In this document: one piece after another, positions 1 through 64,000 of the stretch
Layout: the number at the start of each line of letters is the position of its first letter
How positions within the stretch are numbered: the first letter of the stretch is position 1
Assembly: GCA_021372575.1 (NCBI GenBank)
Contig: JAJFUE010000152.1
Location: 1,995 to 65,994 of the forward strand
Direction: 5' to 3'
DNA: 64,000 nt
Source of the DNA: a bacterium
Lineage (GTDB): Bacteria > Sumerlaeota > Sumerlaeia > MVZB01
The notes under the pieces: model-generated
Databases searched by the model: none
Seen by the model: the letters and a program-made list of their open reading frames with translations, nothing else
What the model was told of the DNA's origin: nothing
Position numbers and translations under genes: made by a program

Positions 1-525
1 GAGGCGCTGCTCGACCGCTGCGTCGAATACTGCGTGGCCTACGGGACGGCGCTGGCCGGCGCCGGCGCGGACATGCTCAGCACCGGCGACTCGCCCGCGG
101 GCTTGATCGGCCCGGCGCTGTATCGCGAGTGGGGCCTCCCCGGCGAGCAGCGCGTGTTCAAGCGCCTGCATGAGGACACCTCGGCCCTCCTCTCGCTGCA
201 CATTTGCGGCAACTCCACGCAGATCCTGGGCGACATGGCCAAGTCCGGCGCGGACGTGCTCGAGCTCGACCACCTCGTGCCGATGGATCTGGCCTGCCGC
301 GTCGTTCCTCAAAATGTCGCGATCTGGGGCAACCTCGATCCGGTGAGCGTGCTGATGAACGGCACGCCGGGGCAGGTGCGCGAGGCGTCGATCGCCGCGC
401 TCAAGACCTGCGCCCAGGCGGGCCGCAGCCGGTTCGTGCTGAGCTCGGGATGCACGCTTGCACCCGACACGCCCGAGGCCAACGTCCGCGCGCTGATCGA
501 CGTGGCGCGGGAGTATCGGTATTAG
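1..525 (+). CDS. URO-D (uroporphyrinogen decarboxylase / MtaA-CmuA-like methyltransferase) family protein, C-terminal part; 5' end lies outside the window
   Basis: Frame is open from base 1. C-terminal motifs (IWGNLDP...LMNGTP...SGCTLAPDTPEANVRALIDVAREY) are typical of the URO-D fold. Stop at 523-525. Confidence 0.55.
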   Translation, partial: EALLDRCVEYCVAYGTALAGAGADMLSTGDSPAGLIGPALYREWGLPGEQRVFKRLHEDTSALLSLHICGNSTQILGDMAKSGADVLELDHLVPMDLACRVVPQNVAIWGNLDPVSVLMNGTPGQVREASIAALKTCAQAGRSRFVLSSGCTLAPDTPEANVRALIDVAREYRY

Positions 526-555
526 AAATGATGGGTCCTATAAGTCCTATAGGTC

Positions 556-2769
556 CTATTCACAAAACACAGGCTTCACGCCCATTTCGCGCAGCAGGTA
601 GCCGCCGCCATCGACCGCGTCGAGCAGCCATTCCAAATAACGGACATCGGCGTGGATGCCGCGCGTGACGTCGGGCTGGAAGACGAGGTCGCTGCCGACA
701 CCCTCGATGTTGCCGTCGAACACGATGCCGGCGAACTCGCCGGCGGCGTTGAGCGTCGGCGAGCCGGAGTTGCCGTTGGTGATGTCGAGGTCGGTGAGGA
801 AATCGACCGGCACGCCGCCGGCCTTCGCGTCGGCATACGGTCCGAAACGCCGCTCGTTGATCGCCGCAATAAGTTTTTGCGGCGCGTTGTATGGGGCCTC
901 GCCCTTGTTGCGCGCCCATTTTTCGGCCATCTGCCAGACGTTGGTGAACGGGAAACAAACAGGCCTGCCGGCGACCGGGCTGAACCCGCGCACCGTGCCG
1001 AACGTCACGCGAATCGTGCCGTTGGCGTCCGGCGCGATACGGCCGTTGTTGAATTCGCTCAGCGCCTCGAAATATAGCGGCCGCAGGAAAAGCATCGCGC
1101 CCGCCGCGCGCTTGGAACGATCTTCTTCGGCCTTGATGACGGGCAGGGCCTTGAGCGCAAATTGGATCATCGGGTCCTTTGATTTCTTCAGCGCGGCGGT
1201 GTCGGCCGCGCGGATGAGCTTGAGCCGCGTATTCAGGTTGGCGAGCCCGGTCTTGTCGTAAAGCCCGGCGACGCGGGCGTGAATGGCGTCGGCCGTCGCG
1301 GGGCCGGCGCCCATGATGTCGTTGAAAATCGCGGGGCGCTGGTCGGCCGGAAGCTTCGCCGCCTCGCGCAGGAAAAATTCGAACACCGCCTCGTCGATCC
1401 TGCGGTCGTAGTCTTTCTGGTTGCGCTCCTGGGCCTGTTCGATGCGCTGCCAGTCGCGCTGCTGAAGGCCGGGCTCGCGCTCAAGGTCGGGCTTGGGGCG
1501 CTCCTCGGCGAGGCGCGCAATCGTGATCGCCGCCGACAGCAGGCTCGAGCCGCCGATGATGTTGCCGAACGCAAGCCGCGTCTCGCGGCCCTGTTCGTGC
1601 TCCTTGACGATTTCGTCGATTTCCTCCACGACGCCGCCGTATTTTTGTTCGCGCTCCGGCGTGGCCGCGATCCAGTCGATCAGCTTTTTTTCGTCGGCGG
1701 CCTTCTTTTGCTCGAGGCCGCTCGTTCGCGCCGCCTCAAGCATCCCCCCGCGTTTCTTGTTGCGGTTTTCGAGGCCGAACAGCATGCCCGAGGCCTTGAT
1801 CGCAAGCGCTTCGTCGCCATCGACGGTCTTGCGCACGAGGTCAATCTGCCGCTGCGCCTGATCGAGCTGGCGCGGCATTTCCCATCCGACGAACTGGCTC
1901 ATTTCATAGGCGGTCATGAGGCGCATCGTGCGGCCGGGATAACCGATGACCATCGCCAGATCGCCCTCCTGAATGCCTTTTGGGGCGAGGCGGAAATATG
2001 ACTTGGGCTTGTAGGGGACGTTCTTTTTGCTGTAGTCGGCGGGCTTGCCGTCGCGGCCGACGTAAGCGCGCACGAGGCCGAAATCGCCGTCGTGGCGCGG
2101 CCACATCCAGTTGTCGATCTCGCCGCCGAAGAAACCGATCCCTTCGTGCGGCGCCCACACGAGCCGCACGTCGCGCAGCTCGAGCCGCGTGATCAGGTAA
2201 TATTTCGCGCCGCCGTAAAACGTGACGACCTCGCAGCGCGTGCCGGGCGCGGCGGCCTCGGCCTCCTTCACGATTTCCTTCTGGCGCTTCGTGGCGGTCT
2301 TGAAGCGCTCGAGGTCGTCGGCAACATCCTTGAGCCCGCCGAGCACGCGATCGGTGACGTCCGTGACCGCGGTCGTGACAAAAACACGCGCGGTCGGCCC
2401 GCACGGAAGCTCCTCCTTGCGCGATCGCGCCAGATAGCCATCGACGACGAGGTTGCGCCCTTCCTTCGAGTTGTATTGCAGGTAACCGCGCACGCAGTGG
2501 TGATTCGTGATGCACAGGCCATCGGGCGAAACGAACGACGCCGACGCCCCGCCGAGGCTCACGACGGCATTGAGCGGAAAGGCGAGCATGTCGCCGAAGT
2601 TTTGCGGGTCGAACTTGAGGCCCATTTTCCTGAGCGTGTCGGCATGCACATCAGCGATCTGCTGCGGCATCCACATCCCGCCTGGCTGATACGCGAGCTC
2701 CCCGGCGGACGCGGAGACGGCGAGAAAAACAAATCCAACGAGCAGGGCGGCAATTCGGATCGATTTCAT
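556..2769 (-). CDS. Peptidase family S46 dipeptidyl-peptidase (DPP7/DPP11-like), secreted
   Basis: ATG at 2769 gives MKSIRIAALLVGFVFLAVSASA, a signal peptide. GGASASFVSPDGLCITNHHC near the N-terminus and GNSGSP near the C-terminus are S46 hallmarks. The long ORF upstream of this Met is the translated 5' leader. Confidence 0.8.
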   Translation of the reverse strand: MKSIRIAALLVGFVFLAVSASAGELAYQPGGMWMPQQIADVHADTLRKMGLKFDPQNFGDMLAFPLNAVVSLGGASASFVSPDGLCITNHHCVRGYLQYNSKEGRNLVVDGYLARSRKEELPCGPTARVFVTTAVTDVTDRVLGGLKDVADDLERFKTATKRQKEIVKEAEAAAPGTRCEVVTFYGGAKYYLITRLELRDVRLVWAPHEGIGFFGGEIDNWMWPRHDGDFGLVRAYVGRDGKPADYSKKNVPYKPKSYFRLAPKGIQEGDLAMVIGYPGRTMRLMTAYEMSQFVGWEMPRQLDQAQRQIDLVRKTVDGDEALAIKASGMLFGLENRNKKRGGMLEAARTSGLEQKKAADEKKLIDWIAATPEREQKYGGVVEEIDEIVKEHEQGRETRLAFGNIIGGSSLLSAAITIARLAEERPKPDLEREPGLQQRDWQRIEQAQERNQKDYDRRIDEAVFEFFLREAAKLPADQRPAIFNDIMGAGPATADAIHARVAGLYDKTGLANLNTRLKLIRAADTAALKKSKDPMIQFALKALPVIKAEEDRSKRAAGAMLFLRPLYFEALSEFNNGRIAPDANGTIRVTFGTVRGFSPVAGRPVCFPFTNVWQMAEKWARNKGEAPYNAPQKLIAAINERRFGPYADAKAGGVPVDFLTDLDITNGNSGSPTLNAAGEFAGIVFDGNIEGVGSDLVFQPDVTRGIHADVRYLEWLLDAVDGGGYLLREMGVKPVFCE

Positions 2770-2893
2770 TTTCGCAACTCCCAGAATGAGTCGGACGCAA
2801 ACATCACAGGTTTGGCGCAAGAATACTGATTGCGAACGGAATTCCCAATTAGAAAAAGCGGACACAACCAAAGATCCGGAAACAAAATGCAGG

Positions 2894-2935
2894 TCACGAA
2901 ATTCACGAAAGAAGACACGAAAGGCCACGAAAATC
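2894..2935 (-). promoter_or_regulatory. Four direct TTCGTG(A) repeats at roughly 10-12 bp spacing, 125-165 bp upstream of the S46 peptidase start; candidate response-regulator or operator site
   Basis: Plus strand reads tcacgaaattcacgaaagaagacacgaaaggccacgaaaatc. The same TTCGTGAATTTCGTGA core is found upstream of the GH20 gene at 39368-39386. Confidence 0.35.
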
Positions 2936-3322
2936 AAAAACCCAATCTTGTCGCGGAGACGCAGAGTTTGGCAAAGAAGCAGGGTGATCAAAAACGAACA
3001 GGAGGTAACGGAGGAAACGGAGAATGATTTCATAAAATCTCTGTTGCCTCCGTTGCCACCCGTTCAAAAATTTCCTGTTCATACGGGTGGAGCACCGCCT
3101 GACGCGTGAAATGATAATCGAGAAGATTGAAAAAAGGAATTCCCATAGCACCCCTTATGGCCCTTAGGAAACTTAATCTGAAAAAAGTGAAAATTTAGAA
3201 CGGAATCCCCACGGCGGCAAACTTGCGGAAATACAATAAGTCAAACGGCCCTGATATTTCGGGTTCCACGCAAGGATCATGAATTGTTAACGCAATTCCC
3301 AATTGGAATTATAATCAGAAAT

Positions 3323-5233
3323 TTAATAGCCGGTTCCCGACATCCTGTTGCTTCTGTCCGGGATCATTTTGATGTCGAGCGTGACGGTGGTTTCGTCGGG
3401 TTTGACGAGGCGCGATTCAAACGTTTTGTAGCCGGGCGCGATGAACTTATAACGGCGCAGGCTGTCGTCGAGGATGCGGTGCCGGAAGACGCCGCCCATG
3501 CGGTCGATGAGAGGCCCATGCGCGTAAGCCCAGGCCAGGTCACCGGAATTATCGTTATGAATTTCGGCGATGTTGACCTGAAAGGAATCGATCGGCTTGC
3601 CGGTTTGCGCGTCGGTGACGCTGGCCGTGACGTCCGTGTAAGGCTCGAGCGTAAACGTGTGCGTCACTTCGTTGGAAGCCTTGATCGCGACGTGCCTCGA
3701 CCGGTAGCCGGGCAGCATGATCCAATATTTTGTCTCGCGATCGGTGATTGAATCGCGGACCAGATAACCATTCTGATCCGTCTTGGCCCGGTCGCGGAAT
3801 TTGTCTCCGTCCGGGAACCGCATGAAATGAGAGATCGGCGGGTTGCCCGGCGAATCCACCGTGTCCGCAACGCCGACCTCGGCATTCGCAATGCCGCGTC
3901 CCTGCTGATCGACGACGCGAATGCGAAGCGTGTGGCCCGGTGACATTCTGAACTCAACCGGCGGATTGCCGGCGCGGATGCTCTTGAGCCACTGGAACGA
4001 CGGGGCAAAACCTTTCGCATATGCCGTCATGTAGATTTCGTGTTCGGTTTCGACCGCGTGCGCAAATCGAAACTCGCCCCTGGCGTCCGTCCTGAAGCCG
4101 GCAAAGCCGGGGAGCATGACCTGCGCGTTTTCAATCGGCGCGCCGGATTCATCGATAACATGCCCCTTGAGCTCGACGCCTGTTTTGACGACACATTGAG
4201 CATTCTGCGCCAGCAGCTCCGATTCCGTCGGCATGGCGTGGCCGAAAGCATAATCGGGGTGAGCGGCCGCGAGGCCGTCGAGATGATACCAGCGCGGGAA
4301 CTCGTCGAAATGCCAGCGGCCATCCGCGCCGGTCTCGGCGTAAAACGTGCCGCCGCCTTTCACCGCGTTTTCACCCGCGCGCGCGTCTTCGCCGCGGATG
4401 TAAAGCCGAACCTTCGCGCCGCTGACGGGCTCGTCTTTTTCGTTCACCACGCGACCGCCGATCCTGACGCCGCGATTCATCTTCACGGTGAACCGGCTGG
4501 GAATTGGATCTTCTCCAAACGTATTGCGCCACTCGCCGTCCATCTGAACATGGCCGGCGGCATGAACTTCGAACGAAAACCGATAATTCCCGGGCGGCAA
4601 AACGAGCCGGTATTTTCCGTTGCCGATGTGGGCGGCGGGCCGTTGGTCCCAATCGGCGTAGGCCTTGAATTCGGCGTTCGTGATCGGCTTGCCGGTGGAC
4701 GCATCGATCACCTCAATCGTCATCGTGCGCGTGGTGCTGTTTTCGATCGGGCTCGCGACGGGAGCCGGCGTGTTGGAGATCCGTTTTTCAGGCGGCGGCT
4801 TGCGCGCGGTTGTTTGTGTGGTCGTGGCGGTCACCGGGCTCGGGAACAGCTCGATGTTTTCGATCTGCGAGCGATTCAGACTGAAGGCCACTAAGCCGCG
4901 CTGGTGCACGCGGACCACTTCGCCCTTGACCCACGCCTCGCAGTCCTGAATGACGTGCCCGTTCTTTAGGTGGATCGTGACGCGGCCGATTTTGTGGACG
5001 GCATCTTTTTCGGGGGCTTTCTCGAGCGCTTGGAAAAGCGCTTCGTCCGGCTGGTCTGGTGGCTCGCCGACAATCGTCGCGGCGCCGGCAGTCGATACCG
5101 AAATAATCAATGCGACGAAGGTGAATACCGCGGTCAAGCGCTTCACGGCCCCATCCCCTTTCGGCGACAAGAAACGTGCCCGCCGCTGTTGCCGGTTACC
5201 AGATGATATAGTCCGGAATCGGCGAATTGCCAA
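3323..5233 (-). CDS. Secreted hypothetical protein with repeated beta-sandwich (carboxypeptidase-regulatory-like) modules
   Basis: 636-aa ORF. Hydrophobic signal-like segment VKRLTAVFTFVALIISVSTAGA (possible GTG start near 5146). Repeated 'D(A/V)xTGKPI' modules typical of CarboxypepD_reg-like domains. Confidence 0.5.
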   Translation of the reverse strand: MAIRRFRTISSGNRQQRRARFLSPKGDGAVKRLTAVFTFVALIISVSTAGAATIVGEPPDQPDEALFQALEKAPEKDAVHKIGRVTIHLKNGHVIQDCEAWVKGEVVRVHQRGLVAFSLNRSQIENIELFPSPVTATTTQTTARKPPPEKRISNTPAPVASPIENSTTRTMTIEVIDASTGKPITNAEFKAYADWDQRPAAHIGNGKYRLVLPPGNYRFSFEVHAAGHVQMDGEWRNTFGEDPIPSRFTVKMNRGVRIGGRVVNEKDEPVSGAKVRLYIRGEDARAGENAVKGGGTFYAETGADGRWHFDEFPRWYHLDGLAAAHPDYAFGHAMPTESELLAQNAQCVVKTGVELKGHVIDESGAPIENAQVMLPGFAGFRTDARGEFRFAHAVETEHEIYMTAYAKGFAPSFQWLKSIRAGNPPVEFRMSPGHTLRIRVVDQQGRGIANAEVGVADTVDSPGNPPISHFMRFPDGDKFRDRAKTDQNGYLVRDSITDRETKYWIMLPGYRSRHVAIKASNEVTHTFTLEPYTDVTASVTDAQTGKPIDSFQVNIAEIHNDNSGDLAWAYAHGPLIDRMGGVFRHRILDDSLRRYKFIAPGYKTFESRLVKPDETTVTLDIKMIPDRSNRMSGTGY

Positions 5234-5250
5234 TTTTGACGGGGCGGTGC

Positions 5251-5973
5251 CTAATTGCGGCCGGCCGCTGGGCCCTCGCCCGCCTCACGCCACGCGACCG
5301 CGAGCGCCTCGTCCACATCCTCGAGCGTACGGAACGGGATGAACGGGCGGCCTTCCTTCTCTAGGCATGCGGCCAGCGCCGACTTGGCGAACACAACGTC
5401 CGACCGGCGCGCGCCGCACACGTCGCTGCGGCCGTCGCCGATGTAAATGCTGCGCCGCCCCGGCAGTCCCAGCGCCTGCATCGAGCCGCACTTGCAGTGG
5501 GCGGCGTCCGCCTCACATTCGGGGTTGCGGTACGGGCAGACCAGCTCCATCCGGTCGCCATGCCGCCTGATGGTGTTCGCCCGGACGCAGACGTTCCGGA
5601 TCCCCGCGCGCGCAAGCAGGCGGCTGATGAACCAATCGACCCCGTCGCTCAGGATCGTGACCGGAACCTGCCAGGCCGCAAGCCGCCCGAACAGCGCCGC
5701 CGCCCCCGGGTCGAGCCGTCCGCCGTCGAGACACGCGTTCAGGTCCTCGTCGGAAATCCGGATTAAATCGAAGATTCCCCGCAAGCATTCGAGCGAACCG
5801 ATCCGGCCCGCATGCCACGCCGCCTCGATCGCCCGCCACGAGTCATCGACGGCGTAGCGCTCAACCAGCTCGTCGATCATATCCCACTCGGTAATGGTGC
5901 CGTCGAAATCGATCCAGACCTGGGCCTGGCGCCGGGGCGGGATCAGGCCCGCATGCTTCGTTTCGGAATTCAT
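5251..5973 (-). CDS. HAD-IB family hydrolase, MtnX (2-hydroxy-3-keto-5-methylthiopentenyl-1-phosphate phosphatase)-like
   Basis: HAD motif I WIDFDGTIT. C-terminal ...YIGDGRSDVC... motif. Cys-rich insert (CPYRNPECEADAAHCKCG) as in MtnX-like enzymes. Confidence 0.5.
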   Translation of the reverse strand: MNSETKHAGLIPPRRQAQVWIDFDGTITEWDMIDELVERYAVDDSWRAIEAAWHAGRIGSLECLRGIFDLIRISDEDLNACLDGGRLDPGAAALFGRLAAWQVPVTILSDGVDWFISRLLARAGIRNVCVRANTIRRHGDRMELVCPYRNPECEADAAHCKCGSMQALGLPGRRSIYIGDGRSDVCGARRSDVVFAKSALAACLEKEGRPFIPFRTLEDVDEALAVAWREAGEGPAAGRN

Positions 5974-6241
5974 CTGACCGCTTTTCGCCTCGATGGATCA
6001 TGGCGCAGCGCATGGAGCCCGTGCGCACGGATTCCAACCATGATACGCGTTGCGATTGAACCTGTCAGCAGTTCGCTGAGGCACTGGACCAGCAAATGGA
6101 TGTCTTCCGCCGCCGGGTAGTCGAATCGCTGAACGAAGCCATCGTAAAGGCCCACAAACCAATGCAGGAACCGAAGATTTTGGATATTTTTGAACCGGAG
6201 AAGGCGGTGGCTGTAGAAACGGGGCCTGCTGGCTGACCAGC

Positions 6242-6282
6242 AAAAACCCCAAGTCGTCTAAAATCAGCGACTTGGGGTTTTT
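6242..6282. terminator. Bidirectional rho-independent terminator immediately outside the tRNA-Lys 3' fragment
   Basis: aaaaaCCCCAAGTCG-tctaaaatcag-CGACTTGGGGttttt: a perfect 10-bp stem flanked by A5 and T5. Confidence 0.7.
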
Positions 6283-6288
6283 GAAACT

Positions 6289-6333
6289 TGGTAGGTCATG
6301 TAGGACTCGAACCTACAACCAACAGATTAAGAG
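6289..6333 (-). repeat. Partial tRNA-Lys copy (anticodon loop through the 3' end, about 45 nt); att-like direct repeat marking the distal end of the island
   Basis: The reverse complement reads CTCTTAATCTGTTGGTTGTAGGTTCGAGTCCTACATGACCTACCA. This is near-identical to the 3' half of the intact tRNA at 10316-10391. Confidence 0.8.
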
Positions 6334-6473
6334 CGCCCCGCCGCAACTCATAAAGTATAGATAAATCATAAATGCGCGAAAGCCAAGCGTGGGTTTTGTG
6401 TGGGTTCTTGATTTTCGGCGGACTCATGTTGCTCGGCTTCCCCTGATTTGGATTGTCATGCAACCCGAACCCT

Positions 6474-6899
6474 TTACCATAGACGCGCGCCGTTCCCACT
6501 CTTTTTGCCCAAGCTTGCACCAAATACCTGCAAAGTTCTTTGATGCAAGTACCGCTGAACATAAGAATTGATCGTGCCATCGGGGTATAAAATACGGCTT
6601 GCAATTAATGCATCCAATGCTTTTCCGGTGCGTGATCCCGCTCCGGGAATTCTCGCCAGAAGGTCGTCACGCGAATACGTGACTTTAGACCAAAGCCAAG
6701 CCCATCGGGCTTCATCGCCGGTTGCCTTGCATGTTTTTGGATTTCCCACACGCTTTATTTCCACGCCTGCCCAACACAAAATAATTCGAATAAGCGCGGC
6801 GTTGCCGACAACCATGAGGACTGATTCAGGTTGTTCGCCACTTTTGAACTGCTCAAGAATGCGATCGAATACAGGTTGTCTCACGATGTCCTCTTTCAT
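6474..6899 (-). CDS. Hypothetical protein (island cargo)
   Basis: ORF of 141-146 aa. The start at 6899 overlaps the upstream stop by 4 nt (ATGA-type coupling). No recognisable motifs. Confidence 0.4.
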   Translation of the reverse strand: MKEDIVRQPVFDRILEQFKSGEQPESVLMVVGNAALIRIILCWAGVEIKRVGNPKTCKATGDEARWAWLWSKVTYSRDDLLARIPGAGSRTGKALDALIASRILYPDGTINSYVQRYLHQRTLQVFGASLGKKSGNGARLW

Positions 6900-8080
6900 A
6901 ACACGCAATTGCATTGGCCGATATTCTGACTCACTCCAACATCTTTCCAGACTTCGACTGTTTCAAGACAAAGAGCAACGTGGAGATCACGCCGAAAACT
7001 TTTTGCGGCGGCGATGAGATGGCGATAAATCTCGACCCTTTTCTGATGTGAATACCGGATTCGTCCATCGCCAGTCGCTCTTTCGTGGAGATGGGCGGCA
7101 ATCGTATTATCTTTTCCAAGAAATTCGTTCATCAGCCTCATGGCGCGCTGATACATGCAGATTCCGCCGAACGTCAGACGATCAAGAGGAACTTCCTTGA
7201 TCAGGTCCCTGAGAAAATCGTGATATAGATCACGCCATCCGTCCTGAAGGATGACGGGCATGATTACGGCACGAACTGGGTAGCCTCGATCGGAACACTT
7301 TTTCATCGCTACAATTCGTCTCTCAACGGAAGGAACGTTGGTCTCGTGTCGGTTGGCGATCCCAGGTGGATTCAGGCTCCAGGACAGGATGGTATGTCCG
7401 TTATGATCGAGGTCGATGTATCGCTCGATTCGATCGGACTTTGTCAAGATGGTTTGCCGCGCATATGGATGACCGGCGAAATAAGGAACCAAAACGGTTG
7501 AATAGGCGGTTAACGGATCCAGCGCGATACCGTCTTGCAGCTTGCCTGAATAAAATGCAGTCGGTCGATTGAAACCACCGGCTACACGATCAATCCTTTC
7601 GATGATTTCGGGTAGATTGACAAAGATTTTAACCGTGGGTAAAAACCATACGCCCTGCGTGCCAGCAAGGTAACAATACCGGCATCCATACGGACAAAAT
7701 CCATAGACAGAAAAATGCCAGTAGTTCGGGCACGCGTTGTTTTCCTCCTCGCTAAACCTTACCGAGTCGTTTAATTCTCCAAAGACGAGTGTACGCTTAC
7801 CTTCATGGTGAAGTTCGGAAGGCGATTTCGAATTGAGTTCGATTTTATTGTGCGGCACATCCATTCGATCGATGATTTGGGCGGAAGGATACAAACCACA
7901 GATGCGCTCGACAAAACGTTTGCGAGCGGCGGTCGCCACGCTGCCCTTGCTCAGAACGATCGTCTTCACATCGAATTCATGAATTGATTGCGGAGTATAG
8001 TCCATGGGCAAACCCCAGGGCTTACCGTTGGAATCGGCTTCCGGATCGCAGCCGGGATGAAATAAATCCATTTGTCCCAT
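6896..8080 (-). CDS. Spore photoproduct lyase (SplB)-family radical SAM protein (COG1533 DNA-repair photolyase-like)
   Basis: CPYGCRYCYLAGTQG (CxxxCxxC) followed by ...TVKIFVNLPEII... aligns with B. subtilis SplB CMGHCHYCYLQ...YIRTYVNVEEIL. GYPVRAVIMPVILQDGWRDLYHDFLRDL matches SplB GYPLGFIVAPIYIHEGWEEGYRHLFEKL. Start taken at ATG 8080; the ORF is open to 8188. Confidence 0.7.
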   Translation of the reverse strand: MGQMDLFHPGCDPEADSNGKPWGLPMDYTPQSIHEFDVKTIVLSKGSVATAARKRFVERICGLYPSAQIIDRMDVPHNKIELNSKSPSELHHEGKRTLVFGELNDSVRFSEEENNACPNYWHFSVYGFCPYGCRYCYLAGTQGVWFLPTVKIFVNLPEIIERIDRVAGGFNRPTAFYSGKLQDGIALDPLTAYSTVLVPYFAGHPYARQTILTKSDRIERYIDLDHNGHTILSWSLNPPGIANRHETNVPSVERRIVAMKKCSDRGYPVRAVIMPVILQDGWRDLYHDFLRDLIKEVPLDRLTFGGICMYQRAMRLMNEFLGKDNTIAAHLHERATGDGRIRYSHQKRVEIYRHLIAAAKSFRRDLHVALCLETVEVWKDVGVSQNIGQCNCVL

Positions 8081-8090
8081 GTCAATACCT

Positions 8091-8903
8091 TCAACTGCGC
8101 TTCGTGGTTCGTGTGCGCTGTGCGCGCTTTCCGGTAAGAATCTCCCATCTACGCGCGATCGTATCACAATATGCCGGTTGCTTTTCAATCAGGATGGCCG
8201 TTCGGCCGGTTTTCTCTGCAGCAATCAATGTGGTTCCGGAACCGCCGAACGGATCGATCACGATTCCCTCGGAATCGGAATATGCAAGCAGGGTGCGATA
8301 CGGAATTTCCACAGGGCAGACGGCCGGGTGACCATAATCCTTTATTTGATTTGATACGGCCGGAATCTGCCAGATATCCGAATTGAACTGCCACATGTAT
8401 TTGGCACCATCGGAACTCATTTTCTTCATTTTGCCTGGCTTCTTGTAAATAAGCAGCGCCTCCCATTGAGAAGCCGGGAGATATAATTGGTTCCGTACGA
8501 TATGGGTGCATCTGGGAATCTGGTAATTAGGGCCGGTCTTAGCCCAAATAATCATGTCTTGGAACTGAAAACCGGCTTCTTCCAGTATTGAACAATGATG
8601 TGCGACATGGGCATGTTTTGTTGAATAGCCGTTGGCTATGTTCCATGCAACGATGCCGCCTTTATCGAGGACGGCGTGACAATTCCCTGCGATCTTCCGC
8701 ATATCAGTGAGGTAGTCGTCATACCTGCCCCAATGTGAATACTTCCTCTGATTAAAATATGGCGGACCGGCGAAAACATGACCAACGGGAATGCCGTCGA
8801 TCGCCTTTTTAAACGTTGACTGAAGACAAGAATCTCCGCATAGAACTCGATGTCGCCCAAGAATCAGAACGTCACCCGGTTTTGTTTTGGCATTACTTGG
8901 CAC
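8091..8903 (-). CDS. DNA methyltransferase, N6-adenine/N4-cytosine family (beta-class, N6_N4_Mtase)
   Basis: RHRVLCGDS near the N-terminus, GPPY (DPPY-like motif IV) and DPFGGSGTT (motif I, FxGxG) near the C-terminus. This is the circularly permuted order typical of beta-class MTases. Confidence 0.75.
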   Translation of the reverse strand: MPSNAKTKPGDVLILGRHRVLCGDSCLQSTFKKAIDGIPVGHVFAGPPYFNQRKYSHWGRYDDYLTDMRKIAGNCHAVLDKGGIVAWNIANGYSTKHAHVAHHCSILEEAGFQFQDMIIWAKTGPNYQIPRCTHIVRNQLYLPASQWEALLIYKKPGKMKKMSSDGAKYMWQFNSDIWQIPAVSNQIKDYGHPAVCPVEIPYRTLLAYSDSEGIVIDPFGGSGTTLIAAEKTGRTAILIEKQPAYCDTIARRWEILTGKRAQRTRTTKRS

Positions 8904-9325
8904 AGGTATCGATTTATTTTCCTCATGCCAGTCGTCTTGCAGTAAGCGGCGTAACTCTTGCCCACGAAACCAAGCGTCTTGAGATCAAAATCTTCATCCC
9001 GTAATTGCTTGAGGATGTGCTTCAACTTGCCAGAATCCCACTCAGCCAGCTCGCCTGTTTTATTTTCAGCGATTGCAAACGCTTTTTTGTCTTTTTCTGA
9101 CAGGGACAAAATAATCGCCGGGATATTCTTCAAGCCCAACCGACGAGCAGCTTTCAGGCGGGTATGACCTGCTCTAAGTCGGCTATCCCTGTCGCATAGG
9201 ACAGGGACATTGAACCCAAATCGCTCTATACTCTTCTCGACGGCTCCTACCGCTTGGTCATTCTTCCGTGGATTTTCAGCCCATTCTTTGATCCGGCTTA
9301 CCGGGAGTTGAACGACTTGCATCAT
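8864..9325 (-). CDS. ParB N-terminal (ParB/Srx nuclease-like) domain protein
   Basis: ...ENPRKND...GHTRLKAARRLGLKNIPAII... is a ParB-N fold signature. Its 3' end overlaps the MTase start by 40 nt in another frame. Confidence 0.6.
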   Translation of the reverse strand: MMQVVQLPVSRIKEWAENPRKNDQAVGAVEKSIERFGFNVPVLCDRDSRLRAGHTRLKAARRLGLKNIPAIILSLSEKDKKAFAIAENKTGELAEWDSGKLKHILKQLRDEDFDLKTLGFVGKSYAAYCKTTGMRKINRYLCQVMPKQNRVTF

Positions 9326-9627
9326 GTTCTGTCACCTCGGCGATTTTGTTTGGCAATGGCGAGAACTGCCAAACTCGCACGAGCGTCCCACAGATTTAGA
9401 AAAAAAAACAATTCCCTTACCGACCCTTATGAAACTTAACGACCCTTAATCTTTAGTTTTTTTCATTTTTTTGAGTGGAATATGGGCGCGCAAATACATG
9501 ATGCAGAGGTCTAATTACTAGCGATGCTCAGCTTTAAGCGGCCTAGGATCTTGCGTCGTTTTGGAGATGGCTCATGGATACAGTGTCTGGGCTCACATAT
9601 CAAGACCAAGCTGAATCTTCAAACTGA

Positions 9628-9662
9628 GTGGTGGGTCATGAAGGACTCAAACCTACGACCAA
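9628..9662 (-). repeat. Degenerate partial tRNA-Lys 3' copy (T-arm plus acceptor); internal att-like repeat between tandem elements
   Basis: tggtgggtcatgaaggactcaaacctacgaccaa is similar to the tRNA 3' end. The preceding 12 nt (ttcaaactgagtgg) also match the flank of the intact tRNA. Confidence 0.6.
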
Positions 9663-9951
9663 ATGCCCCGCCGAAACACGGCGAGTATACAACAAACCAT
9701 TATTGTGCAAATGCGAAGCGCGGGTTTTGTGTCGGTTTCTGATTTTCGGCAGACTCATGTTGTTCGGCTTTGGGCTGCTGAAATGGCCCGGTCAGATCAT
9801 GAAGATGCTGAGCCATTCGTGCGATCTCTGTCAGCCTTTCTTTGCTCGCATGGTCGTAATGACGACTGAGAACGGATTCCCGAAATGAAAGACCCCGATG
9901 GACCGTTTGTCCATCGGGGCACTTCCGATCTGATCGAGAGATGACAACTTA

Positions 9952-10123
9952 TCCCGCTATTGCGGGAAACTGGCCGCCAGTGCGGTCAAGCCCTGCGGCA
10001 ACTACTCCGCCCGCTAATGCGGGCAACGATCGTCAGCACGATCCGCATCATCATGCGCGAGCTCTTGAGGCTCTGAAAGTTATTCCGCTTCTTCATCTGA
10101 CCAATCCCGCCGACGCGGGAAAC
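9952..10123. repeat. Three copies of the hairpin motif (T)CCCGC-N4-GCGGG-(A/C)AAC in the remnant element next to the tRNA
   Basis: tcccgctattgcgggaaac (9952-9970), gcccgctaatgcgggcaac (9009-style spacing, 10009-10027), tcccgccgacgcgggaaac (10105-10123). Spacings are 57 and 96 nt. Confidence 0.5.
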
Positions 10124-10315
10124 TTCGCTCGCCTATCCGTCCAGGGACGATCACCACTGATGGACCAAATGCAGGTTTTGTGCAAGTGTCTCACCCACAT
10201 CGCAGCCATATCGCAGGCCTATCACAGTTTTTTGGGTCCGTTTTGGATTGAATCAAGCAGGCATAGAAAAAGCCCTAAACCAAGTAGATCGAATGGCTTA
10301 GGGCTTCAAACTGAG

Positions 10316-10391
10316 TGGTGGGTCATGTAGGACTCGAACCTACAACCAACAGATTAAGAGTCTGCTGCTCTACCAATTGAGCTAATGACCC
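10316..10391 (-). tRNA. tRNA-Lys (anticodon CTT), 76 nt including the encoded CCA
   Basis: The reverse complement GGGTCATTAGCTCAATTGGTAGAGCAGCAGACTCTTAATCTGTTGGTTGTAGGTTCGAGTCCTACATGACCCACCA folds as a cloverleaf. Anticodon loop CTCTTAA. Confidence 0.9.
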
Positions 10392-10590
10392 GATCGAGGC
10401 GGCCGCGGGGCCGGCTCCAATCGCCTCACCCCATGGCTTTCCATATCTTTCCCATTCCCGGCGAAGGTTTCAAGTACGAATTTCAGAAAAAATGCGTCCG
10501 GGACGCGCGTTGTGGTTGCCAGCGGCCTTCGGGTCAGGTAAATTTATCGCCGAGCGTTGCCGGGAGGGGATTTCCACAAATTGGGTCCCA

Positions 10591-11766
10591 ATGGCTTTTG
10601 ATTACGTCCTCATTGACACCAACGAGCAGATGCTCCAGCTTCTGGATGCGGTTTCCGGCGATGATTCCGTAGGCATCGACACCGAAGCCGATAGTCTTCA
10701 TCACTACCGCGAAAAGCTCTGCCTCATTCAGATATGCGCCGGTGGCCAGCAGTGGATCATCGACCCGCTCGTGGGCGGCCTGACGATGGCGCCGCTCATG
10801 GACCTGTTGGCCGGCCGCGAGCTCGTCTTGCACGGCGCCGACTACGACCTGCGCCTGCTGTGGCGCACGTACGGGTTCCGCCCGTCGCGCATTTTCGACA
10901 CAATGATCGCCGCGCAACTGTTGGGGTGGCCGCAATACGGGCTTGCCGCGTCGGTGCAGCGCGTCGTCGGCATTGAGCTCTCCAAGCACGGCCAGCGCGC
11001 CGACTGGTCGCGGCGGCCGCTGACCGAAAAGCTTCTGTGCTACGCCGCCTGCGACACGCGCTACCTGCGGCCGCTCATCGAGCGCCAGCGCGAGGAGCTC
11101 ACCCGGCTGGGCCGCCTCGACTGGCATCGCGATTCCTGCCGGCGCGTCATGGCCGGCGCGTGCAGCGAGCAGACCGCCGACCAGCGCGAGGCCTGGCGCC
11201 TCAAGGGCGGCCGGCACCTGCGCGGCCGCGCCGCCGCCATCATGCGCGAGCTGTGGCGCTGGCGCGAGGACACGGCCCGCCGCCTCGACCGCCCGCCGTT
11301 CAAGATTCTCGGCAGCGAATACATCCTGGAGTGGGCGACGTACGTCGCCGATCATCCCGACGCGACGGTCCAGGACGGGCCCGAGCCGCCCCGCGGCCTG
11401 CACGAGGGACGCCTCGCCAGTTTCCAGCGCGCGCTCGAAAAGGCCCTCAACATGCCGCCCGGGCTGTGGCCCGGTGAGCCGCACCTGGACCAGTGCCGCC
11501 GTTGTCGCCGGGTGCCGGAAGACCTGCTGCGCCGCGTCCTGACGGTGCGCGATGGGCTCGCCCGCGAACTCGGCATCGAGCCCGGGATCCTGGCCTCGCG
11601 CGAGGCGCTGAACCATCTCCTCCTCAAACATATCGAAGGCTACTCCAATGAGCGCCGCCCCGAAGGCCCCGGCCTCATGAAGTGGCAACACGACCTGCTT
11701 GCCCCGCACCTCGCCCCGATTTTCGAGGAACAATTCCAGGAACTCCCGCCGGCGCCCGATCAGTAA
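10591..11766 (+). CDS. rnd: Ribonuclease D (DEDDy 3'-5' exonuclease plus HRDC domain)
   Basis: MAFDYVLIDT...VGIDTEADSLHHYREKLCLIQI...YAACDTRYL are the Exo motifs I-III. C-terminal HRDC-like segment. Start moved to ATG 10591. Confidence 0.75.
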   Translation: MAFDYVLIDTNEQMLQLLDAVSGDDSVGIDTEADSLHHYREKLCLIQICAGGQQWIIDPLVGGLTMAPLMDLLAGRELVLHGADYDLRLLWRTYGFRPSRIFDTMIAAQLLGWPQYGLAASVQRVVGIELSKHGQRADWSRRPLTEKLLCYAACDTRYLRPLIERQREELTRLGRLDWHRDSCRRVMAGACSEQTADQREAWRLKGGRHLRGRAAAIMRELWRWREDTARRLDRPPFKILGSEYILEWATYVADHPDATVQDGPEPPRGLHEGRLASFQRALEKALNMPPGLWPGEPHLDQCRRCRRVPEDLLRRVLTVRDGLARELGIEPGILASREALNHLLLKHIEGYSNERRPEGPGLMKWQHDLLAPHLAPIFEEQFQELPPAPDQ

Positions 11767-12114
11767 TTCGTTCCTCAACTATACCCAATGACAAAAGTTT
11801 TTCGTCAATGAGCCGTGCGATCGAGCAACGCTTTCGGATTGGACGCGAACCGAGGCCCGAAGGGCCGGGGGTGAGCGCAGCGAACCCCCGGGTGCGGTTG
11901 CAAAAATGATCCGAGCCCCGACAGGGGCGGCAGAAAAACGTTCGCTTTCTGTCGCCGCCTTCGGGGCTCGGGCATATGGCGGCGTTCTACCGGGGGCTCG
12001 CTACGCTCGCGCCCCGGCTACAGCCTGCCGGCCCTTCGGGCCTCGCATCACTCCGGGTTCATTCTGATAAAACTTTTCTCACTCGCTCGCCGTTCCTATA
12101 GGTCCTATGTGCGC

Positions 12115-13527
12115 TTACTTGTATTCCCACTTGCGCACGTCGATGAAGTGGCCGGTCACGGCGGCGGCGACGGCCATGGCGGGGCTCACGAGGTGCGTGC
12201 GGCCGTCCTTGCCCTGGCGGCCTTCGAAGTTGCGGTTGCTGGTGGCCGCGCAACGGTCGCCGGGGTTCAGGCGGTCCTCGTTCATCGCGAGGCACATCGA
12301 GCAGCCCGACTCGCGCCACTCGAAGCCGGCCTCCTTGAAGATCCTGTCCAGGCCCTCGGACTCGGCCTGACGCTTGACCGCCTGGCTGCCGGGCACGACG
12401 AGCGCCTGCTCGATCGCGGGATGCACCTTGTGGCCCTTGGCGACGGCGGCGGCCGCGCGCAGGTCCTCGATGCGCCCGTTCGTACACGAGCCGATATAGA
12501 CCTTGTTGATCTTGATCCCGGTGATCGGCGTTCCCTCGTCGAGGCCCATGTAGGCCAGCGCCTTCTGCGCCGCGAGCCGGTCGTTGGGGTCGGCCAGTTC
12601 GTTGATCACCGGCGTCTGGCCGCTGATCCCGGTCACCATGCCCGGGCTCGTGCCCCACGTCACCTGCGGCTCGATCTCGCCGGCCTTGATGACGACCTCG
12701 TTGTCCCACGTGCAGTCGTGGTCGCTGGCGAACGAGTGCCACTTCTCGACGAGCTTCTCGAAATCCTGGCCGGCCAGGTACTTGCGGCCGCGCAGGTAGT
12801 CGAACGTCGTCTGGTCGGGCGAGATGAGGCCCGCGCGCGCTCCGGCCTCGATCGCCATGTTGCAGACGGTCATGCGGCCTTCCATCGAGAGGTCGCGGAT
12901 CGCCTCGCCGGTGAACTCGATGGCCTGGCCGGTTCCGCCAGCGGTGCCGATCTTGCCGATGATCGCCAGGATCAGGTCCTTGGCCGTGATGCCCGCGCCG
13001 AGCTTGCCTTCGACATGAATGCGCAGCGTCGGCGACTTCTTCTGGATCAGGGTCTGCGTGGCGAGGACGTGCTCGACTTCGCTCGTGCCGATGCCGAAGG
13101 CCAGCGCGCCGAAGGCGCCGTGCGTGGCCGTGTGGCTGTCGCCGCAGACGATCGTCATGCCGGGCTGCGTGAGGCCCAGTTCGGGCCCGATCACGTGGAC
13201 GATGCCGCCGAGCGGATTGTCCATGCCGAAGCAGGTCACGCCGAATTCCTTGCAGTTGGCCTCGAGGGTCGCGACCTGCTTGCGACTCATCGGGTCGCGG
13301 ATCGGTAGGTTGCGCGCCGTGGTTGGAATATTGTGGTCCATGGTCGCGAACGTAAGGCCCGGCCGGCGGACCTTGCGGCCGGCGAGGCGCAGGCCTTCGA
13401 AGGCCTGCGGGCTGGTCACTTCGTGGACGTAGTGCCGGTCGATATAGATCAGCGGGTCTTTCCCGTCTTCCTCGTGGACGACATGCGCGTCCCAGATCTT
13501 CTCGTAGATGTTCCTGCCCATGATCAC
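12115..13527 (-). CDS. leuC: 3-isopropylmalate dehydratase large subunit
   Basis: Aconitase-family motifs (VCGDSHT, GSCTNGR, Cys ligands CSMC). Confidence 0.9.
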
Positions 13528-13777
13528 TGCTCCCAGGCGCGAAATAAAATCAATCGGATCATATCAGACCGCCCCGCCCGCGTCCATTGTCAGTTCGTGC
13601 TCGTGCTTGCAATCCAAACCTGGCATAGCCAGAACCAACTGCCCCAGCCATTACCGAGTCATCGTAATCGAATCCCTTTCGTCCGCCCATCCCTCGCTCA
13701 CGCTCGGGCTAGATTGACAAAAATTTTCCGGCAATGCGCCAATCGAGATGGTTCCAAGTTTGGCGATTCGATGATGG

Positions 13778-13818
13778 GTTCGATTACGATTACGATTACG
13801 AGCACGAGCACGAACGGA
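13778..13818 (+). repeat. Hexamer-tandem dispersed repeat, copy 1: GGTTCGATTAC(GATTAC)2(GAGCAC)2GAACGG
   Basis: Direct reading of the sequence; member of a 7-copy family (see findings). Confidence 0.85.
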
Positions 13819-13873
13819 CAACTGTCGGCAAGCGCTCTACTGCACCATTCACCATCAACCATTCACCCTTCCC

Positions 13874-16800
13874 CTACAGCGGCTTGATTTCCGGATTCTC
13901 CGTCGTGCCCTTGACCTGCGCGCGAATCACCTTGCCGACCAGTTGGTTGATCACCTCGACCGCGGTGCCGAGGAGCGGCACGCCCTCCACAATCTGGAAC
14001 ACCTGCGCCGCGATCTGCAGGTCGAGCGTCTTGTCGAACCCGACCGACCCGCTGAGCTTCAGGTTGATGATCGGATTGTCGAACACCATCGCCGTGCTGT
14101 GGACGCGGTTGTTCTCGATCGTGACCGGCCCGTGAACGGTCGAGAACGAAATGTCCTCGAGCAGCGGCAGCTTGAGCAGCCCGCCCAGGCTGTGCAAGAT
14201 CGCGTTCGACACCAGCCGGCTTTGCTTGATCGTCACCTGCCCCTGTCCGTTCACCTGGTCCTTCACGCGGAAATCTTTTTTAACCTCGAGCCGGCCGGTC
14301 ACGACGCCGGAGAAAATGCCGCCCGGCTTTTGTTTTTTGCTCAGCGCCTCGGAGAGTGGCCGCAGCTCGACGTCGCGCGTCTCGAACGATGCCTCGAGCC
14401 GCCGGCTATAGACCGACCCGCTGAGGTCCGCCTTGCCGCCATAGACCGACGCCTGCGACAGGTACCAGCGCACCATCGCCGGCAGCCCGCGGAAATCATC
14501 CACCGTCAGGATGCCGTCGATGTCGCCACATTCGATCCCCTTGCACGAACCCGTCCGTGTCTTGAACGTGCCGCGAATGCTGAACGACGGCTTGAGGTTC
14601 GGGTTATACGGCTTGTCCGCCGGAGGCACCAATTCGGGCAGGTTTTTCGGCCGCCTGGCGTTCCATTGCCCGAGCCACGGCGTGAGGTCGAAGTGCTCGC
14701 CGGTCACGCCGAAGTTCAGCGTCCCTTCCGGGTTCGGCGGCATCGTCCACGTGATCTCGAGCGACGACTTCACGTTGCGCGAGCCGATGGGCGTCACCGC
14801 CAGCGGCTCGGGCGACCACAGCCGCCCCTGGTTGTAATACACCATCCCCGTGATTCCCTTGAGCGGCGTCGGCATGCGCCAGAACGTCATCTCGCCGTCG
14901 CGCATCCGGATGATCCCGTCGAAGTCCCAGCGCCAGTCCGCCACCAGTTGCGGCACCATGTGCGCCTCGTCGTGCAGGCCCGTGAAGTAATCGGCGAGCG
15001 CCGGCCAGCTCGTCGGCGCCTTGAATCCGGGTCGCGGCTCGATTTTCTGGTGATGCTCGATCGTCGCCGCGCCGGCGACCGTGAACAGCTCGAGCCCCGG
15101 CGGCGACCGCCGCTGCATCTCGGGCAGCTCGCCGTCGAGCTTCAGGTTGACCAGCCCGCCGCCCGGCTTGAGCACGCCTTCGGCCGAGACATCGACGCCG
15201 CCGAACTTGCCGCTTGCCGGCTCGATGCGCAGCTCGTCGCCCTTCAGCTCGAGCCCGAGGCGCTTGAATCGCAGCGGCCCGTTCACGCGCGCAATCGTGA
15301 AGCTCGTGCTGAAATCATCGACGTCGATCCGGCCGCCGGTCTCGAGCTTGCGCCAGTCCGCCAGCGGGCCGGCGACGCTCACCCTGGCCACCGCATTGCC
15401 GCCGAAATCGCTGAACCCGAACCGCCGCGGATTGGCCCCGTAGCGATGCGCCTGCGCCAACGCGTTCGCCAGCGACGTGGCCGCCTCGATCTTCAGGTCG
15501 GCGCGCGGATTCACCCACGGCTCCGGTTTGCCGCTCAGCGTGCCGTCGATCGTCACGCGCCCGCCGAGTGTTTCGCCCGCCAGCTTCTCGAAGCGCAGTG
15601 TCCCGTTCGACCAGCCGATCCGCCCGCCGACGCCGCTGACCTGCGGCAGCTTCCCTCCGCGCATGCTGCCTTTATTCACCGACAGTTGCGCGGTGACATC
15701 GGGGCGCGTCCCGTTCTTTTTTATTGTACCGCGCCCTTCGAAGTCGCCGTGGATCACGAGCGGCCCCTCGACGCGCGCCAGCGCGAGCGTCGTCGCGAAA
15801 TCCTTGAGGTTCACCGAGGCCTGGACCGGCCGCGACCGCCAGTCGGCCAGCGGCGCGTTTTTCATCTGGATCTCGAACATGCCCGACCCGGCGACCGGCG
15901 GCAGCGGCTCGATTGGGCGCCCCGTCGCCGCCGCGAGCTCCATGACCTGGTCGGCGATCGCCGGGAGCTCACCGCCGATCCGCGCATCGACCGTGAGCGT
16001 CGGCGACGACCACAGCAGCCGCTTCCCCGCCATCGATCCGCTCAGCGAAAGCGCCGTCGAGCCCATGCGCCCTTCGATCCGCCCGGCGCGCGCCTCGTTC
16101 GGCGCGAGGTCGATCCGGCCGTTGATTCCCGTCACCGGCGCCGGCAGCCGCGCGTCGCGCAGGGTCACGTCGCGGAAGCGAAGCCCGCCGTTGATCTCCG
16201 CGCGCGCCAGCGACGCCACGATCCCTTCGCGGGTTGGCTCGGCCAGCGTCAGCGTGCCGCTCCCGTTCAGGTCGCCCGTGAACGTCGGCCCGGCCACGAT
16301 CGGCCCGTCCGGCTTGGCGGTCCCGCCGGTTTTCCAGTTCACCCTCAGGCCCTCGACCGAGCGCGGCAGCGTTCCCGTGGCGACACCGTCGATCTCGATC
16401 GGCAGTCCGCCGTAGCGGCACGCGAGCCGCTCGACGCGCAGCGTCCCGGTCGTCATCTGCACGCGCCCGGAGATCGCGCGCACCGGCAGCGGCAACTTCG
16501 CCGACGCCACGTCGATCCCCCACGCCTGCCCGTTCAGTTCAATCACGTCCGGCGCGAGCAGGATCGATTCGCCCGCCGCCCGCCCGGAAACCTCGATTTT
16601 TTCAAGCCCCGTCGGGATCAGTTCCATGCCGTATCCGGGCAGCACGTGGTCGGCGATCAGTTCCACGTCGCCCATGCCGGCCGTGAACCGCTGCGCGCGC
16701 AAATCGTACGGCCACGGCGACTGCGTCCCGGCCCATCCCGCCAGCCCGATCGAGGACAGCGGCGTGCTGACGACGAGCCTGTCGATCTGCACGCGCCGGC

Positions 16801-17746
16801 CGGCCGGATCGAACTTGCCTGCCCACACCATGCGCGCGTAATCGATCACGCGCGTCTTCTCCTCGAGGATCAGCACGTTATCGACCTGTGATCCGCCCTG
16901 CGAGCGCCACGCGCCGTCCTTGCCGCGCTCCACGCTGGCGCTCACGCGAATCATCCCGGTGCTGAACGGAACCGGCACGCGCACCGACCGCAGGTCGCGG
17001 CTGCCGAACGCCTCGAGCCGCAACTGCACGTCGGCCATCCGCGCCGCCAGATCCGGCCGCACCGTGAGGAGAAACTCGCGCCCCGGTCCCGGTCCGTCGG
17101 CCAGCCTGCCAGAAAGCATCACCTGCCGCGGCCGCGTGTTTTGCTCGAAATCGACCGTCAGCGCCATGCCGTTGACCGACATCCGCACGTGCGAATCGCG
17201 CTCGCTCCGCTCGATCCAGCGCAGATCGACCGGCGCCACCGTGAGCTGCCTGAGCGCCGCCAGCGGCGGCTTGGCGCCGAGCTGCGAGCGTTTAAGCCGC
17301 TCCTGGAGGATGTTGATCACGCGCGGCCACGGCGCCATCAGCTCGAGGTGCTCGTCCTTCGTGATCACCCGCACGACCGTCGGCCCCTCGAGCTCCAACG
17401 AGTCGATCACCCTCGGCCCGCGCCCGAAAAGAAGCTGTAACAACGAGGCATTGACCCGCACGCGCCGCAGATACAACAGTCGATCACCGGTTTCGGGGTC
17501 CTTCAGCACCGGGTTGTCGATCGTCACGTCCGCCAGCGCGACCCGGATCGTCGAGCGCTGGTAATCGAGCGGCAGCCCGACAGTTTCCGCCCAGCGCTCC
17601 TTGAATTTTTTGTCCAGCCATGGGATCGACAGCGGATAAAACAGAATGAACAGCAGCCCGCCCGCGATCAGCAGCAGGAAGACCACCAGCGCCCGCACCC
17701 CGAACCGCAGCATCTTCCAGCGCCGCTTGATGCGCCTCAGCCGCAT
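13874..17746 (-). CDS. AsmA-family / TamB-like outer-membrane biogenesis protein (N-terminal membrane anchor, long beta-rich periplasmic region)
   Basis: About 1290 aa. N-terminal TM segment ALVVFLLLIAGGLLFILF. C-terminus ...NLKLSGSVGFDKTLDLQIAAQV...VKGTTENPEIKPL is typical of the AsmA_2 C-terminal domain. Start chosen at the Met before the TM segment (17746); the ORF is open to 17923. Confidence 0.65.
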   Translation of the reverse strand: MRLRRIKRRWKMLRFGVRALVVFLLLIAGGLLFILFYPLSIPWLDKKFKERWAETVGLPLDYQRSTIRVALADVTIDNPVLKDPETGDRLLYLRRVRVNASLLQLLFGRGPRVIDSLELEGPTVVRVITKDEHLELMAPWPRVINILQERLKRSQLGAKPPLAALRQLTVAPVDLRWIERSERDSHVRMSVNGMALTVDFEQNTRPRQVMLSGRLADGPGPGREFLLTVRPDLAARMADVQLRLEAFGSRDLRSVRVPVPFSTGMIRVSASVERGKDGAWRSQGGSQVDNVLILEEKTRVIDYARMVWAGKFDPAGRRVQIDRLVVSTPLSSIGLAGWAGTQSPWPYDLRAQRFTAGMGDVELIADHVLPGYGMELIPTGLEKIEVSGRAAGESILLAPDVIELNGQAWGIDVASAKLPLPVRAISGRVQMTTGTLRVERLACRYGGLPIEIDGVATGTLPRSVEGLRVNWKTGGTAKPDGPIVAGPTFTGDLNGSGTLTLAEPTREGIVASLARAEINGGLRFRDVTLRDARLPAPVTGINGRIDLAPNEARAGRIEGRMGSTALSLSGSMAGKRLLWSSPTLTVDARIGGELPAIADQVMELAAATGRPIEPLPPVAGSGMFEIQMKNAPLADWRSRPVQASVNLKDFATTLALARVEGPLVIHGDFEGRGTIKKNGTRPDVTAQLSVNKGSMRGGKLPQVSGVGGRIGWSNGTLRFEKLAGETLGGRVTIDGTLSGKPEPWVNPRADLKIEAATSLANALAQAHRYGANPRRFGFSDFGGNAVARVSVAGPLADWRKLETGGRIDVDDFSTSFTIARVNGPLRFKRLGLELKGDELRIEPASGKFGGVDVSAEGVLKPGGGLVNLKLDGELPEMQRRSPPGLELFTVAGAATIEHHQKIEPRPGFKAPTSWPALADYFTGLHDEAHMVPQLVADWRWDFDGIIRMRDGEMTFWRMPTPLKGITGMVYYNQGRLWSPEPLAVTPIGSRNVKSSLEITWTMPPNPEGTLNFGVTGEHFDLTPWLGQWNARRPKNLPELVPPADKPYNPNLKPSFSIRGTFKTRTGSCKGIECGDIDGILTVDDFRGLPAMVRWYLSQASVYGGKADLSGSVYSRRLEASFETRDVELRPLSEALSKKQKPGGIFSGVVTGRLEVKKDFRVKDQVNGQGQVTIKQSRLVSNAILHSLGGLLKLPLLEDISFSTVHGPVTIENNRVHSTAMVFDNPIINLKLSGSVGFDKTLDLQIAAQVFQIVEGVPLLGTAVEVINQLVGKVIRAQVKGTTENPEIKPL

Positions 17747-17944
17747 GGCTGTGGCGTGCAGTCCGCTTTCCGGCCTCAGGGGTGGCTTGTGGCGTTTCTT
17801 CACCATCGCGCCATTTTGCCCGACCACCGCGCAAACGATCAAGTTGCTTGCTCGATCCTGTTGTTGCACTATCGAATGGTTTATCATGGTTCCCATGGGT
17901 CCCATACGACCCATAGGACGCACGATCCACGACAGGAGCGCGCC

Positions 17945-19045
17945 ATGCGCATCGCGATCATCGGCTTTTCAACCAGCGGCAAGACGACCGTCTTCAACGC
18001 CCTCACCGGCCAGGCGGCGGCTACGTCGGCCTTCTCCACCGGCCGCGCCGAGACCCATCACGGCATCGTCAAGGTTCCCGACGCGCGCCTCGACAAGCTG
18101 ACCGAGCTGTTCAAGCCGAAGAAGCATACGCCGGCCACGGTCGAGTATCTCGACCTCGCGGCCGTCGCGCGCCAGGAAGACGCCGCCGCGGCCGGCAGCG
18201 AGGCCCTCGGCGAAAAGCAGATGGCGGAGATCGCCAACTCCGACGCGCTGCTGGCCGTCGTGCGCGGATTCGTGAACGCCGCCGGCGACCCGCCCGCCGC
18301 CGCCGCCGACATCGAGGCCATCGCGCTCGAGATGGCGCTGAGCGATCTGAAAAAAGTCGAGACGCGCGTCGAGCGCATCGACAAGCAGATCCAGCGCGCG
18401 CCCGCCGCCGAAAAACGCGCCCTCCAGATCGAACTCGACGCCTGCCGCCTCGTCCAGAAGGCGCTCGAGGAAGGCAAACCCGCACGTGCCGTCACGCTCG
18501 ACGAAGAGCAGCGCAAGTCCCTGCGCGGCTTCCAGCTCCTCACGCTCAAGCCCACGATGTTCCTCGTCAACGACGGCGAGGAGCAGTGGAAGGCCGACGG
18601 CGGCAAGCCCGTCGATCTCGGCACGCTCGCCGAGGCCCCGCAGACGCTCGCCGGCCGCCTCTCCGGCCAGATGGAGATGGAGATCGCGCAGCTCCCGCCC
18701 GAGGACCGCGAGGCGTTCCTCGCCGACTACGGCATCGCCGAGCCCGCCGCGCACCGCGTGATCCGCATGTGCTACGAGTTGCTCGGCCAGATCTCGTTCT
18801 TCACCGTCGGCCCCGACGAGTGCCGCGCCTGGACGATCCGCACCGGCACGACGGCCCAGCCCGCCGCCGGCGCGATCCACAGCGACCTCGAGCGCGGCTT
18901 CATCCGCGCCGAAGTCATCCGCTGGGACGAACTGCTCGCCGCCGGCTCCTACGCCGAAGCCAAGAAGCACGGCAAACTGCGCCTCGAAGGCAAAGACTAC
19001 ACCGTCCAGGACGGCGACATCATGAACATCCTGTTCAGCGTGTAA
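17945..19045 (+). CDS. ychF: Ribosome-binding ATPase YchF (Obg-like ATPase)
   Basis: MRIAIIGFSTSGKTTVFNALTG is the P-loop. C-terminal TGS domain (...TVQDGDIMNILFSV). Confidence 0.85.
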   Translation: MRIAIIGFSTSGKTTVFNALTGQAAATSAFSTGRAETHHGIVKVPDARLDKLTELFKPKKHTPATVEYLDLAAVARQEDAAAAGSEALGEKQMAEIANSDALLAVVRGFVNAAGDPPAAAADIEAIALEMALSDLKKVETRVERIDKQIQRAPAAEKRALQIELDACRLVQKALEEGKPARAVTLDEEQRKSLRGFQLLTLKPTMFLVNDGEEQWKADGGKPVDLGTLAEAPQTLAGRLSGQMEMEIAQLPPEDREAFLADYGIAEPAAHRVIRMCYELLGQISFFTVGPDECRAWTIRTGTTAQPAAGAIHSDLERGFIRAEVIRWDELLAAGSYAEAKKHGKLRLEGKDYTVQDGDIMNILFSV

Positions 19046-19070
19046 GTCGGCGGATTTCGCCGAATTGCCG

Positions 19071-19652
19071 TCAGCTGGATTTTTTGAAATAATCGCGCAC
19101 AAAATAGAGGTAGATGACAAAGCCCCACCAGCAGCATGCCAGCACGATGTTCACGATGTTGAGGATGGACACGAGTTGGCGCGCGTCGATGAGGTCCTTC
19201 GCGCCGTAGGCGTCCAACTGGTTGACGATTTCGTTGTAGCGGCCCTCGGGGTTCAATACGCAGATGATCTTCTCGGCCGTGTAGATGATCGTGCCGGCGA
19301 GGGCCATGTAAAATCCCCACGGCGGGGCCGACCAGAGCGCATAGCCGAACGCGAAGAAAAGCCCGATGTAAAAGAGGTGGTAACCGATCGCGGCGGCGCC
19401 GGTGATCGGGTCGCCGGTCAACACGACGGGCGACGTGAGATTGAGCGCCTCGACGACCGCCGAAAGCATGAAGAGAAAACCCGCCGTGCGGATCGTGAAG
19501 CTCGAGCGGTGTTTTTGCCGGGGCTTGGGCGCGACAGTTGCCCGCGCGACGGCCGCCGGCGGTTGCCACTGGCCATCAACCAGCCGCGCGCCGCAAAACC
19601 GGCACAACACCGCCTCGTCCCGGATCTCCTCGGCGCAATAAGGGCATTTCAT
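19071..19652 (-). CDS. Zinc-ribbon-containing membrane protein, hypothetical
   Basis: N-terminal CPYC...CRFCG zinc ribbon followed by several hydrophobic helices. The opposite-strand ORF has antisense-like composition. Confidence 0.5.
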   Translation of the reverse strand: MKCPYCAEEIRDEAVLCRFCGARLVDGQWQPPAAVARATVAPKPRQKHRSSFTIRTAGFLFMLSAVVEALNLTSPVVLTGDPITGAAAIGYHLFYIGLFFAFGYALWSAPPWGFYMALAGTIIYTAEKIICVLNPEGRYNEIVNQLDAYGAKDLIDARQLVSILNIVNIVLACCWWGFVIYLYFVRDYFKKSS

Positions 19653-19842
19653 CCGCGTGGGTTCCTTTGTCTGCATGTTCCGCAATGCTAATCGTAATTG
19701 CCGCGCCATTCGGGTTCAAGCTTCAGGTTGTCGTGGCAACAGAAATCATTCGACCATTGAAACGCAAATTCCATGCGGCGGGAAAAACAAGTTTACTCCC
19801 TCATCCCTGACGTAATAAATAGTAACCTTCAAGTCTGGCGTC

Positions 19843-21048
19843 TTGAAGGAACCTGTCATGAAGTCGAGCGCTCGCAAAAAACCGGCAAAATGCGCGTCCG
19901 CAGAATCCGCCACCGCTTACGTTCAAATCGTCGAGGACATATCGGAGTTGCTGGAGTCCGCGCGGCGCGGGGCAGCCCGTGCCGTCAATACGATACTGAC
20001 GGCGACCTATTGGGAAATAGGGCGCAGGATCATCGAATTTGAACAATCCGGCCGCACCAGGGCGGAGTATGGGGTCGAGCTGTTGAATCGACTATCGGCG
20101 GATTTGTCAGCCCGATTCGGGCGCGGATTCTCCGTCGATAATCTCGAATTAATGAGGTTGTTTTATATTCATTATCCATTTCATGACATTTCCGAGACAG
20201 GGTCTCGGGAATCAGGAAATTCCGAGACAGGTTCTCGGAAATTCGATCTGCAGCAACTGGCCACCACATTGAAACTGTCGTGGTCGCATTATGTCTTGCT
20301 CGTCCGGCGGGCCCGATCCAACGAAGCAAGGGCGTTTTACGAGACCGAAGCCTTGCGGGGCGGCTGGTCGGTGCGGCAATTGGAACGCCAAATCGATTCG
20401 CAATTTTACGAACGAATGGCATCGTCGCGCCCCAAAGCCGCCATGCCGGCAAGGACAAACATATCCGATGTTTCCAAAGAACCGGCTTACGAAAGTGAAT
20501 TTCGCGATCCGTTCGTTCTGGAGTTCCTCGATTTGAAGGACGAATACTCGGAGAACGATCTCGAACAGGCTCTCATCCGGCATCTCGAGACCTTCCTGCT
20601 CGAACTCGGCCGGGATTTCACGTTCGTATCGCGCCAGAAACGAATGCGGGTTGGAGATGAATGGTACCGGGTCGATCCGGTATTCTACCACCGCGGTTTG
20701 AGGTGCCTGGTGCTCATCGATCTCAAGCTGGGACGCCTCACGCATGCCGATGCCGGGCAGATGGACATGTATTTGAACTACGCCTGCGAACACTGGACCC
20801 GGCCGGATGAGAATCCGCCGGTCGGTTTGATCCTCTGCACGCATAAGGACAACGCCGTGGCACATTATGCGCTCGACGGTTTGCGCAACAAAGTGCTTGC
20901 GGCGGAATATAAAATAGCGCTGCCGGATGAAAAAAAGATCGCGCAAGAATTGATGCATACTCGTAAAATGCTTGAGACTCGGTCGGTGCTTAAGAATCCA
21001 AAGCGAAAGGGTTCGAGACCGCCGGATCGAACATCAAAATCGAGGTAG
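19843..21048 (+). CDS. YhcG-like PDDEXK nuclease-domain protein (DUF1016)
   Basis: N-terminal DUF1016_N-like segment (...TATYWEIGRRIIE...) and C-terminal PDDEXK core (RVDPVFYHRGLRCLVLIDLKLGRLTHADAGQMDMYLNY). GC content is lower than in neighbouring genes. Confidence 0.65.
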   Translation: MKEPVMKSSARKKPAKCASAESATAYVQIVEDISELLESARRGAARAVNTILTATYWEIGRRIIEFEQSGRTRAEYGVELLNRLSADLSARFGRGFSVDNLELMRLFYIHYPFHDISETGSRESGNSETGSRKFDLQQLATTLKLSWSHYVLLVRRARSNEARAFYETEALRGGWSVRQLERQIDSQFYERMASSRPKAAMPARTNISDVSKEPAYESEFRDPFVLEFLDLKDEYSENDLEQALIRHLETFLLELGRDFTFVSRQKRMRVGDEWYRVDPVFYHRGLRCLVLIDLKLGRLTHADAGQMDMYLNYACEHWTRPDENPPVGLILCTHKDNAVAHYALDGLRNKVLAAEYKIALPDEKKIAQELMHTRKMLETRSVLKNPKRKGSRPPDRTSKSR

Positions 21049-21052
21049 TCTG

Positions 21053-21646
21053 ATGAAGCCCTTCACCACGCACAACGGGATCGTCGCGCCGCTCGAGGCG
21101 CTCAACGTCGATACCGACCAGATCATGCCCAAGCAGTTCCTGAAGCGCATCGAGCGCACGGGCTACGAGGACTTCCTGTTTTTCGACTGGCGGTTCCGCG
21201 ACGACGGCTCGCCCAACCCCGAGTTCGAGATGAACGCGCCGCGCTATCGGGGCGCCTCGATCCTGCTCACGAAGGACAACTTCGGCTGCGGCTCGAGCCG
21301 CGAGCACGCGGTGTGGGGGCTGGAGAATTACGGTTTCCGCGCGATCCTCGCGCCGAGCTTCGCCGACATTTTCTTCAACAACTGCTTCAACAACGGCGTG
21401 CTGCCGATCGTGCTGCCGGGCGAGGAAATTGAGGCGTTGTTCAAGGAAGTGCGCGCGACCGCCGGCTACCGCCTCACGATCGACCTCGAGAGCCAGCAGA
21501 TCGTCACGCCCGCCGGGCGCAAGATTCCGTTCCACGTCGATGACGAGCGCCGCCACCGCATGCTCAAGGGGCTCGACCAGATCGGCGTGACGCTGATAAA
21601 CGAAGACAAGATCGCGCAGTACGAACAGACGCACGGCATCGCGTGA
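21053..21646 (+). CDS. leuD: 3-isopropylmalate dehydratase small subunit
   Basis: MKPFTTHNGIVAPLEALNVDTDQIMPKQFLK... is the canonical LeuD N-terminus. ATG at 21053. Confidence 0.85.
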   Translation: MKPFTTHNGIVAPLEALNVDTDQIMPKQFLKRIERTGYEDFLFFDWRFRDDGSPNPEFEMNAPRYRGASILLTKDNFGCGSSREHAVWGLENYGFRAILAPSFADIFFNNCFNNGVLPIVLPGEEIEALFKEVRATAGYRLTIDLESQQIVTPAGRKIPFHVDDERRHRMLKGLDQIGVTLINEDKIAQYEQTHGIA

Positions 21647-21705
21647 AAATTCGCGCAAGCGCATGGATGGCCCCGCCGGTGACGCAATCGGCGGGGCGTT
21701 TCATT

Positions 21706-22605
21706 TCAGATGCTGGTCAGGCGCGAGGCCCACAGGTGCTGATCGACGATCGAGCGGATGACGCGGATGTGCTCGGGGCCGGTTCCGCAGCAGCCGCCGA
21801 TGAAGCTCACGCCGGACTCGAGCATGCTCTTGACGTGATCGACGATTTTCTGTGGCGTCTCGGGCCATACCGGCCGGCCGTTGATCATCTCGGGGATGCC
21901 CGCGCTGGCCTGGGCCATGAGCGGCAGTTGCGTGAGCGCGCGCATGCGCCGCACGACTTCAACCATTTCCGCGTGACCCGTTCCGCAGTTGGCGCCGATG
22001 ATGTCGGCGCCGGCGGCGCCGAGGCGCTCGACGGCTTCCTCGATCGACACGCCGTCGGGGGTGTGCGTGCCGCCGATGCTGCGCTGAAAGGTCATCGTCG
22101 CGGCGACCGGCAGCCCCGTCGCGTGCGCCGCGCGGATCGCGAGCTCGGCCTCGTCCGCCGACGTCATCGTCTCGATGAGCAGCAGGTCCACGCCGCCCCC
22201 GGCCAGGGCTTCGGCCTGTTGCGTGAACATCGCGCGGGCCTCATCGAGGCGCACGGGGCCGAACGGTTCGAGCCGCTCGCCGATGGGCCCGATCGATCCG
22301 GCGACCAGCCGGCCGGCCGGGCATACCGCGCGCGCCAGCTTCGCCGCGTTGCGATTGAGGTCCGCGACCTGGTCCGCGATGCGCGGCCGCATGCGCTCGA
22401 TGCCGAACGTGTTGGTCGTCGAGATATCGGCCCCCGCATCGTAGTATTCGTGATGCACCGCAAGGACGAGGTCCGGCCGCGATAGCACCGCCTGCTCGCA
22501 CGGCTCATCGACGGGGAACCCCATCTCCTGAAGCCGCGTGCCCATCGCGCCGTCGCCGACGAAGATATGGCCGCCGGCCAATTTGATGAGCCAAGAGGCT
22601 CTCAT
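21706..22605 (-). CDS. Homocysteine S-methyltransferase domain protein (Pfam S-methyl_trans; MetH N-terminal or MmuM-like)
   Basis: ...FVGDGAMGT...DIISTNTF...GGCCGTGPEHI... has the Zn-binding Cys motifs. Start at ATG 22605. Confidence 0.7.
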   Translation of the reverse strand: MRASWLIKLAGGHIFVGDGAMGTRLQEMGFPVDEPCEQAVLSRPDLVLAVHHEYYDAGADISTTNTFGIERMRPRIADQVADLNRNAAKLARAVCPAGRLVAGSIGPIGERLEPFGPVRLDEARAMFTQQAEALAGGGVDLLLIETMTSADEAELAIRAAHATGLPVAATMTFQRSIGGTHTPDGVSIEEAVERLGAAGADIIGANCGTGHAEMVEVVRRMRALTQLPLMAQASAGIPEMINGRPVWPETPQKIVDHVKSMLESGVSFIGGCCGTGPEHIRVIRSIVDQHLWASRLTSI

Positions 22606-22728
22606 GATGACGCCTCCTGTTGAATTCACGATTATTTTACACCCAAAGGCGAATCGTCGGAATGTTTTAAAAAGAGTTGGATGATGATGATCAAACCAAA
22701 ATCGGCGAGGATTCCTTTTTGGAGTGGT

Positions 22729-22756
22729 GGTTTCGATTACGAGCGCGAGCACGACC
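22729..22756 (+). repeat. Hexamer-tandem dispersed repeat, copy 2 (short: GGTTTCGATTACGAGCGCGAGCACGACC)
   Basis: Direct reading. Intergenic, between two minus-strand genes. Confidence 0.7.
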
Positions 22757-22764
22757 GGGGATGG

Positions 22765-24519
22765 TCAATCCGCCTGCAACCATGCCGCCGGGCGAATCGC
22801 CGCGGACCCGCCTCCCAGCAGATCCCCGAATCCGGGCAGCAGGGCGTATTTCTTTTGCCAAGTTGTGTACATCAAACCGCGCACATTGGGCAGTGTCCGC
22901 GTCAGGGCAAGCCAGGCCTCGACCCCCGTTAAATCATTGGCGTCGTAGTAGCACGCCGCAAGCGTCCGGAATCCGTTGTCCGCGAAAAACTGCATGCTTT
23001 GCGTGCGCGGCGCGGCGCCCCACACGGCGATCGTCAAATCCTTCGGAACATGCTCCCAGGACCCGGTCCAATCGCCTTCCACAAGATAATAATTGCCGTG
23101 CGCATTGTGAGACGGATCAAGCATGTCGCTCCAGATATAAATCTCAACCCCGGGCATATGGCGGCGCAGGATCTGCGTCTGGCTCGTGATGCAGTCGCCC
23201 AGCAGGCCGGCCATGTTCCGCCCGGCGCACGCGCGGCAACTGCCGCCCATGCGAATTTCGTCCATCGAGAGCAGGACGCGGCGCGGATGCAGCCGCTCGG
23301 CAATGGCCCGAGCTTCCGCGTCGAAGATGTCGTAAAGGGCCGGCTCGGCCATGCACATGACAAGCTGGCTCTGGAAGAGCACCACGGGGTGATACCAACT
23401 GACGCGCAGGCGCTGGCCGTCGGCGATGCGGCCGCCGGGCAGCAGCTGCAATGCAGGAATGGCGTGGTCAACATTATAGAAGTCAAATTTGCTGTCGGTC
23501 AGGGGGGCGTAGTCCAGCCCCTCGGCGAACGTGGTGGCGCCGTCCTCGGAATGCACCACGACGGGCGTGCCGGGACGGCTCAGGACATTGATCGGGCCGA
23601 CCTCCTCGAGCGCCCAGTCGTCGAGCCAGACCTTGCCGGATATGCCGCCCCACACGCCCACGTAAAGCCGCAAGGTATCGAAACTCATGCTGTTGAACAT
23701 CAGCGAGACTTTACGCCAGTCGGCGGTTGAGGGAATCGTAAACGTGCGCGGGACGAAGTCGCGCCCGGCGGCCTGAATCAGGAGTCGAAACCCGCCGGCC
23801 GGATCGAGCTGGTCGGTTTTGATCCAGAAGCTCATGCGGAAGCAGCGGCGCGGCCGGAGCTTCACTTCCTGCATGATGCGGCCCATGCCACGGTTGGCCG
23901 TGAAATTTTCCAGGCGCAGGGAGGAGTTGCCCGCATGCTTGACCTGCGTATCGACGAAACTGATGACGCCGGGCTGGTCCTGAAAGACGAATCCGGAAAA
24001 CAGGTTGCCGGTCGCGTCCTCAAAGCCGCCATTGACGATCCGCGCGGGATCCTCGACGACGAAGTTTGCCTGCTCACCGCTGGCGACAAAAAGCGCGTCG
24101 TTGACGGGGACACCTTCGGCCAGGTTGCGATTGTGCGTCAGTGGGCTGCCGTAGCCGACGGAATAAATCACGGGGATCAGATCCATGCGGTTGCGTTCGC
24201 AGGCGTCGCGCACCGCGTCGAGCCGGCGCAAATAATCGGGGCCCTTGAGGCTGAGCGTATCGAGCGCGACCGACATCATCGCGCCGTTCAAGCCGTGCCG
24301 CGGCCCCATGTCGAGCAGATTGACGATTTCCGTCACATCGCTGTCCCTGGTCAGATTCCAGCCGAAAATGAAAGCGAAACGGTCTTCGTAAAGCGGCGCG
24401 GTCGCGCTTCGCGCGAACTGCACGAAACCGAGCAACTGCGCGATCGCAATGGCCAGGCACGCCAATGCGCGAAAATACTTAATATGCCGTTGTGAAATGG
24501 GATCCGCCGAATCGAACAT
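22765..24519 (-). CDS. Secreted hypothetical protein with a CBM4/9-like carbohydrate-binding module; possible glycoside hydrolase
   Basis: N-terminal signal-like segment. IVNGGFEDATGNLFSGF...W... is typical of CBM_4_9. No catalytic motif recognised. Confidence 0.45.
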   Translation of the reverse strand: MFDSADPISQRHIKYFRALACLAIAIAQLLGFVQFARSATAPLYEDRFAFIFGWNLTRDSDVTEIVNLLDMGPRHGLNGAMMSVALDTLSLKGPDYLRRLDAVRDACERNRMDLIPVIYSVGYGSPLTHNRNLAEGVPVNDALFVASGEQANFVVEDPARIVNGGFEDATGNLFSGFVFQDQPGVISFVDTQVKHAGNSSLRLENFTANRGMGRIMQEVKLRPRRCFRMSFWIKTDQLDPAGGFRLLIQAAGRDFVPRTFTIPSTADWRKVSLMFNSMSFDTLRLYVGVWGGISGKVWLDDWALEEVGPINVLSRPGTPVVVHSEDGATTFAEGLDYAPLTDSKFDFYNVDHAIPALQLLPGGRIADGQRLRVSWYHPVVLFQSQLVMCMAEPALYDIFDAEARAIAERLHPRRVLLSMDEIRMGGSCRACAGRNMAGLLGDCITSQTQILRRHMPGVEIYIWSDMLDPSHNAHGNYYLVEGDWTGSWEHVPKDLTIAVWGAAPRTQSMQFFADNGFRTLAACYYDANDLTGVEAWLALTRTLPNVRGLMYTTWQKKYALLPGFGDLLGGGSAAIRPAAWLQAD

Positions 24520-24744
24520 CCGCGCTGTGTCTCCCAAGATGCGAATGCAATCATGATATCGCCGGGCTTGACTTTATTCCACGGCGGAAACCGGCGCTCG
24601 TTGCGTCGTCCGGCGGACAATGCACATTCGCGCATGTCAATGGAAATGTGAATCGCTGTATGGATGCGAACAGTGGCCTTGCCCGCGAACGCGGTTTTCC
24701 ATTTGGCCGGCGCGGGGCGATGCCTATAAGATAGGCCAAGAAGG

Positions 24745-25464
24745 TTGCGCGGCCCGACTGCGCGCAACCCCGATCTGAAGTGCCAGGTTGTTCGAGCCGT
24801 GATTCCCGAGTATTTGGACATCCCGATTTTTCCGCTGCCGAACGTCACGTTCTTTCCGCAAACGTATCTGCCGCTCCACGTGTTCGAGCCGCGTTACCGC
24901 GCCATGACGGCCAATTGCCTCAAGGGCGATCGCATGATGGGCGTTGCGCTGCTCAAGGACGGCTGGCAGAGCGATTACTTCGGTCGCCCGCCGATCTGCA
25001 AGACGTTCGGCGTCGGCAAGGTCATCGATCACCAGCGCCTCTCCGACGGCCGCTACGACATCGTGCTGGAGGGGGTCTATCGCGTGCGCCTCGTCCAGGA
25101 GTTTCCGTCGAAGCCGTATCGCGTCGGGCGCGTGCAAGTCCTGCAGGAACTGCCGATCGACACGCGGCGCGAACAGGTTTCGATGCTGATGAAGGAACTG
25201 CGCGAGCTGACAGTGGAACTTGCGCGGCTCGTTCCCGACAGCAAGGATGCGATCTCGATCGCGTGGGCGGCGCACCCGCACCCGCTCGTCGCGGCGAACC
25301 AGCTTGCGGCCGCGCTGGTGATCGACGCCTACGATCGCCAGTCGATCCTCGAGCAGGATGACCCGATCCGGCGGCTCAAGCTGCTTCTCGTCCAACTCCG
25401 CACGGTCGTGTATCAACTCAGTGGCGGCTATGTGTACAAGGAAGAGATGGTCGAAGAGGAATAA
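24745..25464 (+). CDS. Lon N-terminal (LON substrate-binding / PUA-like) domain protein
   Basis: IPIFPLPNVTFFPQTYLPLHVFEPRYRAM is a Lon N-domain signature. Confidence 0.7.
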   Translation: MRGPTARNPDLKCQVVRAVIPEYLDIPIFPLPNVTFFPQTYLPLHVFEPRYRAMTANCLKGDRMMGVALLKDGWQSDYFGRPPICKTFGVGKVIDHQRLSDGRYDIVLEGVYRVRLVQEFPSKPYRVGRVQVLQELPIDTRREQVSMLMKELRELTVELARLVPDSKDAISIAWAAHPHPLVAANQLAAALVIDAYDRQSILEQDDPIRRLKLLLVQLRTVVYQLSGGYVYKEEMVEEE

Positions 25465-25467
25465 TTC

Positions 25468-25502
25468 AGTCCTGAGTCCTGAGTCATGAGTCCTGAGTGC
25501 TG
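25468..25502. repeat. Heptanucleotide simple-sequence repeat (AGTCCTG x5, two units imperfect) immediately 3' of the Lon-N gene
   Basis: agtcctgagtcctgagtcatgagtcctgagtgctgagg. Confidence 0.8.
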
Positions 25503-25593
25503 AGGCTCGGTCCGCTTTTTACTCAAACGATTCCCTTTCCATGTCGGTTGTGTTTTCGGCGATAATAGTTTGATTATTTAACCGAGGCGTGAC

Positions 25594-26337
25594 GTGAGTC
25601 CCATCACCGAACCACCGGCTGACGCCGATTACTCGCCCCGCGACTACTCGGGCGCATATTGCATCGATCAGGGCGACGGGGCGTTCTTTCGCGGTGACGG
25701 CAAGCTGGCGCTGCGCTGGTACACGCGCGCGATCGACAAGGAACCGGGCTTGATCGAGCCGTGGCTGGCCATGCTTCGCGTCCTGATCCTGAAGGGCGAC
25801 GTCGCCGAGGCGGCCACGTGGATTCATCGCGGGCTCACGATTTTCCCGGAGAATCCGCGGCTTCTGGCGCTGTGCAACGTTCAGCTGGCGCGGCGCGACA
25901 TGACCGCCAAGGCGCTCAACGACTCGCGCGACCTGCTCGAGCGCAATCCCAAGCTGCCGCTCGCGCACCTGTGCCGCGGCGAAGTGTTGATGGTGACGGG
26001 CGGCCGCCATTTCGACAGGTTGTTCCACGAGACGCTCGACCTCGTGCCGGGGGACGATTGGAAAACGCCGCTCACCATCGGGATGATCCTGCAAGACGCC
26101 GGTCACCTGCGGCTGGCGACGGGGTTTTTCGCGGAGGCGGTGCGGCGCAGCGAACAGAATCCCGCGGCGTGGTTCCAGCTTGCGCAGTGCCACGCCGCGA
26201 GGGGCCACCGCGTCCAGACGCAGCGCGCGCAGAACCAGGTGCGCGCCATCTGCACCGAAAACGACCCGTTGCTGGCGCAGGCCGATGCGCTGCGCTACGG
26301 ATCGATTTTGAGATGGCTCGCGAAGATCATGAACTAA
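25594..26337 (+). CDS. TPR-repeat protein, hypothetical
   Basis: Helical repeat composition with W/L/A/Y spacing typical of TPR. The opposite-strand ORF is antisense-like. Confidence 0.5.
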   Translation: MSPITEPPADADYSPRDYSGAYCIDQGDGAFFRGDGKLALRWYTRAIDKEPGLIEPWLAMLRVLILKGDVAEAATWIHRGLTIFPENPRLLALCNVQLARRDMTAKALNDSRDLLERNPKLPLAHLCRGEVLMVTGGRHFDRLFHETLDLVPGDDWKTPLTIGMILQDAGHLRLATGFFAEAVRRSEQNPAAWFQLAQCHAARGHRVQTQRAQNQVRAICTENDPLLAQADALRYGSILRWLAKIMN

Positions 26338-26504
26338 CAATCCTGAAAGAATATGGATATTTCTGCCGCTTCTTCAGGCCTCTCTGCATCACCCATCAAT
26401 TGTGAATCAAAATCGAAAAGTACTTTTGTCCACATCTGTATGTGAAATCTTGTCTTTTTATCGTTCATCATTCATCATTCACCATTCCAAGCGGGAGTCG
26501 CCTT

Positions 26505-27257
26505 ATGAGGCCGTGCTGGTTGATCGGAATGATCGCGCTCATCCTGATGCCGCGCGCGGTTGCCCAGTTGCCTGAAGCAACTACTTACACGCTCCCGCGC
26601 TTGAATGCGCTGCCGAAGGCGAAAGTCGTCCGCACGATCGACGGCGACACGATCGATTTGAAAATCGGCGGCAAGATCGAGAGTTGCCGTCTGATCGGGA
26701 TCGACACGCCCGAGCTGAAAGGCGACGCGGAGAAGACGTTTTACGGCCGCGAGGCGGCGTGGTACACGTTCAACCTGCTCGCGGGGGAGTCGGTGTGGTA
26801 CGAGGCCGATCCCAAAATGGCGCGCGACACGTTCGGCCGGCTGCTCGTGTTTGTGTACCGGGCACCGGACGGGCTGTTCGTGAACCTGGAGCTGATACGG
26901 CTCGGTTACGCGCGCGTTTATGAATATGAGCATGCGCGCGCGGGATTGTTCAAAGGCTATGAGGCGCGTGCGCGAGAGGCCAAGAAGGGTTTGTGGAATC
27001 CGACCCTGAAGAATGAGACATCGAAAGCCGCCGCGAATTCGAACGCCCAGACCGCCGCACCAAGACAAACCGTATCGGCATCGACCGGCGCAGCGGCCGC
27101 GAGCCCGGGAAACGACGCCGATACTGTTTATGTCACCAAATCAGGGAAGAAATATCACCGCGCCGGATGCCGATCGTTGAGCAAAAGCAGCATCCCGATC
27201 TCGCTGGCGACGGCGAAGGCTCGGAGGCTGCAACCGTGCAGCGTGTGCAAACCGTAG
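26505..27257 (+). CDS. Thermonuclease (SNase / micrococcal nuclease-like) family protein with a C-terminal Cys/His zinc-ribbon-like tail
   Basis: Signal peptide MRPCWLIGMIALILMPRAVA. VVRTIDGDTIDL...CRLIGIDTPE is the SNase core. C-terminal ...KYHRAGCRSL...CSVC. Confidence 0.7.
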   Translation: MRPCWLIGMIALILMPRAVAQLPEATTYTLPRLNALPKAKVVRTIDGDTIDLKIGGKIESCRLIGIDTPELKGDAEKTFYGREAAWYTFNLLAGESVWYEADPKMARDTFGRLLVFVYRAPDGLFVNLELIRLGYARVYEYEHARAGLFKGYEARAREAKKGLWNPTLKNETSKAAANSNAQTAAPRQTVSASTGAAAASPGNDADTVYVTKSGKKYHRAGCRSLSKSSIPISLATAKARRLQPCSVCKP

Positions 27258-27323
27258 GGAGATGAGGGCGGGATGGATTGAATGGGAAGAATGGGAGAAA
27301 AATGATTTGGCGATGCGGTGAGT

Positions 27324-27372
27324 GGTTCGATTACGATTACGATTACGAGCACGAATACGAATACGAATACGA
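27324..27372 (+). repeat. Hexamer-tandem dispersed repeat, copy 3: GGTTCGATTAC(GATTAC)2 GAGCAC (GAATAC)3 GA
   Basis: Direct reading. Abuts the terminator hairpin. Confidence 0.85.
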
Positions 27373-27403
27373 AAAAAAGGCCGGCGATATGCCGGCCTTT
27401 TTT
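27372..27403. terminator. Bidirectional rho-independent terminator between convergent genes
   Basis: aaaaaaaGGCCGGCgatatGCCGGCCtttttt. Confidence 0.8.
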
Positions 27404-27419
27404 CGATATCGATCCGAAA

Positions 27420-28169
27420 CTACATCAGCGTATTGCCGTCGGCGTCGATCATCTTGCCGGTCAGGATCATGACGACATCGACCAGGGCCCAGATGCCGAA
27501 GCCGCCGAGCGTCACGAGGCGCAGGATGGCGTCCTTTTTGCGGCCGAGATAGAACATGTGAAGGCCCAGGCAGCCGGGGCCCGGCAACGCCAGAATCATC
27601 GCGAGCCACTTGTTCTTGAAATCGGCGCTCTTGGGGGCCGACTGCGCCATCGGCGAGCCGGCCTCGATCGGCTGGAGATCCTTGGTGGCCTCGAGGGCCT
27701 GCGCCAGCGTCATGTTGCCCGGGTACGAGCGCAGCAGGCGGCCCAGGGTCTTGTTCATGTCGAGGAACAGGCCGTGCCAGTCGAGCTCGAGCTTGGAGCG
27801 CGTGTTTTCGGGCATGACCTGGATGTGAGCGAGGCTGACGGCCATGGACAGCACGTTCATGATGTCGTTGCCGCGGTCGAACTTGTCGGCCATGAGCTCG
27901 ACGAACATGAACTGCTTGCGGGCGAGCTGGCTCATGACCTGGAAGAAGGCCTTTTCCTCGGCGGGGGTGATTTCCTTTTCGGTGAGGTCCTCGGCGAAGA
28001 AGCGGAAGAACTGCATCCACAGGTTGATGTATTCGCGGCACACGACGATACGGTTGTCGAGCTTGACCAGATTCTCGACATACATCTTCTGTTCTTTGGT
28101 CAGCCGGACGGGGGCCTGCTTGTCGCCCTTAAGGTCCTTGGCTGCGCCGCCTCTAATGTTGATTGCCAT
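27420..28169 (-). CDS. TM2-domain membrane protein; the N-terminal roughly 120-aa cytoplasmic domain is paralogous to the protein encoded at 31632-32060
   Basis: C-terminal KNKWLAMILALPGPGCLGLHMFYLGRKKDAILRLVTLGGFGIWALVDVVMILTG matches the TM2 domain consensus. N-domain similarity to the 142-aa protein (ITPAEEKAFFQVMSQLARK vs ITPEHENAYLQLKSEVSRL; ...WHGLFLDMNKTLGRL vs ...WHRIYLKITRALGAL). Confidence 0.65.
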   Translation of the reverse strand: MAINIRGGAAKDLKGDKQAPVRLTKEQKMYVENLVKLDNRIVVCREYINLWMQFFRFFAEDLTEKEITPAEEKAFFQVMSQLARKQFMFVELMADKFDRGNDIMNVLSMAVSLAHIQVMPENTRSKLELDWHGLFLDMNKTLGRLLRSYPGNMTLAQALEATKDLQPIEAGSPMAQSAPKSADFKNKWLAMILALPGPGCLGLHMFYLGRKKDAILRLVTLGGFGIWALVDVVMILTGKMIDADGNTLM

Positions 28170-28227
28170 GGGTTATCTCGTCAAGGCCCGGCGGCGCCGC
28201 GCGCCAGCCGGGCCACCCTCCCCCCGT

Positions 28228-28353
28228 GTTAGTCTTTCTTGATCAAGTTGAACGCAAAGAAGAAATACACCATCAAGAGCAGGATGGCGACAAACGTCAA
28301 CCCCTCGATGCAATAAACCAGGTTGTTGCCCGAGATCAAGCCGGATATGAATC
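28228..28353 (-). CDS. 42-aa single-pass membrane peptide (MGFISGLISGNNLVYCIEGLTFVAILLLMVYFFFAFNLIKKD)
   Basis: Not in the ORF track (shorter than 60 aa). Lies between two co-oriented operon genes, has a good hydrophobic helix and an ATG start. Confidence 0.4.
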
Positions 28354-28379
28354 CCATTCGTAGCGACCTCTCAATTCAA

Positions 28380-31300
28380 TCAGCCGACCCGTTCGACCCC
28401 GACCGTCTTCTCCTGCATTCGCGGGTGCTCGACCTCGGCCTGGATCTTCTGCTCGGCCTGCTTGGCCTTGAGCATCTGCATGTAGGCGGTCTGGACGATA
28501 TTCGACGCGTCCGTCGCCGAATACTGGTCCAGGATCAGCATCTTTTCGAAGTTCTGGGCGGCTTCCTTGGCCAGCGACAGCATGCGAAGGGTTTCTTCGT
28601 GAATGGCCTGGCGCGTGGCGGGAACATTCATCCGCTCGACGCTGGCCCGGATCTGGGTCAGCTGGTTGCGCATTTCCGAGGGCGGCGCGGCATTGAGCAG
28701 CGAGACGGCGCGCGAGCGGCCCTGCGGGCCGATGACGAACTTGAGCATCGTCGTGCTGCCCATGTTCAGGACGATCCCGAACTTGTCGATCTGCTTGTTG
28801 AAATCGTTGAGGTACTGGGTCAGCTCGCTGTCGAACTGGCGCTGGTCGAGGCGCAGCTGAAGCGAGTCGAGCAGCTCCTGGGCGTCCTTGACGTTCTGGA
28901 AGCTGGAGCGGAACTTCTCGTTCTTGAAGTCGAGCTGGGCGTATTTGAGCTTGTTTTCGATGTCGCGCACGAGGGGCTCCTCGTCGCGGCGGGCGCCGCG
29001 GGCGTCAAGCGACGTGAGCCGCTCCTGCAAGGCCGTGGTGACGGTCTTGAGTGCCTCGGGCGTCGATTCCATCAGGCCGGCCAGCTGGGCCTCGAGCAAC
29101 TTCACCTTGTCCGCGTAGTCCTGGTACTTCTTGGGGTCGAAGTTGTTCTTGAGCTGGTTCATCTCGGCCATGATGCGGGCCATGTCCTTGATCTGGTAGA
29201 ACCCGGCGCCGCTCTTGCCGGCCTGGTCGAGGCGGGCCTTGAGCGAGTCCATCTGGTCGGCGAAGGCCATACGCTTGGCCTTGGCCGTCACGTCCTGGGC
29301 CGTGGTGAGCGCGAAGCTGGCCTCGACCTGCGCCTGCTGGTAGTTGCCCGAATCCATGTGCTCGCGGGCATTCTTGAGGCTGACGATCGCCTTGGCCATG
29401 CGGTCGGGCTGGTATTCGAAGCCGTTGAAGCGGCGGGCCGACGCGATGGCGTCCTCGGCGTTGTTGACCTCGGCCATGAGGGCGCCCTGGGCGGCATCGA
29501 CGGCCTGCGCGCCGATTTCGACGGCCTGCTCGTAGTGGTTCTGCGCGATCATGTCGTCCAGGTTCTTGCGCAGCGCCTGGGCCTGCTGGAGTTTTTCGGG
29601 GGCGAAGCGCGGGGCGCCGGCGGCGGTGGCGCGGCTGATCAGGATCTCGCTCTGGCGGGACATGTCCTCGGCCCACTTGCGCAGCGATTCCTGGGTGGCC
29701 TGGTTGGCGACCGACTGGGCGTTGGTCGCGGCCTCGATGGCCTCCTGCATGTTGCCGCCGCGCTCGAGCGAGCCCTTGGCCTGGTCGAGCAGGGTCATGG
29801 CCTGGGCCAGGGACTGGCTTTCATAGCGCTCGGCCCGTTTCTCGCGGGCCTGCTTGAGCTGATCGGAAGCCTGGTCGATGCGGCTGACGGCGACGCGCTC
29901 GAGTTCCTGGTAGAGGATGGAGAGCTGGGCCTTGGTGTCGGCGGCGCGGCGGACGGCCTCGCGGTACTGGGCCTTCTGGATCAGGGCCTTGGTTTCGTCG
30001 AGCATCGAATGGGTTTTGTCGAGCTCGACCTTGGCATACTGGCGGCCGCCCTCGCGTTCGTAGCGGGAGAGCTCGTTGGCGATCTCGAGGACGGAGTTGT
30101 GGGCGACGACGTGGAACGTCTCGCCGGTGATCTCCTCGGCGGACGTGCTGACCTTGCGGGCCACTTCGATCGCGACGTCAAAGTCCTTTTCCTGGCGGCG
30201 CACGGTGGCGAGCGTCAGGCTCAGGCCGGCGGTGCTGAGGCGGGAGCGAAGCTCTTCCTTCATGCCCTGCTTGGCGTCTTCCATGGCGCGGTCGGCGCCG
30301 GTCCAGTCGCCCGGGATCTTCTTGTCGAATATCTTCTCCATGGTCTTGAACGTCGCCTCGGCGGCGCCAAGCTGTTCGGAGGCCTTGTTGATTTCGTTCT
30401 GCGCGTAGGCGTCGAATTCGGCGTCGATGTTCTTGACGACGTCGAGGGCGCGCTCGGAGGTGGCGCGGGACTCGACGTAGAGCTGCTGGTCGAACTCGCT
30501 CTGGGCCTTGGAGGTCAGGTCGTCAAGCTGCTCGACGCGGCCGGGCAGGTAGATGCGGGCCTTGTTGTCGGTGAGGCGGGTGATCTCGTTGCGCGCGTTG
30601 GCCAGCTGCATCTTGGCGGCGTTGACCTTGGTCTCCTGGATGAGGGCCTCGGCTTCCTTCTTGACGTCCGGGGCGCCCTTGAGGACGGAGACGTAGTTGG
30701 CCTGGTCGAACTTGAGGAGCAGGTCGGCGAAGTCCTGGTGGGCCTTGGAGTCGGACTGGGCGGCGAAATCGGGCGACTTGAGCTTGACGGCGGTGGCGAG
30801 CAGGCCCTCGATTTCCTTGAGCTGGTTGTCGCTCTTGACGCGGCGGGTTTCGGTGATGCCCTTGTCGCGGGTCTGGCGCGCGGCGAGCCGCTCGTTCAAT
30901 GCGGAGCGGTAGTCGTTGTCGCGCTTGATGAAGGACTCGATCTTCTTGATGTGGTCGTCCATCTTGGTGATGGACTCGGCGTAGAACTGCTCGGCGCCCT
31001 CGTCGATCAGTTCCTTCCTCATGTCCTGGGTTTCCTTGAGGCCCTTTTCGGCGTCCTGACGCAGGTTGGACAGGAGCGACTGGGTGTCGCCGATGACCTT
31101 GAGGAACGTTTCGATGGCGGCCTCGTACTTCTGCTTGTCGTACTGGTCGTTGCGGCCGTGGTCGTTGAGCTGCTGGATGGCGTTGTACTTGCCCTGGTCG
31201 ATGGAGGCGGCGTCGTTCTTCTTGGCGATCTGGAGCCAGCCCCACGCCTCGTCGCGCAGCGCGCTGGCGCGGCGGGTGATGGTCTCATTGAGCAGGTTCT

Positions 31301-31622
31301 TGGCCAAGTCGGCGGCCTGCTTGGCCGACACACGCGCTTCCGCATAGCGCGCCGTGCCGATTTCGCCGGCGGCCTTGGTGATGGCCTGGTCGGTCTGCTT
31401 GAGAAGTTCGGGCGCGAACCTGATCGCGTCGTGTTTTTGAGCCTCGGCCTTGCGGTTCTGGGCCTGACTCTGGGAGTACTGGGCCAACATTTTGTTGCAG
31501 CCCATCGTGGAAATCAGGACGAGGCACAGGCTCAGCAGTCCCAAGTTCCGGCGCAGACGATTGACGGTGTGCACGACAGCATTCCTCCCAGGCAGACTTA
31601 ACAGGATCCGTGGCAATTTCAA
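28380..31622 (-). CDS. 1080-aa all-alpha (coiled-coil / helical-repeat) exported protein, probable lipoprotein; hypothetical
   Basis: N-terminal signal ...LGLLSLCLVLISTMGC. Extreme K/E/Q/A-rich helical composition with recurring ...YxxAxxxxxxAxxxL... periodicity. The opposite-strand 1092-aa ORF is a G/L/V/D-rich antisense artefact. Confidence 0.65.
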   Translation of the reverse strand: MKLPRILLSLPGRNAVVHTVNRLRRNLGLLSLCLVLISTMGCNKMLAQYSQSQAQNRKAEAQKHDAIRFAPELLKQTDQAITKAAGEIGTARYAEARVSAKQAADLAKNLLNETITRRASALRDEAWGWLQIAKKNDAASIDQGKYNAIQQLNDHGRNDQYDKQKYEAAIETFLKVIGDTQSLLSNLRQDAEKGLKETQDMRKELIDEGAEQFYAESITKMDDHIKKIESFIKRDNDYRSALNERLAARQTRDKGITETRRVKSDNQLKEIEGLLATAVKLKSPDFAAQSDSKAHQDFADLLLKFDQANYVSVLKGAPDVKKEAEALIQETKVNAAKMQLANARNEITRLTDNKARIYLPGRVEQLDDLTSKAQSEFDQQLYVESRATSERALDVVKNIDAEFDAYAQNEINKASEQLGAAEATFKTMEKIFDKKIPGDWTGADRAMEDAKQGMKEELRSRLSTAGLSLTLATVRRQEKDFDVAIEVARKVSTSAEEITGETFHVVAHNSVLEIANELSRYEREGGRQYAKVELDKTHSMLDETKALIQKAQYREAVRRAADTKAQLSILYQELERVAVSRIDQASDQLKQAREKRAERYESQSLAQAMTLLDQAKGSLERGGNMQEAIEAATNAQSVANQATQESLRKWAEDMSRQSEILISRATAAGAPRFAPEKLQQAQALRKNLDDMIAQNHYEQAVEIGAQAVDAAQGALMAEVNNAEDAIASARRFNGFEYQPDRMAKAIVSLKNAREHMDSGNYQQAQVEASFALTTAQDVTAKAKRMAFADQMDSLKARLDQAGKSGAGFYQIKDMARIMAEMNQLKNNFDPKKYQDYADKVKLLEAQLAGLMESTPEALKTVTTALQERLTSLDARGARRDEEPLVRDIENKLKYAQLDFKNEKFRSSFQNVKDAQELLDSLQLRLDQRQFDSELTQYLNDFNKQIDKFGIVLNMGSTTMLKFVIGPQGRSRAVSLLNAAPPSEMRNQLTQIRASVERMNVPATRQAIHEETLRMLSLAKEAAQNFEKMLILDQYSATDASNIVQTAYMQMLKAKQAEQKIQAEVEHPRMQEKTVGVERVG

Positions 31623-31631
31623 ATGCCGGCT

Positions 31632-32060
31632 TTATTTCTTCTTGACCGGTTCCTTCGAGCGAAGCCGATCGCGATGCATGTGAGGGTAGTAACCCGACTT
31701 CATGACTTCAAGGGCGCCGAGGGCGCGCGTGATCTTCAGGTAAATGCGGTGCCAGCCTGCGTAGTAATTCTGGCGCTCGGCCGCGCCCTGATTGCTCAGA
31801 TGCTCCATCGTCATGGCGTTCTTGAGCATCTCCATCATCTTGTCGCCTTCGAATGCCAGGCCGCGCGGAAGGCGGTCCGAGACCATTCGGTAAAGCCGCG
31901 AGACTTCGCTTTTGAGCTGAAGGTAGGCGTTCTCATGCTCGGGCGTGATCGGCCCCTCCCCAAACGCCTTTTGGAAGATCAGCTTGATGCGCATCCATGC
32001 CTCGAGCAATTTCTTGATCGATTCGTGGAGGTGTTCTACATCGTCAACCGTCAGTGCCAT
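31632..32060 (-). CDS. Small cytoplasmic protein, paralog of the N-domain of the TM2 protein
   Basis: See the alignment evidence under 27420-28169. Only a 9-nt gap to the downstream gene. Confidence 0.55.
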   Translation of the reverse strand: MALTVDDVEHLHESIKKLLEAWMRIKLIFQKAFGEGPITPEHENAYLQLKSEVSRLYRMVSDRLPRGLAFEGDKMMEMLKNAMTMEHLSNQGAAERQNYYAGWHRIYLKITRALGALEVMKSGYYPHMHRDRLRSKEPVKKK

Positions 32061-32094
32061 ATGCCCTGAATCTCTTTCCGGTTAATTCGCAAGA

Positions 32095-33153
32095 CTACAC
32101 GCCGCCCTCGATGCCGCCGCCGCCGCCGGGCCCACCCATGCCGGGCATGCCGGGCATGTTGCCCATCGGATTCATCGCGCTCTGGCGCGCCGACTCTTCC
32201 GCGCGCATCAGGGCCTGAGGATCGCTGAACGGGGTCCACTGCTGCCCGAACGGGGGCGCGACCGTCGGCGGCTGGGGCGGCAGCGGAATATAGAGCGAGT
32301 AGAACTGGCTCGTCATGTCATCCTTGTTGGTGCGGAATTCCTGAAGGAAGCGGACGGCCCAGTTGCTCTTGATGTTGGCGTCCTTTTCCTGTTCTTTCTG
32401 GCGATAGTTCGGAACGGTCACCGTGGCCGAGGTCTGCACCTCGCGGAACGTGAAACCGGGGCCGCCCTCGGGGACCGGCACGAGCCGCCACGCGCGATTG
32501 CGCGGCGCAGTGTCAGAGCGCTCCGTGCTGGCGATCGGGATCCCGAAATACTGGAGCGGGGTCATGCCGTCGGCGACAACAAGCGCCTTGACCAGCTGTT
32601 CCTTGAACCGCTGGTTCGACATCCCGAGGGCGTCCTTGCGCTCATCGACCTTGGCCATCTCGCCGTCGTTCGGCGTCACGTCGCCGTGCGTGCCGTCATC
32701 GAAATATTTTTCTGCTTCGGATTGCGGAACTTTTTTCTGAATCGGCTCGTCGAGCAGCGAGCCCGTGATCGCGTCGAACACGCGCGTGCCGGTGATGACG
32801 GTGATCGTCTGGCCGGTGGGAAGCACCGGGGCCGGAGCCGTCGTCGTGGGTTGGTTGGGAGCCGGGGTGCCGCTGGTCGGCGGAGGAGTTTGCGGAGGAG
32901 TCTGTGGCGCGGGCGGCTGCGTTGTCGGCGGAGCGCCCGCCTGCGTGTTGCCCTGCTTCAAACCTTGCGCGCGCTTTAAGGCTTCGTTGCCGACGCCCGA
33001 GCTGACGGAACCGCTGCTCATCTCCGACGAAATCGCGGAGGTGGCCTCCAATTCCATAAGCCCCTGCGCGGCGCCGCGAGTTGGCGTCAGTACGATCAAC
33101 GCCGCGGCCAGAGCCAGCGACCCGATCCACTTGGCCGTCGATTTGATTTTCAT
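32095..33153 (-). CDS. Secreted protein with a Pro/Thr-rich linker and a Gly/Met/Pro-rich C-terminal tail; hypothetical (first gene of the operon)
   Basis: Signal peptide MKIKSTAKWIGSLALAAALIVLTPTRGAAQG. PPTTQPPAPQTPPQTPPPTSGTPAPNQPTTTAPAPVLP linker. C-terminal MNPMGNMPGMPGMGGPGGGGG. Confidence 0.55.
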   Translation of the reverse strand: MKIKSTAKWIGSLALAAALIVLTPTRGAAQGLMELEATSAISSEMSSGSVSSGVGNEALKRAQGLKQGNTQAGAPPTTQPPAPQTPPQTPPPTSGTPAPNQPTTTAPAPVLPTGQTITVITGTRVFDAITGSLLDEPIQKKVPQSEAEKYFDDGTHGDVTPNDGEMAKVDERKDALGMSNQRFKEQLVKALVVADGMTPLQYFGIPIASTERSDTAPRNRAWRLVPVPEGGPGFTFREVQTSATVTVPNYRQKEQEKDANIKSNWAVRFLQEFRTNKDDMTSQFYSLYIPLPPQPPTVAPPFGQQWTPFSDPQALMRAEESARQSAMNPMGNMPGMPGMGGPGGGGGIEGGV

Positions 33154-33460
33154 GGCCTTGTCATCCTTCTAAACCATGCAAAAACAGACATCCGCCCTCC
33201 GCTGGTTCTAACGGAAGACGAACTGGACTGTCAATCGACAAATCGCCCCACGCGGCCGAATTTCCGCCTTCGGCACCCGCATCAGGCCTCCATCACTCAC
33301 AAATGTGGTTCCAAATCCCTCAAACTGCAACCAGAAAATTGTTGTCTCATATGGATTTCTGCATCCGTACCCTGATTCTACACCCGAACGCGTTTTTAGG
33401 GGCATCGATTTGCCCCAAAGAGCCCCCAGGACCCAATGGACCTCAAGGCCTAAAACCGAT

Positions 33461-35365
33461 TCATTCGAATATGACGTTGATCTCCGCGATGGCCGCGCCG
33501 AGCGTACGGAAATCGCTGTAGCCGGGCTTGTCCTGCGCGGGCGAATGCACCCAGGACAGCCCCAGCTCGATGCGGTTGTATCCTTTCGTGAGCGCGCCGG
33601 CCGGCACTTGCCAGGTTTGCGTCGAGAATCCCGCCGGCAACGCGCGCCGCTCCAGGAGCAGCGTGCCGACGCGGGGCTGGATCCACTGCGGCGGCCCGCC
33701 GGGCCACTGGAACGGCATGAGCGTGATGCTGAGCCTGGCGGGAGCGGCTCGCAGGAGGGGGAAGTTGAACCAGCCGACGGTGCGCGTGAGCCAGCGCACG
33801 GAAAAATCCTTCGACCACGTCTCGGGCTCGCTCCAGCCCGATCCGAGCAACACCGCGGGGACCCATCCCGGACGGAACGCCGGCGGGTCGCCGAGCGCCG
33901 CCGTGAGCTGGCCCAGTTTTTCGATCGGCGGCGCCTGGGCGAGCGGCTCGATCATGACGCCGCGCACAGTCGCAGTTTTCCCCTGATCGCCGAAGGCCTG
34001 ATCGACGCGCCAGTAGGGCGAGTCGGGCAGGTTTTGCGCGGCGTCGGCGGTGAACAACGGTGCGTTCACGCCCTCGCGATGCAGGTAATATTCAAGCGGC
34101 ACATGCACCAGATGGCTGGTGGCGACGATGCGCTGGCCGGGTTGAACGCGCTCGCGCAGGTAACGGGCCGCCGCGCGCCAGTCCGTTTTCCGATCGCGGT
34201 CGGCGGCGTGGAACGCAAGCATGGCGGCGGCGGCCGCGAGAACGATCGCCGGCATGAGGAACGGACGCCTCACGCGTTCGGCGATCGCCAGCGCGCCTTG
34301 CGCCATCAGCATGCACAGGCCCGGCACGCAATAGATCGTGTAGCGCGAGTAGAACTTGCGGTTGATGAGCGCATAGAACACGACGGCCGCGACCGGCAGG
34401 CCGATCGACCACAGCACGACGAACGCCGCCGCGCGCCGGTCGGCGCGGAAGGCGCGAACCGAGCCGATGAGCACGAAGGCCATTCCAAGAAGCGCGGCGC
34501 CCCATGCCAGAGCCATTTGCGGCTGGGGTCCGGCAAGGTGCTCGGCGATCCACCCGACCAGCATTGCCGGATGGATCGGAGTGAATTTCCAGAAGTATTC
34601 GGAGGGGGTGGGGATATCGACGCGCGAGCGCAGCGGCAAGGCCGCGAGAACGACCACGCCGATCAAAGCCAGAAACCAAAAGAGCGGGCTGAAATCAAAG
34701 CGCCGCCGCTCGAGTGTGGGGGCAATCAGCACAAACAGCAGCTCGCACGCAAGCACCAGCGCGGTTGCATATAATGTATAAAGCGCGACGACCGTGACGA
34801 CGCCCAAGCCGGTCAACCACGCCCACGCGTTTTTTTCGTGCTCGTGCTCGTGCTCGTGCTCGTAATCGTAATCGTAATCGAATACCCTTCCGGCCCTCAC
34901 CCACCACTCCCAAAACAGCCACATCTGACCGATGAGGAGCGCGGTGATCATCGCGTAGGGCCGGGCCTCGCGTGAATAATGAATGAGCAGCGCGTGCGCC
35001 GAGGCCAGCGCCAGCGTCGCCCACGCCACGCGCGATCCGAACAACCTGCGCGCGAAACCGAAGATCAAAACCAGGGTGATGACGCCCGCGATGGCCTCCG
35101 GCAGGCGATGGCTGACTTCCTTCGCGAGCGGCAAGCGGTCGGCAACGGACTGGATGTAATAGTCGAGCGGCGGCTTGTCGCGCGGGATGCGGTTGAGGAT
35201 TTCTGACGGCGGACCCTCGACGATCCGCGCGCTGAAGACTTCGTCGATCCAGAAGCTCTCGCGCCCCAGATCATGCACGCGCAACCAGACACCGATGGCG
35301 AGCAACGCGATGGAAATGCCAATCAGCAACGCGCCGGGTCGGGAGTATGTCGTTTCAGGGTTCAT
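33461..35365 (-). CDS. GT-C fold glycosyltransferase (family 39/83, ArnT/PMT-like) with an in-frame hexamer-repeat insertion
   Basis: ...ESFWIDEVFSARIV... and ...PPLDYYI... are ArnT/PMT_2 hallmarks, in a multi-TM topology. The internal stretch RVFDYDYDYEHEHEHEHEKNAW is encoded by repeat copy 4. Confidence 0.7.
   Translation of the reverse strand: MNPETTYSRPGALLIGISIALLAIGVWLRVHDLGRESFWIDEVFSARIVEGPPSEILNRIPRDKPPLDYYIQSVADRLPLAKEVSHRLPEAIAGVITLVLIFGFARRLFGSRVAWATLALASAHALLIHYSREARPYAMITALLIGQMWLFWEWWVRAGRVFDYDYDYEHEHEHEHEKNAWAWLTGLGVVTVVALYTLYATALVLACELLFVLIAPTLERRRFDFSPLFWFLALIGVVVLAALPLRSRVDIPTPSEYFWKFTPIHPAMLVGWIAEHLAGPQPQMALAWGAALLGMAFVLIGSVRAFRADRRAAAFVVLWSIGLPVAAVVFYALINRKFYSRYTIYCVPGLCMLMAQGALAIAERVRRPFLMPAIVLAAAAAMLAFHAADRDRKTDWRAAARYLRERVQPGQRIVATSHLVHVPLEYYLHREGVNAPLFTADAAQNLPDSPYWRVDQAFGDQGKTATVRGVMIEPLAQAPPIEKLGQLTAALGDPPAFRPGWVPAVLLGSGWSEPETWSKDFSVRWLTRTVGWFNFPLLRAAPARLSITLMPFQWPGGPPQWIQPRVGTLLLERRALPAGFSTQTWQVPAGALTKGYNRIELGLSWVHSPAQDKPGYSDFRTLGAAIAEINVIFE
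34836..34882 (-). repeat. Hexamer-tandem dispersed repeat, copy 4, in frame inside the GT39-like CDS
   Basis: tcgtgctcgtgctcgtgctcgtgctcgtaatcgtaatcgtaatcgaa is the reverse complement of TTCGATTAC(GATTAC)2(GAGCAC)4GA. Confidence 0.85.
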
Positions 35366-35519
35366 CGCGCGTGAAGGGACCGATGGGAATGATGGGAATC
35401 ATGGGAAACATTCGTCATTTCCGGCGTTCGCAGCCAACGATGGAGACATTGGCGCATTGCATGATCGCGGTTCCAATTCCGGTTGACTCGGAATGGATTT
35501 TAATTCCGCACTCCGCATT

Positions 35520-36164
35520 TTATTGTTCGCTTCTGGTCAATATTTTCACGAACGCGAAGTAGTCCCATGCGCCGTCGCGCGACTTCATGCGGTAGATTTC
35601 GTAGGCGTCCTTCGCCGAGTGCACGGTGCGCTGGCTTGCGACGTGAACGTTGGCGAGCTGGCCGCGCGAAACGAGGTTGAACACCGAATACAACTTAATC
35701 CCCGACGCCTGGTTGAGAGGCAGCAAATCGATCGCGACGGTCGTCAACTCGAGCTCGCCCGGCATGGCGCGCCCCGAGGCCCCTTCGGGATAATACACCT
35801 CCGACATATACCCGCCGAAGTCGCCGTATTTGACCTTGCAGCGCGGCGACATCAGCGTCTTCGCGAGCGGATGCGACTCGAACAGATCGACGACGTCCTG
35901 CGTGACCGGCTTGCCGAGCTCGATCTTCTTGCGCAGGTCGAAGCTCATCTTCTGATACGCAGCCGACGGCAGCGCCAGCAGCTCGATCTCGAACTGCACC
36001 TCGTTGCGGCCGATGTCGTAACGCGCCTTGACGAGCGGGGGCGCGGCGGTTTTTTGCACGGTCGTGGCCCCGGCGGGTTGATTCTGTCCAGTTGCGTGCT
36101 TGCACGCGGCGCCAAGAACGATCATCAGCATCAGGCAATAAACGGCACTCGGTCTTAACCTCAT
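35520..36164 (-). CDS. Secreted hypothetical protein; paralog of the protein at 38542-39198 (GH20-associated pair)
   Basis: Signal peptide. Shared motifs FEIELLALPSAAY / FEIELLAMPTKAY and DYFAFVKILTRSE / DYLVFLKVSQE. Confidence 0.55.
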   Translation of the reverse strand: MRLRPSAVYCLMLMIVLGAACKHATGQNQPAGATTVQKTAAPPLVKARYDIGRNEVQFEIELLALPSAAYQKMSFDLRKKIELGKPVTQDVVDLFESHPLAKTLMSPRCKVKYGDFGGYMSEVYYPEGASGRAMPGELELTTVAIDLLPLNQASGIKLYSVFNLVSRGQLANVHVASQRTVHSAKDAYEIYRMKSRDGAWDYFAFVKILTRSEQ

Positions 36165-36199
36165 ATCTTCACCTCTGCGCAGGCCAACCTCAGGTTTCT

Positions 36200-36340
36200 G
36201 TCGCCCCTACGGGGCTCATGATGTGAGTGCGGCAGCTTGCTGCCGCTTAAACCCAGGGGAGCTTGCTCCCCGGTTCGCATGCCGGCCAGTCACGGGCAAG
36301 CAAGCTTGCCCGGCAAAAGCGGGAGCAAGCTCCCGCACTC
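36200..36340. other. Tandem array of 5 stem-loops, four sharing an AGCTTGCT / AGCAAGCT core. Candidate structured RNA, attenuator or REP-like array between the GH20 gene and the paralog-A gene.
   Basis: GCCCCtacGGGGC (36203-36215), GCGGCAGcttgCTGCCGC (36229-36246), GGGGAGcttgCTCCCC (36256-36271), CGGGCAAGcaagCTTGCCCG (36293-36312), GCGGGAGCaaGCTCCCGC (36319-36336). The outer GAGTGCGG...CCGCACTC pair also matches. Confidence 0.6.
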
Positions 36341-36364
36341 CACATGGACTCACGATCCACGCGC

Positions 36365-38089
36365 TTATCCTTCCACCTTGCGGATCGGGCCCGGGGCTTC
36401 GGGGGTCTTCTCCGGATCGAACGGGTTGAAGTAATAGATCCCCTTGCGGTCGCACTGGCGCAGGAACGCCGGGACGCGCTTCATGAAATCGTCGATGTTC
36501 TTGTTTGCGGCGGGCGTCCAGCCGTCCTCGGCAAGCGCGGCGAGGCGCGGGTAAAGAATGTATTGCAGGCGCTTCATCGTGGAGATCGACTCGGTCCACA
36601 CGCACGCCTCGACGCCCATGACCTGGTCCATCCTGCCCTCCGGCACGAGCTTGTCCGTCCAGCGATCGGGGAAATTATAGACGCTCTGGATCGTGTTCGT
36701 GACCTTCTTGCCGCCGTATTCCTTGCGGCCGACTTCGAGCCCCTCGTACTGGATGAAATCGAAGTAACACGGGTCGCGCGGGCAGAGAACGACCGGGAAT
36801 CCGTCCTCGACGCCCTTGGTCAGGACCTGCGGTTTTTCGTGGTGCCACCACAGCAACGCCGACTGGTTGGGGTCGATGCCGGCGGCGCCGATGTCGTCCC
36901 AGCCCATGACGATCTTGCCCATCTTGTTGATGTTGCCGGCCATGCGGCGGATGAAGTAATGCTCGAGCTCGACCTCGTTCTTGAGGCCCTGCGCGCGCGT
37001 GAACGCGAGGATCTGCGGGTCGGTCTTCCACGCCGTGTTGCCGAAGAACACCTCATCGCCGCCGATGTTGACGTATGGGCCGGGGAACATCGTCGCCAGC
37101 TCGCGCATCACGTCCGTGAGGAACTCGTAGGTCTCTTCTTTTGCCGGATTGAACGTGAAGCCCGGATACTTGGGATCGTCGCCGCCGGAGATTTCCGGGT
37201 AGGCCTTCGTGGCCGCCGTGGCGTGACCGGGCATGTCGATCTCGGGGATGATGACGATCTGGCGCTCGGCGGCGTAGGCGACGATCTCGCGGATCTCATC
37301 CTGCGTGTAATACGAGCGCACGTTGGGGTCGATGCCGCGTTCGGTCCCGCCGACCGTCGTCAGCTTCGGGTCTTTCTTGATCTCGACGCGCCAGCCCTGC
37401 GAGTCGGTCAAATGCCAGTGAAAGCGGTTCATCTTGAGGCCGGCCATCATGTCGAGGCATTCCTTGACGGCCTTCATCCCAAAGAAATGCCGTGACTCGT
37501 CGAGCATCATGCCGCGGTATCCGAACCGCGGCTCGTCGGCGATCTTGACGGCAGGCAAATTAAGCGGCCATGCGGGACCGTCATAGACCACCGGATAGTG
37601 CACCAAATGCGCATCAACCATTTGCAGCACCGATTGCACGCCGTAGAACAGGCCGGTCTCGGCGCGCGCGGTGACCTTGATGCCGCGCGGCGTGACGGTC
37701 AGTTCATAGGCTTCGGGGTTCTTCGATGAAATCAACCCCGGTTCGATCACGATCGCGCCCTTGTGCGATTGGCCGACCTTGTTAACGACGTTGACCTTGA
37801 GGTTAAGGCCGGTGCGCTCCTTAATGCCGTCCTTCAAAAACTTCGCCGAGAGCTGGCCAGCCGATGAATTGGCGTAAATTTCAGTCCCTGGAGTGACCGC
37901 GAAATGGCCTCTGCCCAATTCGCATTGGGCCGGCGCGGGGATGATCCCGACATTGCCGGCCTTGCCTGCGTTCTTCTTCGCCATCATTTCCGCGCACGCA
38001 GGCAAGAGAACGGCGATGCACGCCGCCAACACGATTCCGCCCAGCCACCGTTTCATAGCCAACCCCTCCAGTGTTCGTTGAGATGACAA
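36365..38089 (-). CDS. Beta-N-acetylhexosaminidase, glycoside hydrolase family 20 (secreted)
   Basis: Signal peptide. ...RFHWHLTDSQGWR... and ...IGGDEV... are GH20 catalytic-domain motifs. Confidence 0.8.
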   Translation of the reverse strand: MSSQRTLEGLAMKRWLGGIVLAACIAVLLPACAEMMAKKNAGKAGNVGIIPAPAQCELGRGHFAVTPGTEIYANSSAGQLSAKFLKDGIKERTGLNLKVNVVNKVGQSHKGAIVIEPGLISSKNPEAYELTVTPRGIKVTARAETGLFYGVQSVLQMVDAHLVHYPVVYDGPAWPLNLPAVKIADEPRFGYRGMMLDESRHFFGMKAVKECLDMMAGLKMNRFHWHLTDSQGWRVEIKKDPKLTTVGGTERGIDPNVRSYYTQDEIREIVAYAAERQIVIIPEIDMPGHATAATKAYPEISGGDDPKYPGFTFNPAKEETYEFLTDVMRELATMFPGPYVNIGGDEVFFGNTAWKTDPQILAFTRAQGLKNEVELEHYFIRRMAGNINKMGKIVMGWDDIGAAGIDPNQSALLWWHHEKPQVLTKGVEDGFPVVLCPRDPCYFDFIQYEGLEVGRKEYGGKKVTNTIQSVYNFPDRWTDKLVPEGRMDQVMGVEACVWTESISTMKRLQYILYPRLAALAEDGWTPAANKNIDDFMKRVPAFLRQCDRKGIYYFNPFDPEKTPEAPGPIRKVEG

Positions 38090-38147
38090 GATGTGCGACC
38101 GCGTTCCACCCGCATTGGTAGATCAAATTAAGAGGGTTCACAAGAGA

Positions 38148-38184
38148 TTATTGTCCATTCATGCTCGTACTCGTGCTCGTAATC
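38148..38184 (-). repeat. Hexamer-tandem dispersed repeat, copy 5
   Basis: The reverse complement reads ATGTTCGATTACGATTACGAGCACGAGTACGAGCATGAA. Confidence 0.8.
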
Positions 38185-38263
38185 GTAATCGAACATATCA
38201 GCGATTCGACGACCGAGACCTGTTCCGATCAGAAGGGCGTGCCGCCAGCCCCGCAGGGGCAAC

Positions 38264-38406
38264 ACGTTTGTAGCCATGCGATTTTAAAAAGAGCCGAACT
38301 CCGCAGGAGTGGCACGTGATGGGTGTGCCCGATTACGTGCCGCTCCTGCGGAGCTCGGATTTTATTGGCGATCTTTGCTACAAACGTACCGCTCCTGCGG
38401 AGCTGG
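38264..38406. repeat. Roughly 120-bp imperfect palindrome (arms acgtttgtagc...ccgaactccgcaggagtggcacg / cgtgccgctcctgcggagctc...gctacaaacgt) plus an extra direct copy of the 16-mer CCGCTCCTGCGGAGCT. MITE-like element or operator cluster upstream of GH20.
   Basis: Outer 11-mers at 38264-38274 and 38376-38386 are exact reverse complements. Inner 21-mers at 38294-38316 and 38338-38359 match 19/21. Third 16-mer copy at 38388-38406. Confidence 0.6.
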
Positions 38407-38541
38407 CTTGGCGCCGTTATCAAATGCTCATAAACCACGGAATGGCCTGACAACCGGAAAATACTTACATTCGAGACGCGGCGGCGCAAAGAATGCCCTC
38501 TTTGCGTCCCCGCGTCTCGGCGCGATAAAGACCCCGGCTTG

Positions 38542-39198
38542 TTACTCCTGCGAAACCTTGAGGAACACGAGATAATCGAAGCCCTCGCGGTTGATGAAGC
38601 GTTCAACGTAAGACAGGTCGGGCGACGGGATCATCTTCCGCTCGGTCTTGAAATAAATCGTCCGATCCGGCGTTGCCGGCGCGGCCTTTCCCTTGTTGTT
38701 CAGCATCGGAATCGCCAACACCTCCGTAACCCGAACCGTTCCGTCGGGCTGCGAAACCGGCGTCACGGTGATCTCCAGGTCCTCTTTCGGCCTGGCGTCA
38801 TTGCTTTCGCCTATCCTTACGTTGCCGTCATCTCCATCGCAAACAAGAAGCCGCGGGCGCAACAAAATCCGCGTCTGCGAATTCGACAGGAACTGATGCA
38901 CGGCATGCGTGTCGATCCTGCCGCTGTCGACCTGGGCGCGCAAACCCTCGTCCACTTTGCCGTATGCTTTGGTGGGCATCGCAAGGAGCTCGATTTCAAA
39001 GAGATATTGTTTTCGCGGCTCAAGCGATTTCTTTGTCACATGCGCGGGCTTTGGTTGTGACCGGGCCTCGGTTTTTTCCGGCGCGCGCGCCGCGGGTCCT
39101 TCCTCGTGGCCAGCTTGCGTCCTGGCGGCGCGGCTGCATCCAAGCGCGCACATGGCAAGGAGCATGACCATCCACAATGAACTCGAACGTGCAATCAT
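38542..39198 (-). CDS. Secreted hypothetical protein, paralog of 35520-36164
   Basis: Signal-like MIARSSSLWMVMLLAMCALGC (the ORF is open to 39222). The shared motifs are given under 35520-36164. Confidence 0.55.
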   Translation of the reverse strand: MIARSSSLWMVMLLAMCALGCSRAARTQAGHEEGPAARAPEKTEARSQPKPAHVTKKSLEPRKQYLFEIELLAMPTKAYGKVDEGLRAQVDSGRIDTHAVHQFLSNSQTRILLRPRLLVCDGDDGNVRIGESNDARPKEDLEITVTPVSQPDGTVRVTEVLAIPMLNNKGKAAPATPDRTIYFKTERKMIPSPDLSYVERFINREGFDYLVFLKVSQE

Positions 39199-39367
39199 CT
39201 GTCGCCTCCAATCAACGAACATGGTACATCCAGCTTCCCCATTCCTAACAAATACCGCGCCAATGGAAATTGCGCGTATTTTCCATTAAAATATCCCCCG
39301 AGCCGCGATCCCCCGCTTTCGCCGATTGTGATTTCTCGAAAAACCTGTTCGCGTCTTTTGCGCAATT

Positions 39368-39386
39368 CTTTCGTGAATTTCGTGAT
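39368..39386 (+). promoter_or_regulatory. TTCGTGA-N2-TTCGTGA direct repeat 60-80 bp upstream of the GH20 gene at 39447; same motif as upstream of the S46 peptidase
   Basis: tttcgtgaatttcgtgatc. Confidence 0.35.
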
Positions 39387-39446
39387 CTTCCCCGCCGTTG
39401 CTGTTTTCATTTGCCGCCGCGATCTGTTCCGGTAACAATAGTTGAT

Positions 39447-41276
39447 ATGAAAGAGTATCGGGAACCCATCCTGCTGCCGCGGCCGCGCGGGGTTGTCCTG
39501 CGCGATGGCTGGTGCGACATCCCGGCCGACCTGGCCGGGCGAATCGATCCCGCGTGGGCGCGGCGCGTCAAGGGCGGCGGTGCGGCCGGACGCGTCGCGA
39601 TCGTCCTCGACGGCGGTCCGGGCCTGAGCCTTGGCATCGACGAGACGGCGCGGCCGCAGGGCTACCGGCTCGAAGTTGCCCCGGGCGCGATCTCCGTCGC
39701 CGGCCACGACCACAGCGGCATCTTTTATGGATTGATGACGCTGCGCCAGCTGGCGCGGCTCGGGCGCGAAACCGGCCGCATCCCGGCCGTCGTCATCGAA
39801 GACTGGCCCGACCTCGCCGTGCGCGGCGCGATGCTCGACGTCAGCCGCGACCGCGTTCCCACGATGGAGCGGCTCCTCGAGACGATCGACACGCTCGCCG
39901 GGCTGAAGGTCAACCAGATCCAGCTCTACATGGAGCACGCGTTCGCCTACGAGCGCCACCAGATCGTGTGGCAAGACGCCTCGCCGCTCACGGCCAAAGA
40001 AATCCGGATCATCGACGCGTTCTGCCACGACCGGTTCATCGAGCTGATCCCGAACCAGAACTCGTTCGGCCACATGGAGCGCTGGCTGCTCCACGATCCC
40101 TATAACGAACTAGCCGAGCTGCCCGACAAGGCGCGCGAGAAATTCGCCGGCAGCCGCAGCCTGTGCCCGATCGACGACCGCGTGTTCCCGTTCCTCGAGG
40201 AACTCTACGACGAGCTGCTGCCGAACTTCGCGAGCCGCCGGTTTAACGTCGGGCTCGACGAGACGTTCGATTTGGGCAAAGGGCGCAGCCGCGAGGCATG
40301 CGAGCGGCTCGGCAGTGGCCGCGTGTATCTGGAGTATCTCAAGAAGGTGTATGAGCTCGTGCGCCGGCGCGGCCACCGCATGCAGTTCTGGGCCGACATC
40401 ATCCTGAATTACCCGGAGCTCCTGCCCGAACTGCCGCACGAGTGGATCACCGTGCTGATCTGGGGTTATGAAGCGAATCACCCATTTGACGAGCAGTGCC
40501 GGCGGCTGCGGCAGTCGGGGCTGCCGTTTTGCGTGTCGCCGGGCACGTCGAGCTGGAATGCCCTGATCGGCCGCACGGCGAACATGCGCGCCAACGTGCT
40601 CGGCGCGGCGCGCGCGGCCGAGGGCTCAATGGGGCTGCTCATGACCGACTGGGGCGACAACGGCCACTGGCAACATCCTCCGTCGATGTGGCCGGGATTC
40701 GCGCTCGGTGCGGCCGTGGCGTGGTCGCTTCAGGCCAACGAGAACATCGACCTGGCCGCGGCGCTCGACGCGCACGTCTTCGAGCCAAAGAGCGGCCACA
40801 TCGCGGCGGCGCTGCTCGATCTCGGCGACGCTTATCTTGATACCGGCGTCCTGATCCCGAACGCGACGATCTTCGGCCAGTTGCTCATTTACCCGGAGCG
40901 CCCCATCTCCGACGAGCGCTGGTCGGGGCTATCGGCCATCGGGCTCGAGGCAGCCATGCATCACATCGAGCAGGCGCTGCACGGGCTGGCGCCGGCGGCA
41001 ATGCAGCCTCCGGCCGCGGCCCTCGCCGTCGAGCAGATCCGCCACAACGCGGCGATGGCGCTTCACGCGTGCCGGCAGGGGCTGGCGCGGATCGCCGCCG
41101 GCAAAGACGGACGCATCGAGGACGTCCCGGCCGCCGCGCGCGCGCGCCTGGCGGGCGAACTCGAGCCGCTCATCGAGGAACACCGGCGCCTGTGGCTGGC
41201 CGACAGCCGGCCGGGCGGCCTCGCCGACAGCGCGGGCCGTCTCGAAAAGCTTGTCTCTTGTTATCGACTTGCATAA
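39447..41276 (+). CDS. Glycoside hydrolase family 20 (beta-hexosaminidase-like) protein
   Basis: ...AVRGAMLDVSRDRVPTMERLLETIDTLAGLKVNQIQLYMEHAFAYE... is GH20 catalytic (beta/alpha)8-domain-like. ATG at 39447. Confidence 0.65.
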   Translation: MKEYREPILLPRPRGVVLRDGWCDIPADLAGRIDPAWARRVKGGGAAGRVAIVLDGGPGLSLGIDETARPQGYRLEVAPGAISVAGHDHSGIFYGLMTLRQLARLGRETGRIPAVVIEDWPDLAVRGAMLDVSRDRVPTMERLLETIDTLAGLKVNQIQLYMEHAFAYERHQIVWQDASPLTAKEIRIIDAFCHDRFIELIPNQNSFGHMERWLLHDPYNELAELPDKAREKFAGSRSLCPIDDRVFPFLEELYDELLPNFASRRFNVGLDETFDLGKGRSREACERLGSGRVYLEYLKKVYELVRRRGHRMQFWADIILNYPELLPELPHEWITVLIWGYEANHPFDEQCRRLRQSGLPFCVSPGTSSWNALIGRTANMRANVLGAARAAEGSMGLLMTDWGDNGHWQHPPSMWPGFALGAAVAWSLQANENIDLAAALDAHVFEPKSGHIAAALLDLGDAYLDTGVLIPNATIFGQLLIYPERPISDERWSGLSAIGLEAAMHHIEQALHGLAPAAMQPPAAALAVEQIRHNAAMALHACRQGLARIAAGKDGRIEDVPAAARARLAGELEPLIEEHRRLWLADSRPGGLADSAGRLEKLVSCYRLA

Positions 41277-41321
41277 ATTAGTCTCAATTGCAGTGCAGTC
41301 TTCGGTCGAGGATCGAACCCG

Positions 41322-42116
41322 GTGAAATTACAGTATGCATCCCGAACGCATGTCGGACTGGTCCGTCCATCCAATGAAGATTCGATGCTGGCCATTCCCG
41401 ACGCCGGCGTATTCGTGATCGCCGACGGCATGGGCGGCGAAGTCGCCGGCGAAGAGGCCTCGGCCCAGACGATCAGCAGCATCGACCAGGCGCTCAGGCC
41501 GCTCGCGCAGAACCCGCCGGCCAATCCCGACCAGCTCGAGCTGCTGCTGCAGGACGCGCTCATGCAGGCGCACCGCGACGTGTTCGACATCTCGAAGCTC
41601 AACCCGCTCAAGCGCGGCATGGGCTCGACGGCCTCGCTGCTGTGCGTGCACCGCGACGCGTGGATGGTCGCGCAGATCGGCGACAGCCGCGTGTATCTCA
41701 TTCGCAACGGCCTCATCCGCCAGATCACGACCGATCACACCGTCGTATGGGAGCTTTACAAGCAGGGCATCATCGAGCGCGACCAGCTCGCGCTGCACCC
41801 GACGCGCCATCTGCTGACGCAGTGCATCGGCAGCTCCGAGCCGATCAAGATCGACCTGTTCGAGGGGGCCGTTCGCAACGGCGACATGTTCCTGATCTGT
41901 TCGGACGGCCTGACGGGCTACGTTCCCGAGGAGCAGCTCAACGCGACGCTGGTCGATCCGGCGCTGGACCTGGACCAGATGGCGGACGAGCTCGTCGAAT
42001 CGGCGCTGGCCGGCGGCGGCGGCGACAATATCTCGCTCATCCTGCTGCGCGTCCATCCCGATCCCGGCGACCGCTGGCTGGCGATGTTCCACGCCGACCA
42101 AACGTCGGTGGGGTAA
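41322..42116 (+). CDS. PP2C-family Ser/Thr protein phosphatase (Stp-like)
   Basis: ...SNEDSMLA...FVIADGMGGEVAGEEAS...ICSDGLTGYV...GGGDNISLILLRV are PP2C motifs. Confidence 0.8.
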   Translation: MKLQYASRTHVGLVRPSNEDSMLAIPDAGVFVIADGMGGEVAGEEASAQTISSIDQALRPLAQNPPANPDQLELLLQDALMQAHRDVFDISKLNPLKRGMGSTASLLCVHRDAWMVAQIGDSRVYLIRNGLIRQITTDHTVVWELYKQGIIERDQLALHPTRHLLTQCIGSSEPIKIDLFEGAVRNGDMFLICSDGLTGYVPEEQLNATLVDPALDLDQMADELVESALAGGGGDNISLILLRVHPDPGDRWLAMFHADQTSVG

Positions 42117-42131
42117 TGGAATTTCAAAAAA

Positions 42132-42170
42132 ATCGTGCTCGTGCTCGTAATCGTAAACGCAATCGAACAC
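42132..42170 (-). repeat. Hexamer-tandem dispersed repeat, copy 6 (degenerate); forms an inverted pair with copy 7
   Basis: The reverse complement reads GTGTTCGATTGCGTTTACGATTACGAGCACGAGCACGAT. Confidence 0.75.
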
Positions 42171-42257
42171 GCGATCGCATGGAGACCATCATGCCGCATG
42201 GAAGCGAATTCGATTGCGACAAAAAATAAATATGTCGAGCGTTTCAGCGAAGGATCC

Positions 42258-42317
42258 GGATTTTCGATTACGATTACGAGCACGATTACGAGCACGATTA
42301 CGAGCACGAGCACGACG
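42258..42317 (+). repeat. Hexamer-tandem dispersed repeat, copy 7 (longest): GGATTTTCGATTACGATTACGAGCAC(GATTACGAGCAC)2GAGCACGACG
   Basis: Direct reading. Confidence 0.85.
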
Positions 42318-42340
42318 ACTTGCCATGCTTTGCGCCGAAT

Positions 42341-43279
42341 CTACTTTGATTCGCTCTCGTGAATCTCGGGCGGCTCGGGATGCACGGTCACGTCGGCGCC
42401 GGGGATGATCTCCTGCAGTTCCTGCTCGATGCGCTCGGTGAGGGCGTGGACGTTGCGCAGGGTCTCTTCCCCGCTGACCAGGATGTGAATATCGATGAAC
42501 GCCTTGGGGCCACTGTAGCGCATGCGCACTTGATGGCAGTCGATCACGCCGGGGATCGATTCCACCTTGCGCGTGATTTCATCGGCCTTGCCGCGCGGGG
42601 CGGCGTCGAGGAGCGCCTGGATCGAACGCATGCCAAGCCGCACGCTGACCCAGGTCATGATCGCAGCCACGACGAGCGCGCTGATCGAGTCCACCTTGTG
42701 CAGGAACGGCCATTGCGGCAGGGACTCGCCGGCCTTGACGCAGATGAGGCCCAGGATGACGACCGAGGAGCTCCACACGTCCGTGCTGAAATGAAGCGCG
42801 TCCGCCTCGAGCGCCTGGCTGTTGTGCTTGATCGCGGCGCGCATCAGCATGCGCGACCGCGTGATATCCACCACGATCGACGTCGCCATCACCGCGAACG
42901 ACCAGAAGTTCACTTCGATTTCAATCTGGGTCTTGCCGAGCAGGCGCTCGGTGGCTTCCATAACGATCCAGACGCACGTCGCAAGCAACAACACAGTCTC
43001 GATGAGCGCGGAGAAATTCTCGACCTTGCCGTGGCCGTAATGGTGCCCGATGTCGGCCGGCTTGCCCGAGATCCTGACCGCGAAATAAGTCGTCACGGCC
43101 GCGAGAAAATCGAGCGCCGAGTGCGCGGCCTCGGCCATGATGCCGAGGCTGCCGGTAAGGAGTCCCACGACCAGTTTCATGGACGTCAAACCGGCCGCCG
43201 CCATCACCGACGAAAAGGCCACGAATCTTTTTTCCTGATCCGCGTGAAGCTGGGTTTGATCGCTCAATGCCATGACCAA
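42341..43279 (-). CDS. Cation diffusion facilitator (CDF) family metal efflux transporter
   Basis: ...LKLVVGLLTGSLGIMAEAAHSALDFLAAV...HHYGHGKVENFSALIE... is the CDF signature. Six TM segments plus a C-terminal cytoplasmic domain. Confidence 0.8.
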   Translation of the reverse strand: MVMALSDQTQLHADQEKRFVAFSSVMAAAGLTSMKLVVGLLTGSLGIMAEAAHSALDFLAAVTTYFAVRISGKPADIGHHYGHGKVENFSALIETVLLLATCVWIVMEATERLLGKTQIEIEVNFWSFAVMATSIVVDITRSRMLMRAAIKHNSQALEADALHFSTDVWSSSVVILGLICVKAGESLPQWPFLHKVDSISALVVAAIMTWVSVRLGMRSIQALLDAAPRGKADEITRKVESIPGVIDCHQVRMRYSGPKAFIDIHILVSGEETLRNVHALTERIEQELQEIIPGADVTVHPEPPEIHESESK

Positions 43280-43463
43280 CCTGAAATGATTGATGGGCGC
43301 CGGCTGGCACGCCCGCGCCTTAACGTATGAATCGGGCGCGATATCGCACCGCGCCCGTCAAGCAAACCGGTTTCGAAACTATCACGCTCTCGAATCGCAA
43401 ATCAACCGAACTTCATGCGGCGCCGCGGCGGATCCGGTTGTTGCCGCGCCGTTTGCCCGCGCA

Positions 43464-44948
43464 TTATTTGTTCGCGGCCGCGGGGCTTGCCATGTAGTTC
43501 AGCACGGCCCAGCCGTAGAGCTCGGCGGCGGAGTCGCCGGCCGTGCACTGGCCCATGTAAATCTTCTCGCATTTTTGCAGGGTGTCGCCGCCAAGGAGCA
43601 TGAAGCCGCTGACGGCCGAGTTCTTCTCGCCCCGGCTGCCGCCCTGCTCGCCGGCGACGGTGGCCCACATCGCGCCGCCCTTGTCGGTTTCGCCATACAT
43701 TTTCCCAAAGGTCTTGGCGAACGCCTGAACGTCGGCGTCGGTGAAGACGACCTTGCGCCGGGCGCACTCGACCATGAAGCGCAGCGTGTCCTGCAGGAAC
43801 TCGATCTTCTCGGGCTGCGGCTCGCCCTTGAAGGAGGGGGTGTTGACGCTGATGTTGTCAGCCTTCGTCCAGCCCTTGTTTACCGGGCCGTACCAGTGAT
43901 CCATGTAGGCCGCGCCGTCTTTTTCGGTGATGAGGGTCTTGATGAACGTGGCGAGCTGTGTGGCGCGCCGCGCGTAGAGCTCCTTGCCGGTGGCGTCGTT
44001 CATGTAAAGGAGGGCGGTGCCCATCGCCGACAGCGCATACGGCGCGTCGGGCACGCCGTCGCACCAGATCGGGGCGCCCTTCTCGATCTTGTAGTAGCCG
44101 CCTTCGCCCTGATCGACCCACGCCTTCTCGTTTTCAAGCTCGGCGAACGTTTCCTCGGCGGTCGTCAGGTACATCTGGCCGCGGTGCGCAAGCCCCGCCA
44201 TGTCGGGGTATTTCTTGATCATCGCCGCGACCTTCGCGAGCGGAACCATGATCCGGCCCGATTGGTGCGACAGCAGCACACAGCGCTGGGTGGGCAGCGT
44301 GAACGGATTGTGCGCGATCGGGACGTTGCCGCCGAGCTTCCGGACCTTGAGCACGCTGCCCGGCGTGTTGACCTTGGCCTCGAGCGTGTCCATCGTGAGG
44401 CCGAGCCAGTTGCCGACCTGGTTGCCCGTCAGCAGGTTCATCACGACGATCGAGAATTGTTTCGGGTTCTTCGAGTCGGGGGTGATCTGAATCGTGAGGC
44501 TGTTATTGTCCTGATGCGCGACGGCCTGCAGCATGAACGAGGGCTTGCCGTCCTTGTCCAGGACCGTGGCCGGCTGGCCGAGGGTGTATTGGCCGTCGGT
44601 GAGCCACCCGTGATGCAGCACGCCCTTGTAATCGACGCCACCGGACTTGTCGGCGCGCGCGGTGTTGACCATGTCGGCCATTGACACGAAGTTGTCGATG
44701 TAATCGCCGTTCTGGGTCGCTTCGTACATCAGCAGGTAGGCGTCCATCTCGTAGGAGTCGGCCCACGTGATGCCGCCGTTGAGGTTGCTGGAGGCCTTGT
44801 TGGCGCGGGCAGCGCGAACGCGCTCGCCGCAATCGTCGAAATGCTTCAGCAACGCGGCCGTGTCCGCGGCCGGCGCCGTGTTGATCGCCGCCATCACAAG
44901 AATCGCCGTCAGTAACCCGCCGACCGCCTTGAACCACCTGCTCGCCAT
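43464..44948 (-). CDS. Secreted hypothetical protein (about 494 aa)
   Basis: Signal peptide MASRWFKAVGGLLTAILVMAAINTAPAA. Balanced composition. The opposite-strand 464-aa ORF is antisense-like. Confidence 0.5.
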   Translation of the reverse strand: MASRWFKAVGGLLTAILVMAAINTAPAADTAALLKHFDDCGERVRAARANKASSNLNGGITWADSYEMDAYLLMYEATQNGDYIDNFVSMADMVNTARADKSGGVDYKGVLHHGWLTDGQYTLGQPATVLDKDGKPSFMLQAVAHQDNNSLTIQITPDSKNPKQFSIVVMNLLTGNQVGNWLGLTMDTLEAKVNTPGSVLKVRKLGGNVPIAHNPFTLPTQRCVLLSHQSGRIMVPLAKVAAMIKKYPDMAGLAHRGQMYLTTAEETFAELENEKAWVDQGEGGYYKIEKGAPIWCDGVPDAPYALSAMGTALLYMNDATGKELYARRATQLATFIKTLITEKDGAAYMDHWYGPVNKGWTKADNISVNTPSFKGEPQPEKIEFLQDTLRFMVECARRKVVFTDADVQAFAKTFGKMYGETDKGGAMWATVAGEQGGSRGEKNSAVSGFMLLGGDTLQKCEKIYMGQCTAGDSAAELYGWAVLNYMASPAAANK

Positions 44949-45125
44949 GGGTCGATCCTCCTGTTATCAATCAAAATTGAGCATGAACCGTTTTGATACG
45001 TACGACCATCATATAAGTGCCGACTCGAACAGGCACTCAAAATCACACTTCACGCGGCGATTTGCAACAACTTCACGCCTTATGGACATGCCATTCCACT
45101 GGCCCGCCGCGCGGCGTGTTGTGCT

Positions 45126-46901
45126 ATGCTCGTTGGCGCCATGAAGAACCCGACCGCGCCAGAGACCAATCCCGCGATGCTGCTTGCTGCGGCGGCGCTC
45201 GCCGTTTTGGCGTTCGCGGTGTACCTGCCCGCGATCAGCGGCGGGTTTATCTGGGACGACCTGCCGCTGGTTTTCGACAACGCGCTGCTGCGCGACAAAA
45301 CCGGGCTGTGGCGGATCTGGACGACGATCTCCAGCATGGAGGCCGAGGACCATTACCGGCCGCTGCAGTACACGCTCCTGTGGCTGCAATACCAATGCTG
45401 GGGCAACTGGACGGCCGGCTATCACGCGGTGAACATGCTGCTGCACGGGGCGGTCGCCGTTCAGATCTGGCGGCTCATGCGGCGGCTGGGGCTGCCCGGC
45501 GCGTGGATCGGAGCGGCGCTGTTCGCGGTCCATCCGGTTCACGCCGAATCCGTCGCATGGATCTTCGGCGTCAAGGACCTGGTCTCGACGCTGCTGTGCC
45601 TGGCGGCCGTGGAAATGTACCTGAATCACGAGGAACGCGGCGGCTGGAAGTGGCTGGCGCTGGCGGCCGCGGCGGTTTTCGCGGCGATGCTCGCCAAAAG
45701 CACCTCGACGATGCTGCCCTTCGCGATCGCGATCCTCGCCTGGTATCGCCGGGGGCGGATCACGCGGCGCGAAATCTTAAGCATCTCGCTGCTGGCGGCG
45801 ATCACGCTGGCCGTGGCGCTGGCCGATACCTATGTCGTAAAGATCAATAATGCAAACCGGACGATGATCGTTCCGCCGCTCATGGACCGGCTGGTACAGT
45901 CCGGCATGGCGCTGATGTTCTATCTCGGCAAGCTCGCCTGGCCGGCCGGGCTGAGCCCGATCTATCCGCAGTTCGCATACCGGCTGGGCGATCCGCTGCA
46001 TTGGCTGCCGCTGGCGGCGACCGTCCTCGTGACGGCGGTGTTGTGGCTGGCGCGCGGGAGCATCGGCCGCGGGCCGCTGGCTTGCTGGCTTGATTACGCC
46101 CTCATGCTCGCGCCGATGCTGGGCCTCGTCTATTTCGGGTTCCTGACGAAATCGCCGGTCGCCGACCGTTTCCAATACATGGCGAGCATCGGCCCGATCG
46201 TGGGCATTGCCGCGCTGGCCGGCGGCTGGATCGCGAACGCCGACGGGAAATCGCGGCTGATCCGCGCCGCGCCGGCGATCGCCGTCCTGGTGGCGCTCTC
46301 GCTGCTGACGTGGCGGCAGGCCGGCTTTTACCGCGATCAATTTACTTTTTTCCGCCGCGCACTGGAAATCGCGCCCGAATCGCCGGCCGCCTATTACTGC
46401 CTCGGCGTGCGCGCCTGGGGCCACAACGAGTTTCACGCCGCCGAGAAACTGTTCGCGGAGGCCCACCGGCTCGATTCGAAGGACAACGAAACCATTTACG
46501 CCCTGGGCAACTCGATGGCCCGGCAGGGCAAAACGGCCGAGGCGGTCAAGTTCTATCGCGATAAGATAGGCGAGGGCTGCACGAATGCGAAGGTGTGGGG
46601 CGCGCTCGCGTGGCTCCTGGCGACCGATCCGCGGGTGCGCGATCCCGAACAGGCCTTGCGGGTCGCGACCGAATGCGTTGCGCGGTCAAAGGCACCCGAT
46701 CCCAAGTTGTGGAGCACGCTCGCGGCGGCGCAGGCCGCCAACGGCCAAACGCGCGAAGCCGCCGCGACCGCCCGCAAGGCGCTGCAACTGGCCAAGGCAA
46801 ACAACCTCATCGGAGTCCAGCAAATCCTCGAGCAGTTGATCCCGCTCTACGATGAAGGCAAGCCATACATCGCGCCGCCGGCAAGCAACATCGGGTTGTA
46901 G
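45126..46901 (+). CDS. GT-C-like multi-pass membrane protein (PMT_2/DUF1736-like) with C-terminal TPR repeats (TMTC-like)
   Basis: ...AISGGFIWDDLPLV...YRPLQYTLLWLQY... N-terminal membrane domain. C-terminal ...AAYYCLGVRAWGHNEFHAAEKLFAEAHRLD... TPR-like repeats. Confidence 0.6.
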   Translation: MLVGAMKNPTAPETNPAMLLAAAALAVLAFAVYLPAISGGFIWDDLPLVFDNALLRDKTGLWRIWTTISSMEAEDHYRPLQYTLLWLQYQCWGNWTAGYHAVNMLLHGAVAVQIWRLMRRLGLPGAWIGAALFAVHPVHAESVAWIFGVKDLVSTLLCLAAVEMYLNHEERGGWKWLALAAAAVFAAMLAKSTSTMLPFAIAILAWYRRGRITRREILSISLLAAITLAVALADTYVVKINNANRTMIVPPLMDRLVQSGMALMFYLGKLAWPAGLSPIYPQFAYRLGDPLHWLPLAATVLVTAVLWLARGSIGRGPLACWLDYALMLAPMLGLVYFGFLTKSPVADRFQYMASIGPIVGIAALAGGWIANADGKSRLIRAAPAIAVLVALSLLTWRQAGFYRDQFTFFRRALEIAPESPAAYYCLGVRAWGHNEFHAAEKLFAEAHRLDSKDNETIYALGNSMARQGKTAEAVKFYRDKIGEGCTNAKVWGALAWLLATDPRVRDPEQALRVATECVARSKAPDPKLWSTLAAAQAANGQTREAAATARKALQLAKANNLIGVQQILEQLIPLYDEGKPYIAPPASNIGL

Positions 46902-47200
46902 AGTCGTTCTCGAAAATAATTTCCGTTTGCCGCTTGTAGTGCAGCACGTACTTTGGTGCGGCGGCTTGCCGCCGCTTTGTTTTGCGTTGGACGATTCCTT
47001 TATTTTTTCGCGCAAAACCGGTCGTGAGACAAAAGCGGCGGCAAGCCGCCGCACTCCAAGGCGGTTTTCGGCGCTCGATGAGCGCCCCATCAAATGTGCG
47101 ATAACTTTCGAGAAATGGTCTAATTTCGATTACAGGCACGAAAAAAGGGTGAAGCGCGGACCTGGTCCACGCTTCACCCTTCGCTCTTTTCAATTTTGTT

Positions 47201-47959
47201 TTACAGGTCCTTGCGGCCGGTGCGGATCGAGGCCTCCGTCGGGTGGATGCCCGCCTCGAGCAGGGCGCGCGTCTCGTCCTCGCCCTTGCTGCGCGCCTCG
47301 GTGCGGATCATGACCTCCTCGGCGATCTCCTGCGGGATGACCAGCACGCCGTCGGTGTCGCCCAGCAGGAAGTCCATCGGCCGGATCAGGACGTCGCCCC
47401 ACCAGATCGGCAGGTTCCAGCCGCGGATGCGCGAGTAGTGGAAGCCATCGACGCAGCTGGAGTACTTGGCGTAGATCGGGAAGCCCAGCTTGCGCACGAA
47501 GCCGACGTCCTTGGCACCGCCGTTGATGACCGCGCCGCGCACGCCGTTCTTGATGCAGGTCGTCGTGGCGAGCTCGCCCCAGAAGCCGCTCTTGTGGTCG
47601 TTGCCGCAATCGACGACGACAATCGAGTTTTTCGGATAGGAACCGACCATCTTGGCGCCCATCATGCCGCGCTCCTCGGGGCACGGGTCGCTGATCCACT
47701 GGATGGTGAACGCAAAGCCGGCCAGCGCCGGCTCGTCGTTGGTCATCCACTTGGTCAGGCACTTGACGTCCGGCCCCAGCCACTGGTTGTGGAGGTTCAT
47801 CTCCTGGAAGATGTCGATCACGGCGCCGGTGTAGAGCTTGCTGTAACGCTCGCACATGTCGTCAATATTGAGCTTGTACGGCGACGGGAACTGGCGCACC
47901 TCGCACAGGCTGAGCTCGCCGGCCTTGTTGGGCTCCATGATCATGTTGTTGTAATCCAT
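47201..47959 (-). CDS. RraA-family protein (RNase E regulator / 4-hydroxy-4-methyl-2-oxoglutarate aldolase-like)
   Basis: ...GELATTTCIKNGVRGAVINGGAKDV... is an RraA-fold signature. ATG at 47959. Confidence 0.65.
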   Translation of the reverse strand: MDYNNMIMEPNKAGELSLCEVRQFPSPYKLNIDDMCERYSKLYTGAVIDIFQEMNLHNQWLGPDVKCLTKWMTNDEPALAGFAFTIQWISDPCPEERGMMGAKMVGSYPKNSIVVVDCGNDHKSGFWGELATTTCIKNGVRGAVINGGAKDVGFVRKLGFPIYAKYSSCVDGFHYSRIRGWNLPIWWGDVLIRPMDFLLGDTDGVLVIPQEIAEEVMIRTEARSKGEDETRALLEAGIHPTEASIRTGRKDL

Positions 47960-48060
47960 CGGTCGATTCCTTCCGTTCCTGACGATATCCGGATTATTAA
48001 TTTTCCAAACTGTTTGCCGTGCCCGGGGCCCATTTCCCCCAACTATGTCTCCCGCCTGCG

Positions 48061-49419
48061 TCAAGCTTTGGCGGCTTGTTCCCGATTCAGCCACACCGTG
48101 AATATATAACTCACGATCGGCAGCAGCGCCGCGACCACAAGGATCACGGTGTAGCTCGGCTTACCGGTCGCGGCGGCTTCCGCCGAGAACCCCGGCTTGG
48201 CCGAAAATGCCAGCCACCAACCCGTGAACAGTGTGAACAACGTCGTCCCGCCCTGCTGGCCAATGCCGCTCCAGCTCATGACCGTGGCGACTTCTTGCTT
48301 CGGGAACGAGTCCGAAACGAGCGCCAGCATGTTGGCCACCCACAGCCCCCACGCGAACGTCAGGAAGCTGATGAGCGCAATCGCCAGCGCGGCCGTGTTG
48401 GTTTCAGCGATCAGGAAGCTGACCATCATCCCGACGGCGCCGATGCCCATCACGATGATGCGCGACGCAATCGGCCGTCTGCCGTTCGCGATCAACGCGC
48501 CCGACCACCAGCCGCCGACGATGTTGCCGATATCGGCCGTGGCGAACGGAATCCATGCAACCGCGGTGATTTTTGTCCAGTTGAAGCCGAATTTGTCATT
48601 CAGGTAGTTGGCGATCCAGTAGGCGACGAAGAACCACACCGGGCTGGCCAGCGCGCGCGCGATGAAAATGCCCCAAAACCGCGGCTTGACCGCGACTTCC
48701 CAGAACGGGGCCTTCTTGCCCTTGACCTGATCATGCTCGATCAGTTCGCGCTCCTCGGCCGTGATCCGCGGATGCTGGCCCGGCGCGTGATACAGGTAAA
48801 GCCAAAAGGCCACCCACGCGATCACGAACACCGGCGTCACGACGAATGCCAGGCGCCAGTTGCCGGTCACCGCCAGCGCAAAGCCCATGATCCATGGGGC
48901 GACGATCGCGCCGATCGACACGCCGCCGTTGAAGAATCCCATCGCCAGGCCGCGCTCCCTCGTCGGGAACCACTCGGCGACCGCCTTGCCGGCGCACGGC
49001 CAGTTGCCCGCCTCGCCGATCGCAAGGATGGAACGCAGCACGATCAGGCCAACCAGGCCGGCCGACAGCGTCATCGCCCCGATCGTGATCGTCCCCGTCG
49101 GCAGCAACGCGTGCATGGCCGCCGAAACCGACCAGATGCCAATGAACAGGACGAACCCGACGCGTGTTCCGATTTTGTCAATGATCGGGCCGACAAAAAA
49201 CAACGCCGCCACCGTCGCAATCGTAAACGCCGAAACGATCCACGAATATTCAAGGTTGCCAAACCCGAGTTCTTTCTTGAGCGTCGGAGCGAGGAACGAC
49301 AGCAGCTGCCGATCGACATAGTTCAGCACCGTGGACAGGAACAACATCAGCAGGATATACCACCTTAGATGCCCCGTTCTCATCCCACGGACGACTTCTT
49401 TCCAACCTTTTCCTGCCAC
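48061..49419 (-). CDS. MFS transporter
   Basis: 12-TM architecture. ...LNYVDRQLLSFLAPTLKKELGF... N-terminal MFS motif. Confidence 0.75.
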   Translation of the reverse strand: MAGKGWKEVVRGMRTGHLRWYILLMLFLSTVLNYVDRQLLSFLAPTLKKELGFGNLEYSWIVSAFTIATVAALFFVGPIIDKIGTRVGFVLFIGIWSVSAAMHALLPTGTITIGAMTLSAGLVGLIVLRSILAIGEAGNWPCAGKAVAEWFPTRERGLAMGFFNGGVSIGAIVAPWIMGFALAVTGNWRLAFVVTPVFVIAWVAFWLYLYHAPGQHPRITAEERELIEHDQVKGKKAPFWEVAVKPRFWGIFIARALASPVWFFVAYWIANYLNDKFGFNWTKITAVAWIPFATADIGNIVGGWWSGALIANGRRPIASRIIVMGIGAVGMMVSFLIAETNTAALAIALISFLTFAWGLWVANMLALVSDSFPKQEVATVMSWSGIGQQGGTTLFTLFTGWWLAFSAKPGFSAEAAATGKPSYTVILVVAALLPIVSYIFTVWLNREQAAKA

Positions 49420-49503
49420 CGCCCTCCTCCTTCTATTCCCCCACTATCAACTTGCTATCGGCATCGAGCCCACCGGCCCGGCAGTTCCACGCTTGCACTC
49501 GGG

Positions 49504-50610
49504 CTACTGCATCACATCGACCGGCTTGCCGGTCTCCAAACATTGATGGACGGCCAACGCGGCCGCTGTGGCAGCCCTTCCGTCCTGACCTGACGGGTAT
49601 TTTCCTTCGAGCTGCTTGATGTCGCCGCCGTCCTCGAGCCACGTCACCAGCCGCATGAAATCCTTGATCGGATCGACGAAATAGCCGCTGTGAAGCGATC
49701 CGCCAAGAGCTAACGGCTGAACATGGGCCGAGTTTACGTTGAAAGTTTTCATCCCGCCGCCCGAGAAGCAGCCGCTGAAGCCGCGATCCTGCGTGTCGAG
49801 CTCGAGAACCCCCTCGCTGCCGACGAACCGCGCGCCCTGGTTGACCACCGCCGGGAACGTCTCGGGCAGGATCCAGCTGATATCGACGCTGAACACCGCG
49901 CCGCCGCTGAACTCCAACTCGGCATGGACCGAATCGTAGGTGTTCAGGCCCAGGCCGCTCAGCTTGCCCTTCCAGCCCTTGGCCGAGTTCACGCGGACAA
50001 CTTCCTGGCCCAGGCTCCAACGCAGCATGTCGATCTGGTGGACGCCGATAAACCAGAACGGCGTGGTGGCCTCGGCCCACTTCGGGAACCAGTCGCGCGG
50101 CACCACGATCGTGTCTTCCATGTAGCAGTTTCCGTATTGAACCGTGCCGATCTTGCCCTGCAGGATGAACTCGCGGGTCTTCTGCTGGACCTGGTCGTAG
50201 CGCTTATGAAAATCGACGAACAGCAGGCGGCCGGTTTCCCGGGCGACGCGGTTCATCTCGTCGCAACCCTCGACCGTCAAGTCCATGGGCTTTTCGCAGA
50301 TCACGTGCTTGCCGGCGCGCATGGCCTTGATGGCCATGTCGCGGTGCAAGTGGTCCGGCGTGACGACCGATATGGCGTGAATGTCTTCTCTGGCGATTAA
50401 TTCATCGTAATTGCGGGTGCCGTCGATTTTCCACTCGGAGGTCATTTTATCGACGGTTTCCTGCGTGCGGGCGCACATCGCCACCAGCTTGGCGCGGCCT
50501 TCGGCTTCCAAGTCGCGAACCGCGTTCATGTGATGGCTGGCCCACACGCCACCGCCGACAATACCCAACCCCGGAACTGTTGCCACAATGCACCTCCGCT
50601 CCGACCCCAT
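49504..50610 (-). CDS. Gfo/Idh/MocA-family NAD(P)-dependent oxidoreductase
   Basis: GLGIVGGGVWASHHMNA Rossmann motif. ...HVICEKPM... consensus. ATG at 50610. Confidence 0.75.
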   Translation of the reverse strand: MGSERRCIVATVPGLGIVGGGVWASHHMNAVRDLEAEGRAKLVAMCARTQETVDKMTSEWKIDGTRNYDELIAREDIHAISVVTPDHLHRDMAIKAMRAGKHVICEKPMDLTVEGCDEMNRVARETGRLLFVDFHKRYDQVQQKTREFILQGKIGTVQYGNCYMEDTIVVPRDWFPKWAEATTPFWFIGVHQIDMLRWSLGQEVVRVNSAKGWKGKLSGLGLNTYDSVHAELEFSGGAVFSVDISWILPETFPAVVNQGARFVGSEGVLELDTQDRGFSGCFSGGGMKTFNVNSAHVQPLALGGSLHSGYFVDPIKDFMRLVTWLEDGGDIKQLEGKYPSGQDGRAATAAALAVHQCLETGKPVDVMQ

Positions 50611-50854
50611 TTTCAATCCTCGGCAAAATGCGGCTGACACCGCTGCGGAAAACAATAAATAACGAATCCAAGTCCAAAGAGTCAAGTTGTTTCCGCCAAG
50701 GAAACATCTTTTTCAAATTTTATTTCAAAATTTAATGATTCACCACTCACCATTTGCGATTCTGATTCATGATTCCATTTCGTGCCTTGATTTGCTAAAG
50801 ATGGTGCTGTGGCGTCGTGCGCCACCGATTCTTTCACCCGGGAAAGCTGGGTCC

Positions 50855-51997
50855 ATGGCCTCCGAGAGCAAAGATTATTACAAAACGCTGGGCGTTGAGC
50901 GCGATGCGACGGCCGATCAGATCAAGAAAGCCTATCGCAAGCTGGCGATCAAGTATCACCCCGATAAGAACGCCGATGACGTCGCCGCGGCCGAGGAAAA
51001 ATTCAAGGAAATCTCCGAAGCCTACGAGGTCCTGAGCGACGAGCAGAAACGGGCCGCTTACGACCGTTACGGCTATGAAGGCGTCAAGGGCCAGTTCCGC
51101 GGCGGCGGGTTCAGCTGGGACGATTTCCATCACGCCGGCGAGTTCGAGGACCTGTTCGGCGGGCTGTTCGAGTCGTTCTTCGGGTTCGGCGGCGGCGGCC
51201 GGGGCGGTCGCGCGCGCGGCCGCGATTTGCGCATCCGCCTGGACCTGACGCTCGAGGAAGCCCTGATGGGCAAGGAGGCGGAGCTGACGCTCAAGCGCAT
51301 GGAGCTGTGCGCGGGGTGCAACGGCTCCGGTGCGCGCGCCGGTTCGTCGCCGCGCACGTGCCCGCGCTGCGGCGGCCAGGGGCGCCTCAGGCTGGTCCAG
51401 GGTTTCTTCAGCATGACGACCACCTGCGACGTGTGCCACGGCCGCGGCCAGGTGATCGGCGATCCCTGCCCCGATTGCCATGGCGAAGGCCGCGTCGAGC
51501 AGAAGGCCACGATCCGCCTGCGCATCCCGCGCGGCGTCGATGACGGCAACCAGCTGCGCCTCGTCGGCGAAGGCGAAGCCGGCCCTCCCGGAGGCGACCG
51601 CGGCGACCTCTACGTCGTGCTGGCCGTCAAACGCCACAAGCGCTACGAGCGCGACGGCTACGACCTGCACGCCAAGGAGCCGATCAGCTTCACGCTCGCG
51701 GCCCTGGGCGGCGAATGCACGATCGAGACACCGTACGGCCCGCACACGCTCAAGATCCCGGCCGGCAGCCAGCCCGGCCAGGTGATCCGGATCGCGGGCT
51801 ACGGCGTCCCGCGCGGCGACGCCGAGGATTCCCCGCGCGGCAGCCTGTTCTGCCACCTGACGATCCAGGTCCCCAAGAAGCTGACCGACCGCCAGCGCGA
51901 GCTGCTGCAACAACTCGCCAAAGAGTCGGGCGAAAACCACTCGCCGTCGGCCAAGGGATTCTTCGACAAGGTCAGAGAGAAGATCGGGCTGGAGTAA
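50855..51997 (+). CDS. dnaJ: Molecular chaperone DnaJ
   Basis: J-domain (DYYKTLGV...YHPDKN), G/F-rich region, four CxxCxGxG zinc-finger repeats. Confidence 0.9.
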
Positions 51998-52072
51998 TTA
52001 CGCACCGGAGCGCCGATCTCCGAATCGTCAATTTGGTTTTTTGCAGCAATTGCATTTGCCACTACGCCAGTA

Positions 52073-52870
52073 TTGATGAGAGGTGGTCCGCAAAAAATGT
52101 TGGCAAACAAAATGCCTTGTTTTTGGCGAGCAGCGGTGATCCCGTTGGCGTTATTATGTTGTCAGGCATGCACTGTCAGCGTTTGGAAATATGGCCTCCG
52201 CAAAGAATACCACCTAAAGGGAATTGAAGGTATTTCGCCAAACGATTTGGGGAAACCGGATTTTTCCGGATACCTGTTGGTATCATATGGCAATGGCACC
52301 GGCAGCTCGAACTTGTTTTATGAGAAATATTTTTGCGCTATTCCCATCATCGACGGAAGGGTTCAGGATCCGTTTGATTACAAAGGCTCGCAAACCGGCC
52401 TGAAATGCATTGCGAATGATGTATCCCCTGAGCGTTTGAACAGAATTCGAAAATACAGTTTTGACGCGGAATCAATAAATCTGGCGTCAAAATTATATTA
52501 TGAGAAAAAATATATTCCGAACGACCGCTACCATAACCCGCAATTTGGATCCGGCTACTCTGTCTCTGATGGCGTGAGTTTGATCCCGTATCATCCGAAT
52601 ACAATGGAGTTTGCGGATCCGGAGAAAAATTCGAGGGTTCACTGGCGTCCGGGCAAGAATCCATTGGAGCCTCCGTTCGATGTGACATGTCGCGTCATTA
52701 TTCTGCCTAGCACACAACCTGTTTCTAAGCCGGAGCGGGTTCGAAATGTATTTGGAGCAGTGATTGAAACTCCATTCACGATTGTTGCTGATCTGTCCAC
52801 GTTTCTGTTGTTTTGCATTTTCGACCCCAAGAACGCGTTATCGTATTGGGGCGATGAGGCTGGATTTTAA
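52073..52870 (+). CDS. Hypothetical exported protein or lipoprotein; AT-rich, likely horizontally acquired
   Basis: Signal-like ...AAVIPLALLCCQAC. GC about 35-45% against a roughly 67% background. Confidence 0.45.
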   Translation: MMRGGPQKMLANKMPCFWRAAVIPLALLCCQACTVSVWKYGLRKEYHLKGIEGISPNDLGKPDFSGYLLVSYGNGTGSSNLFYEKYFCAIPIIDGRVQDPFDYKGSQTGLKCIANDVSPERLNRIRKYSFDAESINLASKLYYEKKYIPNDRYHNPQFGSGYSVSDGVSLIPYHPNTMEFADPEKNSRVHWRPGKNPLEPPFDVTCRVIILPSTQPVSKPERVRNVFGAVIETPFTIVADLSTFLLFCIFDPKNALSYWGDEAGF

Positions 52871-52965
52871 GTAGCGTTTTTTGTCGCAGGCGAGCAGGAT
52901 CGGGCAGAATCAGGTCTTATAGGTCCCACTCAACTAAAACACCGGGAGAAACGTCATTAAACCTC

Positions 52966-53715
52966 TCACTTCATATACACCCTGCCCTGGTCGTCCATGC
53001 CGATGCTTGTGCCGTTGCCTAGATCGAGCGTCTTGGTGATCTGGTCCGGCGGCGGATCGAACGTGAACACTGCGCCTTCGTTGGCCGCTTTTTCCAAATA
53101 AACGAGTAGGCGGTCCGCCTTGGCCAGCGCGGTCGCGCACACGTCCGGCTTGCAGTTCAGCGTCGATTTCGACACCAGCAACGTGAACGGCCACGTGATG
53201 AGGTTGAAGAGCCTCTGCTTGATGCCCGGCCGGTGTTTGCCTTGCTCGACTTCGTTGAGATATTCGAGGCTCTTTTGCAGGCAGTATTTCAACATCTTGA
53301 AGATCATCAGGTATTCGCCGGCATCGCATCGCCGGCTGATCTCGGAATTGTGGAAGATGAATCGCGAGACGAAGATGCGGATCCCGTGATCGAAGTCCTT
53401 GGGATTGGCCGTCCAGCCGTGACCCTTGCCCGACAGCGCCTTCACCCACTCGCCGCTCTTCGCGCACAGCTCGCAGTAGGACAGGAAGTAGCCGTTCATT
53501 TCCGCGCTGTCGGCGGCGGTGGTGCTGGTGAGCTTCTTGAGTTTCTCGAGGATCGGCTTTGCGCGTTCGTCGGTGATTTTGTAGGTCCAGTTCATGGCGT
53601 AGCTGATACCCCACGCGAACTCGAAAAACTCCGGCGGCGTGAACAGCGTTTCGAGCAGCTTGTCCGGCCCCGGCTTGGCCGCGGAGAAGATCTTCAGATT
53701 CGGACCCGTCGCCAT
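52966..53715 (-). CDS. Hypothetical protein; AT-rich, likely horizontally acquired
   Basis: 249-aa ORF with no recognisable motifs. Convergent with the previous gene. Confidence 0.45.
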   Translation of the reverse strand: MATGPNLKIFSAAKPGPDKLLETLFTPPEFFEFAWGISYAMNWTYKITDERAKPILEKLKKLTSTTAADSAEMNGYFLSYCELCAKSGEWVKALSGKGHGWTANPKDFDHGIRIFVSRFIFHNSEISRRCDAGEYLMIFKMLKYCLQKSLEYLNEVEQGKHRPGIKQRLFNLITWPFTLLVSKSTLNCKPDVCATALAKADRLLVYLEKAANEGAVFTFDPPPDQITKTLDLGNGTSIGMDDQGRVYMK

Positions 53716-53987
53716 GGGAACCTCCCGAAAGAAAATCCGTTTGTTTTGACTAACACATTAGCTTGCCGAATTCGAGAATATTAGGCAGCCTGATATCTCA
53801 CCGTCGATTTCGACTATGGAATTTTTGATTTTCATTTGACTGCCTGGCAGCCTTGGCGTCTTGGCGTAAAAGAATTTCTCTTCTGTGAGGTCTCCGCCTC
53901 TCGGCGTCTCTGCGATAAAAATCCCGGAGTCGGCTCGGAGAGCCGACCTACCTTGACTCTTTTTCGCGAATCGCCAAGTATGTCTGC

Positions 53988-56339
53988 ATGGAGCCGCGCC
54001 GCAGACCATCACCGCGCCTTGTCGCCGCCCATGCCGTGGGCCTGATCCTTGCCTTGGTCGCGGTCGCGTTCTGCGTGTGGGCCGAGATCAACTGGGCGCT
54101 CATCAGCGACCCGTTCCGCGCGCGCGGCAGCTGGCCCAATCCGTTCGCGGTGTTCCCGTATCTGTTCGACTCGTGGTCGTCGCTGCGCGGCGGATTCGAC
54201 TGGCGCGGGCTCATCTTCGGCGCGCTGGCCGTCGCGCTCACGACCGTGCTCGGCGCGTTCCTCCTCGAGTGCTTCGAAATCTATGTCGGACGCGCGGCGT
54301 GGCTGGCGCTGGCGTTTTTGTTCGGCCTCGGGATGGCCGGCGTCGTCCTCGAATGGCTCGCGATCCCGTTCCTGCTGGGCCGCGGCTCGATCGCCGTTTC
54401 GCTCATCGCGCTGCTCGCGATCCTCGCGCTTGGTGCATGGCGCGCGGCGCGGCGGCCGCCGCATTCGATCCCCGGCGCGGTCGGCGACCCCGCCGATCAC
54501 AGTTACCGCCACGTGCAGGCGCGCAAGGCGTTCCGCAATTCGTTGACGCACCCGCGACGTCCGCACGAGATCATCTTCGCGGTTGCGGCCTTGTTCGTCA
54601 TCGCCGCGATTACGGCTGCCAACTTCTGGCACGCGATCCTTTACCCCGAGGTCTATTGGGATTCGCTGATCCTGTACATGGGCTACGCGCGCCAGACGTT
54701 CCTCGCGCACGGCTTCCCGATCAAGGTCTGCGGCCACGTCGGGATCGGGCTTGGCGCGAACTACCCGCATCTCTACGCGGTGCTGGGGTCGGGCGTCGCG
54801 ACCGCGATGGGCGAGTGGAGCGAGCTGCCGCAGCGCATCATCGCGCCGCTGGCCGGCCTCGCCACGACCGTGCTCGTTTATCAAACCGCACTGCGCATGA
54901 CGCGCCACGTGAACGCCTCGCTCGCCGTCGCGCTCCTATATCGCTCGATCCCGCTCGGCATCATGTATGACCAATACGGCTCCGATTACGCGCTGGTCAT
55001 TCTCTTCACGGCCGGTTTCCTTTACCTCTCGATCCTCTACATTCAAGACGCACTGCCGGGCTATTTCGTCCTGATGACGCTCCTGATCGCGATCTCGATG
55101 CACATTAATTACCTGATGGGCATCCTGTGGCTGCCGTGGGCGCTGACGATCGTGATTGCACATAAGTTCGTAGTCCCGCCTTCAGGCGGAACGACGAACG
55201 ATGCGCCTTGGACGACGCTTACAGTCCGCCCCCCCCTCATCACATTCCTGTTTTCCAACCGCTTCTGGCTGTGGCTGGTGATCGCGTGCGCGATCGGTTC
55301 GACTTGGTATATTCGCAACTGGATCGTGACCGGCAATCCTGTTTATGCGTTCTTCTACAAGTTCCTCGACGGCAAGCACATCAATGGAGACGTGATGGCC
55401 GCGGCCGAAAGGGAATGGCAGTCCAACGGCTACGGCATCGGCCTGTTTGGCGCGACCGTGCTCGAGCGCATCCGGCACGCGTGGGGCTTCTTCACCGGCT
55501 TGAACATCGTCATCCAGGGCGAGGGCGCGGAAAAGACGGCGCGCTGGACGTTCAGCACGCCGAGCTACAGCATCTCGCCGGTCTTCATGGGCTTCGCGAT
55601 GCCGGCGCTGATCGCGTGGCTCGGATCGTTCCTCGCGCTGCGCCGCGGGAGCGACAAAATACCCGGCGCGCGCGCGTTCGGGTTTGTGGTCGGAACGCTC
55701 ACGCTCGCGCTCCTCGCGTTTCACTTCGTGCTCGCACCGTTCTACCTCTACCAAATCATCTCGATCATCCCGTGCCTCGCGCTGCTCGTGGCGGCGGCGT
55801 GGCCATGGTGGTCGATCCGGCCGTGGCGCTGGGTGCTCGGCGGACTTGCATTGCTGGTCGCGATCGCGCCGGGTCTCGGCTGGTCGCTGATGGGATTTAA
55901 ATTGATCGGCGAATTCGAGCCCACGCCGGGCGCGCGCAGCGAATACCCGCAGACGCTGTGGCCGCTGCGCCACCCGCTGCCCAAAACCTCGCAGTTTTAT
56001 CGCTGGCGCTACGGCGACGACGTGGTGATGTGGGACTACCTCAACGCGCACCTCAAGGGCGAGAAAATCCTCACGCACGAGAACCGCGACCTCGTCCTCG
56101 ACCCGACCATCGAGATTGTGAATCTCGACGATTGGGACATGCAGCCGCTGTGGGAGCTGCCGCAAACCGAGCGCGTCCGCCGCCTCATCGAGAACCACAA
56201 CATCCACTACTACCTGTTCGTCCCGAACGAGCTCGCGACGCCGACCAACGCCCGCATGGGCACGGCCGAATGGCCCAAGCTGGGCCTGGCGGAGCTGGAG
56301 TTCCAGGCCGGCGAAAACAAGCTCTACAAGCTTAAATGA
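53988..56339 (+). CDS. Large polytopic membrane protein (783 aa, at least 12 TM helices plus a C-terminal soluble domain); possibly a GT-C-type glycosyltransferase
   Basis: Numerous hydrophobic segments throughout. C-terminal roughly 150 aa are hydrophilic. The opposite-strand ORFs are antisense-like. Confidence 0.5.
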   Translation: MEPRRRPSPRLVAAHAVGLILALVAVAFCVWAEINWALISDPFRARGSWPNPFAVFPYLFDSWSSLRGGFDWRGLIFGALAVALTTVLGAFLLECFEIYVGRAAWLALAFLFGLGMAGVVLEWLAIPFLLGRGSIAVSLIALLAILALGAWRAARRPPHSIPGAVGDPADHSYRHVQARKAFRNSLTHPRRPHEIIFAVAALFVIAAITAANFWHAILYPEVYWDSLILYMGYARQTFLAHGFPIKVCGHVGIGLGANYPHLYAVLGSGVATAMGEWSELPQRIIAPLAGLATTVLVYQTALRMTRHVNASLAVALLYRSIPLGIMYDQYGSDYALVILFTAGFLYLSILYIQDALPGYFVLMTLLIAISMHINYLMGILWLPWALTIVIAHKFVVPPSGGTTNDAPWTTLTVRPPLITFLFSNRFWLWLVIACAIGSTWYIRNWIVTGNPVYAFFYKFLDGKHINGDVMAAAEREWQSNGYGIGLFGATVLERIRHAWGFFTGLNIVIQGEGAEKTARWTFSTPSYSISPVFMGFAMPALIAWLGSFLALRRGSDKIPGARAFGFVVGTLTLALLAFHFVLAPFYLYQIISIIPCLALLVAAAWPWWSIRPWRWVLGGLALLVAIAPGLGWSLMGFKLIGEFEPTPGARSEYPQTLWPLRHPLPKTSQFYRWRYGDDVVMWDYLNAHLKGEKILTHENRDLVLDPTIEIVNLDDWDMQPLWELPQTERVRRLIENHNIHYYLFVPNELATPTNARMGTAEWPKLGLAELEFQAGENKLYKLK

Positions 56340-56755
56340 ACCGCCCGAAAGCAGCCTCCGCAGGCATCGACCCCATTGGAGAAGCCACGCGCGGGTTGAC
56401 ACTCGGCGCCGATGCCGTTATGTTTTTTACAGAAGGGTGCAAAAGCTATCAAGCTGGCGCAGGAATTCGGATGGTCGGGCCGCCATCCAGTTGATGATGT
56501 CAATTCACAATTGGAGGGGTCCCATGTTTTCCTGGAAAATCCCAAACACCGCCCTTGTCTTTTTTCGCTCTCCACTTCATCCCAAAATGAATAGCGCCTG
56601 TTAATCCTGGGCAAACACCGGGGCGCACGGGGCGTCTCGGTCATAAACATACTTATTTTTCTAATTCGTGCTGCACACGCGGTCGCCTGAATGGACAGCT
56701 GGGTATTGCGTGCCGTGGGTGGGTTGTCGTGTTCGCATGGACGGAGGTCGGCATC

Positions 56756-57634
56756 ATGCTGTTTACCAACCCCAAGGCAAGGAAACATGAAGCCCCGCAT
56801 GTGGAAAGGGCCGGGCCGGCCGAAGCCGGGCGGCCGGGCCGGGCCCCGGAACCGCAAGCACAGGTCCTCGAGGCGTTTTTCGCGCGCCTGCGGCGGGCCT
56901 CGTTGCGCGTCTTGATGCTCGATTACGATGGAACACTGGCCCCTTTCCGGGTCAAACGCGACCACGCCCGGCCGTTTCCGGGGATTCTTGAGGCAATCGA
57001 TCGGATCGCGCGCGACGAACGCAACCGCATCATCGTCGTGACCGGCAGAAAGATTTCGAATTTTCAGGCGATCAGCGGGTTCCCCGACGGCCTTGAGATC
57101 TGGGGCTCGCACGGATGGGAACACCAATGCAGCAACGGCGCCCGCGAGGTCCTGGCCTGCGAAGAACACGCCCTGGCCGGCCTGATCCGGGCCGAGGCTC
57201 GGCTCGCGCGCAATGGTCTTGCCGAGCGGGTCGAGCTCAAGCCGGGGTGCCTGGAGTTTCACTGGCGCGGCCTGCCCGATGAGCGGGTCGAAGAGTTGCG
57301 CGGGACGCTGACGAGAGAATGGGCCGAACTCACGCGAGGCGGCGGATTAAGCATCCATGAATTCGACGGCGGGATGTCGCTGCGGGTTCCGGGCCGCGAC
57401 AAAGGCACCGCGGTCCGCGCCGTCCTGAGCCGTTTGCCGGCCGATGCGCCCGCCGCGTTCCTTGGCGACGACGAGACCGATGAAGACGCATTCGGCGCAA
57501 TGACCGATCCCTGCCGCCTTGGCGCGCTTGTCCGGACCGAATACCGGATGACGGGCGCGCGCGCCTGGCTCAGGCCGCCGGGCGAGCTGCTGAAATTCCT
57601 TGGGCGTTGGAGCGAGGCGGGCATGAACCGGTAA
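56756..57634 (+). CDS. otsB: Trehalose-6-phosphate phosphatase (HAD-IIB)
   Basis: ...LMLDYDGTLAPF... is HAD motif I. ...GDDETDEDAF... is motif IV. Adjacent to otsA. Confidence 0.75.
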   Translation: MLFTNPKARKHEAPHVERAGPAEAGRPGRAPEPQAQVLEAFFARLRRASLRVLMLDYDGTLAPFRVKRDHARPFPGILEAIDRIARDERNRIIVVTGRKISNFQAISGFPDGLEIWGSHGWEHQCSNGAREVLACEEHALAGLIRAEARLARNGLAERVELKPGCLEFHWRGLPDERVEELRGTLTREWAELTRGGGLSIHEFDGGMSLRVPGRDKGTAVRAVLSRLPADAPAAFLGDDETDEDAFGAMTDPCRLGALVRTEYRMTGARAWLRPPGELLKFLGRWSEAGMNR

Positions 57635-57665
57635 ATTCTTGGAGACGCGAACGGGAGGCCAATCC

Positions 57666-59192
57666 ATGATCTCATCCACCCATCGGTTAATTGTCGTGTC
57701 AAATCGCCTGCCGTTCGTGCTCACGCGGCGGTCCGATAAAACGTCGCGCCTCGAGCCGGCGTCGGGCGGGCTGGTGACGGCGCTGGCACCGGTCCTGCGC
57801 GACCGCGGCGGAGTGTGGATCGGCTGGCCGGGCCAGGCAGTGGACATTCCCGAGTTGCCCGGCCTGCTCGAGGACGCAAGCGACCTGGCGGGGTATCAAT
57901 TCGTCCCGGTGGCGCTCACGGCCGAGGAGCATGAGAACTATTACAACGGGTATGCCAACGAAAGCCTGTGGCCGCTGTTCCATGATTTGCAATCGCAATG
58001 CCGGTTTCACCCGGATTACTGGAAAGCCTACGCAACCGTCAACGGCCACTTTGCCGGCGCGATCCTGGAACAGGCCTGCGCCGGTGATTTCGTGTGGGTT
58101 CACGATTACCACCTGATGGGAGTGGCCGATATCCTGCGAAAATGCGGGCGGGACAATCCGCTGGCGTTTTTCCTGCACGTGCCGTTCCCGCCGCTCGACA
58201 TCTTCATCAAGCTGCCGGAGCGGCACAAGTTGCTCGGCATGCTGCTGCACTACGACCTGATCGGCCTGCAAACCCAACGCGACCGGCGCAATTTCATCCA
58301 TTGCGTGCGGGCCTTGGCGCCGGGTGCGCACATCAGTCACCGGGGGAATCTGCACACGATCCGGCTCGGCGAACGCCAGGTCAACGTCGGGGCCTTTCCG
58401 ATCGGGATCGACTTCAAGGGATTCGCCGACCACACCGCATCCGAGGAAGTGGCGACGCGAGCCTGGCACATCCACGAGAATTTCCCCGAGCGCCAGATCG
58501 TATTCGGGCTGGACCGCCTTGATTACACCAAGGGCATTCCGCATCGGCTGGAGGCCTTTCGCAACCTGCTCAAGCGCTACCCGGAACTGCACGAGCGCAT
58601 CAACCTGGTCCAGGTCGTCGTGCCAAGCCGGGTGGGCATCCCCAAGTACGACGCGCTCAAGCGCGAGATCGAGCGCCTCGTCGGCGAAATCAACGGCCAA
58701 TTCACCCGGTCGGGATGGATTCCGGTCCATTACATCTTCCGCAGCCTCGAGCGCACGGAACTGCTGGCGTGGTACCGCACGGCGGAGATCGCACTGGTGA
58801 CGCCGCTCAAGGACGGGATGAACCTGGTCTCGAAGGAGTTCTGCGCGTCGAGCATCGAGGAGAACGCGGTCCTGATCCTGAGCCAGTTCGCCGGCGCGGC
58901 CGCGCAGCTCAAACGCGGCGCCCTGCTGGTCAATCCGTACGACGTCGAGCAGACGGCGGACGCGATCCGGCAGGCGTTTTACATGCCGCCGGAGGAGCGC
59001 CGCGCGCGCATGCGCCAGATGCGCCGCAACGTCCGCCATCAGGACATCTATTGGTGGGTCGATTACTTCATCGAGTCGGCCATCGGCAAGGAACTGAAGG
59101 ATTTCCCGATCCAGGAGGAGTATATCCCGGAAAACCTGCAGCCGCTGGACTCAGCCGCACCCGCCGCGCTGGAACCCATTGATACTCATTGA
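57666..59192 (+). CDS. otsA: Alpha,alpha-trehalose-phosphate synthase (GT20)
   Basis: MISSTHRLIVVSNRLP...GGLVTAL...WVHDYHLM... GT20 motifs. An alternative start at 57639 is possible. Confidence 0.8.
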   Translation: MISSTHRLIVVSNRLPFVLTRRSDKTSRLEPASGGLVTALAPVLRDRGGVWIGWPGQAVDIPELPGLLEDASDLAGYQFVPVALTAEEHENYYNGYANESLWPLFHDLQSQCRFHPDYWKAYATVNGHFAGAILEQACAGDFVWVHDYHLMGVADILRKCGRDNPLAFFLHVPFPPLDIFIKLPERHKLLGMLLHYDLIGLQTQRDRRNFIHCVRALAPGAHISHRGNLHTIRLGERQVNVGAFPIGIDFKGFADHTASEEVATRAWHIHENFPERQIVFGLDRLDYTKGIPHRLEAFRNLLKRYPELHERINLVQVVVPSRVGIPKYDALKREIERLVGEINGQFTRSGWIPVHYIFRSLERTELLAWYRTAEIALVTPLKDGMNLVSKEFCASSIEENAVLILSQFAGAAAQLKRGALLVNPYDVEQTADAIRQAFYMPPEERRARMRQMRRNVRHQDIYWWVDYFIESAIGKELKDFPIQEEYIPENLQPLDSAAPAALEPIDTH

Positions 59193-59246
59193 TTCTTGCT
59201 ATTTTTCCCCCTCACACGTACGATTCGTTGCTGTATAATGTGAGTC

Positions 59247-60242
59247 GTGGACATTCCCTCCCGGGAGGCGCAAAGGGCAGGTCCGTTGAGCGAATCCGTC
59301 CAGAAAGTCATCACGCTGGATCACGACGAGCTGCTCAAGTTCTGCGGCCTGGGCGACCGCAAGCTCAAGTCGATCCAGCAGCGCATCAAGGCCAAAATCG
59401 TCGCGCGCGGCAACGAGCTGCGCATCAACGGCCCACCCTCCGACGTCGATTCCGCCTACACCATGATCACCGACCTCCTTGAAGTCCAGCGCGCGGGCGG
59501 CAAGGCCCTCACCAGCCAGCAGATCCACATGGCCGGCGAGCACTTCGCCGCGGGCCGCCCCGGCGCGATCAAGGAAATCTTCCTCGACACGATCCCGATC
59601 CCGCTCAAGCGCAAGCAGGTCGCGCCGCTGTCGCCCAACCAGAAGCGCTACATCGACTCGATCCGCCAGCACGACATCGTGTTCGCGATCGGCCCGGCCG
59701 GCACCGGCAAGACGTTCCTCGCCGTCGCGATGGCCGTGGCCTCGCTCATTAATGGTTCGGTCGGCCGTATTATTCTCGTCAGGCCGGCGGTCGAGGCCGG
59801 CGAGCGGCTCGGGTTCCTGCCGGGCGACATCGAACAGAAACTCAACCCCTACCTGCGCCCGCTCTACGATGCGCTCTACGAGATGCTCGACCCGGAGAAA
59901 ATGAAGTCCTACATCGAGGACGGCATCATCGAGATCGCGCCGTTGGCGTTCATGCGCGGCCGCACGCTCAACAACAGCTTCATCATCCTGGACGAGGCGC
60001 AAAACACGACGATCGAGCAGATGAAGATGTTCCTCACGCGCCTCGGCCTCGACTCGCAGGCGGTCATCACCGGCGACATCACCCAGACCGACCTGCCCAA
60101 GGGCCAGGCCTCGGGCCTCGTGCACGTGCGCAAGATCCTGTCCCACATCGACGGCATCGATTTCATCGAATTCACCGGTCGCGACGTCGTGCGCCATCAA
60201 CTGGTGCAGCGCATCATTCAGGCCTACGAGAAACATGGCTAA
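59247..60242 (+). CDS. phoH: PhoH-like ATPase (phosphate starvation-inducible protein family)
   Basis: KH-like N-terminal region. ...[16 protein letters not shown]... Walker A. ...FIILDEAQN... Walker B. Confidence 0.8.
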
Positions 60243-62598
60243 CGCACCGCAACCCACCCTGCGCCTCGACGAAGCCGGCGAGCCGCGCCGGCTTGGGCCC
60301 CAGCCGCTGCTGCGCCGCTGGCGCGCGCGACTGACCGCCCTTGCGTGGTTCGTCCTCATCGTGCTCGTGCTCGGGCCGTTCTTCCGCGAACAGCCGTACC
60401 CGACAACCCCCGGCCAGGTCGCGCGCGCGCGCATCCCCGCGCCGCGCAAGGTCGAGGTCAGCGACCCCGAGGCAACCAACGCGGCGCTCAACAATCTCGC
60501 CACGCACCAGACGCAGATCTGGCAGCGCGACGTCAAGGCCGAGGAGCGCATCCAGCAGAACCTGCGCTCGTTCTTCGACGACCTGAGCCGGCAGGGCGAT
60601 CAGCTCCGCAGCATCGAACAGCTCAAGACGTTCGCCGACTCCGAGCTCGCCACGCACAACATCGCCATCGACATCAGCACGATCCAGGCGCTGCTGGCCG
60701 CCCCGACCGGCCCCGACCCGATGACGCTCAATGCCATCCAGCGCGAACTGCGCCTGATCGTGATCAACGCGCTGTTCGACTGCGGCATCGTCTCCAACCG
60801 CGGCGACTACAAGGCCGAATCGAGCGCCGGCGTGCTCAGGCTCATGATCGGAGGCGAGGAGCAGAAGAAAATCCCCGAGCCCAACCTGGTGCTCGGCTGG
60901 CCCGAACACACGCGCAGCGAACTGGCCAACGCCATCGAGGCTCGCTTCTCGACGCGCGATTCGCGCCGCGCCCTGCGCCAGGCGTGCCTTGACCTGCTGA
61001 TGTCGATCCTCGAGCCGAACATCGTCTATGACCCGATCGCGACGCGCAAACTGTATGAAGAGCAGCGCGCCGGGCTCCTGGCCCAACCGATCAAGAAGAC
61101 GTTCAACCGCGACGAGCCGATCGTCGAGCAGGGCGCGATCATCAGCCCGCTCGAGGCCGAGGCGCTCTCGATCCTCGAGGCGCAGCGTCACCAGACGATG
61201 GCGCTCAAATACCTGGGCCTCATCTCGATGACCGCGATTTTCTTTGCCGCGATCGCCATCTACCTCAAGCGGTTCCGCCGTGAGTTCACGCTCGATGCAT
61301 CAACCATCACGCTGCACGTTCTGCCGCCGATGGTCGCGCTCGTCGTCGGGCAGGTCCTGCTCATCTGGCAGGGCCAACCGACGCACACCGTCATGATCTG
61401 GTTCCCGGCGGGCCTTGTCGGCATGCTGTCGTCGCTGCTGATCGCGCCGCAGGTCGCGTTCGTCCTCGTGCTGACGACGGCGTGCCTGTTCGGCTTCTCC
61501 GCCGCGCTGCCGCTGCAGTTCATGATCATCGCGCTGTTCGGCGGGTTCACGGCCGTGCTGGCAAGCCGCAACATCCGCAGCCGGCTCGACATCCTGAGCG
61601 TTGGCATGAAGGTCGGCGTCGTCAACATGGTCGCGCTCACGATCATGGCGCTCGCCGACCCCAACTGGCTCGTCTCCGACGGCGGCGCGAGCTCGATGAC
61701 CCTGTACGCGCGGCTGCTGGCGAGCGGATTCCTCAACGGCATCGCCTGCTCGCTGGCCACGCTCGTCTTGCTCATCATCTTCGAGTGGAGCTTCGGCATC
61801 GTGACCGACCTGCGCCTGCTCGAGCTGACCGGCATGAAGCACCCGCTCATCCGACAGCTCGAGGCCAAGGCCCCCGGCACGTACCAGCACACGCTCAACG
61901 TCTCCAAGCTCGCCGAGGCCGCCGCCGAGGCGATCGGCGCCAACACGCTGCTCGTGCGCGCCGGCACGTATTTCCACGACGTCGGCAAGATGGTCAAGCC
62001 GAAGTATTTCAGCGAGAACCAGGTGACGCTCGACGACAAGAAGGCGCACGCGCGCCTGTCGCCCTACATGAGCGTCCTCATCATCAAGAACCACGTCAAG
62101 GAAGGCCAGGAGCTGGCGCGCGCGTTCGGCCTGCCGCAGAAGATCATCGACTTCATCCCGCAACACCACGGCACGGGCCTCATTCGCTATTTCTACCAGG
62201 AGGCGCTCAAGCGCTACGAAAACAGCGAGGCCGTCGATCCGGTGCGCGAGGAGGATTTCCGCTACCCCGGCCCCAAGCCGCAATCGATCGAGGCCGCAAT
62301 CGTCCTGCTCGCCGACTCGGTCGATGCGATCGCGACGAGCCGATTCACCGGCGCCCAAGTCAACGAGAGCGAACTGCGCCGCCACGTGCAGCTCGCGATC
62401 GGCGAGAAATTCAACGACGGCCAGTTCGACGAGTGCAACCTGACGATGAGCCATCTCTATCGCATTCGCGAGGCGCTCGTGGCCGCGCTCATGGCGCGCT
62501 TCCACTTCCGCATCGCCTACCCGACGCCGCCCAAGCCCCCGAGAGAAGCCGCCGCCGCGCCGACGCAGATCACGGTCTCCGGCCCCGGCGGAAGCTGA
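60235..62598 (+). CDS. 7TM-receptor with intracellular HD hydrolase (PgpH/YqfF-like HDIG phosphodiesterase)
   Basis: N-terminal extracellular region, 7 TM helices, C-terminal HD domain (...YQHTLNVSKLAE...GTYFHDVGKMVKP...). Overlaps phoH by 8 nt, the usual phoH-pgpH arrangement. Confidence 0.75.
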   Translation: MANAPQPTLRLDEAGEPRRLGPQPLLRRWRARLTALAWFVLIVLVLGPFFREQPYPTTPGQVARARIPAPRKVEVSDPEATNAALNNLATHQTQIWQRDVKAEERIQQNLRSFFDDLSRQGDQLRSIEQLKTFADSELATHNIAIDISTIQALLAAPTGPDPMTLNAIQRELRLIVINALFDCGIVSNRGDYKAESSAGVLRLMIGGEEQKKIPEPNLVLGWPEHTRSELANAIEARFSTRDSRRALRQACLDLLMSILEPNIVYDPIATRKLYEEQRAGLLAQPIKKTFNRDEPIVEQGAIISPLEAEALSILEAQRHQTMALKYLGLISMTAIFFAAIAIYLKRFRREFTLDASTITLHVLPPMVALVVGQVLLIWQGQPTHTVMIWFPAGLVGMLSSLLIAPQVAFVLVLTTACLFGFSAALPLQFMIIALFGGFTAVLASRNIRSRLDILSVGMKVGVVNMVALTIMALADPNWLVSDGGASSMTLYARLLASGFLNGIACSLATLVLLIIFEWSFGIVTDLRLLELTGMKHPLIRQLEAKAPGTYQHTLNVSKLAEAAAEAIGANTLLVRAGTYFHDVGKMVKPKYFSENQVTLDDKKAHARLSPYMSVLIIKNHVKEGQELARAFGLPQKIIDFIPQHHGTGLIRYFYQEALKRYENSEAVDPVREEDFRYPGPKPQSIEAAIVLLADSVDAIATSRFTGAQVNESELRRHVQLAIGEKFNDGQFDECNLTMSHLYRIREALVAALMARFHFRIAYPTPPKPPREAAAAPTQITVSGPGGS

Positions 62599-62720
62599 GT
62601 TAGATGATGCAGTAGCCCGAGTATCAGTGAGGGACCACCTGACAGGGTGTTGAAATAGTCCCGGAGGGACGACCGAACACATCATTCGGGTGGAATTCGT
62701 TTTTCTTCAACATCCCAAGC

Positions 62721-62748
62721 AAAAAGCCGGCTCCGTGCCGGCTTTTCA
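62721..62748. terminator. Bidirectional rho-independent terminator between convergent genes
   Basis: aaaaaGCCGGCtccgtGCCGGCttttt. Confidence 0.75.
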
Positions 62749-62801
62749 TTTCTCATTGCTCATGCCCTTCTCCGCATCTCCGCGATAAAATCTCCTGTCC
62801 T

Positions 62802-64000
62802 TTACCAGCTCAAAACTTCTCCCCCGATGTCGGCCATGATCCCCTCGCGCCAATACTCGTTGACGCGCGCGCACCAGCGATCGACGGGGTTCAAATCGTC
62901 CGTCACGACGATCCCCGACCCCGCCGCGAAATGAAACCGCCGCTTCTCCAGCTCCGGCCGCCACGCCTCGGCCGCCGCATCGACCGCCACGCCCGAGAAC
63001 GGCGCATTCGAGAAGAACATCAGGACGTTGCGCAGGTCATTCGGGTCCTCGCCGAGCTCGCCGAAATAACCGCGGCTTTCCTCAAACACCCCGGCGGCCG
63101 TCCTGAACAGCGACGCGCTCATCAGGCTGTCGGGCCCCTGCGTGAACGCGATCGTGTTGAGCGCGACGACGCCGCCTGGGGCGAGGATTCTTTTGATCTC
63201 TTCGAACGCCTCGCGCGAAAACAAATGGAACGGCTGCGAGCCGCCGGTGAACACGTCGAGCACGATCGCGTCGTACTTATCCCTGCACGCGCGGATGTAA
63301 GCGCGGCCGTCGGCCTCGATCAGGCGAAACCCCGCCGGATCGCAGCCGAAATAATCGCGCGCCGTCTCGACGATCGCCGGATCCAGCTCGACCACGTCGA
63401 TCTTGAAGCCGCGCATCTTGAGCGGCTCGACGAGCGCGCCGCCGCCCAGCCCGACCAGCAGCGCGCGCCGGCCCTTGGGCGGATGGATCGCAAAAAACCT
63501 TTCAATCACCTGCGTGTAGCCCGACTGCAGCTCCTTCGACCCGAGCACGATGCTCGTCTGCACCGTGCCATCGAGCAGCAGCATGCGGTGCATTTGCCCC
63601 TGATAGCTGCGGTCGAGCACCTTGATCTGCGCATACTGGCCCTCGCGGCTCAGTTGCATCCGCCCGAACATCGGGTTGATCGGCCGCGCCGTCGCGGCGT
63701 CCAAAAACCCGAACGTCGCCAGCACGAGCGCGCCCATCCCGAGCCAGCCCATCTGTCGCCCGATCGCGAACCACACCGCCGGCGGCAGCAGGATCACCGC
63801 CGTGCTCGCCCAGAACGTCGCCTTGACGCCCAACTCCGGGATGAGGAAGAACCCCGCCGCAATCGTCCCAATGACGCTGCCCACGGTGGAGATCGCGTAG
63901 AGCGTCCCGGCCGTGCGGCCCGTTTCCCTGAGGTCCGCAAGCGCCAGCCGCAGCACGTACGGCGACACCATGCCGAGGATCGTCAGCGGCGGCCCGAACA
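62802..64000 (-). CDS. Spermidine synthase-like (polyamine aminopropyltransferase fold) protein with an N-terminal membrane domain; 5' end outside the window
   Basis: ...RRALLVGLGGGALVEPLKMRGF-KIDVVELDPAIVETAR... is a SAM-dependent spermidine synthase-like core, preceded by hydrophobic helices. The ORF is open to the window edge. Confidence 0.55.
   Translation of the reverse strand, partial: FGPPLTILGMVSPYVLRLALADLRETGRTAGTLYAISTVGSVIGTIAAGFFLIPELGVKATFWASTAVILLPPAVWFAIGRQMGWLGMGALVLATFGFLDAATARPINPMFGRMQLSREGQYAQIKVLDRSYQGQMHRMLLLDGTVQTSIVLGSKELQSGYTQVIERFFAIHPPKGRRALLVGLGGGALVEPLKMRGFKIDVVELDPAIVETARDYFGCDPAGFRLIEADGRAYIRACRDKYDAIVLDVFTGGSQPFHLFSREAFEEIKRILAPGGVVALNTIAFTQGPDSLMSASLFRTAAGVFEESRGYFGELGEDPNDLRNVLMFFSNAPFSGVAVDAAAEAWRPELEKRRFHFAAGSGIVVTDDLNPVDRWCARVNEYWREGIMADIGGEVLSW

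Follow-up and report, generated by a model that had tools for sequence, protein, structure and literature searches.

How does a short tandem repeat that otherwise sits between genes come to be translated inside a membrane glycosyltransferase, and does the peptide that it adds serve the enzyme in any way? The question is raised by a gene on contig JAJFUE010000152.1 of a Sumerlaeota genome (GCA_021372575.1), of which a stretch of 64,000 nucleotides, here called the window, was analysed. An earlier note on this DNA had described a repeat copy within an ArnT/PMT-like gene and left the choice between a loop insertion by a mobile hexamer array that the protein tolerates and a functional, for example metal-binding, loop. 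The features of the gene on which the answer depends are the following.

33461..35365, minus strand: host gene, encoding a 634-aa GT-C glycosyltransferase (Pfam PMT_2, NCBI MCE5230784.1, AlphaFold)
34836-34883, minus strand: intragenic hexamer array, 48 nt, eight hexamers (sequence, TRF, pattern search)
35240..35245, minus strand: codons of the D41-E42 pair (WxDE motif) in the first extracytoplasmic loop, invariant in 63 sequences
34880..34957, minus strand: codons of predicted TM4 (helix 137-162), directly N-terminal to the insert (AlphaFold/DSSP, hydropathy)
34775..34858, minus strand: codons of predicted TM5 (helix 170-197) (AlphaFold/DSSP)

On the plus strand, the array consists of (TCGTGC)4 at 34836-34859, (TCGTAA)3 at 34860-34877, and TCGAAT at 34878-34883; on the minus strand, this is a cap, ATTCGA, followed by (TTACGA)3 and (GCACGA)4, with all units perfect (3 TTACGA, 4 GCACGA). 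TRF reports two perfect period-6 arrays at the site, matching the direct reading, and the host open reading frame (33461..35365, minus strand) reads WWVRAGRVFDYDYDYEHEHEHEHEKNAWAW around it. The 16 repeat-encoded codons, at 34835-34882, give F-DYDYDY-EHEHEHEH-E, residues F162 to E177, with 4 His, 8 Asp/Glu, and 3 Tyr. Sequence, TRF, and translation of the reading frame thus bear out both the in-frame position of the copy and the addition of about 16 acidic, aromatic, and histidine residues with the frame kept. Repeats of this kind are far from what chance would provide: in the window, the pattern TCGTRMx3 (at most one mismatch) has 28 overlapping matches, where shuffled sequence would lead one to expect 0.01.

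The host protein carries Pfam PF13231 (PMT_2) at 45.9 bits against a cut-off of 26.1 (E 9e-12), and MCE5230784.1 is named “glycosyltransferase family 39 protein” by NCBI, on data that leave CAZy GT39 and GT83 alike possible. Its AlphaFold model (pLDDT 93.5, pTM 0.92) displays 11 long helices, predicted to be transmembrane, and a C-terminal beta-sandwich domain; the best Foldseek matches, at a probability of 1.00, are ArnT (5F15/5EZM), AglB, PglB, STT3, Pmt, and Aft. In an alignment of 63 sequences comprising the host protein and 62 homologues (A3), the family-invariant columns W39, D41, E42, R87, and R135 are all retained in the host. By profile, predicted fold, and acidic motif, the protein is a GT-C member of PMT_2/ArnT-like type with a predicted enzymatic role, and the enzyme with its insert is presumably still working.

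The model agrees with the earlier placement of the stretch between two predicted transmembrane helices, here helices 137-162 and 170-197. The EH part of the insert supplies the first residues of TM5, which in the model prolong the helix on the cytoplasmic side (pLDDT ~60-78), and residues 161-180 form the only dip in pLDDT (60-78) within the transmembrane region. The earlier note had asked on which side of the membrane the loop lies. Because helix parity and the positive-inside rule both point that way, the TM4-TM5 loop with the insert is predicted to be on the cytoplasmic face, opposite the loop with the invariant D41/E42 that marks the catalytic face. Known GT-C enzymes (ArnT, PglB, STT3) have their residues for catalysis and metal binding on the extracytoplasmic side.

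Comparison with homologues places the addition precisely. In an alignment with eight homologues, four of them at 54-59% identity (A1), the gap of the homologues falls exactly at FDYDYDYEHEHEHEHE, and in A3 the DY/EH motif occurs at this position in none of the 62 homologues. The segment corresponding to residues 150-196 is 47 aa long in the host against a median of ~28 aa (A3). Homologue loops range from 26 to 51 aa and are K/R-rich (2-7) and D/E-poor; from these sequences, no other part of the region is as poorly conserved or as variable in length in the family, and the loop appears to be a permissive site. The stretch is missing from the relatives at 54-59% identity and likewise from the Sumerlaeia orthologue, where a syntenic locus (L001; GH20, then PMT_2, with the same downstream genes) has no insert at the DNA level. 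What would have spoken against an insertion, a homologous acidic loop encoded by nonrepetitive DNA in orthologues, was not found among the 62 homologues. We infer an “insertion” from relatives at no more than 59% identity. A search for close relatives in which (EH)n length could be compared at this site recovered none from the collections covered, with a singleton cluster in the protein-cluster look-up, no match in the exact-protein look-up, 0 metagenome matches to the degenerate DNA pattern, and only relatives at 30-32% identity in a related-locus search.

Six further arrays of the same kind are found in the window.

13778..13813, plus strand: intergenic array GTTCGA(TTACGA)3(GCACGA)2 with Sumerlaeia-type conserved flanks
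22737..22760, plus strand: intergenic degenerate array TTTCGA TTACGA GCGCGA GCACGA
27325..27372, plus strand: intergenic array GTTCGA(TTACGA)3 GCACGA (ATACGA)3
38159..38194, minus strand: intergenic array GTTCGA(TTACGA)2 GCACGA GTACGA GCATGA, upstream of GH20 (ORF start 38089)
42133..42156, minus strand: intergenic array, left arm of an inverted pair, 17 nt past the PP2C stop (42116)
42262..42315, plus strand: intergenic array, right arm of the inverted pair, 26 nt from the cation-efflux stop (42341)

The array at 13778..13813 is flanked by two minus-strand genes, a YhdP-like gene whose stop is at 13874 and an aconitase-family gene whose start is at 13527, and that at 22737..22760 lies ~10 nt past the stop of a CBM-domain gene and ~150 nt before the likely real start of a homocysteine S-methyltransferase. 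Convergent SNase (plus strand) and TM2 (minus strand) genes enclose the array at 27325..27372, which adjoins a bidirectional terminator-like hairpin at ~27373-27403, and the inverted pair folds into a long hairpin of -73.9 kcal/mol (42126-42325). The intragenic copy has in common with these six the cap NTTCGA, both units, and the order of TT before GC. Once genes are placed by Pfam, all six are intergenic, and the claim that the glycosyltransferase copy is the sole intragenic one holds for the canonical arrays of the window. A two-unit look-alike at 60359-60376 in a 7TMR-HD gene has neither TCGTAA units nor a cap, and is probably a codon coincidence (VLVL).

The arrays are not confined to this genome. 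They occur in at least 95 stretches from many phyla, and we observe 161 of them in 96 other loci, with TTACGA making up 46% of units and GCACGA 34.5%, and with TT before GC in 100 arrays against 2 with the opposite order. TTACGA/GCACGA arrays by gene starts and stops are seen in Sumerlaeota, Planctomycetota, Acidobacteriota, Riflebacteria, Hydrogenedentota, Verrucomicrobiota, Nitrospirota, Desulfobacterota, and others. Most are intergenic (129/161), the others lying at ORF edges or in spurious ORFs; they occur in both orientations, often beside start or stop codons, and ~30% are in inverted pairs. Sense-oriented copies are often found 11-43 nt before a start codon, with an SD-like GGAG after them. 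The intragenic copy, with at least three tandem NYACGA hexamers and the polarity of the family (cap NNTCGA, then TT, then GC), differs from it in not being intergenic, and is the only array in a validated gene among ~140 genuine arrays examined.

Units that would be synonymous in the DY/EH frame (TTATGA, GCATGA, CTACGA) each account for <1% of family units. Because such variants are rare, the constraint on the family, as read from its sequences, is on nucleotides and not on a peptide. Small ORFs in the DY/EH, LR/AR, or TI/TS frames were considered as the basis of the family and rejected, as many copies have no in-frame start or stop (L001, L084, and the window array at 13778); the rarity of synonymous units also counters such peptide hypotheses. 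An LR-frame synonymous pattern in five Sumerlaeia copies does not generalise. Long ORFs spanning arrays elsewhere proved to be high-GC spurious frames or 5' over-extensions (RecG, Pgk, DnaB, MBL hydrolase, and an ankyrin protein), and the seemingly internal arrays L070, L048, and L024 are chance matches. A synthetic (DY)4(EH)4 protein query returned only three ORF calls of 32-47 aa over arrays; it missed P0001 and is thus uninformative for large proteins.

We consider it probable, at roughly 0.65, that the DY/EH stretch is a passenger copy of a normally intergenic hexamer array, tolerated in a cytoplasmic loop of the GT-C enzyme. A bare TCGA-(TTACGA)n-(GCACGA)m copy would have become coding and would now be translated as a 16-residue linker between TM4 and TM5. 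Ectopic copying or recombination from another array, with or without slippage afterwards, is a candidate origin. What may have made the array tolerable is a 6-nt unit equal to two codons, a hydrophilic frame free of stops, and a permissive loop: whole units, or their later gain or loss by slippage, would keep the frame, the units in their present orientation and phase read [D/E][Y/H], and the loop varies in the family and is predicted to face the cytoplasm, away from the extracytoplasmic catalytic residues. A precedent is found in a Sumerlaeia relative, where an in-frame heptamer array lies in a flexible linker of PDH E2. The perfect units could reflect a recent event or selection, and a single intragenic case among ~140 fits the rarity of such an event and leaves room for a special role here.

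This reading retains only part of the proposed tolerated insertion by a mobile hexamer array. The lineage-specific, in-frame loop addition stands, as does its identity with a dispersed array family in cap, units, and order; mobility is not supported. The flanks, GGGTA before TTCGA and AAAAAAC after GCACGA, display no terminal inverted repeats and no visible target-site duplication, so that the copy does not resemble a MITE or transposon, and the TIR-like flanks and conserved flanking motifs of the Sumerlaeia sub-family are missing from it. No recurrent neighbour gene, whether mobiliser or partner, was found near the arrays, a cross-phylum search for a conserved flank recovered only the arrays and their inverted copies, and the family spans many phyla. 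In the Sumerlaeia sub-family that has TIR-like flanks, MFE folding gives structures that are not consistent from copy to copy.

Could the (DY)3(EH)4 loop instead have been taken into service on the cytoplasmic side, to bind metal or for regulation, possibly with a tunable length? The metal transporters RcnA, CDF, and ZIP have His/acid-rich cytoplasmic loops, and the insert is like them in composition, with alternating His and acidic residues in a cytoplasmic loop of a polytopic membrane protein. The model shows its EH part as helix that continues TM5 and not as pure coil, every unit is perfect, and NCBIfam gives a weak match to the nickel/cobalt efflux protein RcnA over residues 91-177 (E 0.006), which, however, at 15.8 bits is far under the cut-off of 195 and is driven by composition. 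The transporter loops are a family feature written in ordinary codons, whereas the insert belongs to one protein only, is missing from 62/62 homologues, and is encoded by a perfect DNA repeat that equals the intergenic arrays unit for unit, with none of the synonymous variation expected of a selected peptide. The predicted cytoplasmic position also contrasts with the extracytoplasmic catalytic and metal sites of known GT-C enzymes. Because the DNA is identical to that of intergenic arrays and synonymous variants are rare, the peptide would be a by-product of a nucleotide-level repeat, and the functional (EH)n loop offered in the earlier note appears unlikely.

If the peptide is incidental, the array might still work as a nucleic acid, offering a place to bind in the mRNA or DNA to a putative factor that would recognise the intergenic arrays and might modulate translation, decay, or transcription of this operon. 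The nucleotide-level conservation of the family over many phyla is in keeping with this, and the intragenic copy is pristine and runs in the sense direction, as do the arrays that closely precede start codons elsewhere. Direct reading, however, finds no start codon or Shine-Dalgarno sequence after it, the flanking motifs of the local Sumerlaeia sub-family are lacking, and one intragenic case in ~140 looks accidental and not designed, which makes such a role quite improbable at this site. Nor does an origin in place, as a microsatellite expanded from ancestral loop codons and unrelated to the dispersed family, account well for the data. Slippage of hexamer units would keep the frame, unit number does change at fixed loci elsewhere (L030 and L042, with the same flanks, have five and one GTACGA and two and one GCACGA, respectively), and the array is followed by a Lys codon that may be ancestral, as K/R is found at that position in several homologues. 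Against this, both units, the canonical order, and the TCGA cap would have had to arise independently yet identically to six arrays in the same 64 kb, where the chance expectation of such arrays is ~0.01 per window, and the homologous loops contain no seed resembling TTACGA or GCACGA; we hold such an origin to be very doubtful. An artefact, either mis-assembly at the repeat or the erroneous fusion of two genes, is hardly credible. The genome of the contig is indeed metagenome-assembled, and assembly may go wrong at repeats, but the sequences on either side of the array come from one protein family and are collinear with homologues, the whole chain is modelled as one GT-C domain at pLDDT 93.5, and a 48-nt array is short enough for single reads to span. 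Carriers of like arrays also include long-read complete MAG chromosomes and one isolate genome; among cultured bacteria, Planctomycetales bacterium ZRK34 (CP050848.1) has at least one array (L089).

Among known repeats, the closest parallel to the array family is given by the TAACTGA heptamer direct repeats of Beggiatoaceae, Cyanobacteria, and Bacteroidetes, proposed as a binding site for a post-transcriptional regulator (MacGregor 2015, PMC4679880). Like the hexamer arrays, they are abundant, overwhelmingly intergenic, often a few nucleotides before starts, and present in distant phyla with no evident transfer mechanism, and a minority lies inside ORFs at peripheral or poorly conserved positions (PMC4679880), comparable to the intragenic hexamer copy. 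With their 7-nt unit, only multiples of three repeats preserve the reading frame, and in the forward orientation every frame contains stops, whereas the hexamer arrays have a 6-nt unit, two units in fixed order, a TCGA cap, ~30% inverted pairs, and other host phyla; nothing shows that the two families are related. The Rickettsia palindromic elements, of ~150 bp, are likewise dispersed repeats found in frame in unrelated protein genes, where the extra peptide is compatible with the fold, and they are genus-specific and frequent in genes (PMC10969869). The hexamer array differs in being a 48-nt tandem repeat with no palindrome of its own, in belonging to a cross-phylum family, and in its rarity within genes (1/~140). 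The STRR heptamers of heterocystous cyanobacteria were reportedly described by Vioque in 1997 with copies inside the RNase P RNA gene; these, too, are short tandem repeats dispersed in the genome that have entered a functional gene at a structurally permissive position, but they are heptamers of a family restricted to cyanobacteria, and the product of the host gene is an RNA. Contingency loci also carry perfect, probably slippage-prone short tandem repeats in coding regions, with units that are usually not multiples of 3 and with on/off switching by frameshift. By its sequence, the intragenic array is no phase-variable locus of this type: because its unit is 6 nt, or two codons, a change in unit number brings no frameshift and can only alter the loop length by two residues.

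As a passenger, the intragenic copy would be a small case study in how a protein can take up a dispersed short tandem repeat and come to no harm, and would mark the TM4-TM5 cytoplasmic loop of this GT-C family as a permissive site that could be used to tag or engineer the protein. As a bare array that lacks flanking motifs, it also bears on the way in which arrays spread. A more far-reaching and rather unlikely proposal is that the hexamer arrays are a cross-phylum functional nucleic-acid element, a (NYA-CGA)n platform for a putative conserved RNA- or ssDNA-binding factor, or else the product of a novel copying mechanism, undescribed in the literature and Rfam searched. If so, the glycosyltransferase copy would be a natural experiment in which arrays enter and survive in coding DNA, possibly still acting in the mRNA; with a conserved binding partner, the family would constitute a widespread regulatory or structural signal. 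Rfam 15 gives no match on any array, at the gathering score or at E <= 5, and literature searched by repeat string and keyword holds no description of the hexamers or their function. UUACGA may be complementary to 16S rRNA positions 1495-1500 and the cap may resemble a tRNA T-loop, and we draw no claim from either. A sigma-70 promoter scan found no site at any array. As a lead only, TACGAT is similar to the TANNNT -10 element.

Within the coding sequence of a GT-C glycosyltransferase we observe an array of hexamers that reads (TCGTGC)4(TCGTAA)3TCGAAT on the plus strand and ATTCGA(TTACGA)3(GCACGA)4 on the minus strand. TRF reports two perfect period-6 arrays here, and the translation runs ...WWVRAGRV-FDYDYDYEHEHEHEHE-KNAWAW..., with 16 repeat-encoded residues, F162-E177 (the DY/EH stretch). 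The earlier note's observation of an in-frame repeat in a glycosyltransferase is thus confirmed by sequence, TRF and ORF translation. Six further arrays of like architecture are found in the window, all of them intergenic once the neighboring genes are identified by Pfam.

Host gene and hexamer arrays of the window
33461..35365, minus strand: host GT-C gene, 634 aa; Pfam PMT_2, 45.9 bits (cut-off 26.1)
34836-34883: intragenic array
13778-13813: array between two minus-strand genes
22737-22760: array ~10 nt past a stop codon
27325-27372: array between convergent genes, adjoining a bidirectional terminator-like hairpin
38159-38194: array upstream of a GH20 gene
42133-42156 and 42262-42315: inverted pair of arrays between convergent PP2C and cation-efflux genes

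A degenerate three-hexamer pattern matches the window 28 times, overlaps included, where shuffles predict 0.01, which shows that the arrays are real and do not stem from base composition. Judged by the sequence of its cap, its units and their order, the intragenic copy is a bona fide member of this family. Among the six ways to read it, one includes TAA and another is hydrophobic (VL/VI); the gene's own orientation and phase yield [D/E][Y/H], which is hydrophilic and stop-free. A shorter stretch at 60359-60376, TCGTGCTCGTGCTCGGGC, lies within a 7TMR-HD receptor gene (60235-62598, plus strand), where it reads IVLVLG in the N-terminal TM helix. It consists of two GC-type units only, with neither TCGTAA units nor cap, and is probably a coincidence of codons, not a further intragenic array.

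The host protein matches NCBI MCE5230784.1 exactly ("glycosyltransferase family 39 protein [bacterium]"; a singleton cluster). Its four closest relatives share 54-59% identity with it, and one of these comes from a Candidatus Sumerlaeia MAG. The syntenic locus of this Sumerlaeia relative (L001) carries, in order, GH20, PMT_2, a ~350-aa gene, a ~1070-aa gene and a TM2-domain gene, which indicates that the window derives from a Sumerlaeota-like organism. In the alignment with the eight closest homologues, the DY/EH residues stand opposite a gap in every other sequence, and in the DNA alignment with the syntenic orthologue the extra bases are located at the array. Across a 63-sequence alignment, the segment from residue 150 to Y196 measures 47 aa in the host and 26-51 aa in homologues (median, ~28), which carry 2-7 Lys/Arg, usually 0-2 Asp/Glu, and no DY or EH repeat in this segment. 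The host segment exceeds those of the four closest relatives by 13-21 residues, of which the array accounts for 16, in agreement with the addition of roughly 16 residues proposed previously. Since the orthologue alignment reveals no homologous acidic loop encoded by nonrepetitive DNA, the idea of an insertion stands.

An AlphaFold model of the host protein (63 homologues; mean pLDDT, 93.5; pTM, 0.92) has 11 long helices with a beta-sandwich domain C-terminal to them, with top Foldseek matches in the PDB to ArnT (5F15, 5EZM), AglB, PglB, STT3, Pmt and Aft enzymes. The insert falls between helices 137-162 and 170-197, as the earlier note had placed it between two predicted transmembrane helices, and only there does model confidence drop, to 60-78. 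In the GT-C scheme of ArnT, PglB and STT3, which side is cytoplasmic is established. Counting helices from the D41/E42 loop (extracytoplasmic loop, TM2, cytoplasm, TM3, outside, TM4, cytoplasm), together with the K/R-rich homologue loops that fit the positive-inside rule, leads us to predict from the model that the insert loop faces the cytoplasm, across the membrane from the catalytic residues. Elsewhere in the family this loop can be as long as ~50 aa. All of W39, D41, E42, R87 and R135, which are invariant in the family, are retained, and the host gene looks intact. The beta-sandwich domain (33461-34180, minus strand; residues ~396-634) resembles CBM6/CBM35 modules in Foldseek, has W511, E515, W517 and others invariant in the eight closest homologues, and may serve outside the cytoplasm as a carbohydrate-binding module. 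We also observe, in the interval that separates GH20 from the GT-C gene, a 214-aa ORF (35520-36164, minus strand) with a signal/lipobox-like N terminus and no Pfam match; it is missing from syntenic L001, where the two genes stand 93 nt apart.

Searching a species-representative genome collection for the exact 18-mer at the unit junction, TTACGATTACGAGCACGA, recovered at least 95 stretches; the chance expectation for an 18-mer in 596 Gb is, by arithmetic, ~17 matches, and at least one of those listed, L070, looks like a chance match. The matches listed come from Sumerlaeota, Planctomycetota, Acidobacteriota, Riflebacteria, Hydrogenedentota, Nitrospiraceae, Verrucomicrobiota, Kiritimatiellia and Victivallales, Desulfobacterota, Fibrobacterota, and a few Bacillota and Bacteroidota MAGs. 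Among the carriers are complete MAG chromosomes assembled from long reads and one isolate, Planctomycetales bacterium ZRK34 (CP050848.1, L089). All these matches share the same units, polarity and cap. The 161 arrays at 96 loci outside the window consist of 46% TTACGA and 34.5% GCACGA units, with positions 3-6 (ACGA) near invariant, TT before GC in 100 arrays versus 2 reversed, and usually NNTCGA as the first unit; unit variants that would leave the DY/EH translation unchanged each make up <1% of units. For approximately 30% of the listed arrays, an inverted partner lies no more than 150 nt away; beyond arrays and partners, they show no flank conservation across phyla and no gene family recurring beside them. 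Only 4 of 2.9 million viral contigs contain the 18-mer, no Rfam family matches the arrays, and literature searches by sequence string or keyword found no description of them. A family found in many phyla, conserved at the nucleotide level and fixed in polarity, is more surprising than the finding in one gene.

A heuristic gene caller, which reproduces the window's gene map as verified by Pfam, places 129 of the 161 listed arrays between genes and 11 within the first 40 codons of ORFs extended too far; the "internal" arrays inspected at other loci proved spurious or chance cases. In co-directional spacers the listed arrays occur in both orientations (31 versus 27), with a tendency of sense (TTACGA) arrays to lie near the downstream start, commonly at 11-43 nt, and of antisense arrays to lie near the upstream stop, commonly at 4-35 nt. 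At an orthologous locus of two related Planctomycetota MAGs with near-identical flanks, L030 (~6635-6733) has (GTACGA)5 and (GCACGA)2 where L042 (~943-1011) has one unit of each, which indicates that arrays gain or lose whole hexamers. Three public entries (P0160, P0161 and P0162), "hypothetical proteins" of 32-47 aa, are plain translations of arrays (e.g., MRREIVDYDYDYEHEHEHEHEKRS...) and probably gene-calling artefacts.

Given that the family is constrained at the nucleotide level and normally resides between genes, we favor the interpretation of the DY/EH peptide as a passenger, a by-product of a family array (probability about 0.65). Tolerance would follow from a 6-nt unit that equals two codons and keeps the frame at any unit number, from an orientation and phase giving the hydrophilic, stop-free [D/E][Y/H], and from a loop that varies in length within the GT-C family and would lie on the noncatalytic face. 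The copy may have arisen by ectopic copying or by recombination, and slippage may or may not have followed. The earlier note's interpretation holds in part: a hexamer array added in frame to a variable loop, absent in homologues, is supported, and its mobility is not, as neither TIR nor TSD is visible. For the same reason the copy failed as a MITE; it shows no visible target duplication and is a bare array, lacking the conserved, partly inverted flanks of a Sumerlaeia sub-family. It was also rejected as a contingency locus, since a 6-nt unit is unable to shift the frame.

The earlier note's alternative of a functional metal-binding (EH)n loop, or more broadly a recruited metal-binding or regulatory loop, draws on residue composition and an RcnA match far below threshold; with coding that is repeat-perfect and a stretch conserved in no homologue, we regard it as unlikely. 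That the array keeps a nucleic-acid role inside the mRNA seems quite improbable, and a local microsatellite origin very improbable, as both units, their order and the cap would all need independent reinvention. An assembly artefact is extremely unlikely given a host gene collinear with its homologues and a single confident fold. It is doubtful that the arrays are a functional element with a conserved partner, on whose spread or working the intragenic copy would bear.

Dispersed repeats accommodated at permissive sites of gene products have parallels. Cyanobacterial STRR heptamers reportedly have copies within the gene for RNase P RNA. Heptamer repeats of the TAACTGA type occur in large numbers and across phyla, lie between genes and near start codons, and occasionally fall in ORFs at peripheral positions (PMC4679880), and Rickettsia palindromic elements form in-frame insertions in genes (PMC10969869). 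The intragenic array differs from all three in unit length, sequence, architecture and taxa, and thus belongs to none of them. In L001, a heptamer array (4406-4437, (AATCCGC)4.6) lies in frame in the inter-domain flexible linker of PDH E2 (..ESAIRNPQSAIST..); short tandem repeats in flexible coding segments thus recur in this lineage. Other heptamer arrays are found in the window at 25468-25504, 26460-26487 and 13843-13871 (AGTCCTG x5, ATCATTC x4, CACCATT x4), the first and last between called genes and 26460-26487 at the 5' edge of an SNase ORF (26442-27257), and in L001 at 20945-21005 (GGAATGC and TCCGAAA). These are reminiscent of cyanobacterial STRR sequences.

The relative's locus also has one hexamer array, 17 nt upstream of the PDH E2 ATG and directly before its GGAG. 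The Sumerlaeia sub-family with conserved flanks comprises window 13706-13840 and the genome loci L011 (1-127), L084 (5478-5612), L043 (2109-2243) and L064 (4285-4419). Its downstream flank, ACCGATAACTTTCGTCAAGCGCTCTA, is an imperfect reverse complement of the upstream motif, TTGACAAAAGTTTTCCGGCAAT; the two look like terminal inverted repeats or a stem around the array, and MFE folds differ from copy to copy. The inverted pair of the window folds into a long hairpin (42126-42325; -73.9 kcal/mol), each arm 17-26 nt past a stop codon, and may terminate transcription in both directions or stabilize 3' ends.

Rfam matches above threshold in the window are limited to two:
10319-10391, minus strand: tRNA
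56435-56488, plus strand: nhaA-I riboswitch-class RNA, 47.8 bits versus a gathering score of 37

Approximately 90 nt from the array at 38159-38194 lies a long near-perfect hairpin followed by a T-run (38285-38367), which matches a miRNA-precursor model on both strands (E, ~0.004; far below the gathering score). A partial third copy of one hairpin arm follows 25 nt downstream, at 38391-38408.

Follow-up and report, generated by a model that had tools for sequence, protein, structure and literature searches.

A hairpin array downstream of a GH20 gene is probably a REPIN of a TGGAGT-tagged REP family associated with RAYT genes

REP elements are substrates of an HUH/Y1 enzyme that takes single-stranded DNA (ssDNA) hairpins with an adjacent guide tag and cuts and joins them, as in E. 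coli TnpA-REP (4ER8) and the REPINs of Pseudomonas. Classical REPs can also give partial transcription termination or form a barrier to 3'-exonucleases. Neisseria uptake sequences, Correia elements, and ERIC are other intergenic inverted repeats and may double as terminators; to our knowledge, and unlike the unit described here, they have neither a compensated self-complementary hairpin nor an association with a REP-associated tyrosine transposase (RAYT). REPIN-RAYT systems have been described as mostly inherited vertically, with horizontal transfer allowed over very long time scales; RAYT groups that evolve slowly and occur in many bacterial classes are among them (Bertels et al., 2017; PMC5581495). 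For the RAYT ABY36092.1 of Chloroflexus aurantiacus, placed in TnpA-Y1 subclass 2.2, REPs of the form GGAGTGCGGCAGC-CAT-GCTGCCG have been listed, and no cross-phylum family was described (Quentin et al., 2018; PMC6006769, Table S1). The systems formed by the GTAG and CGTC REP superfamilies and by the repeats that flank TIRYT genes include PVC bacteria and Acidobacteria (Di Nocera et al., 2013; PMC3733652).

In this study, we analyzed an array of hairpins at 36200-36340 of a 64-kb stretch of bacterial DNA, hereafter called the window. An earlier note had described the array as five perfect hairpins with 6-8-bp stems in an intergenic region and had offered a REP-like element and a structured ncRNA among its possible identities. 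We consider it probable, at roughly 0.85, that the array is a REPIN, namely an inverted doublet of REPs that belong to a TGGAGT-tagged, RAYT-copied family.

The hairpins were confirmed and greatly exceed chance expectation. The 200-nt intergenic spacer folded with z = -4.8 on the minus strand and z = -4.95 on the plus strand when compared with dinucleotide shuffles. In an exhaustive perfect-hairpin scan, four of the five proposed hairpins had the stem length claimed for them, and the one at 36203-36215 had a stem of just 5 bp. The sequence core said to be shared by four hairpins was recovered as AGCTTGCT at 36234 and 36260 on the plus strand and at 36299 and 36324 on the minus strand; these are four of the five matches in the window, with 1.2 expected per 64 kb. 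The outer pair was also found, as GAGTGCGG (36225-36232) and CCGCACTC (36333-36340).

Four of the hairpins make up one element of ~124 nt (36221-36344), in the order REP, inner hairpin, spacer, inner hairpin, REP. The left REP unit (36221-36249, plus strand) matches the search pattern GTGCGGNNGCTTGCNNCCGCTT with 0 mismatches and has a degenerate tag, ATGTGAGT compared with the consensus TTTGGAGT. Its hairpin (36229-36246, plus strand), GCGGCAG-CTTG-CTGCCGC, has a perfect 7-bp stem and is followed by TTA. The inner-left hairpin (36256-36271, plus strand) is untagged and reads GGGGAG-CTTG-CTCCCC, with a 6-bp stem. The central spacer of the doublet (36272-36292) is unconserved in the family, the position-frequency table showing no conservation beyond the 29-nt unit. 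The inner-right hairpin (36293-36312, minus strand), again untagged, has an 8-bp stem and reads CGGGCAAG-CAAG-CTTGCCCG on the plus strand and CGGGCAAG-CTTG-CTTGCCCG on the minus strand. AAGCTT, to which the earlier note had drawn attention as a possible protein-binding palindrome, is present in this hairpin and in no other, and is incidental. The right REP unit is inverted (36316-36344, minus strand); it reads TGTGGAGT-GCGGGAG-CTTG-CTCCCGC-TTT and is also a pattern match, and its 7-bp hairpin (36319-36336) reads GCGGGAG-CAAG-CTCCCGC on the plus strand.

The left and right stems differ by a compensated change, CAG/CTG versus GAG/CTC, which leaves each local hairpin perfect, yet introduces mismatches into the long pairing between left and right. 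Two folds were predicted, one long hairpin at -75 to -78 kcal/mol and four local hairpins at -53 kcal/mol. The fifth hairpin (36203-36215), GCCCC-TAC-GGGGC, lies outside the doublet and beyond the conserved edges, lacks the tag, the CTTG loop, and the shared core, and is an unrelated neighbor rather than a part of the element. It gave no match to the covariance model R1 (see below) and only a weak, partial match to Acido-Lenti-1 (15.5 bits versus a gathering score of 37). One other hairpin like it is found in the window, at 38248-38260.

The array lies between two genes on the minus strand, which are co-directional as the earlier note had stated. The upstream gene (36365-38089) encodes a GH20 beta-N-acetylhexosaminidase (Pfam PF00728, 4.6e-102; PF02838, 1.8e-21) that matches an NCBI MAG protein at 100% identity. 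The downstream gene is a 214-aa ORF (35520-36164) with no Pfam domain. The gap between them is 200 nt, of which ~124 nt are the element. In the closest available GH20 relative, L121, the GH20 protein is 64% identical and the gene order is the same, the gene after GH20 corresponding to the 214-aa ORF (28% identity, E 4e-26). The gap there is 27 nt and contains no REP unit and no R1 match. The short gap without the element agrees with an insertion between closely spaced, probably co-transcribed genes; L121 is too distant for the insertion to be mapped to the base.

Two other repetitive features were noticed in the window. A repeat with a period of 6 nt, GTTCGATTACGATTACGA(T/G)(T/C)ACGAGCACGA..., occurs at seven places in the 64 kb, in both orientations and mostly in intergenic positions: 13759-13821 (+), 22731-22758 (+), 27306-27388 (+), 34815-34895 (-), 38147-38208 (-), 42121-42180 (-), and 42243-42331 (+). 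It is also seen at L122:72-101 and in a Candidatus Sumerlaeia MAG. Of these copies, one closely precedes the GH20 gene and one has a terminator hairpin after it. Translated in one frame, the repeat reads F-D-Y-D-Y-(D-Y)-E-H-E-H-E. The repeat could represent a mini-ORF that codes for a peptide, an RNA or protein-binding array, or a simple repeat specific to the lineage. The region 38233-38418, upstream of the GH20 gene, is rich in hairpins and includes an 83-nt near-perfect palindrome (38285-38367). Several hairpins of the CTCCGCAGGAG / GCCCCGCAGGGGC type lie there inside an inverted ACGTTTGTAGC / GCTACAAACGT pair, and the region may represent a different palindromic repeat family. The only Rfam matches of this region, to miRNA-precursor models near 38285-38367, were rejected as spurious, since they reflect just the long palindrome.

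The window contains the hairpin design a second time, in the unrelated intergenic region between two convergent genes (46952-47060). The left REP (46952-46978, plus strand) reads TTTGG--T-GCGGCGG-CTTG-CCGCCGC-TTT, with a 2-nt deletion in the tag, and begins 51 nt past the stop codon of a PMT_2/TPR gene (45126-46901, plus strand). The right REP (47032-47060, minus strand), CTTGGAGT-GCGGCGG-CTTG-CCGCCGC-TTT, is downstream of the convergent RraA-like gene (47201-48094, minus strand). The perfect-hairpin scan placed the two hairpins at 46958-46975 and 47035-47052. Neither neighboring gene is related to GH20. The pattern GTGCGGNNGCTTGCNNCCGCTT had exactly four matches in the window, which are two inverted pairs, against 0.19 expected; the 64 kb thus contain two doublets. 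Both doublets (36221-36344 and 46952-47060) have a short spacer and could fold into a long hairpin.

The unit was delimited from copies in other genomes as a palindrome of 29 nt, TTTGGAGT-GCGGnnG-CTTG-CnnCCGC-TTT, with perfect 7-bp stems and an unpaired tag at the stem foot. Among 145 distinct copies, conservation starts abruptly at position -6 (TTTGGA) and stops one T past the pattern, and the flanks are random. The middle of the stem varies with pairing kept, giving 16 distinct, perfectly paired stems among 226 CTTG-loop copies. The 22-nt pattern was found in at least 120 genome stretches of at least 12 phyla (GTDB, one genome per species), where the taxon labels are those of the MAG records and some of the cross-phylum matches are on short contigs that are possibly mis-binned. 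About 17 stretches would be expected by chance (1.2e12 positions / 4^18, for 18 specified bases). Among the matches listed, the stretches come from MAGs of Acidobacteriota (the majority), Planctomycetota, Verrucomicrobiota including Kiritimatiellia, Chlamydiota, Hydrogenedentota, Armatimonadota, Nitrospirota, several classes of Pseudomonadota, Myxococcota-like bacteria, Binatia, Zixibacteria, Dormiibacterota, and an FCB-group bacterium. Megabase contigs of four phyla also bear the unit, and several copies per contig were seen in other MAGs. The unit was not found in the plasmid collection. A scan of viral contigs yielded 12 stretches with the unit, which are too few to bear on vectors.

Inverted pairs with the tags outward and spacers of 8-130 nt were the prevailing arrangement (61 pairs), and divergent (10) and direct (8) pairs were counted within the same distance (<=130 nt). 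Tandem arrays were also seen, for example in L099. Of 224 copies, 63 have an untagged CTTG-loop hairpin 3-9 nt to the inner side of the REP, and 1 has such a hairpin on the outer side. The element at 36221-36344 is built with the inner kind. No flank identity of 3 nt or more exceeded chance in 67 doublets, and an absence of target-site duplication is expected of HUH/Y1 elements.

In several Acidobacteriota and Chlamydiota loci, among them L053, L084, and L050/L080, the inverted repeat reaches outward past the 29-nt unit, as in GCGAAGCTT-TGGAGTGC...GCACTCCA-AAGCTTCGC. One Chlamydiae MAG has an identical 30-nt flank at both ends of its 177-nt copies. With these outward extensions, the mobile unit is longer in those lineages.

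All-against-all clustering of the ORFs in 120 pattern-derived loci gave no recurrent neighbor gene (the largest cluster covered 12 loci), so that the link to a RAYT came only from a targeted phmmer search. E. coli RayT from NC_000913 was used as the query against all ORFs of the fetched loci. One clear match was obtained, in L082 (E 6.7e-7); the protein has a Y1_Tnp domain (Pfam PF01797, 1.9e-7) and the motifs NHYH and YVHNNP. Its gene lies between REP units, in the plus orientation on one side and the minus orientation on the other. A further RAYT locus, L204, was read directly like L082, and units flank the gene there too. The same query gave no RAYT gene in the 64-kb window (E <= 10), and a cognate RAYT is assumed in the organism of the window. 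By its GH20 protein (57% identity), the nearest named lineage is a Candidatus Sumerlaeia MAG, which has a RAYT of the same family with CTTG-type doublets before the gene.

The surroundings of the gene in L082 (141-3488, an FCB-group MAG) look like a type I restriction-modification operon, the RAYT and its REPs being situated between a methylase gene and an ORF that resembles the C-terminal part of a restriction subunit.

The RAYT family comprised 4635 homologues at E <= 1e-10, and the best 120 of these 4635 were 55-80% identical. Source labels include Sumerlaeia, Hydrogenedentes, Chloroflexi, and Clostridia, with the Chloroflexi homologues at 60-63% identity. Three members scored 97-100 bits on NCBIfam NF047646, 'REP-associated tyrosine transposase' (REP_Tyr_transpos; cut-off 80), and the sole PDB relative of the family profile was 4ER8, E. 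coli TnpA-REP. Eighty metagenome RAYT loci were then fetched by protein similarity alone (alignment A1, 30 members), and tagged hairpins, defined as TGGAGT with at most 1 mismatch followed by a hairpin, were counted within 400 nt of the gene. Upstream of the gene, 68 of 70 loci had such a hairpin; downstream, 69 of 74 did. Their density was 6.28 per kb beside the RAYT gene, 0.39 at >1 kb, and 0.19 in shuffles, a 16-fold excess over distal sequence. In these relatives the same repeats are thus on both sides of a RAYT gene, the arrangement known as a REPtron. The tag and the GC foot of the flanking units are constant, and the loop (CTTG, CAT, GCTC, TCT, CACG, TTCA, and others) and the stem vary by lineage.

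Membership of the window units in this family was evaluated with a covariance model, R1, that was built from 81 RAYT-flanking units. Units with CTTG or CAAG loops were excluded from its training, as was anything from the pattern scan or the window, to avoid circularity. In an unfiltered search of the window, the top four matches were exactly the four REP units: 47032-47060 on the minus strand (43.8 bits, E 2.1e-8), 36316-36344 on the minus strand (41.7 bits, E 6.4e-8), 46952-46978 on the plus strand (31.5 bits, E 1.7e-5), and 36225-36249 on the plus strand (23.2 bits, E 1.6e-3). The E-values are rough because calibration was shortened. The next matches, at E 0.15 and above, were the other strand of the same hairpins or noise. 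The R1 alignment showed changes on both sides in five of seven stem pairs (116 cells versus 25 in shuffles); its sequences had been preselected at <=1 stem mismatch, so that the percentage of paired cells was in part set in advance. The REP-like option of the earlier note is thus the one that held, given the recurrence at a second site of the window and in at least 120 genome stretches, the position beside RAYT genes, and the recovery of all four units by R1.

Compared with canonical REP, BIME, and REPIN systems and their RAYTs (E. coli RayT/TnpA-REP and the Pseudomonas REPINs), the family is alike in its short extragenic palindrome, whose conserved 5' tag is unpaired; in its prevailing inverted doublets, which have a short spacer and no target-site duplication; and in a single Y1/HUH transposase gene flanked on both sides. 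It differs in the tag, which is TTTGGAGT with GAGT at the stem foot instead of the canonical GT[AG]G, in the conserved CTTG loop, and in the additional inner, untagged CTTG-loop hairpin of about a quarter of the copies. The canonical 5' GT[AG]G guide was absent from the unit. Published subclasses include non-canonical tags (PMC6006769), and GT[AG]G accordingly defines the canonical subset rather than the whole kind. The Chloroflexus REPs share the tag and the stem as judged from the tabulated repeat, but they have a CAT triloop on an 8-bp stem, whereas the present family has a CTTG tetraloop on a 7-bp stem. The CAT-loop kind also flanks RAYT homologues in L148 and L169. The GTAG and CGTC superfamilies and the TIRYT-flanking repeats are similar as tagged stem-loop dimers with tyrosine transposases, but the tag found here matches none of GTAG, CGTC, and GGGGWSAS, and the string GGAGTGC is absent from the supplements of that study (PMC3733652). 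A full-text literature search for the repeat sequence returned just unrelated primer matches. The array does not reveal a new kind of system. A repeat with its tag is in the 2018 table for Chloroflexus. We found one 29-nt unit kept across at least 12 phyla, whereas the literature cited here describes REPIN-RAYT systems mainly from Proteobacteria; the slowly evolving RAYT groups fit the conservation of the unit (Bertels et al., 2017; PMC5581495).

The strongest competing explanation is that the units are host-evolved intrinsic terminators or attenuators, the first locus uncoupling GH20 from the next gene and the second acting as a bidirectional terminator; we regard this as unlikely. Every unit forms a GC-rich hairpin that has a stable CUUG loop and U's after it, and three of the four units in the window are directed away from the 3' end of a gene in the same orientation. 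With a terminator-like hairpin defined as a GC-rich hairpin followed directly by a U-rich tract (>=5 U in 8 nt), both units of the second locus passed the scan, one per strand, but those of the first locus failed it, their tails being only UUUUG and UUA. Among singletons in other genomes, 49 were behind a co-oriented gene and 32 were not, but this bias is weak and comes from crude gene calls (a home-made, GC3-based gene caller, indicative only). Moreover, a terminator does not need the conserved TTTGGAGT tag and does not keep a 29-nt sequence across phyla, and the units cluster on both sides of RAYT genes in both orientations. Given the clustering at RAYT genes and the conservation of the tag, termination can be no more than a side effect of a mobile repeat, as known from classical REPs.

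Far less probable is a structured cis-regulatory or small RNA peculiar to the GH20 operon, for example a riboswitch, a processing site, or a Yfr1-like sRNA with an ACUCC anti-Shine-Dalgarno motif. The strong fold, the covarying stems, and a sub-threshold match to Yfr1 on the plus strand (19.2 bits versus a gathering score of 38) speak for such an RNA. However, no Rfam family (Rfam 15) reached its gathering threshold for the array in a search of the locus at E <= 10, and the window, scanned at gathering thresholds, yielded only a tRNA and nhaA-I. The neighbors of the element are unrelated and share no recurrent protein family, the element occurs in both orientations and in tandem arrays, and the orthologous junction of L121 lacks it. 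Recognition of an ssDNA hairpin would account for the covariation equally well. The ncRNA proposed by the earlier note, taken as specific to this locus, is therefore not supported, and attenuation or processing, which it had also suggested, is kept as a possible side effect of the array.

The nhaA-I RNA motif is at 56435-56488 on the plus strand (47.8 bits versus an Rfam gathering score of 37). The sole intact tRNA of the window is a tRNA Lys-CTT (10316-10391, minus strand). Copies of its 3' half are present at 6289-6333 (98% identity) and 9629-9673 (71%), and each half-copy has a similar 77-nt flank (6363-6439 and 9694-9770; 83%). This is the pattern expected of one or two integrative elements in tandem at a tRNA gene.

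A MITE of a DDE-transposase insertion sequence, with the units as terminal inverted repeats, is the least probable of the three: the inverted-repeat architecture, the length of 56-180 nt, the dispersed occurrence, and the sharp ends agree with it, but target-site duplications did not exceed chance, units are commonly single or in tandem or direct arrays, the supposed terminal repeats are themselves hairpins in which stem changes are compensated, the sole consistently bracketed gene is a Y1/HUH RAYT and not a DDE transposase, and in 200 loci no units bracketed a DDE transposase with fixed-length direct repeats. A Haemophilus-type uptake signal was considered on account of AGTGCGG in the unit, which we take to resemble the Haemophilus uptake core, and was dropped, as the hairpin covaries and the association with RAYT explains the conservation; a tRNA-like minihelix with a CCA end and CsrA/GGA sites had just a short string resemblance in their favor and were also set aside.

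For the REPIN that we favor, the following mechanism is proposed. The element would be non-autonomous, and a single-copy RAYT of the HUH/Y1 type would recognize, cut, and join the ssDNA hairpin together with its tag. Such handling of the TGGAGT-tagged family is inferred by analogy with E. coli TnpA-REP. The RAYT gene would lie between the same REPs elsewhere in the genome of the window's organism. A RAYT-mediated insertion would have put a copy between genes that used to adjoin and to be transcribed together, as a comparison of the two junctions suggests. In the minus-strand transcript, the right REP hairpin (-13.6 kcal/mol), with UUUUG behind it, is the first structure past the GH20 stop codon. 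This hairpin and the remaining structure might then act as a partial terminator or as a barrier to 3'-exonucleases, which would favor GH20 over the downstream gene. By analogy with classical REPs, partial termination or 3'-end protection of the GH20 transcript is a plausible side effect.

A wider proposal, which we put forward tentatively and hold to be rather doubtful, is that the copies represent one REPIN-RAYT lineage, with a near-invariant 29-nt REP (TTTGGAGT, CTTG), a 55-80%-identical transposase, a presence in at least 12 phyla, and a composite doublet of four hairpins whose untagged inner members have the loop in common. If true, a near-invariant lineage would provide a simple, widely conserved substrate for RAYT biochemistry, and repeated inter-phylum transfer or loop-specific recognition, if either is true, would extend the mostly vertical, Proteobacteria-centered picture of REPINs.

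For the annotation of the window, the cluster should be labeled a REP doublet and the candidate regulatory RNA removed, and effects on the expression of the GH20 operon should be treated as by-products of insertion. For the family, a REP with a non-canonical tag is delineated that can be found by the 29-nt model and that is linked to a well-conserved clade of RAYTs from little-studied phyla, including Acidobacteriota, the PVC group, Hydrogenedentota, and Sumerlaeota. The family may be of use in repeat masking, in diagnostics of MAG assembly and binning, and as a test case for the spread of REPIN-RAYT systems.
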